A stretch of 64,000 nt of DNA from Laetmonice hystrix (GCA_965235115.1 OZ249436.1:27590001-27654000), one strand, 5' to 3'; shown: positions 1 to 64,000, counted from the stretch's first letter. A program made the numbers and translations. The notes: generated from the sequence alone by a model not told the origin.

Positions 1-467
1 TCCTTTTTTTTGCAACAAGTTGGATGTCGCAGGGATTTTTACGGAGAGATTTGAATCGGTGAGAATCGAGGAAAGAGTCTAGAGTGGGCACGTATCTGTA
101 AGTGAGCCAATTGATTAGCAGAGTTGGGATATCCCCCCCCCCCCTTTAGGCAGGGGAATTCATCATAGATTGGAGGCAGTTAAGAGAGTGGTTGGTCTTC
201 AAGTGAGCTGATATGGTGTTTGTTGCCGGGTCTGAGCGAGATAAGTGTGGGGCCGAACCATTCCATTCGTTCTCAAGCTGGATCCAGATAGCCAAGATCT
301 GAGCTGCATGCATGGGCAGGTAGCAGAAAATGGTCGTTGAGGCTGGACTTGGGAGATGAGGACTCTAAAAGGATTTTCCAGGCCGGATTGGCAATATTAT
401 AATGATTGTGATTTTGAGGTAGCCGGAGTATTAAAATAATTATCCTACCATCACTGCGCACCACTTA

Positions 468-617
468 CAGGGCCGTGCGCAGGTGGGGGTACACTTGGGC
501 GGGGGGAAATCATGTCAAAAGTGATAATTGTCAAGCCCTATACTTGATTTTAGATTTGGAGGGGGGAGAGGTTACAGACCCCCCAGACCCCCCCCCCCCG
601 CCTCCTCCACGGCTCTG
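468..617. mobile_element. Putative 150-bp MITE-like element
   Basis: Ends CAGGGCCGTG ... CACGGCTCTG form a 10-bp inverted repeat with 1 mismatch; G-rich left arm and C-rich right arm; no clean target-site duplication. Confidence 0.35.
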
Positions 618-3600
618 GCTTACATGGATGGTCCTGTTGGTAGAGAATGATATTGGAAGGCAAGGGGACAGCATAAGTCACATGATCTACAGTATTAGCA
701 AGTAAACAAATAACAATATCTGGATTTAAAAATTAGCTGTCAAGATGAACTTATCGATGCTGTTGACCTATGTAAAGCTTCAGGAACACGAGATGTCTTG
801 AAGCATTATGGATACTTTTTTATATTTGGCTAACAATTTTCTGGTTATTCACCATATGTATTACAATAATAGTACAATGCACTCAGATTCTCTTCTCTTC
901 ATTGTCATACATCCTTAATTACTCAGCTGGCCGTTTGAAATCTGGCGTCTTCAAATCAGAGTTAAATAAATCAAATTAAAATTTCTCTTATTTTATCATG
1001 ACCAGTATATTATATCATATTGCAGCTCAAAATATACTTGTAGGGAGGGACTTTTCCATTTAGTGTAAAGCATAAAAAAAAAATTGCAGTCATGACCTAA
1101 TAACGAAACCTGATTACTTTAGATTCTTTTTGATATGGGGCCACAGTTTAGTTCATGGGACTTCTTTGAAATTATAGACGGTACTAATAATAATAAAGGC
1201 AAGAGCACAGAGGTTATCCGTGCAGTAATTACGGATAAGGCCTGATTACACCGAGACGCGGAGTGTCATGTGGCGTATAAAACACACCTGGGGGTTGGCA
1301 ATACGTGGGCGTAGATTGTAATTATACGTCCTATGAATCTGGTGCTAATCACCCGAAACATTACACTTCTTATATAATACCCCGACCCTTTGTGAAATCG
1401 GTATTAGTATTACATCATTGATCAAAGTTGTGCCCGAGCATACTTAAGTACGCATTTACTGAGAAACGTGCAGACATCGGCGGTCACTCCCATTGTCGTA
1501 TTCTGTACATTATGTGAATGAACTAACCACGTGACGTCATTTCTGTTTGTAATTCTGATACCATTAAATCACCGACCAAGATGACTGGGGAATATATCAA
1601 CTGATTCCATGCAAACACCTCTGAACAGTTACCTGAGACAATTAAAAACGTTGAATATGGCGTGTGGTATGTCTGAACTGAGAAACACCCTACATTGCTA
1701 AAGTGGGGATGGTACTTTTTAAATTATGTCATATATATATACAAATGGATTGTAGACCTGCCGTTCATATATAATACCAGCATGAATAAAATTCCTTTTC
1801 TTATTTAAAAAAATCAGTTCATTCCAAGTACAGAAATATTTTCAGATGGAATAATTTTTTTATTGGCCCAAAACATGGAGAGTCAACCCATTGCGGCACC
1901 ATAACAAACTAGAAAGTCTTTTACAACACTGTTCTTGATACGTTGACTACAAACACAAATACAGGGACTACATAGATGCCATGATGCATACATTAAACTT
2001 GAAATCCGAAGGGCAAACAGCAGTGCATGGGGAGCGTGTGTGTGAGCAGGCTCGGCAAACAACGGTGGAGTGTCGATGAGGGGCGGGTCAGTGGCACCCG
2101 GCTTCCTTGGCGTTATGAAGAACGGGGTTCTTTATGAGGTCGCCGGGCAGGTGTGGTGTAGCCACCGAGTCAGGTGGGCCAAAATGGGCGCCGCTGCTGC
2201 CGCTAGCGCCAACCTGGTGTCCTTGACTTGGGTAAGATTCAAATAGATGCTCCCTTAAAGGTGTCACACTCAGGTCACTTACCTCTGGGGGTCAGAGGCC
2301 GGGGTGTCGGGGCAGGGGTCAGCTTCACTTGGCCTCCCCAACATGTGGGTTCACACAATATGGGGGTTCCATGGGATGGTCATGTAATGGGCCCTTTGTT
2401 CGGCCCAACCCAGCCAGCCTCAAGGGTCGGTTGTTTGGATGGTCAGGAGACCAGGCAGGCAGGAACAGCTGGTCCTGGCGTGACGGCCGCCAATGGCCAA
2501 CAGCCGCCCCCACCATTGGTCATATAGAAATGTACCCCCCTCTTTGCAGTTCACCCTATACCATGGGTTGAACTCTATACTGTGTGCTGCAGACTAAAAT
2601 AACCCTCCTAGATTATTTTCACTTCATGAAGGAGGCGGTTTTAGTTATCACAGCAGGTAGACGGATACGTAGGCCTGATATACGTACTTGTGCATGCATG
2701 ATATACCAGAGACACTGGGAAAACGTCATCGACTCGTTATATATCGACCATAACATAATTGAATGGATAGTTAACGTCTGAAACTTTCCTCCCGAGATTC
2801 TGCTTTATGACAAAAGACTTTTGATTAATATGTTAAGTAAAGTTTGCTCTTTGCTGAACCATTTTGTATTTTGTACAGAACATTTGGGGGGGGGGGGAGG
2901 CTGAATTATTAGGAAGGAAATAAATAGCTCAAACAGTGTATGACATGCGGGAAGTCCTACTGCTTGTGCAGACGGCGGAGAGCCCATGAACACAAAGCAT
3001 GAAGAGGAATGTGAGAGATGTGCTAGGACCGTCGGAGATAGCTTTGGGTGTCAGGAAACAGCCGGAGTGTGGCTGAGGCAGGTCTCAGGCAGGGGAGTAG
3101 ATTGGGTCTCCGGTGAAGGTAATCCGGCCTCCGGGCCTGTAATCCCCCGGCCAAATATTTGGCTTGGCCGGGCAGTGGTAAAAGTCTGCACAGTTTGATA
3201 GGCCGCCTGGTGCTGACATGGCGTGAAGTGGCCATGCAAAAGGTTGAGGAAAGTGACGCTTCATGGCGAAGGGTCTCGGCAGAAGGCGATTCAGGCAGTT
3301 CAGTGCTGATCAAGGATAATGTTTTATAGTGCCATGATTTATTGTTGGTTTAAATGAGTGGTTATGCAAGCTGCCCAGGAAGCTCTTTGTGATTGACTTT
3401 GAATTTTTTTTTTTTCAAAAAGAGTTAATGCTCCATTAGTAAACATGCATGAGATAATTGCTTGGTGTTGTGTCATTGTTGTGTTGTTATGTTAAAAATA
3501 GCCGAACCGTTCATGAATCATGCATGGACAAGGGGAGAGAAAACATGTTTGTTTTTACTGGCTCCCATTAATTTATTGACAATTCCTGATTGAATTTTGC

Positions 3601-6600
3601 ATGGCAATGTGACCGATTTGGGTCATATCTGACCTGTGGCCCTCATGGTCAGATGACTGATAGTGGGCAGGTCAGCTTGAACTCTGACCCTGTCTTAGTG
3701 CAGCTGTGGCAAGTGGACCACAGATTGTAGCATTGCATGCAGAACATGCATGTTCACATCTTAATCGTAGCCGACCAAAAAACCCGCCAGGAAAGCTGCA
3801 TCAAACCTCCTGGTGCCCCCATCATGGCAGGCCAAGATCCGCCCGCGCTCTCCTGAATTTCATCGCGCAGCCGTACATAGAGAAAAAAAAGTCGTCTTTT
3901 TTTCCTCCAAATAATTGAAGGAAGACTGATGAGGGCTCTTGGCAACGTGAAGGGAAAGGGGAGAAATAATCATTTCCAGGCAACTACCCGTGACACGTTT
4001 GTGGGTGGAGAACATATCACTGTACACGTTCGTGCCAGGCGTGATGACTTCGTTTTCAACAGCAGTCGCCCTCAGTATAGACAACATTCATATGTAATTT
4101 ATTACATAGCATGTAGTTTCAAACTGAGTACCAAGTCCGTAAATATTTGGAAGATGAATAATGAGATTCTTTTGTAGTCATCTCGTTCCTCGGGGCTTTA
4201 ACCCACCACCCCTTCCTAGTCACTAGAACGGCGTTCTCGGGGATTTACCCCCCCCCCCCCGCCCTTGCCCTTCCACCCCAGCACCCAGTAGTGTCTATTA
4301 GTGACAGTAGTGCCAAGAGGATTAGAGTAAACTACAGGCGCTGTGTGTACTTTCCATCCACCCTGGACAAACTGTGTACTCTGGGGGTTCCTGCCGGGCT
4401 CAAACAAACTGTAACCTCTCGGCGTTTGCCACATCTTCTTGAGCGTTCCATGGCAGCAATCAGGACGGTTTGAGAGGAGGCCCGAGTGGCCTTGTCCTTG
4501 CCTCAGTGTCGTCCCATGGCTTTACCCCGGCACGGCAACCAGAGGCCTTTCTTCTCCTCCCATAAAGAACAGAGCATGCCTCGGCCACTGGCTCTTGGCT
4601 CCGGTGGAAACACCCAACCACAAATTGCCTGCTGACTGAGTGAATAATGAGGGGGAGTCTTTCCACGAGGTCTAATGTGTTAAGCTGCCTATACACATTG
4701 AAAGAGACAACTTGGACTAATGCTAGTCCTTTGTCCTCCTGGTTCAGTCGACTGAGCACTTGTAGCCCTGTTCTGCTATCTTTAGTTGTTTGCTGGAAAA
4801 AGGCAGTGAAGGCCATGGCTGCCTTATTGACCATGCCTGCCATGGTGTTTGCTTGTACCACCTGTCATATCTCAGCTCTGACAGAGGATGGCAAACACAA
4901 CTTCACATGGGGAGAGCAAGTTGAGAAATGAGGAAAGCGTGTTATTCTTGTTGGAGGCGACGAAGGCCACAGTGAATTTCTGAATGGAGTGGGCGAAGCA
5001 TAGAAACAAGAAATATGTTTTGTGTTTGCATTTGGCCGGTGGTTATCCGCAATAAATGTCCAAAGAAGAGGACATCAATTCTCCATAAATGAAGAGTGAG
5101 CCATTGACTTCTCCAGAACAGAGCTTATTATTTCATGTTTCCTTGAAATAACGTTACGATTTGTATTGATTGCGGGCCAAAGTACTCTGAACACATTCTC
5201 TCGAAATAATGTGGAACAGATGTTAGAACAGTTCCCTTGCCTTTCTTTTTTAAATTCTCATAGAAAACAATAAGACGTGAAAATAAATCAGCTCAACATG
5301 AAGTTCTCTGCTTAGTGTTGACAGATTGCCACTAATTTGGTTAGAACTCGCTGCATTAGATTTATCAGATCATGTTCCTTGCAGTTTATGCAGTCGTATG
5401 CAATATCTCAAGAACTGTCGTCCCATCCCCTGGTTTCCTATAGAATTGAGCTAATTATATTCCAGTGTTACTCGAACCCGAGGTCAAGAAACTCTTTTTT
5501 TTTGTACCATGCCTGAAAACCAGCTGAATTGAAATCTTGTTGAAAAGGCTTCAGGACGAGACGAGTAAATCGGTCAAATTATAGGCAACATAATGCTCTC
5601 ATATCAGGGAAAAATAGTACGTTTAAAAAGCAGTTGTCATATATGTGGGAAAATAGAGGTATAAATTGTGTGTTGCGTTGTAGTACTATTAATTTTAAGG
5701 GGAAAATACTTTTTTCATGACTTTTTGCGGGTGGAAATATGTAGTCTTAAAAATGCAAGGGTCTAATCATCCCTTAGCAAATAGCATGATGCCGTCAAAT
5801 TACATATGGCTTGTCATACATAAACATGTCATCCACATACGTATTGTATGTTATGGTTTGCATATGACTTTGAGTAGGATGCTTGAAAATGGTGGCAATA
5901 GTACGGAGTAATCAAGTTTCTGATTGAAGTCAAAAGTGTATTTCCCTCCTCGCGCCTTCTCATTCTGCGCCCCCAAAGCTGCCCGACATGTGTGTTGTGT
6001 TCGCGAGCCTTGCAGGTGGCCATCATTTACTCTTTCATCGGCCAACACACAGTTTCCTTACCACAAAGGTAAACAGCTCTAATCTTACTGAGAGTCGAGC
6101 GGGTTGGTTGCGCTAAGACCCGCCATTGTGTACTCTGTATACCCCCCATTTGCCCCCCTGCGTGGCTTGGCCTTCGAGCCTCCCAGCAGAAAATACAAGT
6201 CTCTTTGAACAGATTCTCCGGCGGGGATGCTTTTAACCAGGCTGGAGTTTTATGGTCGGGTCAAGTTTAACGACGGCCCTTCCCCCGACATAGGTGTCAT
6301 TATCGGCTCTGGTAAGGGGAGACTGAGTCATTGCAAGCAGACTTGTAGATGGGTAAAAGGATTTTGCCTGGCGCTAACTTTTCTTGACCAGGGTGGGCTG
6401 TCGGACCACTTAGTCAGATCTAAGTCTGTCATGTATTTTCTTAACGATCGGCCTTTTTGTTTTCATGTCTTTTTATTCTTTTAAGAAAGGCCCCAAACAT
6501 CTTACCATTTTAGAATCCGTCTTGAAGTTTGGGGATCATTCTATACCAGAGAAAGCTTTCCTGGTATAGCTTATGTTTCGTAAGATAGATTCATGACCTG

Positions 6601-6623
6601 AAGTTGCTTTCAGTGCAGTCCCA

Positions 6624-7047
6624 TAAAATTTCTGTTATAAAATGTTAGGTATGTTTGGGGAGCATTCTATACTAAAATTTCTGTTACAAAATGTTAGGTA
6701 TGTTTGGGAGAGCATTCTATACTAAAATTTCTGTTACAAAATGTTAGGTATGTTTGGGGAGCATTCTATACTAAAATTTCTGTTACAAAATGTTAGGTAT
6801 GTTTGGGGGAGCATTCTATACTAAAATTTCTGTTACAAAATGTTAGGTATGTTTGGGGAGCATTCTATACTAAAATTTCTGTTACAAAATGTTAGGTATG
6901 TTTGGGGAGCATTCTATACTAAAATTTCTGTTACAAAATGTTAGGTATGTTTGGGGAGCATTCTATACTAAAATTTCTGTTACAAAATGTTAGGTATGTT
7001 TGGGGAGCATTCTATACTAAAATTTCTGTTACAAAATGTTAGGTATG
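6624..7047. repeat. Minisatellite, 49-50 bp unit (taaaatttctgttacaaaatgttaggtatgtttggggagcattctatac), about 8.6 copies
   Basis: Copy starts at 6624, 6673, 6723, 6772, 6822, 6871, 6920, 6969, 7018; head-to-tail with no spacers. Confidence 0.97.
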
Positions 7048-8712
7048 ACTAGGTGGATTTTTGTATAATACACTCACAGAATTGGTAGAAAGTTTTACAC
7101 ATCGTAGTCTAAGGCAGTGTAATAAAAATTGTATTAATCGCTATAGAATTAGCCTAGGAGTTTCATATTTCATTTAACGTGCAACACAAATTGCCTATAG
7201 ATCACTCCACATTCGTCTTCTATTATATCTTTCTTTGCGAATGCTAGAGGTAGCTAGAAGTAGAAGGGGTAGAAAAAAAAGAAATGGTGCTAATAGTGAT
7301 GCCCTCAGAAGCACTTTTAGCCTTGCTAGGAGAAAGACTGACTGGAGAGAATACAATAACTGTGTGTATTTTACCATGTTTGTGGAATTACAGAATATGT
7401 AAACAATGGCCAGTATACATGGGGGTGACCTCAAGTAGTCACTAGCATGTGTGGGTTGATTTAGAAGCCATACAATATTCCACAACCTTCATTGTGAGGA
7501 CTTGCCTCCCAGTGGACCATGCAGGTCATGCAATTTGCAAATTATAGCTAACCCAGTCCCATATGCTGCAGCTACTAAGAGCCAGCATACACCTGCTAAA
7601 CTCAGGCCACAGACGGATGTTGCCATTGTGTTACGCACAAAGAGCCCACGGGTCTTTCTATGCCAGAGACAGAACAATTCTTCTCCAGCACATGACTAAA
7701 GAGACCTCATTCATTAAACAAAAACTTTCAAACGTTCCCTGAACGAAAGGATGGTTTTATGTTTCAGAGACAACTTACATGTACAGATTAATGGTGAAAA
7801 CCTAATTCAGGGGGAGGCGAGTTACAACTTTCATCATAATAGCTTACAGCAGACAAAGTGGATCGTATCAGAAACGATATTTAACGTGTTCATTATTGAA
7901 AGGATATATGGCATGATGGTGTCGGGGAGAAACATAGGCGGTAGGTGATACAAGAGAGAAGATGGCTGACGGGGGAATATGGCCGCCTCTCACTGAAATA
8001 GTATCTGCACCCGTCCGCAGCGGAGAACACAGCGAATTCCCAGCATACCATCTGTATGAACCGTCCAAGTACAACAAGGCTTTAGGTTGCCCTGATTGAA
8101 ATGTGAGCATGCTTCATATCCTCATCATAATGGTGGTGATTATAGTGGAGGAAAGGAGAGATTTCGAGGGGCGTACAATTCAGTAGTGTGATTATAAAAC
8201 CTTGTCAACCTTGTGTAGCTGGAGACCTAACTTCTTTATTCCTATTAGTGTGTTGTGCCAAGGGAAGCTAAACCTTGTTCGTCAGGCCAGGTTTCTATAG
8301 TGCTGCTCACACAATACAAGTCTCTCATACACCATATAATCCGTAGTAAAGACGGCAATTAACAACCAGTATTTTTTTTTCTCCCTCTGGCTTCTGAAAA
8401 GAAGGCTCTCGTGCTGATTTTACTGCTCAATAAAACAGAAACAAAGGAACTGCCTTGTATCATTGTGTGTTCAGAGCAGATGTCAGCTTCATGAGACCAT
8501 GACTGTGAAAAAACGGCACAGTTGGGGGGGGGGGGGGGTAGGGTGTGGGTAATGTGGGTCGGATTTAGTGGTTGTCAATGAGGGTCTGCCGCCGCCTTCC
8601 AGATAGAGATTGGTAGAACATGTTATTACCTAGACTTGATAAGTCGACTGAATGTACATGAGCATTTAATATTTCTGTTATTGTTGGACTGGATGGCCAG
8701 CGGCCAGTCACG

Positions 8713-8925
8713 NNNNNNNNNNNNNNNNNNNNNNNNNNNNNNNNNNNNNNNNNNNNNNNNNNNNNNNNNNNNNNNNNNNNNNNNNNNNNNNNNNNNNNNN
8801 NNNNNNNNNNNNNNNNNNNNNNNNNNNNNNNNNNNNNNNNNNNNNNNNNNNNNNNNNNNNNNNNNNNNNNNNNNNNNNNNNNNNNNNNNNNNNNNNNNNN
8901 NNNNNNNNNNNNNNNNNNNNNNNNN
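8713..8925. other. Assembly gap (213 N)
   Basis: Run of N in the sequence. Confidence 0.99.
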
Positions 8926-10473
8926 GGGGTCAGACAGGGATTGCTCTGTTTATTCAGCAAACTGTTCGTTTCATTGATGTTCTCTCGGCACATACAGGCA
9001 CACAAACATCCACACATTATTATTATACAGCCAACCCCCCAACCCCCCGACTTACACTCACCATTCCTCTCCCATGGGACATTCTTTATGTTGCGCATGG
9101 CGGGGAAGGAATGGCGCTTGTTTGATAAAACAGAAAGATATCAGGCACATATTAACGGATTGTGTTTACCAACTTTTCCAGCAAGCAAGGTCTTAAAAAC
9201 TGTTGTCGTGCATATGCATATTTATAAGGAGCACCCGTCGCTTCCCCCTCAGTCATATTTCACTGATGAATTTGTCTTTTTTTCTGGTTACAGAGTTGCT
9301 TAATAGACTTGGAAATATTTCAGGTCACCACTTGAATTGCGTCCAATCCACGCAGTCACGCTCATTACGGAGCAGTACGACGATTCCCAGCGTTTCACTG
9401 AGAGTCGTTATTGATGACGGGTGTAATTAATAGTAACTGCCACCGGAGCCTCTGGGCCTGGCGCCACGAGCATGTGTGCAAAACTGATTTACATTTCGAA
9501 ATGGACTCACAAACACTGATATAGACAGGCACTCCTCTGGCAAATGGTAATACGCTCCAGTCGTAACTACGTCCCAGCAAACAGCATATGGTCAAAGCGC
9601 GCTAATTTTCCAGGCTGGCTCCTAGGCATTCCGTTAACGGTGCTGCTGCCTGACGAATGCAGGTACCACCAGGATCCAGGGACAGCGACACCGGGAAAAA
9701 AATCAGAAGGAATCTGTAATGAACTGTGCGGAATCCAATTTACACTTTATTTCATCCACTATGATTAATAATTGCCCATGTCAACCATGCCGTTAAATAT
9801 ATTTCAAGTAGAGAGAGTAATTATCTCGAGGACCCATAGTTCATTCAATTTATGAGCTCTTGTGAATTGGTTTTGTTTCTCGGTAAGGCGGAGTGTTGCA
9901 GTAAAAAGAGGGGGGAGGCGTGTGGAGGGATGGGGAGGGAGGGAGGAGGATGTAGCATGCAGAGGCTGCTGCGCAGGCTGCGCGAGCAGCGTTATCGTGA
10001 AAGATATTTGTGGGATTTAGCTCAGCCCACTAAGCTGATTTGTCGGTGTGTGTTTGTGATGATGAACAATAACATTGTCTCTCACGCTTGAAGCCATAGA
10101 TTGCTCTTGTTGGCAGAATCTGGCGGGAGGGAGGAGGAAGCGGAGATGACATCCTGGAAGTTAGAACACCACACGCTCCCAACACATGCATTCATTATGG
10201 TAGCGGAACCATGCGTTTCTACCGTTACCGGCACCTCTCCCCCTCCCTCCCCGCCCCTCTCACCCAGTGGCCTCCTTCTCAACCAAGATATTAGTAATTA
10301 ATGATGCAATCCAAGCCATACATTTGCCCAACACTGCGCACGGCATGTCATTCTTGCCATGTCAATGGCCCTTTGGCGTGCTTGCGTGTGCTTGCCCTGC
10401 TGCGTGGGGGGTGCGCGTGTGTATGTGCGGTGGGTGCATTATGTTGTAGGTGCCTGAATTCACCTTCTCCCTT

Positions 10474-10499
10474 CACCACCACCACCACCACCACCACCA
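10474..10499. repeat. (CAC)n microsatellite, about 8-9 units
   Basis: Read directly. Confidence 0.9.
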
Positions 10500-12496
10500 T
10501 CAGCAGCACCACCGGCTGCCGGCCGTGCACCACTGATGAAATATAGACCATGTCGGGCCAGCCCGGCTTATATTAGACCGTACCTCATGGTCGTAACGGT
10601 TGGGTTTGTCATAGCATCACCTACAGTTGGGGCCCGCAGTCGGTGCCTTACCATCAGCGCTTATAGTGCAGTGAACCCAGTAAAAGCATCCGGTGTTGTG
10701 AGAGAACCGCCCATAACTCCCTGTAACATCCAACATGCCAGTCCTTCCCGCCAATTAGAACACAATAGATGCTTGGTTCCTGATAGACCTTAATTCTGAA
10801 GGTTGTAGGGAAAAAAGAGGACCCCCATTTTGTGCCCTCTGTGTAAGAGATTGCAGTGAGACTGGGGCAAAGAGAGCTATCTGCTAATGTAATCTCGATT
10901 GCTTGATGCTCATCCCTCCATTTGCTTGATGGAGCTCAGCGAGAGACAATAATGTTATTACAATTGGTCGGCTCACAGATTGGGATCTGCCCTCACCCCC
11001 CCCCCGTGGGCTCCCTACTACTACCCAGCTTGTCTCTAGTAGAGTTGAGTTGACAGAATAGAGTATTTTTTTTAACTATAGACCGTTGGATCCATAGCAG
11101 GATCCGTATTGGGGCTGTGTGTGGCTCGGAGATTGAGGCAGTGACTGCCATCTGTCTGCCTGCTAACATGTGCGTGCAAGGCTCGTCAGGAGGGATAAGG
11201 CTGCTACTGCTGCTGCTGCTGCTGGTGACCTGTTTGAAGATCCACAGCAGTTACATCTGGCAGTTGTCGGAGTGGATCAGTGATGAATGGCAGATCAGCA
11301 GTGGATAAATCATTTAGGGAAGAGATGCAGAGTGATGTGATCCTTTGTCGGATGCCGAGAGGGTTGATCCCCAGGGGCACGTGGCGCGGCTCTGGACTGC
11401 GGCCAGGGCGGGGGTTTGGGCTGGGGCCCGGGGGCAGGGGGCGGGGGTGAATACAAGAGATGGGCATGTGGGGACGACACTAGGGGCAGGTGGGATGGGT
11501 GGGGCAGCAAAGGACGTTGGGTGGGGGGAGGGGAGTCATCAAGTATGCAATGCTGGTTCGCCTGCACGCACCAACGGGCAGGGCTGAAGGAGGGGGCTGC
11601 AGCCTCCATGCCGCAGTGCACATTACACATTAGCTGGAAAAGCAACTGTAGCAATAATATACAGGGATACTAGCCACACAGACATTGGTCTTGTATTAGG
11701 ATTGTATGTCCTGAGTTGTATTGTTAGATGCTAAAGTCTAGATCTCTCGAGACAGATCATATTCCCTGAAGCTTCTTTACCAATGTACAGAATAAACAAA
11801 TCAAGGCATCTTTGACCATGAGTGAAACACATAGCACGACTACACTGCTGTCGCCCGGAATGTCCAATGGAGCCGTGCCAGCAAAGAAAGCCAAGAACAG
11901 ATATTTGATATGTATGCACTCACAAAGACCGTTGTGTTTTATTGGGTTTTGTACGTTCTGGTTTCTGTTAGCCTCTGGTGTTAGATCAAATTCCCTTCAA
12001 CATCTGCGTGATCGTGGATCAGAAACATCGAAATATACTGCTGTCATGTCACTTTAGATCTTAGTCGGAATTAGTGCATTATAACCGACAGTTTTCAACC
12101 ACTCACTTCAAGGAAATTGACTTGCCAGTTTCAGACAATAAAGCAAAAAGGAGGGGGAGAATCACTTCTTGCCTCTTTTGTGTGCCTGCAGAGCGTGACC
12201 TGTAAGTTAATGGTACATGTCAGCATGGCCACTGACACACGATACAAGGCAGTGGTGGCTGGGCCGGTGATGGTGGTGGGGTGGGGGTAGGGGATAGGGG
12301 GTGGGTTTGGGTGGGGTGGGTGGAGGTTGTGGGAATGGATGGGGTTGAAGACGGATCAGGGGGCCCAAACGTTGACACGTCAAGCGACAGATTCAACCAT
12401 CCTCAAGACCCATTGTCGCTTGATGACAGTGATCGGGGGAGGCAAGCCAGCGGCTGAGGGCAGATCAGGGGTTGAGCGATTTGGGGTGTGGGGTTA

Positions 12497-12535
12497 GTGG
12501 TGGTGGTGGTGGTGGTGGCGGGGGGGGGGGGGGGG
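12497..12535. repeat. (GTG)7 microsatellite joined to a G16 tract
   Basis: Read directly. Confidence 0.9.
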
Positions 12536-15500
12536 ACGGAGAGCGCTGGCAGACAAGGCCTGTAACCTACACCAGTTCATTGATTGAGCTGTCCACTCTG
12601 AGGACCAAGCACCCGGTGTGGCCAGGCCAAGCAAACCGCGCCGCCCCGTACAATGGGAACACTGACAGGCCTCAACTGGCTTGCCAGGATATGGCACACG
12701 AGGTCAATATCCCAGATCAAGCCCAGTCTCTAGATCAATTGTAGCACGGCCATAGCTACATTCTTCTTTGTATACCAGACTTCAACAAATAAATCTCCTG
12801 CCCGTAATATAATAAAAGCGATAGCCAGTTCAAGTTCACTTCAATGGGATAGAAAGGAAAGCTTTATATTGTCTGGTAGTGGGTGGGGGGAAAAGCCGGC
12901 CGTGAAAGGATCATGGCAAATAAATGGCCAGCATCTGCCTGCAAATGGTAGGAGTGAAATATGAGTGTTTCTACCGGGCTCATGGTATGAAACCGGTGGA
13001 GACGGATCGTCCACACAGGATATGAGGCACACTTAGCTTGCTCATATCCACATGAATGAGACCAGTTCGCTGTTGTACTTTTTCCCTGATACAAAACTGG
13101 GGACGATGGATGGGGCAGGAGGAGGGAGGGGGGAGGGGGGAGGGGGCTGCCGTCGAGATCATGTTGCACTGGCGGCACGAGTATAACCAACACTTAGTGC
13201 TTTAGCTAGGCTATCGGTGACACTGAAATATTAATACAGCAGGGACATGTGCTGTTGGAGCGTCAGCCCCTCTATACCATCTGTGCCACGGCATTGAAAA
13301 TCTCGCCCATTGTATTTAGCCGTGGTCGTAGTGGCTACAAACGGCAAGGATGTGGTCCGTGCCAATCCGGGTCTCTCGTGATTGTTGTGTATACGCTCAG
13401 GAAATGGAACCCCTGAAGGCAGAAAGGAGAGGGGATGTGTGTTTATGCAAAGTGTGAGCACCGTCCGTGCCTTTGATAGTAGCTGCCAAGTGCCTCTAGT
13501 AGCTGGATAGAACTGGTTAAATGGAAATGTATAATGGCTCCCCGACTTCAGTAGTGTCCTGGACAGAATGCAGATCTGGGTGCTCCTTTTCTTTGGCACA
13601 TGACGTTTTTAAAAACTAAATTTAACTTGAGATAAAAATCCGACTTCGCTTTTATGCATCCTTTTATCAAAATGACGTGTTGACCTGTTATAAGAGCTGC
13701 AAGGAAGGAATTTCCAAATGTCTGGATGGTTAACCATGAGTTTCATGACACATACATGATTTGTATCCCGTAATGTGCAGTCCCTCTTTTTCTCGTATGT
13801 GAATTCGGCCCTGCATTTATCGTCGTTGACGTTTACTTTTTCCGACAAGCTGCTAAAAATGGGACTAATGGCGGTATCTGGGAGGTTTTAAGTTGGGCCA
13901 GGAAGTAACAGATTAAATATTCACTCGGGTGTTATTTATTATAGCAGGTTCCTTGGTTATCTCACGCTGTGACGGGGGAGGCCCAGCAGACCCTGCCACC
14001 CACTGAAGTGCTTCCAGCATCCTCCATCTCTGTCATGTAAACATGCCTGACCCTAACACCAGCCTGAAATTTGTACCGTCATGCTAGTTGGCAGGCTGGC
14101 GGCTATGCGCTTGACAGTTGGCGAATTCCTGCCAGTCAGCACCATAGCCGGGGCTGCAGCGCGAATGAAGATGTAACTCGGCATGATATGATGCTGGCTA
14201 CAGCTCGCCGTGAAGCCAGACACATAAAACTGCTGCCGCCTCGGTCTTTCTATTTGCCGTTTGTTCGCAGGGGATGGAGGTGTGGGAAGGGGGTGCGGTG
14301 ATGGTGGGGTGTGTGAACAGGAGGGGAGGGATGGGGAGCAAGGGATGCAGGCTGGCCTGATGGAAGGCATCAGTACCAGGGTGTGGGGGGTCTTGGGTTC
14401 ACCCCTTCCCTTCCCGTGAGATTCACAGGGTCCGGTTATATATACAACCGAGAAGGTGGAGAGGGTTCGGGTTATAAGGTGGAATAGGTATGTTGGTCAT
14501 TTGGTTTGCATTACTTGGGGCCTTACAAAGGAGCTGGTGACTTGACCGACTGTCCTGATAGTGCTAGTGACTTACCAGTGGATAAACCGGCTGAAATATT
14601 CACATGCTTGGGCTTGGGATTGGAGTGGGGGGGGGGGGTGGTAGGTGGGATGGGAATGGGGGCGGGGAGGGGGCGGCCCAAGTGCAGAAGACATACCAGT
14701 AGATAAAAATCGCAAGAGATTGCGAATGATTGATCTGTGTCTGATAGCAGCCCTTGGATGAGTTTGTCATCGATCAAAATCTATCTTGTATGGAGACCGA
14801 ACGAACCCGTCTCTGAAATAAAGGAGGGAAATTGGTACAGGGTTATTCTGCCGCGAGTAAATCGCACACTGTGGGAAAAGCCTCTCTTTTCCATCTGTAA
14901 ATCATCTTCGTGTAATCCGCAGGGGAGGACTTGGCTCCGCTGAATTACCGGTCGCTCGCGATAAAAATGTACCCATGAAGTTGTTTGAGTGTAATGGTGG
15001 CATATCAGTGGCGTGGTGTCAGAATGAGGAGCGGCAAGGAGGAGAGAACATGGTAGGATGGAGGAGGTCTTGGGTTGGGTGGGGCTAGGTCCAGTTCTCT
15101 CTGGGTGGAGATGGGCAAGAACTACCCAGGCACTGCTAACATGTTAGTGGAGTCCAATTTGGTCGCAGAGAGCCCTCCTCCCCCTGGAGAGCGGGTGAGG
15201 CATTGATGGTCATTATGTGTTGGGTGTGAGAGAGGAACACACGGCCCATATTCCTCTCCAAAGAGGAATCCTTGAAATGTCAGCTAACGAGGAAACAGGG
15301 CGAAAGGAATACATTGGTTGAACTGCGCCTGGCGTGACTCAGCAGGTCAGGCCAGCGAGCAAGCCAAGTTGGAGGATTCGTAGGCCGTGGGATTGGGGGG
15401 AGGGGGGGGGGGGTCGTAGGGTTGTGTGTGTGGGGGTGAGGGGGGGGGGGACTCCCAAATAACATGTGCTTCTAATCACACAGGATATCACGGAAGTAAG

Positions 15501-18500
15501 AGCCCAAAGGCTGCTGAATCTCACCCTTGTTAAGTGTTTTGCCAAACTGATAACGGGAAAGTTCAGCCGTTCTGTTATTTCAAAATAACAGCTCGGAATT
15601 ATCCTGACAGATAAGTGTAACCACATAGGACTAAATCATACTCATTACAAATCAACACAGTGTCAGTTTTCAGGCTGATACGTGGATGGAGGTGGCCCGT
15701 AATGTAATGTTTAGAAAGCCAAGCTCTGGCCGCCAAGGGAAAACATGAGGAAGATATCTTGGCTAGATTATATTACACCGACACGGCTTTGATTTCTGAA
15801 CGTAAAAAGACTATCGCAGGCACGAATGGTGATCAAGCATTTCTATACCTGGACCTACGACCAGATATTCTGTTCTATTTTTCTCTTTCTCTCTTCCTGT
15901 TTTTTTTTGGGTAAAGAAATCCCTTATATAAAAGAGTATTCATCCATTGAATGTTCAGTGCTCCAGTCATGTGTATGTTATTTCGTTTTGGATACTAGGA
16001 ACCACATTTCCAGACGTTGACAAAATACTCTGCGGAATTTAAGAAATCTCGGGAAGAAATGATCCTCCGAGTGTGCTCCATCGCTAAAACCGACTGAAAC
16101 TGCACGTTTCATATTATAAAAGCTTATGCTAAAGTTTTATTACTCACGCATGTTTCATTCCCAACTATGAAGAGCTATGAAAAAGGAGGCGGTGGGAGGT
16201 ACCGGATGGAACAGGTGAGAATCTGGTTCAGTATGTTTCCCTATTGATCCGTTCATGTTACACCATGTGTCGACACATGAAGCCCGTTAAATACATAGCT
16301 CAGCACTGGCCGCTTTGAGATTACTCTACTCTACGTGTTTACTTTGTGATATACCAAGCTATCTTAATCCTTGCTATACGGAACGCCATACTGCCAACAC
16401 ATGTTGCTTTTATTGACCATATGTACTAAAAGGATATCGTCAGAAAAATACACATGATCCAGATGGCGGCCCTTCGTGCCTATACATTCAATGCGAATGG
16501 ACTGAGTGAAGATATTGATCGTACAATGGTTAGAAGGTCTGACCGGAAAAAAAGGAGTGATGGCAACAAAAAATTCAAATCAGCTGCGAATGCACTCAAT
16601 ACATCTGGCATTTTGCACTTAAGGGCACGCACAATACACAGTCATGCAGAGGTAGTTGTAAGCACCTGTCGAATAGGATAACCCAGCACGGAACCTAGGA
16701 ATGTTTTGATAGGCTGGTGCGCAGAGAACTCGCGCCCACTTTCTAAAAGTGCTGACCTAGGAGTGAGAAAGGTTGGAAGCAATAACTCATCAACACCAGT
16801 AAAAGTACATAGTCAGTCATGAATGAAATAAAAAGCGTAGTTTTATCTGGTGATGGGATGGATTTCGAAGTTGGGAACTTATACGCTGATATCATATCAC
16901 ATGATACATATAGTTGAATGATACTTATTTGAATCACATGAAATAGCATATAGATGGGTGCTTGGACAAAATTATAGAGTATTATAGTTAATGAAATGGC
17001 CGCCTACGCAGATATAAATTATGAAATGTGAAGAATGACGTGCTTCTCTTAAGTTGTATGTAAAATAATGTGTGGATTTCACCCTAGGGGAGGTAGGGGC
17101 CATTAGTGACACCTGCATTGCGTTGTTATCTACGGAGGCAGGCCCATAGAGGTAGGGTTACAGGAGGGGCGTATTTAGCCCCAGATAGGAATTTGGTCCA
17201 TCACTGATAGGGTCTCTATCTGCCGACGGATGGAAAAGTGCCAACATTGAGGAGCAACAAAAATGGGAAAGGAAACTTTATAGCATGCCAATAATAAAGA
17301 AAAATCGAATAATGGAAAAATCGTCAAAAACAGATAATAGGTGTTACAAAATCATAGAATCATTATAAATAGTTTCTATAATTCTCAATGTGTACGTATA
17401 TGGTGAGGGTTGGGTTAAATGAAGGATACTATTGATGATTGAATTCGATGGTTTAGTACCTTACACACGTGTGCCAACCGGGTCATTTGTGTTCCAGATG
17501 TTTTATTTGTACCAGGTGGCTTTGCATAAACTGGACAATAAATTATGTTGGTGGTGGTGCTATCAGGTATGAATTAAGTATGAATGAGGTGTCTTAGAAA
17601 AGAAAGACCTCAATCTTCCTTTCGAGCCAGTCTTTGGGGAGCCACTTCAAGCCATCTCCGACTCTCAGCACTCATCCTCCTTTAGTTTTAATTGGGCAAA
17701 TGGGAATAAATGCTGTCTCATGTTGTGCCCTGACGAGGGTCTTATTGGCCATGGGTGCATCGTCCTGGAATTCCATGATCGGTCCTGTGTAAATAAACAT
17801 TGTGCAGGGAGTTAGTTGCCTGCCAGAGCGTCGTAAACTGTGGCCTGGCTTCGTTCTGCACTCTTGCCCTCTTCCCTTCGAAGGTCACCACCAAGGCAAT
17901 GGACATGGAGACACATGGAGCCAACATGGCCGCTTGCCTGCCCCCCGCTCCCCTCCTCCCTCCCTGACTGGTGGGGTGTGAAACATCCCCCAACCCTCAC
18001 ACGTGTTGGCTGAGCTCTGTACTTACTCCGGTGGCGGGGGTCACCATTACATCAGCCTCGGGAGCTGTGAATTGGCCATCACACTCCCTACATGTAACCA
18101 GTTGAGTGAGACAGAGAGTAAAAAAAGGCACAGTCATAATTCATGATTGAGATAGCTGCATGATTAATACATGACCAAGCAGTTCAGCAGACTGGAAACC
18201 CCGGGCAGGGGACGGGGGGGGGGAGATGTGGGGTGTTAGAGGAGGGGAGATGAAGGGGGGGGGGGGTTTGCTGACTGTGCCGGTGAAGGTGGCGGCGGTG
18301 GCTCTGGGTGGTGGTGTAGTGGTGCTGATGGTACCAGCCTGGCCACCACCCGGCCAGGGTTGATTTATTTTGACATGCTTATCTCTGTTCAGCCATCAAA
18401 TGATGTCGAGACAACAGATAGCATGTGAGGCAGAGATCAGTGCCCGAAACGGGGCGTAATTATCAGACAGGTAATGTTTTAATCATGGTGTAGTGCCTCA

Positions 18501-21500
18501 CTCCACCTTGACTTTATCTGTTGATGTGTGTCCAAGCAGATGTGTTCGCCTGGGACTACATCATGTGAAGTCATCGGGTAATCTGCACTCCCGAATCTTC
18601 CTGCGATAGGTGCTTCTCTTTGTCTTTGAAGTTTGCAGGGAGATTCATATTTCATGTACGATCAACGTTCAACTCTGTCAGGACATGTACTTTGGTATTG
18701 ACGTTAAATACAATCGAAATATCCCAGGCAAGTAATGATCAAGACACGCCAATGACATCCGAACCTGACCATTGTGTATGGCCAGACAAATTAGTTTACT
18801 GCATTTTGTACAATTGCCGACTGAATCAGTGCGCGAAATGCCAGTTCATGTAATAAGAGAATTTTTGCAATTGATTGAAGATAACGAAGAAATAAAATGT
18901 GTGGCATGTAACTCAGCCCAAATGAGAAAGTATGACCGATCCGTTGTTACCAAGAGTTGTTAAATTGCTGATGCGTTCGTTACCATTTGCGATGGTGCAA
19001 GGCATCGCATCATGGTGCAGTGCACGTTGTGCATTTTCTTATTTATATCCTGAAGCCGAGTCATGGCAACTGTACCAAGTGTGATTCATATTGATATAAA
19101 ACCATTCGCTGAGCAGCAAGACTTAGCATGGCTGGGCCTGGAGAGGAGCGACCATTATGGCGCTCACAGCCTACATTACCAATCGGCTCAGGCAAGGAAG
19201 GAAGTTTTTTTTTGTTCTGTCGGAGGACAGAGTGGCAGCGGCAGTAGATAATGGAAGACTGATGAACTCAGGTTTAGCATTTGGCCCAGTCAGCTCGAGC
19301 GGTGTCTTGTTTGGAATCTAAACCCAACCGATGGCAGACTTGGACAGATTGTCTCCGTGTCGGTGGTGACCAGTTAATGTCTACTTCAGCAGAGAAGACT
19401 TAGGTTGGGTGGTCAGGGTGTATTCAGTATTGACACTTGTGATCATGAGTCAAGGCGGGGAGGGCAAGGAGGGGGAGGTGGAATGGTATTGAGTAGGCCT
19501 ACAGATTGTGTTAATGATAACAGCCGATGTCCGTGAGGGGGTGTTTTAATATTATACGTCAATATTGAGATAACACATCGTCGGAATGATATAGTCAGGT
19601 TTATTAGATGTGGTGCTGGCTGTTTATTAATTAATATAGCGACTGAAGGTTAGTTAATTGTCTCCAGTTTATTGGATACTACTCTTCAGATGTAGTGAAC
19701 CTTGTATGGGCATCACTCTGAACGTTAAGTCTCCCTAGCCTATAGATATTAAAACGACGGACAATGTTCACATCAATATTCATACATCACCAGTTCTATT
19801 TTTCCTTCAGAATTAATTTAGCAGTGCATCACTTAAAAAGAATACAGGGACCTAAAGCTTGGCAGTCATTAAAGCGTTATAGTGGTGATGCCCCTTTGGT
19901 AATAACGTTAAAGAACCACTCCGTTATAATGAAGTACCGCTTGGTTTTCTCTGTTAGAACACGCTATACAGTATGAGTATGTCACCTAATCTCTCCACAA
20001 CTCTCTGTGCACTAATCCAAAATAGCATCTACAGCTCAGAGCCAGTAGGTGGCCCACACCTCTCTATAGAGGGTGCAATTTACAGTGATTCACGTAAGCG
20101 TTTATTTTGTAACAAGCATCAAAAGACAGGCCGTTCTAAGTATTCGCATGCAATTGTCACCAGCACGTAGCAGCTGCCACATGGCGTGTTGGATCTTTTC
20201 CTCTGAAGCCCACCACACAGAATTGTTTTTCTGTAGTTGTGTCTGGGATTTATTGTGTAAGTGACATATCAGTGGGTGGATGAGAACAGCATGTTGTCTG
20301 GAACACTTGATGTGTTTGAAATTAAGCTGCTCGAGTGTATTTGAGACTTATTACCTAACATTTAGAGTGCCTTCTAGTTGAAAGATAAAACAGTATTTCA
20401 GACAGCAACGCATACGCTCCTGAGATCGCTGACAAATTCTCCACCATGAATACCATGATTTTTAACAGTAATGTGAAAATTATAATTCCCTAAATGGCCT
20501 CTAATTAATATCAAACTTCTTCACATGTATTTCTATCCTCGTCCGCGTATTTATGTACTAAATAAATGCCAAAATAAATATGGGAATGCGAGAAAAGTCA
20601 CGTGTTGTGATCATAATCAATGATAAGGAACGCAATCTAACTAATTTTTAGAAGTTTAGATTCTTGTATGTTTGTAGAAAAGATCCAAAAGGATACAGTC
20701 GCTACATACGATGTGGGTCTATGTGGTCTATTTGGGTCAGTTGTGCTAGCAGGGACCAGTTGTTGGGTTCGCCCTTACCCTATCTCTAACCTCCTGGCAA
20801 GCGCCGACTTGCAGCCATATGTGTTGATAACGTGCTACTACTGTTGAGTATATCAATAAAGGCCTGGCGGGGATTTGTGTACTCTGAAGGAGCTTATGGG
20901 AACTTTTTCATCAGTCTGCCCAGCCTCACAGATGACACTCGGCTATCTGTTAGGGCCTGGTAAACCGACATGATTCATGACTTCATTGTGGCTGATAAAA
21001 CGACCAAATTGCACGTCACTTGGGCACTTTCCGAATCATCATAGACCGGAGCTGTATTTTGATACCGCAGTGAGGAGCACTTGTGCCCCGGCCCATAGGA
21101 AGTGGCGTGGCTAGGCACACTGGGCATATAATATATCACTAATGGCACAGCAGTCTGACTTTTTTTTATTGTTCACGACTTCTAGAGACAAGCAGTGCTT
21201 TAGGCATACGTTTATTAGTACACACCAAACTATAGAAGTGGGAAAGCTGTCGGGCATGGCATGGGGTGGCGAGCCGACTGACTGGCTCACTGGCTGGCTA
21301 GCTGGTTGACTTTAATTTAGGTGGTTGGGTTGCTTGACTTGGCCGCTTGCCAGCGGGAGGCCTGAACTGCTCTGCTAACTTGCTATAGCCTGGGTCTGGC
21401 GGTCGGTCGGTTGGTATGTATGTAGTGCCGTTGTAAGGCTCACTGTGTATGCTGACTGCTGTGTACCTCTTTGTGTATACAACTCGGAACTATCCTGCCC

Positions 21501-24500
21501 CTGGGAGAACTTGTCCGTCACTTTTCCTGCTACTTGATGCCACCACCCAAACAAGAAGTTCAGGCGCAGAACTGCTTTCCTCGGGAATAAAAATTGCCAT
21601 CTGCATCTTCAAGGAACAGATACTGAGATAGCTTCCTCAGGACATGCCCGTATCGTCAGCCAGTTATGAACTCCAAGGTGACATGTGAAATGGTTGGTCA
21701 TCTGGTCATACATATATAGGCCTACTTAGTAACTACGTAAGTAGTCGGTCTATTTCTACTTGCTTCTCTGCTGGAATGTGTGCTAGCATTTATACATGTG
21801 GGAGTAAATATTGTCATAAAACACTAGACGTAAGTGAATCCTTTAATGGGAGAGAACGGCATCTTTCATGGCGCCTTTTGGGTAATCTTTTCCTGCCATC
21901 GCTGACTATTATTATCTCTGTGTGACTATGATTGATGGCGTATGATACATGTGCCCGCCATGGTACGCATACGATATGTACATAGGAAGGCAAGTTAACC
22001 AAGTGACATAGGGCGGCAAACCACTAACCAACACACCACCCAACCACATGCTACAAACCGTTGGTTGGGTGAGTCAGGGCCGGGACAGAGGAGGCGGCCT
22101 CCAACCAACCTACGCACCGAGTTTAAAGTGTGCCAAGCACCGTGACAGCTCTCTTTGTGACAGCGAGGGGTCAACAGTGGTTTAGGCCTGGTTTAATGGA
22201 GGCTCGTTGGTTGTAGGCTATCGCTGACAACAACCGGCTTTCCCCTCACCAAGCCCAGCCATGGGCGGGCGTGGTAGCGATGGTGACGCAGGTGGAGTGC
22301 GCTGCATTTCCTCGGGGCAGGTCGATGAAAAGTTACAGTAGGGGCCAACAAGAGTTTTATGTTAGAGTGCATGTATTGTTTATCATTTGGCACATTTAGT
22401 ATAAAAAAAAACAGAAATAAAAACAATTCAGTGATGAGAGGGAAACAACGGGACGTACATGTACGTATATGTTAGCGTTGATGGGAAAGATGAAAAGTCT
22501 GGGTGTTTTTTTAACGCTGTAATGAGTATCATGTTGCATTAGGTCGTTCTATGATTGATCTGTCATTAATGCTTCGTTTTGGACTGGAATGACTGGAATG
22601 TTGACATTTCATCAGGAGATAAATGGCTCTGAAGAAAGCATAATATATGGTGTAAACACCTCACCAGCGCAGCTATAACAGAATCATATCCGGGCTCCCC
22701 ACAGTTAAGTCGTTTTTAGCAGAAATGCTTTACTTTGAGTAGGCTTCACACTGATTGTGTGGATGTGATATGACCACTAGCAAGCAGACACTAGGAGAAA
22801 GCCAGGTGCTAAGTGTACTTGTGATGTTCACAGGTACGCAGTGCTGTCTGTTCATGTCTAATGGCTGACTTGATGACTATGGGCAAGCCCTGTCGTGCTG
22901 ACACATAAGCGCGGGTCACCTTTGATTTGGCCCTTGCCCATTGAGCATTTGCTTAAGTGGCATAGTTCCATCGCCTGGCTTCCCAATCTGTCTCTGCAAA
23001 AAGGAAAAACGGGATCTCAAAGTGAAGGGTCGCTGGGGAGAAGAAAAGTCTCTCGCAGGAGACTCAAATACCTTTCTGCCGGCGGGAAACTCCCGCTTTA
23101 CACGTCACTTTGTCTGCTCTGGTTCTTTAGTTACACCAACGTTACACTTTCAAACATATGACACAAACCTGTCCTCGGTGGACTGATATCTAATTAGCTC
23201 ATAAATCTGGCACCATGTGGAAATGGCCACGGGAAGTTCCACGACCAATGGGGACATAATAGCCGATAGCGTGCATCCGCCTGGGCTTTTATCTCCTCTC
23301 GACATCCGCTGAGGGGCAGCTCACACCGGCTACGTCTCATCGGCAGCTGACTTGAGATAACAGCAACTCACTGCAGCGAAATGCTGTTTGCATTAAAATG
23401 TTATGTATCGAAGCCAAGGAAAGGTGTCTTCTCGGCCAAGTGTAGGGTGTAATGTGGAATCGGCCTCCCACTTCCGCCTGGCCAACCGCCCAAGCTGACC
23501 AACTTAATCAGATAATAGGCAATTTCACTCACATGTGAGACTGTTTCAAATATTGCCATTCACTGACTCATTTAATTGGTTCATTAATAATGTAATAACG
23601 GTGGAGGGGGATGTGAATTGTTGCACTGGTTGGAGAGTTTGCAGTATTGCACACACTACAGTTAGCAGACAAAGCCGGCAAACCTTCTGCCAGCCCGCAG
23701 TGCACGGCCCCCATTGGCTGAACGGCCTCCATCTGAACACCTCGAGCAGCCAATGGGAATGCAGGGCTAGGTTTGATGGATAGGTTAGGGCCACTCAGTG
23801 AGAACAAGGTACAGAGTACAAGTCAATCCCACCCAGAGCTCCTGGTGCACGGTTATGGGTAAGTCCCTGTTTTACTCCTCTGTCAATTTTCATCTTATTT
23901 TGGCGTTTTCCAGCTCGAAAACGATACGGTATGTCTGGGCGGGCTTGTTAAGGTACGAGGACAGGTTTGGGAGGGTATCTGATGGCGGTAAGTGGAGTTT
24001 TTGGCATTGTTAAGGTTTGAGAGTGGAACTGGCTTTGTGTGTGGCATGTGGCAAGCGGGCTGTTGGTGGTGGTGGCAGTGGTGGTGTTAGACAGCAGCAG
24101 GAGTAGAGTTGCTGAGAGGCAAGCTGTCCCCACCACCACCACCGCTGCCACCACCACCAGCGCCGCCGCCCTCCCCGTGGCTGCATCCTTTGGCTACCGC
24201 TGCAGCAGGCTCCGACCCTCGGCCCACGGTAGAGGAGGCGGCTCCGGCCTGTAGCAGCGGCGGAGGCGGTAGTCGATACGGATAGAGCTCACCGAGCTGA
24301 GCAACGGGAAGACAACCTCGGTGAACAACCAACCCAAGTATACCAAGCAAGGAGGAGGAGAAGGAGAAAGCGGACTCAATACACACTTTGTACACATTCA
24401 GCCACACAGATGTCGCGGGATTTACCATTCAGCCAACTGTTATCCATGGAGTTACACCATCAGGATTTCGCTGGGAACCTTTCGCTGTGTTCAACCCGTT

Positions 24501-27500
24501 TAATGCAGTGAACAACACACATTTTGCACGGAGCATTCTTTAAGCGGATTTCGCTACGACTCGGGAGTTGAAATTTGTTCCCTTCATGACTGGATTGGTG
24601 CGCCATGTAGTGTGAGGGGACAGATCAGTCAGGCATTCAGTGCTCATACTTAAAGGTGCACAGCGGCGCCCACCGCGCCGCATTGTGAAGAGGGATATTT
24701 GAACTGACAAAGGCTTATTGGACGGTTGGGCCTTACACTGGGACTAATCACATACATTCACACGCCCAGCCTGGACTCTGACATGTAAGGGAAGCCATTC
24801 TCTCGGAACGTTTTGGAGTATCTGTACATACGCATGGATATTGGTGTTGATCATAGCGACAAATGATTGCCATGGATATTGAGTGAGCCAACAGATGCTT
24901 TTGTCATAGTGGTTTGATGTGTCGCTATCGAGTTGGCATGTGCAATTGCGGATTGGATATGTAAATCTGTGGAACTACAGGGGACCGACTACAGGACTAC
25001 CTTCTGTATTGGATTTCATAGTGGATGAACATAAAGGCGGTGTATGGACATGATCAAAAGCTAGGATAGCCTCAGGGGCACAGGACTGGACAGAACAAGC
25101 CTCAGTGACGTATCTTCAATCTGCTTGAAGCAAATCACTTTTAGACGGAGGTGATTATGATCAATGCATGGCATTCCAGTGTGAACTGGTGTATGCATAA
25201 TGTGTCAAACTATCGTTTCGTCTGTCTCCAGTCTAGCCAGCAGTTGTTCAGTCTCGCCCCATACCGCCTAAAACTGGATTGAACTCTTCGGGGCCGAGAG
25301 AAAGTGTTTAGAGGTGCAGTCGGAAGCCACACACACACAACAAAGCCATTCTCACTCTCAAGTCAAAACTCGTGCCATTTACGCTTGCCACTTGTAGGTG
25401 ATAACTTTTAGTGTTTCCTCAACGCTCTGATGGCAAGGGTTGAAGACAGGCAAGTGGGTCTGGTTAATTTGTCTCTTCATTATGTACTTATATTTGAAGT
25501 GTGGGTTAGATTGAGGGCATCCTGTTTAATTGTGGAGAGTTGCAAAACCTCTCAACTTAAAGCACAAGACAATTATTATATACACATATAATTGTTCTTT
25601 TTGTCAGATGTTTTCACTTTAGGATTTCTTTCTGTTATCAATCTAACCGTTAAATGAAGCGAGGTTCATTAACAGGAATGATAATTTATAATTGCAGTCA
25701 TTTGGGCATCGTATCAGAAATTCATTATGCCTGTAATTATGCCTTACAAGATTTGAGAGGAAATAGATTAAATACGTTTGCACAGACATACTTAAAACCC
25801 TATGAAGTAGTTGATTAAACGTGCTATGCCTGCGATAGCACATGAACAGTTTTTAGAGGTGTGCCTACCAAATTCCTCTCATTTAATTTCCCTGATTCAG
25901 AGTATTAATCACAACAATGTCAGTGAGGCAGTATTGAAGGGGGGGGGGGGGGTCATTGAGAGACCGGTGAAGTTAAATCCCATGAAGAATCCATTAACTG
26001 TCTAGAACAGTGATGTCTGTTGTTTGTAACAAACAACACAAGGCTGACGTTAACGCTCTAATCTGAATATCGATCTCACTCAGTGACTGGCAGATACCAA
26101 CCCACACACAGTGTAACAAGCCATCCAAGGTTAGATACACAGGTGATGGGGAAAAGACAAGCCAGCAGAAGATGATGAAATCATAGATAACTTTGTGCAC
26201 CTTTGCCAGGGCCAGAAGTGCTTGCCATGTTAAGTCGGCATATTAATACACCAATGTGGACCGGGAATGGGTACACATAGCCTGAACAACCGTGAACACT
26301 GTATCAATGTTGACAGTTTAGTTGAAAGCCTTTGAACTATAAGGGCAACGAAGCCGGATATGTCTTTGAGCACCCTATTGCTGCCAGACTTGGTTGGGGG
26401 GCTAGCTTGCGTGCCCTTCACACTGTAGGCTCTGGTCTTTATGTTGCAGCTTAACATTGTGCATGCTATGTCAGTAAAAACTCGGCCACACTGAACAGAT
26501 GCCATTGGCATCGGAGATAAAAGCGCAGCTAATTTGGTAAAGTTGTGTTCAGTAGATATACAACTTGCCTAGTCCCATTTGATATAGGGCTGCATTGTTT
26601 ACTGAAAGGATCAACTCTACTGGTTGATGAAATGGGGGAGTAATGTGTAATGATAATCATAGGCCAGGCCAGGCATTGAACCATCATTATTTGTCTATAT
26701 TATTATCACTCAAAATAGCATCCTAGTGCTCACACAGTCGTGAACGTTCCAACTTTTATCTATAAATCTATAGTGTAAAGGAGAATGAAAGCCTTGAAAT
26801 TTCATGCAATGGCTATCTTCATTTGAATGCCTTAGAGGAACTAAAGGCTTCCTTCTGATGTTGTATCTGGAAGGATCGGCATAGTGGGAGGCATGCGGCC
26901 TTTCCCGGAACTGTTTCTCAGAGAGGAGTTGCTCTTGGCAATGCAGCTTGGCACACTGGTTTGGCAGCTTGAAAGGGAAATGCCAATCAGTGTATTACGA
27001 CAAAGGATAAAAGTCACAAATATTTACACATCCGCATGCTGTAAAACAACTAAAAATCGTGAAGTGATTTTAAGTAGTTGAAGGAGGAAAAATGGCTCCC
27101 CTCATTGGTGGTTATTTTAGGGAACAGTTGTTATGAAGGGCATTCAATTTATAGCGAGCTTTTGACAGCTTGCTACCCCACCCCCACTATCCATTTGCTA
27201 GTTAACTTTACTTGTCAATCTGTGGGCTCAAACTGAGCGGACAGTTTGTTTACAAAGCTAGCAGTTATAACAGGACATTACCGAGGTACCGTTACACTGT
27301 AGTGCAGACAAGTAAACATGTAAACAACACAGGATCTGTTTATGTCAGGGGAGAAAACCAAACATTTTAGAACTTTGTGTCCTGTTGCACACATCCTTGC
27401 CATACTGTTTTTTTTTGTACGGCCACTAAATCTAAAACCAACTTTTTATGCTAACCCTCCCCATGGTAATTGTTAAACTTCAGCCTGGTGTTTATCTTTC

Positions 27501-28618
27501 TTGTTTGCGAGGATATAAAACTTATGTACAAAGATTTGTTAAGACCTGTGGTACAGTGACCTGGCAAGTAGTTGTCGCTGTGCACTGATGTCCAAATAGG
27601 TTGTTACACGTTTGACAAGACAGGGTCGGCACAGACTGGGAAAGGGCATCTCTCAGTTTTCATGTCAGGAGATGGCAGAGCCTTGCTGCCTGGATCTAGG
27701 CGGTGCCCCGCTGTGTGTGCACTGTGTGTCACGGGAAACATGCTGGCTTAGGCCGCCCGTTGGTACATGAGGGTGATTTGTCTGTTTGACAGGTCAGCCA
27801 CCTTTTTTTCACTGGTATTAATACCCCCAGGGTGTCGCCCATAACAGTCCTTTATCAGCGCTGTAACCATGTGACTTGGGCACCCTGGCTTGTATAGGCC
27901 AAGACCTGGCTGCCGCACAAAGATTCCCAGTATCCTTTCATGTTATAATTTCACCTCCTTTAGTATTTACCCTTCCGATTATTTACCCCTTCTCGCAGAG
28001 CTTGCAGATGAAGGGGGGGGGGTGTCTCCGGTGGCGGGGAGTATTCTTTTTGTAAGGGGGTATAAACCTCAGATGTCATTGCAAGTGTTGTTCTTTCCCA
28101 CCCAGGTGTTGGCCCCATGCATAGACAGGTGCCCGACTGTAGCTCCATTCTTCAGCCTAATTAGACTGGCTGCACACCACCCACCTTGGTCCTCTATTGA
28201 GGCTCTCCATTGGAGCACACGGTCCTCTTTTGTTGGCGACCACAATCACTGAGCCAGATCAAGTGTCACTGTGCTTTTGATACACGCTTTAGATTATCAG
28301 CAGTGGGTATCAAACGCCTATATCACATCTCCCACTTGGTGTGATAACAGGCACGGCAAATCAACAGATTCTCGAGGTAACTACGCGCAAAACAAAGTCC
28401 AAGTTTTACAATGAATTGTAAGAACGATGGCCGCATCAAGGCGCGATAAAAAGACCAGCTAGATTACTGCTGAATAATGTCACGGCTTGAAAGGTTATGT
28501 GATGCCTGTCGCTGTAATAAATCCAGGATAAGAGTTTGTTGGAAACGTAATGTGATGTAGCTCCAGTTTCTTTGTTCTCGGTAAAATGATAGGGAGTGCC
28601 ATGTTTAACACTCTCCAC

Positions 28619-28896
28619 TCTGTTATTGAGGAACTAGCACTGTACAATTCAGCTCAGTCTGTTATTGAGGAACTAGCACTACATAATTCAGCTCAGTCTG
28701 TTATTGAGGAACTAGCACTGTACAATTCAGCTCAGTCTGTTATTGAGGAACTAGCACTACATAATTCAGCTCAGTCTGTTATTGAGGAACTAGCACTACA
28801 TAATTCAGCTCAGTCTGTTATTGAGGAACCAGCACTGTACATAATTCAGCTCAGTCTGTTATTGAGGAACTAGCACTGTACATAATTCAGCTCAGT
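28619..28896. repeat. Minisatellite, 39/41 bp unit (tctgttattgaggaactagcact[gt]aca[ta]attcagctcag), 7 copies
   Basis: Copy starts at 28619, 28658, 28697, 28736, 28775, 28814, 28855. Confidence 0.97.
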
Positions 28897-30119
28897 GTCA
28901 TTTACAAATCGCAATCTAGTTGGTTGTGCTTGTGGCATTCGGGGAATCCAGATCCGCTGCTAACATGCTAAGTTAATTGGAACACTGAGTATTTACTGCC
29001 CTAAGTAAGGATAGAACTTGGCAGGTTCCCGATCAACAGGTAAAATTGCAGCATACTGTATGACAGTAAGAGTGGGCAAGCAGAGATCTGTTGACTGGTT
29101 TGGTCATGCAACTGATGGGGGCAAAGATAAAGTAAAACTGGGAGTTGTCTGCGTATAGTCTGAGAAGTGACAGGGACAGTCTACCGCGGCGGAGACCGAG
29201 GTCTGGCAAGGTCTAGTGCCTCAATGAACCTGCCATTGTGCCCGGCACTTGAACCGACTGAGGCAAATAAAAAGCCACGGTCTCCCTCCTTATTGCACTC
29301 ACTAAATGGAGGCTACAACATGCATGGCTGGCTTGTTGCTATGTTGACTGGCTGCTTTCTTGGTGTAAGTAAATGTCAGTAAGCCTCGAGTTCAGTATTA
29401 TGGGGATTGCCTAATCGGTCAGCACAAACTCACTGCGACAGACTGTGTTAGCATCTCCAGGACGAGTTTTCATAGAGTCAGACAGAATTACTTTTTCTTG
29501 ATAAGTCTTCCTCTTGATACCAAATAACGTCAGTCACAAGCACTGACAAAGTACTATGTAGATTATCTAGGCCTTTCAGATTTAAACGCTTCGGCCAGGA
29601 ATAAAAAAACCGCGTTGTTTTAAACAAATATCTGGGGGTGGGGGCAAATAACCAACTCTGTTATCACATCTACATGTATATTCGGTTCTAATACAGTTCT
29701 AGTCAGTGGTATATTGTTAATCAGCATTATTGTTATCAAAGGTAGCCTGTCTGATTACAGGGTAACTGTAAGTAATGTGTACCAGTATTGTTTGGTATTT
29801 TCGGAATGACTGCCACAATGGTAGGCTATACGCTCAAGGCGCACTATACCAAGAGTTATGGGTAAGAATGCAGCTTTGGGATAAAAATTACGGAAAAAAA
29901 AATTTCGAGTCGATAGGGCCTATCTCAGACATTATCTTTTTAACCACTACACCATGACGTAAATTTCCTGAAAATTATGACCTGACATTTGTTGAAAAAT
30001 ATTTACCCAGTGTACTCTATAAAGAAAAGGGCTAAAACGATATCCATTGAGCTCATTTTCAAGTCTAAGTGCTGTTAAAAAAGCCCAACTTGACTGGCAG
30101 GCAGACAGACCCGTGCGTA

Positions 30120-30420
30120 GAGCCAACCCAGCGGTCGGGCTGCATGGCTACAAGGTACAATATTTGTCTGGAGGCGAAGACCAATCAGCGGCCAGTATTT
30201 GGTAAAGCTCCAATCTGATTGGCTGATGGCCTCTGCAGCTGTTGATAGCGGGACGGGCTGGCGGTGGAGCGGAGTGCAATGTGCTTCGCCAGTTGGCCAC
30301 ATGGTGGCAGCACATACTGATGCGGCCGCGTCCCCCGAGGAAATCTTGATTTACTGATGGAGCCACAGTGTGCTTCATTGTGCGGCTGTCAGCCCCTCGC
30401 GCAATAAATCTAAATTAGAA
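30120..30420. promoter_or_regulatory. CpG-rich promoter/enhancer candidate with three CCAAT boxes
   Basis: GACCAATCAG at 30179, CCAAT at 30210, reverse AGCCAATCAG around 30218, in a CpG-dense block about 5 kb upstream of the AUG exon. Confidence 0.4.
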
Positions 30421-32299
30421 AGCCTCTGGCAAAGGCCGTTGGGAAGGAAGCGATTTTTCACTACACAAATATGGAAATAACAAGCAGCAAATGATGGCTG
30501 CACTTTGTGAGGTGTGATCTCTTGCTAAGAGGCTTGCAGTAATAAGAGATTCGACAATGAAACAAAACATTCTTTTGTTTCTATTCAAAACCGAATGAAA
30601 AAGTCTGAATAAATGGATGGGCTGAAATAAATTACGCTATTTGTAATGACTCACACGCTTTGGGCATATTTGTAGGATTCTTCCTTTTTCAAAGAACAGT
30701 CGGAATCAACTGCCAGTATATTATAATTGCAGGCATCAGTGATAAGCAAAATTGAAACCACTTTCTGGGGTCTTTGAAGTAGGTGACGGGTCTGCTCACG
30801 GGATTGGAATTTTAGAAGGCGGATTTGTCAGCCATAAAGGATGTGACCCCTGACATTATGTGTTTGATAGATACAGCATACTGACACCGTGGCCTTCATT
30901 CACGTCACACTTCAGGATATCTTACGGGGACAGGTTAGCTAATGGAGGGCGCCTTCAACTGTGCAATCCAATCCAAACCGGTCTTTTGTTGGGGGCAGCC
31001 GCCACCAGCCAGATGAAATGATATGGCTCCAGCATGTGGTTTCTGTTGCTATAGCAATCGCACTTATAAACCAGCTGTCCAGACCCACCCACACCGTACA
31101 CTAGGGCTCCACCCTCACCCGCCCGGACCTCCCACCCCCAGCCGCTTTACATCTAGGCCAGTCAGAGGCGAGCCCTGTCCATTTGTGGGGAAGGGATGCG
31201 AGGGTTGTGGGGTTGTTGAACCGAGAGAGGCCCCCCACTGGGTTCTAGGTGTTAGGGGTTAGAAGGGATGAACGACTGGAGATACCCGGCACACTAATAG
31301 CATCAGCTAGATGAATGGCATACTGTCATTATCACAGTTCACGCACACCAGGACCAGATGGGCTAGTGTTGCATTTGATGCAGGTTTTTTTTACTCGCTC
31401 ATTATAGTTCAATAGGTGTTAGAAAAATGACATGGGGTTTTCTTTCCAACTTGATTCAAACCGGCAACTGTTCGAGGTCATACGGTCTTAAAACTTGCAT
31501 GCCTGGTTAGAAAGCTTTGGGTGACATTGTAACTGTAACATTAGTTACAAGAAAGATGCGGCCTGCATGGGGCACTACATACAATGTAAGTTGTTTCTAT
31601 CTTTGCCCATTATATACGTGTTGGTGGATATAGTCTAGCCTCATCTATATCTGTAATAAATGCTAAATGCCAGGTATGTGAGACAAATGTTTCTTTATGA
31701 GATCCTCTAGACCAATCAATATTTCGCATCCTAGAAACAACCCGCAGGCACCTTGACAAGAAAGAAAGCTTTCCAGTGTTTTTATTACTTTATGCACATA
31801 TTAAGCAGACCATTAACTTTTCTGACTCAAAGCTTATATGCCAATATTTTAGTTGCTGCCAGTGTACACCATTGCACAAGCAAGAGTAAATACCTTTGTC
31901 ATGCAATCTAAACCTAGTTTCTTCCAGTTTCATTGTTTGTTTTATTAACAAGTTTTTTTCCTTTGAAGGTTCAGATCTTTTCAAGGATACATATACGTTA
32001 GTGACATGGCCAAATAACACAGACGAACCATTGTAAGCCAACGGCCATCCCCTCGCACCTTCCCCTTTGCCCCCATCACCAGCCTCAGCCCCCCATCTCT
32101 GGCGTTTGGTTTTGTGAGAACAAAGGATCGCCACTCGGCAGGGCTTTGTGTTCAGTGTCAGTAAACTAATGGCAGGCTCTGTCATTAAGTATGGAAATAA
32201 CCAGTTACTGGTCCCGCGCCGCCGAGCTTAGCCTGCCTGATGCTCTAAAGCCTGGGCGAAACTCCACGGGGCTTTCACATCACGTTTCACACACTCAAC

Positions 32300-32610
32300 G
32301 AATCAATCAGCGAGCAATGTGCCAGGCCTGCCCTGCCAGCCAATCAATTGATATTTTTACAGGGTGTGATTACAAATTTACACCGACCAGCAAGTAGCCA
32401 GTTTGAGAGGGCTTGTAGCCAGGCTGAGCAGATTGAGGTAGGAAGGACATGTACATACGGCTCTGTGGTTGATAGTGATTGCGTGTTAGTGGATTGTTGA
32501 TTGGTTATTTGTGGCTTCTAGTCGCTGATATATCCTGGTTGAGAGAGATTGCTGGGAAGGTGAAAGCATATAAAAAGGGGATTGAATTCGAAGCCGAAGC
32601 ATTGTCGTTG
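32300..32610 (+). promoter_or_regulatory. Candidate CCAAT/TATA promoter
   Basis: AGCCAATCA at 32338, ATTGG at 32500, TATAAAAAGGGG at 32569, strong donor AAG|gtaatg at 32823/32824. Confidence 0.3.
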
Positions 32611-35486
32611 GGGGCAGAGCGAGGCGTCATTGGGAGTTTCTGTATTATGGTTTCGGCTGGTATAAAGGAGGCACCGATTGGGAATTCCAAGCACTGACCT
32701 TGTTGGTAGCTCGCGCATCTATACTAGAGGCTGTTCAGGAATGCGGCCAGTACACGAAGCCACACCAGACTTTGCCATCAAACACACGGCCAGATTAGAC
32801 TGTAATTGGTGCAGAGTCCCAAGGTAATGATAACCAGGCAAAGTGGGGTTAGCAAAGGGTGGGTCGGTGGGAGGGGTTGAGAGACGAAGACCGAGTCTAG
32901 CGGGTGTAAATTTAGTGGCGCTGTCGGGAGTACGTGACAGGCGGACACAGATGTTGAAGCTGACAGCGCTGGTCCTGATTGATATGGGAAGTGAAGCCAC
33001 ACAGACTCCGGGGCCGCGGCTCGAGCTCGGCCAGGCTGGTGCAGAGGCGCAGGGCTGGAAAGCGAACCCTTCCTTTAGGCCCCACACATTACTCTGGGCA
33101 GCATGGTGTACATACACATGTGGGAATTGGTACCAGATCAGATGTCAAGTGTAGGACCAGAGGTTGCCAGCTTTCAAGCTCAGACCTGTCAGCTAAGGGA
33201 TTTCTACAATGGTTTAAACAGAAAAACCTGACAGGTTGGAGCCTTATGTCAGTTTGGTGAAAAATAAGATACCTTTGAGTTTAAGTAAATGCTTACATTA
33301 TGAGACTATTAGTAACAGGAACTGTTTCTGAAATGCAAAACTCTGGCTTAAAACTGAAGAAAGACAGTCAACAAAAAATGATTTAAAAACTCCAAACAGA
33401 ACAGATGTGTATCCTTAAAACGCTGAAATTTACGAGAGTCATATTGTTTTTGCTATCTTCCAGTGTCAGAGTATTGTTTTTGAGCAACATGCCAAGTCAA
33501 ATATGTACTTTTCTTTGTGGAGCCAAAGACCCGCACTGAAACTCCAGTCTAGTTTTCCCACCTACACACTTTCATTATGCAGAGAGCTCCACCATTCTGT
33601 CAGATTTTGTCTGGGAATCTGAGTGAAGGACTCTAACTTTGATTATGAGAGAAGGCAATGTGTGGTGGACCCGCTGCACTGACTGAAGGGGATTAGTTCT
33701 CATGTGATCAGGATTGGTATTCAACATGGCCCCGAGCAGCTATTGATTGGCTGTGCTTGATTTATCTGGACTGACGGCTCGGTTTGGTGCAGGAATGGCG
33801 GGGTGTGTCAGTCTGGGCATGCGGCAGAGCTCAACCAGGTCCATGGCTTCATACCACAGTCTCTGGGCTCACAAAAACCCACCAGTGCAGTTACCAGTGG
33901 AAGCAGGGGGTATTGGGCATGAAGGCTGGAGGCTGAAGCCACATGTCTGCTAGTCGCTTTCAGTCTGTGCCTCATGTAGGCTTGTACTTATCGCATGCGT
34001 AACGGTTTCTACAACAGGGCATTATGAAATGAGATTTTTAAATCTCTTGGTAGGCTTGTTAAAGCAGAACTCGTATTTCGGATTTGTAGAAATGTACGAC
34101 TGGCCATTATGGCGGATGGGAACCAGAGTTGAGACCTGTAAATACAGAGATGTTAATTTCATGTAAAATGACCAAGCAGGAAAGCTGACGTTTTTATTAC
34201 AACATCAGATAGGCTAGCCGATTCTCCATGAGATTCCTGTTAGCATTCCTTTCTAAATGTCAGAGCAGAAGCACGACAGGGCTGAGATCCGATGTCAAAT
34301 GTCAAGCTCTGTTACTCACCAGAAACAGTGGCATGTTCCAACAGGCAGACAGGAATCGGATACACTGATCGTACTTTGCCTGCTGTTTCTAGTATGCTCC
34401 GTTTAGCACTGATAGCAGTGGTTCTATACATTAGTCCACCAGTGATTTCATGCTGAAAAACTGCATCCAATGTAGAATCCACGTTCACTCTATTAAAATA
34501 GAATACATTCCTGCTTCACATTTGATGTTTATGTGGACATTTATTTCAGGATGATATGATTAATGCTGTGATATTGGATTCAAGGTCCGTAACTGAGTAG
34601 GAGGAAGTGTAATGTGCGATAGGATTTCATATACTGTGGTTGAATTGTGGACTGAAGAAAACTAAATATGCTCAGTATGAAAATGATCCCATAGATTTTC
34701 ATCCTTTAATGTTTGCATACCAAAGTGGCTGAAAGGATGCCTGCAGTGCCTCATTCAAGGGCAGGACATAAAGGGGATGGTATTTGAAATTGAGTGTACC
34801 ACCCAGATGATTCATCTGTGTTCTCTGACAACTGAGGGCAGTGACACAGGAATGTGACCTCTGAGACTGGCGAACAAACAGCTGCAGTGTTGAAGCACAT
34901 TGTAAAGCAGTTTGTACATGTGCATCATGATTATTACACCAAGCTCACAGCACTTGCCGACTACTATTATAGCCCTTTATTCTGTCAACATACCCACAGG
35001 AACTTCTGTCATTATCTGTAGTAGGTTTGGCTTTGTGGACTGTACAAGGGAAGCCTGGTAGTCTCGTTAGGTTCAGTTCTTGAAATGAGGAAACAAAGAT
35101 TGCAAGGACTTTGATAAATAACAGAACTTGCACGTGATAACAGTACAAACAATGCAGCTGTTTTATAGGGTTATAGAGTATTTATTGTTGTTTGCCAGCC
35201 AACATTTCGGATTCGTCTACATAAGGAACTTTAATTGGAAGTATGGTAGGCCGGCTTGTAAAAACAGGCCGCGTTCTGATTAGTAAGTCATCAATGTAGT
35301 CAAATCATCAGTGTAAAAATCATGGTAAAGAATACATACATGGGAGTGGAATTTGTCCCAAGAGTCCAGAATGTTTCAAAAGTTTATTTTGTTGTTGTTG
35401 GCATTAGACTTACAGCATTCTTTTTTTCTTTTTTCCAGAGCTTGCTGCACAAAAGTAGCAGGCACTGCGGAGGATTGTAGTCGCCA

Positions 35487-36317
35487 ATGAAAGAGAGTTC
35501 CCCGCCCGGCCACCAATGTGTGGCCGCACAGTCCGACCGCAGTACTCGCGGCTCCACGCGACAGTCAACTGCAGCCACGACAGTCGTCAACAATTCGGAT
35601 CGTCTCAATAACAACCACACCGTTTCCGATCATGACGATACCGACTCGGACGGTGACTGGGATGTTGGAGTAGGCAACCTGGTCATCGACCTTGATGCCG
35701 ACCTCGAGCGCCACCAGAGGGCGTCGGTGTCAGGATCCCTGCCCCCTAGTATTACCAGTGGCAAAATGAGCTCCGTTGAGCATCACGCTGTTGTTGATAA
35801 CGGACTCAAAATGAAAATCAAACGCAAGAATGTTGGATCTAAGACTTCAGATGCTAAGCACGAAATTGTGAAAAACCCAGACGGGAAGGTCTCAAGTGGT
35901 AGTAATTCGACTGTGGATAATACTAGTACAAATATGCCTGGATCTGTTCCCAACTCACCTATGGATAAACAAAAACATGGAGCTACCTCTGATAAGGAGA
36001 AGGCTACCAAAGGACGAGGGGCCCACAAGAAGGATAAAGGCCGCGCCAAGGGGATGGAGCCAATATCTAATGGCAGCCCTTTTTTATCATCTCCCGGGAG
36101 TATAAGTAGCAGTTCAGGCCCCTCTGGGTCAAGTACAAATAGTACATCTATACCTAACTCAGCCCTTGTGCATAGGGTCTCTGTTGAACTAGATCGGATA
36201 TCTACGGTACCCTTTATCAAGAAGGAAACTCCAGCTGAGGACCCCTATGAGTTCAATGCCAAAGTAGAAGATGGAGGCCGGCCCTTAAGTTTCACCAAAA
36301 AAGTCAAAGTCGAGAAG
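35487..36317 (+). CDS. ZNF608: ZNF608/609 coding exon 1 (277 codons); whole exon is 35439-36317 including 48 nt of 5' UTR
   Basis: Acceptor ttttttcttttttccag|AG at 35438/35439; in-frame TAG at 35478 upstream of ATG 35487; GNLVIDLDADLE and MKIKRK motifs; donor GAGAAG|gtgagt at 36317/36318, phase 0. Confidence 0.93.
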
Positions 36318-38397
36318 GTGAGTCATTATCTTAAAGGCTTTTCCCCTTTCTAAAGAAATGGTTGAATATTAGCTCTCTAGATTTTCAGTTTCGCCAGGGA
36401 AATAAATACGATCTCTTATGGTCTTCAACTGTAGGATTAGCCCATTTATATGATGTTACAAAGCTCTTTTTTTAAAAAAAGAGGACAGGAAATAGAATGA
36501 AAGGCTATTGTGTGCAGTTACCATGGTCTGTCTAAACTGTATGGTTTGAGAAGAATCCAGGAATGACTGCATAGATAACATGCCTTCTGGTAGTCTTAAT
36601 ACACTGATACAACTAGGCTGGCAGGGCAAGAGGGCAGTGTGCTAGTCGCCTGGAATATTGGAAGGAACTGTGATGTGATTAGGTAGTGGAGATTGTACTA
36701 GATGAGTGGATCGGAGACTGATGATGGCTGCGTGTTATCAGGACAACCAACCAGGTTTCCGAGGCTAGAAAGGATCAGGATGCCTTTCATCCATCAGTCT
36801 TGAATGGGCCAAAGATGCCAATGGTGGGGGGTTGGGGGGAGGGCAGGTCCTGGGCAGGGCATTCCGTACTGAAGAGGCAGGTCTGAAAGGTTAGGGAGGG
36901 GTGGCGAAGGATTGCTCTAGTTTTATACAGCAGTCACATTTTACCTGCTCGCTCATACATCACTGGCCGCCTCATGAATAAACCATAACACAGTACAGGA
37001 CCAGAGCACCGCTCTGCTCCCAACAGTTAACCCAGGGAAAGTCAAGGCTCTCGATTCCTGACACCATGATGCATTGCCACTCGCAGCAGAAGTCTTGCCC
37101 GTCAAACCAGGCTTGGCAGAAAACGAAAGCCAACGAAATCGGTCAATCAGAACGTCTGGAAACATAAATTCAAATAAGATGTGTGGGGATTGGTGTGGAA
37201 GTCCTGGACAGGCCTGAACGCGTCACTCTGTAGGTTCAGTACCTTTTCTCTCAGCTCCTGGAAGTTGATTTATATTTACACGATATATCTCAGAAAACAG
37301 ACTGTTCATGTGGACGGGAACCAGCTGTGTTGATGTCAAGTCATCTGTTCTTCATTGCTTTTCTCTCTTCTCTCCACTGATGTGATGATTACTTAGTACA
37401 TAATGTTTCAACACACAAACGAATCACAGATACTTGCGTTCTTAATCAAGTTAAGAAGAGGTTTTCGAAGGATGGTACCTGTAATTGTGAACTTGAAAAA
37501 TTCGTAAGCTGTGAAAATGATGGGTACAGTAAAAAAGAGCGCTGTGTTGAGGGCCCGCACGTGGGCGGCTGTGAAAGGCTTGTGTATTTGTACCACCTCC
37601 GAGTGCACAAAGCCAATACCTCAGGGAGAAAGGCACAGTCACTACCCACATACCTGGCGGAACCATCGGAAGGAAATGGAAATTGGAGGAGCTGGTAATT
37701 TAACGACAGGCTTCGTCTCGACTCTGGAGGGAATGGTAGAGTGGGAGTCAAACGGAAACAAAGGCAGGTGATACTGTACGGGTTGGGGTTATATTAGGTT
37801 GAATAATGTCGAATTTCTAGAAAAACACCCAATCACAATTAATGTTCATCACTTTTAGCTTGGCGACTGCAGCCATGGGTGTTGTCAGCCTACATAAAAG
37901 AACCCCTCCCCCCTTATATAAAAGAGGGGACTATTTTTCATGAGCATAAGAGCCTCGGCATTGGTGTTGACTTTACCAACCAGATGGGTGAGCGGCTATT
38001 GATAGTAAATAGAGCGTGATGCCTCATGCTCAATATCATAATGGCCTGTGACGGAATAGGATAAAATGTAAACATTATTTATCCAATTGTCGACCCAGGA
38101 TGTATATATCATGGTCCAGCTGTTCAATCACAAACAACGTTTTGTTAAAAGAATGACCTTTGCCGTGAATGTCTCAGCCAGTGTGCCATTAGTAGTTACT
38201 AACTTGCTATACTATAGAAAATCTGTTCTTTATTAACAGAAGACGAGACTGGGGGGGGGGGGGGCATTCATGATGAGACAAATCTGTTGTAGCAGAATAA
38301 TTTTATACGTCAGCCTGACAGTTCGAATAGTTCGGGAAAGACGAAAGGTGACTCACGTCCACACCTTTGACCACAGGTATTAAAGATTAGTCAGAAT

Positions 38398-38678
38398 GAG
38401 ATACCATCCACCGGTATTCAATAGATACCAGCCACATGAACTACCAGACTAGAGATACCGATCCACCGGTATTCAATAGATACCAGCCACATGAACTACC
38501 AGACTAGAGATACCATCCACCGGTATTCAATAGATACCAGCCACATGAACTACCAGACTAGAGATACCGATCCACCGGTATTCAATAGATACCAGCCACA
38601 TGAACTACCAGACTAGAGATACCATCCACCGGTATTCAATAGATACCAGCCACATGAACTACCAGACTAGAGATACCG
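38398..38678. repeat. Intronic minisatellite with alternating 54/55 bp units, 5 copies plus a partial
   Basis: Copy starts at 38398, 38452, 38507, 38561, 38616, 38670; units alternate GATACCATCC and GATACCGATCC. Confidence 0.97.
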
Positions 38679-41454
38679 CTAGTACAGTGTTTTTTACTGT
38701 AAAATATACGGACGGGCCTTGCTAGTGTCTGAGGGGTACAGTGTATATATGTACGTACATTAATTATATAAAGAAGGGGGGAAGATTGGGGTAGAAAAAG
38801 TGTAAGAAGAGAGGCAGACTTGAAGGAAGCCCATTTATCAAGGCATAGAGTTGCCCCCACTAGAACCACCTGATCTCCCTTTGAACCGGTGCCAACTTGT
38901 TGGTTGGCAGGGTGAGGTGAGAATTCACGATGACACGGAAAGATAATGTAGAATGCTTGTCTGACAGTGTCGTTAATTATAAGGATTACGCCAAGGGGAT
39001 AGGGTCACTGAGGCACGTCAACTAGTGAAGCTTTTTTTAAAATTTAACTGGCACTTGAGGTTCACGTTTACTAAAAAGTCGATTCACTTTTTATTTTACG
39101 TGGAGGTTCTAAAGCGTTAACGATTTGACTGACTCAGACAGAGACACATTATTACAGCGGTTAGCAAATTGAGACAACATCTACATAACTAGTGCAGCTA
39201 AAGTGTCACATTTAGACAAATAGGATGAAGTGGTTAAATTGACTGTTTTGTGGGTGTCGGATGAAAATGGATGAACACACTGCAGCAAATTTCCTCATAC
39301 CTTTAGCTACATTCAGCTTTTGGGGAAATACAAGCAAGAATGGTTGTCATTGTATTTTGTTTTAAGTTTTCATCAATGAATAACATCCCATGACATCGAC
39401 ATATTTGTGAAATAAATATGCCCTGAAAGTTTCTATAATACGAGGTTTGGCCGTTTGGGCTAGTCGTGCTGGATAGATTTTAGTATCTTAGTATTTTAGT
39501 ATAGAGTTTAGTATCAGACTGGCAGTACAGTTTCAACTGATTCAGCAGAAAACGGACAGTGTGAGCGGATGATGATGCTCTTCACATTGTGATGAAGGTA
39601 GTTTGCCCCTGCCCAGCTTGCACTCGCTAAAACCGACTGGTTGAGGTTGGCCTACTATGGGCTGTTTTTGCTGCCGTTTGTGCACTGGAGGCATGAGAAA
39701 AATCGGTGTGTTTAGCTGGGTCATGTAAACCGCTATTGGCTGATGCTAAACATCTGAAGCAGAGTTTGTGGAAGCGATTGTGCACTTAAAGCATGCCCCA
39801 AGTGATTCAGACAAAAGCACTTTGGCCTTGGCTCTCCATGCTAAGTGTAAGGGAACAACAGTATTACCTGGTAGCACTGAGCCAGGTATATATGTGTAAA
39901 CAGTACAGAGAACTAAATTCCAGTACTGTGTAAAGAAGGGCGGGCGTTATACCCAAAGGACTAACTTACATTGAAGTGCTCTATTTTTATGACCATTTAT
40001 AAACGCAGTTTCCAGTGCTTTAATTGGAAACTTTGTTTGTTCCGTTGCGTAATTATAGTGTAGTTATAATTATAAAGCGATCATGTAAATGAGTCACTGC
40101 TGAGGTGTTCGCAGATAATGGTGTACCCATTGAAAGCCTCTCTGTGGGGAATACATCTTATAAATGTCTATAACTTCCATTGAACGACACCATGTGGGCG
40201 CAAATAAAATTAAACTCTTGCCAACACAATCTTGAATTAAGTATTTTTCAAAATGATGTTTGTTCCGACAGCAGTGGGTGTACCCGGTTTACACATGGGA
40301 AATCTGGAGTCTGACTGTGGTTATTATAGGCTTGTCAGCCATCCCCCTGGCCCAACCCAGACCACCCAAACTGCGGCCTAAGTACGTTTGGCTAGTGTCA
40401 TTATACAAGCACTAAATCTGTAGTAGAAACGGAACACTGGCTGTGGCATGCTGACTTGTACCAAGGGGGGTTCACAGGGGGCTGCATTTAGTGGACTGGG
40501 CAGAGTTGACGTGCTGAGGGATGTTCCTACAGATTATATAGCCTGACTGAGCAGGTCACTAACGCCTTTACAACCCAGTAATGTGAAGCTCTTTTTATAG
40601 CAACACTTTGTATGAAGAGGGAAAGAACTAGGTCGTAAATCCATGGCTCTAACGCAAGCAAGAAATAGGTTTTTTTCCCCTGTTATTTTTACAAATAGGT
40701 TATTTTATTTCTACCTGTGCCTCTTTACAGGTCTATGACTTTAGTCGGCAACATAAAACTAAACAGATTTTAAGTGACACCTCCTACCATGTTGAAGTTA
40801 TCAGTCGGCAGTGGGAGCATAAATAAATGACCAAGTTAAATAGAGATGTTATTGCAGCGATAAGGAGAGCAACTGACACTGGCCTCTGAAAAAGTGCTTT
40901 ATTTATGTAGAGTGGGGCAGGGACAGAGAGGGGCTGGCTGGCAGTGGGCTGTTCAATGTCTCTGACAGACAGAACCCCCCCCCCCCATAGCTGTGAGCTT
41001 GATCACTACCGCCCAGCCTGGCTCCGACACCGGCCGCTAGGAAGCTGTCCTTTCACAAAGAAGTCATTAACTACACACATGAAATAGGATACAGCGAACA
41101 TGGAGTCGGTGTTGACATAGGCGAGCGATGGTTCAGCGGCGGAGACCGTGGCTGACTCCCGGCCTGTTGACACATGTGTTGAAGGCATGTGAAGGCCTAG
41201 GGCCGCGCTGCCCGCTTCGCTGTTGTACATGTCAAACAGAACAGAGCACTTTCTCAGCCCATCCCCCCTGCCCCTACCCCCCTTTGTTTGTGTCTGAATT
41301 TGGGCATTGTGACTGCTGTGACAGCAGTTAGGTGATTTATTGCTGACAAACAGTTGGCCCGGCGAATCTGGAATCAGACATGAGGGTAGGCAGGGACTGC
41401 TGGGCATGTTCATCGGTAGCTGTTTCCAAGGTAACCATCAGAGACATCATGCGT

Positions 41455-41623
41455 TCACGTGATGAGATTTTCTGATTGTTTTAATGAGGCAAGAACTCGG
41501 GAGTTTGGCAGCACAAGTCAGGGAAATCTGGGCGTCGGAAATCGGCGGCCAGCTTAAAGGATTTCCATACAGAACTAGGCGATCATATTACCGCTTTGGC
41601 GCCAAATATTTGGACAAACCAAT
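41455..41623. promoter_or_regulatory. Candidate internal promoter in the intron before coding exon 2
   Basis: TCACGTGA at 41455, CGGAA at 41536, palindrome TTTGGCGCCAAA at 41595, CCAAT at 41619; CpG-rich. Confidence 0.4.
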
Positions 41624-42133
41624 GGAGATGCGAGCTTAAATTCCAAAGTTGCGACAATGCAGAAACGCAGAGATCCGGTTCTCTGACATATGTAGAGTAT
41701 TTTATCTTCCTTAAGATGAGTTTTACTACTTGAATAATTTTTCAAGATTTATGGATTATACATGTGATTTGTTCTTTTCTGATTCGTCCTCTGAAACATG
41801 CAATTCCTCATGTTAGTGCCACAACCTCCGCAGTCTCTATAGTGAGTCTCAATTCCACTTGGACTCAAATATCCGTTCGATAATTCTTGACACTCGTACG
41901 TAAAGGCGTGCTTTTAAAGATGGCTACGTTTTCCCTGAACCGGTCTGTCGTCTTATGTCATGAGAGACAGCAGCAGCAAACAAAGACATTTTGTATTTTA
42001 CAAACTTCACTCAGATTGGGGCAGGTGGAACCATTTCCTTTTAAGGTGGAAAATACAAGAAGGAGAAATATGTATGTGTGTTTTTTTCTATATCAGGACT
42101 TGAAGTTAACAATGTCTGTGGTTGTGTTTACAG

Positions 42134-42305
42134 GCCGAGACGTCGACGTCTGCGCCAGCCGTGCCAACAAGCGTGCCCCAGATGCACAGTGTCGGTGTAG
42201 AAACGTGTAGTGTTGGCACGGCCACCGACCCGGATTGCCTGGGGCCGTGCGAACCTGGGACGAGCGTTACTCTGGAAGGCATCGTCTGGCAAGAGACTGA
42301 AAATG
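42134..42305 (+). CDS. ZNF608: ZNF608/609 coding exon 2 (AETSTS...[40 protein letters not shown])
   Basis: Acceptor gtgtttacag|GCC (phase 0); donor AATG|gtgagc (phase 1); 172 nt; first half of the conserved family domain. Confidence 0.93.
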
Positions 42306-45300
42306 GTGAGCATCGCTTAGTAGAATCACCAAAAGGTTTCACTTCAAAAGAACACTGAGAGAAAGAGGTGTGAGCCGTCGAGATGCAGGATATGTAGTGG
42401 AAAAAAAGGGAGATGAAATCGTGATAAAACTTGAGTGTTATTATTCTGTGTAGAGAAAACAGTGGATTCTATTTCAGGAACATTTTATGGAACATAATGT
42501 TTGTGTATTCCTACTGGTGTGTTTCACTACGCCATAACATGAAAGGGGAAAAAGTGTTTATGTTCCAATTCACATGCTAGAGATGGTATCGGCCCACGAA
42601 AGAGATTTAGTTTCTTGATATAGTTTCAAACTCTTTGCACAGATTTTATGGTTTCTTTTATAACTGGCCCGAGCTGGCTGACGAAATGTGTGTTAAATGT
42701 GGCCAGCGGTTGCTAGGTGCACTCTGTGGTGTTATCAAGGGCGCTGTTATCAACGCCAACCATTATCACGTCGTCTTGTCTTGAGGCTCCGGGAGGCAGT
42801 CAACCGGTCAGGATACAAAGGCCCTGCTCAGAACGCCCTATCAGGGGTCAAGCCAGCGGCCGCCGGCCCCCTACTTATAAATCAAACTGGCCACGCCATT
42901 CTAAGATAGGAAGATTGATTCGGCCGATTCCCAGTACCATCCATTCCACTGACAGAGTGGCAATGAAAGGATTTGATTCTGTCTAGTTGTCCCCATATGG
43001 CTTGGCCTGGGACAAAGAAGGGTCAACATTTGTAATGGAAGCTAGTCAGAGCCAAACCATCATTTGTGATGAAAACAGTGGCAACCAGCAGAAACACAGT
43101 GAAATGTCTACCAGAAGTCATTTGTCTGGCCTTGCCGCCGGGAACAGACTCCGCACAGAGGGCTCGGAACAAATAACGCCTTGATCAATATTGTAGAAAT
43201 CATATTGCGAGAACCAAATCATCAAGAAGGCCACTCAAACGTAAATACTGGATAAATATTGAAATTGTGTTTAGCTAAAAGCATTGAAAGAGAACTACAT
43301 AACATGCTATTGAATGGGAATGAATAGTGTACACTATTTATGGCTTCTCTTTTAAACTGGAAGTGATTGCTGAGCGTCTCAGGCAGAAGGATGGGAGAAG
43401 TCTGAATGCTTGGCCAACACTAATCTGACTCCAACAGGGAGCATCTGAAGGTCAAAGCTCTGAATGTGGCTCTTGTCGTGGCTGTGTCAGGACAACGTGG
43501 TCAGGTGGTGGGGGTTGGCTGGCACGACTAATATCATTTGGCCGGAGCCGTTGGTTGGAGCGCCCCGGACCATTGGCAGTAATATGGAGCGCGTACGTTA
43601 CGACTGTGGAGGACTCCATAATGGAACAAGGGTTAGCTCTCTGAATACCCGGCGCCACACACTATCGCTAAGCAGCGACAAATGTAGCGGAATCTCCAGT
43701 AAATTGGGTAATCATTCACAGGCCTTGTAAAAGTCAATAATTAAAGATTCATGGTGTGGACAGATTGGAAACTGGATGGCGGTGCTGTGCAGCGGGTGAA
43801 CGCGCAGCAAAGGGCCTTTGGGTTCCTGATCAATACATCGTCAGCAGTGGCCAGCCCCCTGATATTGCAAGCTAGCCATCAACAATGGCCACCCCTAGAC
43901 ATTGGGCACCAGTCAGTTTCCCCAGAAATAAATATCTAGATGTTGCTTCCAGCAGTAGGACTGGTTTTGTTGCTTGGTGGCTTCATTGAGGTTTCCAATC
44001 ACTCCTCCTATTTACATCTGTCTTTATATGATTCAGACGCCATTAAAATTCTTTTTCAGATAGACATGCATATTGCTACCTACTAAGCTCAAGCAAAAAT
44101 CGTCTTAGATTGGAAGGGAAGCTGAGAGAATTTGTTTCGGGAAATAGAAATCCGTGGTTGTTGCACCCAATCACCCAGCGCGCACCACCTTTTTAGTATC
44201 TCTAGAACGAATCCAATAATATTGATCAGCTTGTGACATTGGATCTGGCTTTTAGTCGCTCGTTCGCCTCCCTCCAGCAAGCAATGGGAGATGGAGTGTT
44301 GTAATGGGTGCACTATGACTCAACTTGTCACTATAAATAACTGCTGCATTGAGGGGGGGATATCAGCCCCACTGTATCTTCTGACAACATATCTTTGGCG
44401 GACCAGGGATAGTAATGGAAATGGCATCGGCACATGGCTTTCTAAGAGGGCTCTTTTTGTGGGCTTTTATCAGCCAAGAGCAGGCAGTGCGCGGAGAGAG
44501 TTTATGGTGGCGGTCTTGGCAAGACCTTTAGCGAGTAGAGAAGGGGAGGCCAGTCGATGGTTTTAACCAATCCGTTTGGCTTTGTTTATCTGGAGAAACG
44601 AAGCGTGAAAACCCGCCTGCATCTGTTTGGCCGATCTATGGCTAGCAACACTTAGGTGGCAAATGACTTTAATTGGTTTCCTCTTCAGACATGTGCTTGT
44701 AGGATGGATGGGCAAAGTGAAACCGAACCAGAGAAAACGCGCCACCCTCTCATGTTGCCCGTTTGTAACTCTTTGATGTCCTCAAAATGGAGCCGCACAT
44801 GGTTCTTATAATGCTCCTATTGCAAAAGGGGCCCAAACCCACAGAGCAATGATAGCTTCGACTTCAAGGTTCTGGTAAAAGGGCATTTGTTATGAAAGGG
44901 TCTATGGGAAGCTAATGGTAGATGACTTGAGTGTTGAAGCATAGTCGGGAGCGAGGGGTGCAGTCTTGTAGCCATAGATTGTGTGGATCTAGTCCAGAGG
45001 CCGTGGGGTTTGGTCAGTGCGGCAGCAGCTGGCATAGGGATGGAAGGAGGGATGGTACTTTCTGCTGATGGATGGGGGTGAGGATGAGGATGAGAGAGTG
45101 CAGTAAGAAGGGGGTAGCTGTACATCAGGGTGGTGAGTCGATGGCACGCGAGTACACCCCAGCTTTATGGACACGGCCCATGGGAAGCATCAGCCACGAC
45201 TGGCGCTTTGTGAAGAGGCCCTTGGCGGCTGGCTACAAGGAATGGCAATTTACTGCGGGCGAGACCTTCTACCGCCCCCGTCTAAATGGATGTCAGGAGA

Positions 45301-48300
45301 GCAGTTGGTGCTCTCCCGCAGAAATGATAGCGATGGTAAAAATGACTGTGATCAAAATAGTGTGACTGGTGTTGGAATGTAAATTTAATAGGACCATGCT
45401 GTGTTCTGCAGAAAGACAGGCCCAAAGTTCATGCTGTAGGAAAGTAAAAAAATTCTGTCTGTTTACGCTGCTAAAAACAGAACAGCGTACCCAGGGACAC
45501 TGGCGGTTATACGGGGGGGATGAAATTGATACTGCATGAATCAACTGCAGATGTCTTTCAATGTGAATCTTGCTATTTGAAGTGATACGAGTATGATGCA
45601 TTATGCTGTAAACGTCAGTGTTAGCGCTAACGCTCTGGCTTTTTCCATCCTACAATTGACAGAGAATGAATGGACAGGAGTTTGCCACGTAATATAATGC
45701 CATACAAACGCACAGGAATAGTAAAAACGCTACATTTTAAGGGCGCATCCGTATCTCCCAATCCTTTATTCAGCAAGTCATTTAGCTTATTTCTGTCATG
45801 AAGTACAAAGCCTGACACCTTCTCTGAAACTCTTAACTGAACAGTAAATACAACGTCCTTAAAAAATGGGACAGAATGTTTATTTCATTTCAAAGAAGAA
45901 CACTGCAGAGTAACATAGCAGACATGTTGCAGAGTTCGACCTCTGTCGTTCTCAGTCGGCATATTATATCTCCAGACATCTCCCAGCCAACGTGCCCCCT
46001 TCTCCTATTCGTCCTCCTCCACGGCGTCCTCCTCCTTCTCCTCCTCACCGGCCTCCTTCCTCACAGCCACCTCCAGGGCTTTGACAGTCTTTATTCTCTA
46101 CTCGATGTGAGATGGTCTGAGCCAGTCGGGCCCGGAGTAGGCGGAGGTACGGACCCGGTCTCCACATCACAGATCCGGACTCGTCGACAGACAGCTGGCA
46201 TTGATCAGTCTCTGGCTTATGAACCAAGCACCCAGTACTGCACTCACGCATCTTTTTAAAGTGCTCGGGAAATATGTCCTCTTTGAAAGGGCTGACTGAT
46301 TGCGCTTGTGAGAACGGGCTCTGACCCCGGACTTAGACTTGATATAGAGAAACAAGCGAGAGATTTAGAGTGAGATCGAGAACTGTGACTCTGCAGCTGC
46401 TGGTTGTAATCTAGTGGTAGACTGAAAGCGTCATAGGATACATATAAAAAATGTCTTATGTTAGTTCATGTCTGTAAACGTTTTATTCATTAGACCATTC
46501 TAAGATAACTTCACTGACAGGAGTTCAACGAAATATTGACGTTAAACTGACGTTTTGCAACAGGATTCATGCTTTCTCAGCTGTGAAATACTGGCGAAGG
46601 TGATATGTATTGGCTTTACTTTGTATTTTATGAGGGGAAGCATAGAAAATGCACACTTTCATTAAACATGGCGAGTCTCATGATGTTTGCCCTAATGTAA
46701 TTAGCTAACCTGGTTACACCCACGGAGATTGGTTTTCCCGTTGACCAGTGTGGGTAAGGGCAGATGTTTTACATGGGTGGGGTTTGGCAGGCTTGTTACT
46801 CATGCCAGCGCCACCCAGCCAGTGAGGTACCGGGGCAACGCTAATCAGGGGAAGCAGTCAATCTAGATTATAAAATCGATGGCTGTTGAGGTTGTTGGTA
46901 AATGGGTTCCGTAATGATAATTGTCAGATGGGGCTGTGTGCCGTCGGTCTAGCGTGGAGCCCTCGAGATCACGCTGAGAGAGTCTGTCAATGTCCACACA
47001 AGGAGGGATCAACCCCGCACACCGCTCAGCGGCCTCCGGACGTACTGCAACATGTGACGCTCTCCTGGAGGTGTTAGGGGGGAAAATAGGCCAGGGGACT
47101 GGAGGAGTGCTGGGGCAGGCAGGCAGGCGGGTAGGCAGGCCCTGTTACATCTCAATGATTGATGGCACGTGTTGAAATCCTGCTGCAGAATCCTTGGATC
47201 CGCCTTGAACTCTTTCCTGACTCCCAGCCGGGCCGTCGAGGTCAGAAGGGGATGGTGGCATCAAATGTTGACATAACCGAGTCCTATGAATAGAGACCTT
47301 GGTTTACCGTCAATGCGGGCTGCCACATATTTTGAGCTGTCGGTTGTTTGGGAAGGGTTGATCCGGGAGGTGGGATGGGAAGCATGGCATGGCGCGGTTG
47401 GGAGTTTTATGAGATGTGAAATGTTGGGTGAAAAGATACACTGATCTCTGATCTTACCGTAGGATAAAGAGCCCCCAACTCTTGACTCCATCCCAACTAG
47501 ACAGACTTGGTGCCTTTCAGGGCCCAGCATGTGGAGGTGATTGTGGCCCAGATTAGACCTGCCTACACACCGCCTACAGAATCTGTTGGTACTCAGCGGT
47601 GGTATGGTGTGTAGCCGGCCGGTAGGGGGCAGCACGAGCCGGGGGTAGAGGTTGAGTACTGGTCGCCACGAGTGGTGCTCACAGTGAGATAGTGGTGCCG
47701 GTGGTGCTGGTGGTGGATGGGGATGGAATCAGGACCTGTTTGGGGTTGAGGCGGGGGAGACAGCGAAGGAGAAGGAAGCAGGAGCCGGCTTTGGTTACAC
47801 TTCCAGTATTGCTTACACAGTGGCAACAGAAGTTGTTATTATTATTCTAGTGTATGTGCCAAGGCAGCTTGTTGTTGTTGCTGGCATCTTTTAGACGAAG
47901 AGTTTAGCTTCCTGGGTTCGCTCACTTCATTCAAACTCGTACAGCCCTAAAGAAAGTAAAGAAAGGTGGTTTTAATTGTGGGTCTTATTTAGAGAAACCC
48001 ATAACAATTATTAAAGGAATTTGTACGTGGGATACATCAGCCTGACATTGCTATGGACTGTTGCTCTAACCAACTCTTGTGGTTTAAACCTGACCATTTC
48101 ATAGCTATTTAATGCTACATACCAGCATATATGACATGTCATTTATTATCCTGTATAATGTGAGAAGTCCTATTTGTTATTATATTACATGGCGGGAAGT
48201 AAATCGTATATCACCCTCGGGAGGGTGATAGCAAATAACGCTGTTGTCATCTCAGTGTATGTTTTATAAGTAATGGCAGTATTTACTGATACATGTATTT

Positions 48301-48444
48301 AAACATTTTACTCTACTGACAGCAGTAAAATTGCAGTGATGTGTATCGTATGATGTGCACAGTAATTAATTGTATTTTAATGATTGTATTTTCTGCACTA
48401 TACGGGTTGTTTTTCTAACCTATTTCTCCGTGTTTATCCTGTAG

Positions 48445-48532
48445 GTGTACTGGTAGTGAATGTGACGTGGCGAGGAAAAACATATGTTGGCACGCTCCTT
48501 GACGCCACAAAACATGACTGGGCCCCACCAAG
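48445..48532 (+). CDS. ZNF608: ZNF608/609 coding exon 3 ([30 protein letters not shown]); absent from the ORF track
   Basis: Acceptor tttatcctgtag|GT; donor CCAAG|gtgagc; 88 nt, phase 1 to 2; second half of the conserved domain. Confidence 0.95.
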
Positions 48533-48762
48533 GTGAGCAATGGTCTACGGAATCAAATACTTTTTGTACAGAACACACTTAGACCTAAATAGATAACAAA
48601 AGAAACGCTCAAAAAAGAATCTTCATAATGTACGTCATGTATTGACAATGAAAATAAGAGAAATACAAATTTTCCTATACAGTTACTTGAATGTTTGTCT
48701 TTCTTTGTTCTTGCTGCTTTGTAATATTCGTTGATATTCATGGAGGTTCTTTCTCTCGATAG

Positions 48763-51700
48763 GCTGAACTGTGATTCGCCGACCAGCGACGTTGACGTGC
48801 GGACACCAAAAGGACGTGGAAAACGCGGTCGGGCTGCAGCGAACAACAACGCCGAAAACTTGGACGGCGTTCGAAAACTTCGGAAAGGACGCCGGAACAA
48901 TTCGGGGACATTTACGGCTCCCCCAAGTCCGGCCAAGTCGGACAACAATGGCCCGGCTTCGGTGAAACGAAAGGGAAAGGTTGCTGACTTGGAATTAAGT
49001 ACAGATGGACCTAAGGCAAGCAAGCGTTGCCGGAGTAATTCTCGAGGCACTCCGACAGGAAGTGTTACAACCGAATCTCCTACATTGATTGAATGTCCAG
49101 AGCCCAACTGTAACAAGAAATACAAGCACATCAACGGATTGCGATATCACCAGACTCATGCGCATCAAAACAATATGTGTGGTACCGAGGATAATACCGA
49201 TGATACCAACAAGGATGTACCTAGTTCAGAGGACAGTGGACCTCAGAGTCCAGGGGTTGCCTCAACCAAAAGTGATAAATCTACACGGAGTAAGACCAAA
49301 AAGGCGGCCAGTGCTGCTGCAGCCAATAATAACAAATGCACAGACGATGGGGACGAGCCCCTTGCGAGGGCGAGTCCCCGAAAAAAAGAGGATAGTGCAG
49401 GTTCGGGAAACTCGAATAAAGTGAAAACTACACAAGGAGCGGATACGCGATCAGGGAAAGCTGACAAGAAGGACAGTGAGGTTAAGAAAGCGGACAAGCC
49501 TGCCAATGTGCCAACATCTTCAGCTGCCAGTACCAATGTGGACAGTAAATCTAATTCGTCCCAAATGTTTCAGATCTCAGGGGCTTCGATTGGCTGTTTA
49601 GCTACGACGGGGGTCATGGCACCGCCAGCCTCAGCCAATCAAATCTTTGTTAGCGCTGGTGTCGCAACAACAGCTACTACCCAAATTATTGCGGGAACAA
49701 CAGTTACAACAGTGCCAGTTGCGTTACCGACGGGTGCGACAATTGTGTCGGTTCAACAACCGATTGACGCAAAAGTTGACAGTGATAAGGGAAAAAAGGC
49801 CAAAGGTGATAAAGGGGATAAGAGTAAGGCCAAGTCTTCAGTGGCCACTAGGCCCATCATGCCCGCTCCAACAATGAATGTGGCCCATACACAATTAACT
49901 TCTGTGTCAACCCATGGACAAATATCCCCGACTAGCCCATTAACTGCTGGGTTGAAGCCTATCCAGCCTAAGCCTACAATCATGGGTGAACCTAGTCCTA
50001 ACCCAGCACTTGCGACATTAGCTAAGGAAAAGAAACCCAAGAAAAAGAAGACAAAAGACAAAGAGCAGCCTCCTGTTCCAACTAGTCATCAACAACAACA
50101 ACAACAACAACAGCAGCAGCAACAACAACAACAACATCAACAGCCGCAACAACAACAAATACAGCAGGCCAAGGGTCCTGTACACAAAGACCTAGGGTTC
50201 ATTAAACAAGAGGACGGTGGTTTGACTCCACTCAAACCTGAGTCTCGGTCTGTGATTAAGACAGTTCCCTCCCCGCTGAAACCGGCAGCGGAGGGCAGCG
50301 ACCCCCGGTTACGGGACCCAGCCAGTCTGCCCCCAGAACTCTCCAAACAGCAACCCGTGGGCAGCCAAGGGCCCCAGGCGGCCAGAGGGGACGGCAAGGG
50401 CGACTCGCCGTCAAAGTCCAGCAATGACCAGCGGCTAGCCCGGCCTCCATCCAGCCTTAGTATCAACTCACCCCTCCAGGTGAGCACGGAGAACAGGGAG
50501 CACTCGGGCGACGTCCAGAGTCCAGCCTACTCGGATATCTCGGACGAGAGCGCCCCGACCTTAGAGAACGAGACACAACCCAAACCCAAGGAGGACGGCG
50601 AGAAAAGTGGACCGCCCGACGGCAAGAATGGTGACCGGCCGCCGGAACATTCCATGGCTGCTTACGGCATGTACCATGGATATTACGGACAGCCGCCTTA
50701 TCTGATTCCTGCCGTCCCCACCAGCAGCCCCTCCCCGGCGGCGGCTGCGGCCTCGCCGGGGGCTGGGGGCGTGGGGCCTAGGCAAACCCCACCTAGCAAA
50801 CCTAGTGAGAAAGAACTGGACTTATCGAGCAAACCAGACCCCACATTACGAAAGGAGGGTGAACGGGACTCAAACAATGTAGATAAATCTAAAGATGGCA
50901 GCACGAGTAACAATAAACCAAACAGTGACGATGTGAATAAGGGTGCAAGTAGTAATAGTCAACAATTAACTGACTACCAATTGCAACAGCAAAAGCTGAT
51001 GCAACAACAACAAATGTACCAATATTACGGTGGTTACATGGACCCTAATTATGTGCGTATTATGAATGAGTATGGCAGCCAACAAGAAAAACTGCCTGAG
51101 GACCAGGATCGCAGGGGTAAAGAGGCCAACCCCGTAGAACAGTCTAAAAACAGTCCTGGTCCTAGTAAACGAACAGACTCTGAAATGACACCCAAATCAA
51201 AGAGTGAGGCGAGGCCTTCTAGTAGAAGCACCCCCAACACGCCCCACAATTCTCAGTCTCAGTCCCATTCCCAGCCATCTACTCCACAATATTCACAAAG
51301 TGCTAAGCAGTCCTCTCAGGCAGAAAGGGCCGGAGACAAAGCTACTCCCCCGACAAAACCCCCAGCATTGATCTCAGAAAAGGAGCGAAAGCTTCGCGAA
51401 ATGGAGCAGCGCGCCTCGGTGAGTGACGCCAGTTTAAAGGAGAAACAAAACGAAAACCACCAGATCCTAAAGGAGAACATAGCGCTCAAGAACCAAATGG
51501 ATATCCGGCACAACAAGCAGAGTCGCATGGAATACAACCAGCAACAGTATGACAACAACATGCTGATAGACCGACAGAGGGACGAGCTCCAGCGCTACTA
51601 CCTCTACCAAGAGCAGCAGCAGCGTATGCTCGAGCAGCACCGTATCGAGGAGGAGCGGCGCAGGTACTTTGAGCACTATGGTAAGGATGCACACCCTCCT

Positions 51701-52532
51701 CCTCCTCATCCTTCTCCTCATTCTCACTCTGCAGCACAGCGCCGACAGCCTGAAACCATGGCTGGCTCACAGCACGGGAGGGAGCATAGGGACAGTCCAA
51801 ATAAAGCCCATTCAAAGGAAGCCAAGCCCGAAGACGGGCAGAGGGAAGGCGCTCGTAGCCGCGACTCGAGTGAGAGCCGGCCACCCAAAGAAACCGGTGG
51901 TGGTGAGGGCAAATCTAACAGTGATAGTAGTAGTGCTAAACACAAAGACAGCGCTGACGACAAATTGGGTCCTAACCCAAACCCACGGACGACAACTCCG
52001 AAGTCAAGCAAGGATGGTGTGCCGATGTCAATCCCAGGCTCGTATGCACAGTATATTCCACATGCTTACTTGCAGACCCCTCACTATGCCCAAATGCCAT
52101 TCGACTCTAGCCACCCCATGTATCGTGGAGTGAGCCCCATCATTGGCTATGCTGGCCCTCCATACCTTCACCAGGCCCCCATGCGCTATCACATGTCGCC
52201 AGGCTTGGAAGAGTCCGGTGACAAGGCGAAATTACTTTCACCAGGGGGCGCTTCCGAGCGCAAGGGTGCACCACCCGAACATACTGGTAAAGCTCTCGAG
52301 TTGCTCCAGCAACACGCGTCGCACTATTACAGCTCTAGTGGCCAGCATAAGATCCATGAGCTACAGGAGCTGGGGAAGGGTGAAAGTAGGGCTTCGCCCG
52401 CCAAAACAATCCCTGAGAGTGGGGAGAAGGTCCGCGAGTTGAGTAAGTCACCACCACCCCAGCGCCACCTTCACACTCACCACCATACTCACGTAGTGGG
52501 CCCTGGATACTCTCTCTACGATCCTTACGGTG
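48763..52532 (+). CDS. ZNF608: ZNF608/609 coding exon 4 (3770 nt: C2H2 finger, polyQ, low-complexity regions, ALELLQQH and HTHHHTH motifs)
   Basis: Lies in the 1269-aa track ORF; acceptor ttctttctctcgatag|G (phase 2 completes AG+G Arg); donor TACGGTG|gtgagt at 52532/52533 (phase 1). Confidence 0.95.
49094..49165 (+). other. Single C2H2 zinc finger [24 protein letters not shown]
   Basis: C-x4-C-x12-H-x4-H pattern read directly; one finger is typical of ZNF608/609/brakeless. Confidence 0.95.
50090..50167 (+). repeat. Coding polyglutamine tract Q15-H-QQ-P-QQQQ-I-QQ
   Basis: (CAA)7(CAG)3(CAA)5 followed by an interrupted CAA/CAG run, in frame. Confidence 0.97.
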
Positions 52533-53987
52533 GTGAGTAGCCATCCTGATTCCAAGTGATTAGCACAGTGGTTTTTTTTTCCTTCCAAGATGCTCTGCAT
52601 ACACCGCTTGGCTCTCTAATAATTCAATTTATTGCAAAGAAAGAGAAGTAGATCTGGTTCGTTTAAGAGTCTAGAAGATGACTGTCACTTTTAAAGTGGC
52701 CATTGGCCGACTTTGATTTGGTTATGTTTCTGGAATTAGTCACATAATAAAACTGAAAGGGAGGCCCGAACCATGAAGAAGTTGGACAGGGGAAACTTGA
52801 AAAAAACACGAGAGAGCTTTGCCAGATGTATGTGCTGAGCATACAAAAACTAACACCGCCGAAATGTTATTGAAAAGTTAATGAAAATCTCATTTTCTTT
52901 ATGGCGTACAGAGTACCGGTAGGCTGAAAGGTTAGGGAGTAATTAATAAAGTGAAATAGATGAGTGGAGTAGAAACTTAAAGCGACTTAATTTACACTCA
53001 ATTTTTCTTTTATGCAACATCCAATCTTCTGGATAGACAGTGAGTGAATTTTTGGGGACCGTGCAGTGAGATTGATAAGTCTTTCTTCTGTAAGAGGAAA
53101 AACAAATCATGATTCTTAAAGTTGGCATCAAACAAAAAGCAGTAGTTTTTATCGTTCGAATTTAGAAATTTTACTTAAATAGGAATCTAGTGCAATATTT
53201 TCCTATCAGACAGTTTAATACCCTGTCACCACGACTAGGGATTGTCCGATTCTTGTTGAGAAATAACTGTGAGCTTGGCCTAGCGGGAATAGAGTTTTCC
53301 AGCTGAAGTCCTCCAAAATAGAATATCCCTGTGTGTCCTACCCTCTAGCCCCCAACCCTCGCACATTTCCAAACATTGACCGTTCCGTACCTTTAGGTGG
53401 GGGGTATGCCACCTGTACACACTCCTCAGGGGGAGAACAAACACCATCTCCCACTTGGCATGCAAAGAAGTGCTTAGGTGCCTGCCTTACTGACTGACTG
53501 ACTGAATACCAAGGTATCTGTTTTAGATTTTGATCCGGCTTCAGGTTAACCTGGCTCAGCAGATTGAGGCGAGGTTGTGACGGAGGTGTCGGAACCTGTG
53601 TGAAGTCAGTCAGTACTGACATGTGACATTGGGAGGTGACAGTGATAGGTGACATTGGGAGGTGCCAGTGACAGGGAAGAGATCGCGCTGTAATTGATGC
53701 CATGCCGTGTGTGCCATGTTGTTGGTCCGCCCCGCGTGGGGTGCCGCCGCCGCCCTCCCGGTCCCACTGCTCCGACTGATGTAGGAGGTCGGCAGGCAGG
53801 CTGGCTGGCTGGCAGGAGATTGTGAGCGATTACCAGAATTGATCAATTGGTCAGGTCTGCAATTTATTCAAAGTGGTTCCTCAGTGAAACTTGATCGAAT
53901 GGCCCGGGCAGCGGGCCATGTAAAATTGAAGGGGCTGAGAGTTTGGAGAGAGCGGATCTGCTTGAGGCACCGTGGGAGCAGGTCGAG

Positions 53988-54695
53988 CCTGGCGCTGATA
54001 GGGTGGCACGCCAAAGTCAGGGTGGAGTACCGCCTGGACCTGGCGCTGATAGGGTGGCACGCCAAAGTCAGGGTGGAGTACCGCCTGGACCTGGCGCTGA
54101 TAGGGTGGCATGCCAAAGTCAGGGTGGAGTACCCACCGTCTGGACCTGGCGCTGATAGGGTGGCACGCCAAAGTCAGGGTGGAGTACCGTCTGGACCTGG
54201 CGCTGATAGGGTGGCACGCCAAAGTCAGGGTGGAGTACCGTGTGGACCCGGCGCTGATAGGGTGGCACGCCAAAGTCAGGGTGGAGTACCGTCTGGATTT
54301 GGCGCTGATAGGGTGGCACGCCAAAGTCAGGGTGGAGTACCGTGTGGACCTGGCGCTGATAGGGTGGCACGCCAAAGTCAGGGTGGAGTACCGTGTGGAC
54401 CTGGCGCTGATAGGGTGGCACGCCAAAGTCAGGGTGGAGTACCGTGTGGACCTGGCGCTGATAGGGTGGCACGCCAAAGTCAGGGTGGAGTATAGTGTGA
54501 ACGTGGCGCTGATAGGGTGGCACGCCAAAGTCAGGGTGGAGTACCGTGTGAACGTGGCGCTGATAGGGTGGCACGCCACAGTCAGGGTGGAGTACCATCT
54601 GGACCTGGCGCTGATAGGGTGGCACGCCAAAGTCAGGGTGGAGTACTGTGTGGACCTGGCGCTGATAGGGTGGCACGCCAAAGTCAGGGTGGAGT
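53988..54695. repeat. Intronic minisatellite, 51 bp unit (cctggcgctgatagggtggcacgccaaagtcagggtggagtaccgtgtgga), about 14 copies
   Basis: GGCGCTGAT recurs at 53991, 54042, 54093, 54148 (4-nt insertion), 54199 and then every 51 bp to 54658; explains the repetitive ORFs in the track. Confidence 0.98.
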
Positions 54696-56262
54696 GCCCA
54701 ACTTGTGGACAAAAGTAAAAAACTATGTGTGGTGTAAGGTTACCCGTATTTATTATGTGGCGTGAAGTGAAGAGACCTATACGGTCTGTTAATTCGTGTG
54801 TCACGAAAATGCTTCAAAAATCAGCTTATAAAACGTACTGGGAGCAAGAAAACTCAACATAGAATGGCCAGATTATTGTTCCAATCTGACCAAAGAAAAA
54901 CGTAAAGGTATGGTCATTCTTGTTATCAAAATCGGAAAAATATGAAGAAACCTATGTAGCTCGCAAATCCACCGATAAAGTGCAATGAAGGTTGGAAAAA
55001 GATTGGAATTTTAGTTGGTGGTTTCATGAAATCTCGTTTAACATGATTGCAACTACTTCCAAGTATTCTATTTGAAGAGTAATTGATAATTCTAGCTAAA
55101 TTTATCAATTTTACGAGAATCAATAATCTGTTTTCCCCTGGATTCAATGATTGTGGATGGAGTAAATGACGGGTGTTTTCCAGTGAGTGGCCACGCCTGT
55201 GGTTGGCGAGGGTGAAGGGTTTGAAGGGACAGGGGTTTGTCTGCCCCCTTCCACTCAGTCCCCCTTTTATTCCTCTTGATGAGGCAGTCCTGTCAAATAA
55301 CTAGCAACTAGCACTGACTGTGCTAGTTGATATCGACCCGGCACTAAGGCCATCTGCCCTGACTAATGATGAATCTGCTGCCTTAATTAAGGTAGGACCA
55401 ATGTCACTGCCGCCCGCAAAGCGCCAGTTTCATTATGGCTCATTCTTAAAGTGCATTTACCCGGTATTCTCCTGGGGACCGTCTGAAACGGCCTGGGAAG
55501 GAAGGTAAACATAAATTTCCCTGCTGTTTCTTGCCTTGCCTTGTGACTCAGAGCTCCTGGTGTGACCAGGATACTGATGACTGATATGAATCCTGCCCAC
55601 ATGAAAAGCAAAGTTTGATATTGAATATGGGACTGGGAGAGCTGGTACACATTGGTTTGAGGCCCTGCCTATTAACATTGATTAGACTCAGTTTGATGCC
55701 AACATTAGGAGATTAACATTAACGCTCAGATTACATTCTGTAAGGCGAGAAGCCACTTAGCCGCCCATTAAATTCTTCTATTACAAATGTATAATAACGA
55801 TTTCCCTGAATAGTCTAAAGTACAAGGAGGTATAAGAAATGTTTGAGCCATTGGCTTATCGATAAATTCAAATACATTATAAACCTGTTGGGCCCTCCCT
55901 GTGACATGTGGCTGTTATTACCTTATCTCTAGGTACTTGTTGACAATCGAAAACACGCTCTTACTCGGTCAATCATTATGCGTACATTGTGCACAAGAGG
56001 TTTTTGTCTACACTCAAAACGATTTCAGGTCATAGGTCATAGTCGTAGATTGTTGTCGAGGTATTTTTTTTATCAACCGAACAATACCAGCAGCTATGGG
56101 GATTATTTAAATGTAGCTGAGGTGACATTTAGCGGTTCGTGTCACACGAGTATGTGAGGGAGATCAAAAACAAGATGTTATTTACGTTTTATTGATTGAA
56201 TCCTGTCTCGATGGCAGTGAGTCTATGGTGCTCAGCGTTTGTTTCTGATTGATGTGTTTCAG

Positions 56263-56327
56263 CTGCCATCATGAGCCAAGCTGCCGCGTCTGGGAGTGCC
56301 ATTCCACACCCGTTTGTGCCCAAGTGA
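56263..56327 (+). CDS. ZNF608: ZNF608/609 terminal coding exon (A-AIMSQAAASGSAIPHPFVPK*)
   Basis: Acceptor gatgtgtttcag|CT fits phase 1; the peptide resembles the short Ala/Gln-rich C-terminus recalled for the family (AAVLASQQAAA-type in scribbler); TGA at 56325-56327. Confidence 0.8.
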
Positions 56328-59300
56328 AGCACCCTCAGGTATTGTAAGAAGAGTGCCCAAACACCGACCAACCCACTGAGCCATGGAGCCCGCCCGCCGG
56401 CACGTTGGACCCGCCCGGCCCCACGGCGGTGTGGCTGCCAGAGTCGGCTGCCAATCGGACCCCTGCTGGACGACTGATTCCTCAACCCCAGGGTCACTCG
56501 GCCCCCACTCGCTGGGTGACCCACCTGCTGAATGACGGCTTCAAACTCGCTGCCGATGTATGTCATACATTACCTGGATGTTACCTGTGATTGACCTCCA
56601 ACTGAACTGGTCATTTCTTGAAGACGTCACCGGATATTATTACCATTCATATTATTATTAGACATTATTATGCATCGGCGGTTATGGCTTGAAGGGCCGT
56701 TGTTTATGAATGGAGCCATTTGAACTGATTGAGTGGACCAGGATATAATAGGCTTTGACAAAAAGGATAGAAAAAGGCGCCGGAGTACATGTATGGCTAA
56801 CCACGAACCATTATGGATACAGACAGAAGAGAGATGTGATGTTATTTGATCTTTACTTCTGACGACATTCCCCCAAATTTCTCCTGGCCGGGGCCGACTT
56901 GGCCTGGCGTGGGACAGCCTGGCCTGGCTTGACCTTGCTGACGAGTGCGGCGGTGTGGGGCGGGCCGTACTGCCGACACCGCCCAGCGGTGACCTGTTAG
57001 ATTGACACTACAAGCCGTGAACGCGTACAAACAGAGGAATAATATTATCTTGTTTAACATTGTAACTGTGCAGATGAAATGTCTTTCATTTTTCATGCAT
57101 GCCATCATCCCCCATCATTGATTGAGTGCGTTGTGGCTGTGTATGCAGAACTGACAGTGCTGCCCCATCCATTTAGAGTTTTTTCTCTCCATTTTTCCCC
57201 CTTCTTTGGTCCATGGGGAGCTCCAAGTACCAGTTGAAGGAAGCCATGTTTGACCTAATTCTGTCTCCCAGTCACTGGTGAAGAATAGACGCATGATACA
57301 GGAGAACGGATGTGGCTGCCTGCATTAAATGCTTATGGTTAATGTTGCCTGATGGGTGCTGCATGTACAGAGAACACCATTCTAGTCAAGAGATTGCTAA
57401 TCAATATTGAAAATGGACGCTGTAGTAAATAGTAACTAATTATGCACACCACGCCGCCAGTGGGTTCTTTTCTCCTTGCTACCAGTACGGACACTAAAAA
57501 TAGTACTTGTAGAATCATTATGTCATTATTACGTCAAATAGGTGGGCCACAAAATAAGGAGAGAAAATGGCCCAGTTTTTAATCCTATATGCATCCCCTC
57601 ACTAATACCCTTGGAGTGAGTGGACAGAGGCAGTGTATGGTAGTCACTTTGTACATAGGAACAATTGTTGGAAAGTGTGTGTGAGAGAAATATGGAGGAG
57701 GGAAGAGGATGCTATATATATGTGTATCAGATGCTGTGTCATTCATTCCTGCCGGATACTGCTTCCCATGACCTAGTTACATACAATGTACAGGATTCCG
57801 CCACCTCCCACCCAGGTCGAGTGTCTGAGAGAACATTTTCTAAGTGTTCCTACTGTCCGAACACTTGTGTTGTATAAAAGTCCGAGCTCTTCCACTGCCA
57901 CCTAGTGGTTGTGGAGATAATTGTAGCGTGGTGGTGGCGGTGATGATGATGATGATGACATCACCATGGGGACTGAGTATTGAAACAAGAAACTGGTATT
58001 GGATCCTGGATACAAAACTGACATCTGTGAATGGAGTATAGAAAGGTGTAGACATAGTGCGTGTAATACGGGCGTCCAGATGGATTACCGGTTTAAAACT
58101 GTATGTAATACACGAAAACGGATTATCTGGATGTTCCTGATCGAAGAGCAGGTTTACTGGATGGAGACGTAACTTTGGGGGGAGAAAGGGGGTCTGGTTT
58201 GTGAACCGTGGGACGTGGGGATACACACCCACCCATAGAGGTGTTCTGTTAAAACCGAAAGGACACACACTACTGTGTATTGACACACACTGTTGACCTG
58301 TGGTACAGATCACTGTGGTATTTTTGTTTTCAATCCTGCTGCACGGTGTTTCTTTCTCTCCAATGAAGAGAGAGAAGGTGAGAGAAGGTGAGAGAGCGAG
58401 TCTATGCCCGGTTGGACGTGCCCCGGCAGAAGGGCCCCAGGCCCGTGAAAACCGAACTTGAATTATTGATAGATCTCGAGGTTGGCTGAACGGACGGCCA
58501 GACCCCTCCCCCCTCCTCCTCCCCCCGTGTATGGGGGTGGTGTTACACATTGTGCTGATGATCTACGACTGTGTTAAAATCATTACCTTAGACATTTCGT
58601 CTCCCTCAGTGCAGCTGTACCTGACCCCACGACCCTTGCCTGTAGGAGGTACTAGTAGGGACACAACTCTTGTCCGACACACTACAGGTAGAAAGCACAC
58701 TTCAACATTGCTATAGTGGATGTAATGTGACAGAGAAAGAAAAATGTAATATATATATGTATACACAGACTTTTCCCCTCTGGTGTGTTTGATAAGTAAA
58801 TATATTGTATAATATTAAGAAAAATGAAATGCCATAAATGTTACCTGAGGATCAGTGGAAAACTTTTTTTTGGTCTTACTGTGTATCTGCACTTATTGTA
58901 AGTACAGTAGAAACCACGCTCGCTCTTTCTTAGGTTGGTGCCGGTTACATTGGCAACCAGTGATTGTTGATCAACTAGTGGTATGTGAACCTCACGCTGT
59001 GTGCCGCACATGCCAGTGAAAGTTGTGTTGTCTCCTATGTTTTTTTTAAAAGAAGGAACAACCCATGCTACAACTAAACTTTTTTCTGCCTTATACAGAG
59101 AGATCAAAGAGAATTAAATGTTGCATATAATATACAGATGTTGTTGTGCACAACTATTTTCAATGATTTATATATCTAGATTATGAGTCTTACTCAGTGT
59201 CACCACCATAGAATTGAGCCGTAGAATCCAGTTTTTACTATTATTTCCCAAATGTACTAGTACCCGATAAAGTATTAATCTTAACAAAACAGCTTCTGAA

Positions 59301-59360
59301 ATTTCCTAGTGTTGTTTACTGCACTTAAGAAAATAATAAATTTGGCTTTTTAGAAAATAT
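56328..59360 (+). other. Probable 3' UTR of the ZNF608/609 gene (may contain an intron)
   Basis: Follows the stop codon; AU-rich character from about 58.7 kb; AATAAA at 59335. The end is uncertain because further AATAAA occur at 59987, 60576 and 60880. Confidence 0.4.
59335..59340 (+). terminator. Candidate polyadenylation signal AATAAA
   Basis: AATAAA at the end of the AU-rich UTR-like block, followed by U-rich sequence. Whether it is used is untested. Confidence 0.35.
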
Positions 59361-61414
59361 AGTTGCCCTTAAAAATGTAATTTCTGGCAGTTAATATTTC
59401 CAAGTGCTGAATGCAATGTTGGTTGAAATCAGCGAGACAGTGAAGGTGTATTATGTTGGAATTGTGTCAGAAAAATGAGTGTGAGAAATTGCCGGTAATG
59501 TGCGGCAACTGAAGTATTTTTACATATTCTGACGGGCAATGCTATTGCAGTGTGATATCCAAAATTGTCTTGTTAAAGTTTCAAGTTAAATCAGTCGTCA
59601 ATTGACGTAGGTCACGTATGTGCTGCAATTACTGATAAGGAGAGAGGTTTGAACAAAATCAGGTCAGTTGTAATGGTACTGAGAGAGTGTTGTGGACATA
59701 ATATGTCCCTGTTTTACAGGGGAAGTGCTTAAGTAAGAGTTGAATTTGATGATCATGATTTATGCCGAGTCTTCATGATTGCACGGTGGACCGATGATTC
59801 GCCGCCTATTATTTATTTCCTTCACAAAAGCAGTCAGCGATTCTTCTAGAATCACAGAGACCGTTGATAAAATTCAATATAGAACACTGTCGGCCTTCAT
59901 CTCTCTCGACCTTTTATCAAACAAACAAAATTAAACCAATTGAATGTATCAAATGCCAACTGGCAGCCAATTCCATCGAACACAGAAATAAATGTCCTAA
60001 AATTAATTCGAAACCCGACCAGTATTGATTTAGTTAAAAGCTTCAAACAATTTGCATCCGAGATATGTGACACCAAAGTCACGACAGACAGTGCCTCTAG
60101 TGACAAACGTGAATTGTTTTCATCACTCCTACCACAATCCAAAATGGTGACCTGTAAAAATTACCCAATGATTCGAAAGGACTTGTGATACGAATTGATA
60201 TTAGGAATGTATAACGGAAGAAGGTACTTTAGAATCTGGCCAAGTTGTATTGTAATACGGAGAACCCTCGCCCGAGTGGGATGATCGGAATTTATTTTTA
60301 TATGTGTCAAACAAAGGACCTGGTGAGAAAAATAGCTTCCCTCGTTCACTACAGAGGGCAGCACTTGGTCTACTTACTTTTCTTGTGTAGAAACACTTTC
60401 CCTTTTTCTGCAGTTTGAAGATATATGATTACTATGTTGGACTGTACAGATGTTGAGTTGAAATGGTCGCCGATTTGTAGACTTTGTTTTGTCAGTGTGT
60501 AAGATGAACAAGTCGGTTGTAGGAGCACTGCATTCTTGTTAATTTTCATGTATGCAGTTGAAACAATGAAAAAATAATAAAACGGGATTTTATATAACAC
60601 ATGTGTTTTCTTGTCACTACCGGTAGTTAAAAATAATTAACGAATAATGACCTCGACTTCCATTATCATGAAAAACGTTTAGAAACTCCCAACCCGCACC
60701 CTGTCCAGACAAAGCAGTTGAAAAATATAATCTTGATACGAAAATGTCGATATTGCAACAATTATATATGAGCACAATCTAGCATCGTGTCGGGATTATC
60801 TTTTACTCAATTTAGAAGAAAAAAGCCCAGCTGTATCGAAAGCTCACAACAGCTGTCTATTGACTATAATTGTGTTTTAAATAAAGTAAGAAATTAAGGT
60901 TAAGTAAGAAATAGTCGAATTAATCGTCTGTAAAACTGGAGTTGCTAACGTAACGTTTAAATATGAAAACAAAGCGATCTACATTTCCGCCAAGAATTAG
61001 AGGGAAAATTCTGAAAGAATTTTTACTGTATCAGACATCTTGCTTTAAAACCTGCTCCTTCCATCAAACAGATGATCGCAAACGTTACACAGGCCTGGTT
61101 AGTATGTGCGCACCGACCCAAGCCCCATCTTTGGGATGGATACGATCCGGCCTCATTGTACAGTGCACTGACCGGTTGATAGGTCCGGGTGGGCTGGTCG
61201 TATTGAAGATCTGTCAGTCGGGGGATAATGTTACCCTGACCCGGCGGTCCGGTGGTGGACGGCGAGTACTGGTCGCGATGGTCGGCCTGATCGACCGCTA
61301 TGATTACTGCTGAAGGCGGACGACCTGCCACGTTCAATTACTCGTCGGACACGTACACTGGGGGAGGACGCAAGACGGCCCGGCTTGGGGGCCAGCAGGC
61401 TTTTCCGTCTAATC

Positions 61415-61511
61415 AGAGAGAGGGGGAGAGAGGAGAGAGAAGAGAGGAGAGAGAGAAAAGAGAGAGAGGAGAGAGAGAGAGAGAAAGAGAGAGAGAAGAG
61501 AGAGAAGAGAG
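61415..61511. repeat. Imperfect (GA)n microsatellite
   Basis: About 95 bp of almost pure purine GA repeat. Confidence 0.95.
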
Positions 61512-63456
61512 CTCTTGTATTTTTTAGTGCCGTATTCAGGGAGGAGGAGGGGGGGGGGGGGTTCTATGTAACCTGGAACCCCACCCCTTGAATTTATTTT
61601 TACTATATTAAGGACATTTTTGTAAAACAGGGTGTAAAAAGTATTATTTGTAAAAAAATCTTCATATTTCCCAACAAGACATTCTTATATTGCATTATTT
61701 GATGTCTTTTTTCTATTACACAGGGGAGCATGGCCTAAGGCCATCTCTGAAGTAACTAAAATTAGCACCCCCCCTAACCAGTTTCTGGATACTCTCCTAT
61801 ATTTCGTAACCTCATCAGACATTTTAAGCTAAATTCTGAGCGAAAGGCCTAGCTCCATTTTGCAATTAAAGCTTTATGTGTGCATGCATTATGCATTTGT
61901 AACGTTTCAAATTCCTCCTCTATACGAGTTTTACATTTATGAAGATTGAGTTCCGTAAATACTTCCACATAAATCCCGACCCTGCGCTCGCGCACCAACC
62001 ATAACACCCCCATACCTACTACAATAAGAATGCTGGCGTTTTTTTAAACACCTTCCTGGGCTGCCGAGAGAAGGAGGTGCCTGGCCGGCAGATGGTCGCA
62101 CGCCCTCCTCTGCCGCCAGGCACCCGACAAATGGCGACGATGTACGGTCAGAGTTCATTCAATTTATCGTTCGAGCATCCGGCAATGCTTGGAATGGAGA
62201 CCAAGTCACACGATGCGTCCAAACTTGATGTGCACAACATTGTTTTTCGCTTGGAATTCGGTACATGCAATTGCCGTTAGATCAACACGTCTAACGTAAC
62301 CTTATCACTGTGGGTAGGAAGGATGCCGCAAAGCTGCTAGTTTTTTTGTTTATGCATTCCTCTTTGGTGGCCACGGTTGAAATGCTGGTGTATTAAAGAA
62401 AGTAGTTCACGATGAATGTAATAAAAATGTGTCGAGATGACTCTCACCCCTAGGAGTGGACGTATTTCTTACGCCTTATCCAAACTAAAGATTACGTTTT
62501 CATCTTAATTTTGACCTGAAACTGAAGTATAACTTGACCCCTTATAGGATAGGATGATGCAGCAGATGTTGAGAAATAATGAAATTAGATCTTAAGTTTG
62601 TGGTTTGTTTCGCCTACTTCTTCATACGAACTTCGTACTCTATAATCAAATGTTATTGAGTAAGATATGTAGGCATATTGTAGTTAGGGTTGGCTAGCAA
62701 AACGTGTCACATTATAGAGCCGCTAATATATGAGCCGTCGTCCAGTGAACGCCTGACTGCCAGGTATATACATGACAGTGACATACATGACAGTGACCGC
62801 GGTTTCGCGTTACCCGGAGACTGTCGGTGGCCATCCGCCGACAGAGCCGCCTTGGCTGTGACAGAATGAGATACGCTACCCGCCCGATGTCTCACACATG
62901 GAGCCACGTCCTCGCTCGGATCATACGGTAATAACATAATCCCAGACCTCATCAGCTGCAGGTAATCGGATTCCGAGTGAGATGGCTCGGCTCATTGAAC
63001 AACCACGGCGTCCGAGTCCCTGCTGCTTATATTACCATATCTACAGATTGGTGGATGGTTGGTTGGTGGGGAGCAACTGTAATCACCACGTCGCGTTCCC
63101 AGAAAGAAGACGGAATGAAATGACTTTGTGGACCCGTGGCATCTAGTCATAGAACAATACATGTACATGTAGCCTCCGCGGGCTTGACAAGTCTATAATT
63201 AGGTGTACATGTATATCATTTGACATCAGTTGATAGATTTTATTCATGACTTTGGTGTTAAACATTTTTATGCCCAAAGCAACCCAAGGTTTTAATAGGG
63301 ATTTAGTTTCCGTTGTGGCAATACAAATACGATATTGTAGGCCTTAATTGGGCATATATTATCGGTAACTAGTATAAGGGGGGGGGGGGGGTAAATAAAA
63401 ATTCTACACAAGAGTGAATTTATCGTAGATTAACATAATAGGCGTAATAACGTAAA

Positions 63457-63547
63457 GCCTATTATTATGTAAGCAAGGGCCTATACTATATCATTATGTA
63501 AGCAAAGGCCTATACTATATCATTATGTAAGCAAAGGCCTATACTAT
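63457..63547. repeat. Short tandem repeat, 29 bp unit (ggcctatactatatcattatgtaagcaaa), about 3 copies
   Basis: Read directly; the first copy is degenerate. Confidence 0.9.
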
Positions 63548-64000
63548 TAACCTGATTAATCACAATGCACTCACACGGGTACACGATCGACAAACACTCT
63601 AACAAAAACCAGCAGCGTCAGCGTGGTCAAAATGAATCCACAAACATTCCGTAAGGATAGCACATGTCGCTTCAAACGCATACATGTACTCTTCACTGGC
63701 GCGTGTGACCCCCCTCCCCCTCCTAAAAACCAAGCAACCGACAGAAGGGGAGGGGGCGAATGTTGAACTTGTGTATGTAAGCTGGCGATAGTGTCGCCAG
63801 CCGTCGTTGCAGCCTTATCGTGCCAAACCAGTTGTGTCCGGATTGGTGGCTGTGCAGCACTAGCATGCCTTCAGGGCAAGGCGCCATAAACTGTGATTTA
63901 CTCGGCCTATTAAAGCGCGTTGGCCACGCTAGGCAATCATTAATGCATGCGAGGTCGAAGTCACCTTCTGCGACACCTACCAGTACAGGAGTATGCCGTT

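Follow-up and report, generated by a model that had tools for sequence, protein, structure and literature searches.

Can the start-codon exon of this locus be spliced back onto itself, and would the resulting circle be translated? The original prediction for the window (the whole 64,000-nt stretch of Laetmonice hystrix DNA analysed here) had read an 879-nt exon as a translatable circRNA, one stop short of a rolling-circle ORF and comparable to human circ-ZNF609. The reading that we prefer, and regard as the probable one, is that of an ordinary first coding exon whose circle features are by-products, and from which any circle would be low-level or non-coding.

The host gene and its exons

The ORF at 48731-52540 (1,269 codons) returned hundreds of matches named zinc finger protein 608-like or 609, from nemerteans, molluscs, brachiopods, annelids, chelicerates, insects, amphioxus and vertebrates. 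Many of these ZNF608/609 matches carry PF27627 ZNF609_beta in precomputed annotations, and our own Pfam search found no family for the peptide of the AUG exon or for the large exon. Placing orthologue proteins on the window with tblastn gave four coding exons, the boundaries of which were refined by splice sites and frame. Five orthologues give alignments that run as far as 36317 (36320 in the case of Haliotis P0013), and that of a sixth, Saccoglossus P0109, ends earlier, at 36044. The DNA comparison covered L001 (64% identical), L002/L003 (59%), L004, L005, amphioxus L007 and Limulus L008, with P0121, the closest relative (88% identity), and P0127 left outside it. L002 and L003 are two near-identical copies, probably haplotigs. 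The features of the gene are as follows.

35418..35438, + strand: polypyrimidine tract (19/20 pyrimidines) and AG acceptor; AG/NGCTTGCTGC kept in L001 and L002/L003
35439..36317, + strand: AUG exon of the ZNF608/609 orthologue, 879 nt = 293 codons; first coding exon, probably exon 2; candidate circle
35439..35486, + strand: 5′UTR piece within the AUG exon, 48 nt
35478..35480, + strand: TAG stop, the sole in-frame stop of the notional circle, 6 nt upstream of the ATG
35487..35489, + strand: start codon ATG, in the conserved context CGCCAATGAAAGA
36318..42133, + strand: downstream flanking intron, 5,816 nt, GTGAGT...AG, phase 0
42134..42305, + strand: next coding exon, 172 nt, with the start of the ZNF609_beta region (tblastn, splice sites, frame)
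48445..48532, + strand: coding exon, 88 nt (tblastn, splice sites, frame)
48763..52540, + strand: large last coding exon, closed by TAG 52538-40; contains the C2H2 finger and a polyQ tract

The peptide of the AUG exon can be followed motif by motif. Its start, MKESSPPGH, matches the MKE/MRE starts of Lingula, Tubulanus, Lineus and Limulus proteins, and DWDVGVGNLVIDLDADLE, the N-terminal motif, can be aligned to proteins of nemerteans, brachiopods, amphioxus and a shark. The exon peptide also holds a WD-GVGNL-IDLDADLE motif that is near-invariant across the aligned proteins and a GLKMKIKRK motif common to most of them. Mainly lophotrochozoans share a (D)PYEFNAKVED motif and the KKxKxEK at the end of the peptide, the latter being found besides in Limulus, a spider and a shark (shark ZNF608). 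The protein matches, the tblastn exon map and this N-terminal alignment bear out that we are dealing with the start-codon exon of a ZNF608/609 orthologue. A single copy of ZNF608/609 is present in the genome (627 Mb, 35 contigs), and on homology the gene is identifiable as the genome's only ZNF608/609 (scribbler/brakeless) orthologue. Given single copy and homology together, its AUG exon should therefore have as co-orthologues those of the two vertebrate paralogues and that of Drosophila scribbler/brakeless.

Splice sites and reading frame

Every coordinate and number originally given for the exon (35439-36317, 879 nt, a strong acceptor, a GTGAGT donor and the start codon inside) holds in the sequence, and the intron of 5.8 kb said to follow it is indeed there. 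The acceptor reads ...ttctttttttcttttttccAG/AGCTTG and the 5′ end of the exon at 35439 reads AGCTTGCTGC; the donor after 36317 is GAGAAG/GTGAGT, in phase 0. Use of the acceptor at 35438/35439 is supported by an AG/NGCTTGCTGC at the same place in two relatives. A second AG lies 2 bases downstream (it would start the exon at 35441, in a GAG context); as an alternative acceptor it is weaker, and the relatives lack it. Nucleotide similarity to the relatives starts only ~15-20 nt upstream of the exon. As in exonic (AUG) circRNAs, canonical acceptor and donor bound an exon that holds the host start codon, and both sites are kept in relatives.

The CDS part of the exon comprises 831 nt, or 277 codons. 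Joining 36317 to 35439 would create the junction ...GTCAAAGTCGAGAAG/AGCTTGCTGCAC... and the junction peptide VKVEKSLLHKSSR, with the residues VKVEK/SLLHK at the join. Translation of this notional circle runs through the 277 host codons and then SLLHKSSRHCGGL to the TAG at 35478-80, the 5′UTR piece contributing 13 extra codons and the stop to an ORF of 290 codons. It thereby reproduces the arithmetic of the original prediction, namely a single in-frame stop 6 nt before the ATG and a 290-aa product. There is exactly 1 stop in frame 0, and there are 9 and 27 in the other two frames. The length is a multiple of three (879 = 3 x 293), yet with TAG 35478-80 in frame the circle is not an infinite ORF.

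The role demonstrated for the AUG exon is that of first coding exon in the linear mRNA, where it provides 48 nt of 5′UTR and codons 1-277, with the conserved WD-GVGNL-IDLDAD and GLKMKIKRK motifs among them, and is spliced in phase 0 to the 172-nt exon 5.8 kb downstream. A circle, if made, would most likely be a low-level or non-coding AUG circRNA.

Exon layout across relatives

The window, L001 and L002 share both the acceptor AG/NGCTTGCTGC, at the same place, and the start context CGCCAATGAAAGA. Further afield, lophotrochozoan relatives, the horseshoe crab and amphioxus have the same layout, which consists of a short 5′UTR piece, ~250-340 codons and a phase-0 donor after KKxKxEK. The order of exons in amphioxus and Limulus is an AUG exon of 0.8-1.1 kb with a phase-0 donor, 1-2 small exons and a very large exon. 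Moreover, the KxKxEK/GT donor recurs in the closest short protein matches. Every ORF of the short homologues bearing the KxKxEK motif continues past the donor into unspliced intron sequence, and these homologues are therefore genomic. The human exon was compared through published numbers and the motif alignment, the nucleotide alignment being one of non-vertebrate exons. Judged from these comparisons, the exon layout is ancient and matches that of the mammalian exon that back-splices into circ-ZNF609.

Reading-frame properties of the circle against chance

The original prediction had taken the frame-keeping length and the single stop as the mark of a coding or rolling-circle RNA. Given a phase-0 donor, the exon length is divisible by three whenever the UTR piece is, which makes a multiple of three a 1-in-3 event. 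When the 48-nt UTR piece was shuffled, 45% of trials had 0 in-frame stops and a further 38% had 1 (no more than one in 83%). From these odds and the shuffle figures, an exon one stop short of endless is expected for ~1/4 of such exons. The lengths of the AUG exon across species are given below.

Window: 879 nt, mod 3 = 0, acceptor firm
L001: 905 nt, mod 3 = 2, acceptor firm
L002/L003: 978 nt, mod 3 = 0, acceptor firm
L004: 876 nt, mod 3 = 0, acceptor from sequence only, tentative
L005: 793 nt, mod 3 = 1, acceptor from sequence only
Amphioxus L007: 809 nt, mod 3 = 2, acceptor from sequence only
Limulus L008: 1117 nt, mod 3 = 1, acceptor from sequence only
Human: 874 nt, mod 3 = 1, from the literature

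The length is divisible by three in 3/8 species, a figure that fits the 1/3 chance rate and that includes acceptors read from the sequence alone in 4-5 of the 8. The homologous TAG is kept in L002/L003, where the frame is also kept, and lost in L001, where it is not. The comparison of length mod 3 and stop position among orthologues, which the original prediction had itself put forward as a check, thus finds that divisibility by three is not conserved.

The UTR piece measures 48 nt in the window, 50 nt in L001 and 51 nt in L002, and 30/51 aligned columns are invariant. Read as junction-frame codons, it has variable sites at 8/16, 6/16 and 4/16 of positions 1, 2 and 3, with no wobble pattern; the true CDS of the same exon does have one, with 31/22/71% variable sites at codon positions 1/2/3. 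Beyond the junction, the peptides of the three closest species are alike (SLLHKSSRHCGGL, GLLRRSGKHKEGECIRQ and RLLRRSSEPRGGGA) because the UTR is conserved, as nucleotides only. Neither the codon-position pattern nor the frame, which is lost in L001, points to coding constraint on the circle-specific part of the ORF. Haplotype differences within the sample were also tried as a signal of constraint and rejected, there being none in the exon but a 900-nt flank being equally free of them.

Shuffles, lengths and codon variability all place these properties at chance level. The multiple-of-three length and the single UAG are best read as incidental consequences of a phase-0 donor combined with a short UTR piece, with no selection for a circular ORF.

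An endless rolling-circle ORF, produced by read-through of the UAG, would draw on that same length and lone in-frame stop, which are likewise found in L002/L003 and, if its tentative acceptor is correct, in L004. However, the stop is there, and the very relatives that also keep the frame, L002/L003, have conserved it. The frame is not kept in L001, L005, amphioxus, Limulus or human, and UAG-UCG-CCA is not known as a read-through context. We find this alternative barely credible.

Translation of a putative circle

Human circ-ZNF609 has a 753-nt ORF, with 121 nt between UGA and AUG and one extra residue (PMC5387670), from which it follows that the human circle measures 874 nt, with a CDS part of 747 nt and a phase-0 donor. 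In mammals the orthologous exon circularises, and both polysome association and translation have been reported (Legnini et al. 2017, PMC5387670). The corresponding product here would be translated from AUG 35487 into 290 aa, i.e. 277 host N-terminal residues followed by SLLHKSSRHCGGL, and the ORF does close in this way.

Against such a product stand several observations, the first of them on the human counterpart itself. Ho-Xuan et al. did not detect endogenous circ-ZNF609 proteins, and their constructs that were unable to form a circle still gave products, which they traced to trans-spliced plasmid by-products (PMC7544230). For the AUG circRNA class as a whole, Stagsted et al. 2019 found no evidence of translation and no support for conservation of the circle-specific ORF (PMC6487579). 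As a precedent, circ-ZNF609 holds for the start-codon exon and the size of ~874 nt, but its translation is disputed (PMC7544230, PMC6487579). At our locus, the tail shows no conservation at the protein level, and L001 has lost the frame of the tail. Moreover, the 6 nt between stop and start leave no UTR room for an internal entry site, and a human construct in which the whole 121-nt UTR was deleted, so that the stop immediately adjoined the first AUG, lost the use of that AUG. We therefore hold a translated circle to be very unlikely, and a coding role of any kind, rolling-circle included, to be very improbable at best.

Flanking introns and candidate first exons

Comparison with the relatives brought out two conserved blocks upstream of the AUG exon.

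30160..30234, + strand: non-coding block, conserved (80% identical in L001 and L002) and bearing paired CCAAT/ATTGG boxes; promoter-like candidate first-exon site
23498..23858, + strand: second conserved block with CCAAT boxes and a conserved donor ATGG/GTAAGT at its end; candidate alternative first exon

Both are candidates for marking first exons. A first exon at 30160-30234 would imply an upstream intron of ~5.2 kb, and one at 23498-23858 an upstream intron of ~11.6 kb. On these promoter-like blocks, the exon would thus be flanked by ~5.2 or ~11.6 kb upstream and by the 5,816 nt of the downstream intron. The latter contains a 54-nt minisatellite at 38398-38678. In relatives, the flanking introns measure 2.2/1.5 kb in L001 and 3.9/2.1 kb in L002, and the downstream one ~1.1 kb in L005.

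Does the exon circularise?

Four runs (X1-X4) from one sample, none of them recorded as RNA, were compared with 33000-38999. Runs X1-X3 are genomic, with contigs that continue through the introns, and X4 is RNA-like, with a depth of 4-10 inside the AUG exon and none across 5.1 kb of flanks. X4 thus weakly indicates that the AUG exon is expressed. Its contigs cover 35962-36248 only, short of both exon ends, and have no joints or relevant loose ends there, which speaks neither for nor against a circle. By the coarse measure of shared words, X4 holds 0.29 of the AUG exon and 0.23 of the last exon, and since the two shares are similar there is no sign of an abundant circle.

Other traces of circularity were sought. 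Among 50 short homologues no ORF is circularly permuted, and the order of motifs is collinear in all of them. A degenerate junction pattern run against metagenome contigs gave 38 matches, none related to this gene, a null outcome that carries no weight. Inverted repeats flanking the exon, sought by repeat search and blastn, did not rise above the same-strand control. Lastly, in the papers that our literature search covered, no circRNA was described for scribbler/sbb or for an invertebrate ZNF608/609.

The exon may nevertheless give rise to an 879-nt AUG circRNA at an appreciable level, an invertebrate circ-ZNF609 that would act as RNA or compete with linear splicing and go untranslated. In its favour, the exon is homologous to the human circle exon and similar in size (879 vs 874 nt), it is single, long and AUG-bearing, its acceptor and donor look perfect, and its flanking introns span at least 5.2 kb (upstream, inferred) and 5.8 kb. 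The lack of inverted repeats fits as well, AUG circRNAs being the most conserved class and one that relies on long introns rather than repeats, Drosophila included. However, X4 yields no back-splice read or contig, with contigs confined to the stretch given above, nor is the AUG exon enriched over the last exon in that run. Taken as a sequence predictor, the missing complementarity between the introns counts against a circle too. The much shorter flanking introns of relatives (1.1-3.9 kb) weaken the case for a conserved mechanism dependent on long introns, and the literature search adds no circRNA from an invertebrate orthologue. On balance, we regard an appreciable circle as possible but doubtful. 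Some back-splicing of the AUG exon here is plausible, and trace back-splicing seems to us more probable than an appreciable circle.

The reading as an ordinary first coding exon has points against it too, in that the exon is long and AUG-bearing, its introns here are at least 5 kb and the orthologous mammalian exon circularises. On our analysis it is an ordinary AUG exon, deeply conserved, and a plausible candidate circRNA by analogy.

Comparison with known circular RNAs

Circ-ZNF609 and the exon studied here agree in the orthologous host gene, in the use of the start-codon exon and in length (874 and 879 nt). In both, the ORF starts from the host AUG, and the stop that would end it is one which the linear RNA has upstream of that AUG. 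Both have a phase-0 donor, which is read directly in the window and derived from published numbers for human. They differ in the detail of the circle, which in human has 121 nt between stop and AUG, 1 extra residue and a length with mod 3 = 1, whereas the window has 6 nt, 13 residues and mod 3 = 0. They differ also in that circularisation has been demonstrated in mammals, whereas the exon of the window is known from genome sequence.

Across human, mouse and fly, AUG circRNAs are associated with long introns and not with repeats (Stagsted et al. 2019, PMC6487579). The exon resembles this class in being a single long start-codon exon between introns of several kb (the upstream one putative) with no flanking inverted repeats, and in having a circle-specific ORF part that is not conserved (PMC6487579). 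It departs from the class in that introns of 5.2-11.6 and 5.8 kb lie around or below the human cut-off for 'long', >6.5 kb, with those of relatives shorter still (PMC6487579).

What is new here is that the architecture yielding the mammalian circle appears to be ancient, and that the reading-frame properties of the circle drift freely between close relatives. Such free drift speaks against a coding role that has been conserved, in line with the critical papers on AUG circRNA translation.

A circle at this locus would have a parallel across phyla. In work of Ashwal-Fluss et al. from 2014, circMbl/circMBNL1 is said to be an AUG-exon circRNA common to flies and humans, reportedly with experimental support in both lineages and with feedback via MBL sites in the flanking introns. 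If the circle exists, the two would be alike as start-codon-exon circles of a conserved regulator across bilaterians. Were back-splicing of the present exon true, circ-ZNF609 would be among the very few circRNAs common to protostomes and vertebrates, which would point to a function, or a constraint on biogenesis, that predates the ZNF608/609 duplication. One may go further and suppose that the exon back-splices appreciably both here and in relatives, that circ-ZNF609 is bilaterian-wide, and that the UAG 6 nt before the AUG allows repeated termination and re-initiation wherever the length is a multiple of three; we consider this unlikely.

The host gene itself is alike to Drosophila scribbler/brakeless/master of thickveins and to vertebrate ZNF608/ZNF609 in its N-terminal motif, its ZNF609_beta region and its single C2H2 finger. 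Compared with the vertebrate pair it is single-copy, as expected before the vertebrate duplication. Unlike the motifs, the rest of the protein has a low identity to scribbler/brakeless and ZNF608/ZNF609, at ~30-45%.

Conserved upstream blocks and a predicted uORF

Two conserved blocks lie upstream of the AUG exon (35439-36317, forward strand) of the ZNF608/609 orthologue:
23853-23858, 3′ end of the upstream block 23498-23858, a candidate alternative first exon: ATGG followed by the donor GTAAGT
30160-30234, conserved block of 75 nt, 80% identity across three species

When the end of the first block is hypothetically joined to the AUG exon in the window (23853-23858 + 35439-35459), the ATG of the block opens a very short uORF, MELAAQK*, across the junction. 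The counterpart join in L001, the locus of a relative (4278-4283 + 9963-9980), likewise yields a predicted uORF across the junction, MGLAA*. The predicted uORF passes through GCTTGCTGC, the best-conserved part of the UTR piece (35439-35486). Should the upstream block serve as a first exon, with splicing to 35439, such a uORF might account for the conservation of this piece. The second block contains two CCAAT boxes in opposite orientations (GACCAATCAG ... CTGATTGGCTG) and looks like an NF-Y-type core promoter; the AUG exon lies approximately 5.2 kb downstream of it.

The amphioxus exon and the human circle

Given a tentative, unverified acceptor, the amphioxus AUG exon starts GAG TGA (L007, the amphioxus locus, 2915-2920). 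With this acceptor, back-splicing of the exon would add one residue followed by UGA, as published for the human circle, circ-ZNF609. This match in outcome may be a coincidence.

Sequence variation and assembly

Compared with the window, contigs from all three genomic runs of the organism (X1-X3) have three additional nucleotides, CGA, after position 35721; this insertion is in frame and brings the AUG exon to 882 nt. Among the single-base differences listed, none falls inside the AUG exon, versus approximately 27 across the 1.5 kb upstream; 33000-33904 likewise has none. In another relative, at 59% identity, the locus is found on two contigs of one assembly (L002 and L003). The two copies are near-identical in sequence and most probably represent unmerged haplotigs, not a duplication.

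Repeats and composition

Repeat and compositional features of the window are as follows:
6624-7047, minisatellite, period 49 nt
8713-8925, run of N, 213 nt, a gap or masked
28619-28896, minisatellite, period 39 nt
38398-38678, minisatellite, period 54 nt
50090-50158, CAA/CAG (polyglutamine) run within the large exon (48763-52540)
53988-54695, minisatellite, period 51 nt

The four minisatellites hold 5-14 copies each with 93-98% matches; one sits inside the intron that follows the AUG exon, another shortly past the stop codon of the ZNF608/609 gene. Around the polyglutamine run, AT skew is very high (0.38 over the 2 kb at 50001-52000), and the coding strand is therefore A-rich.
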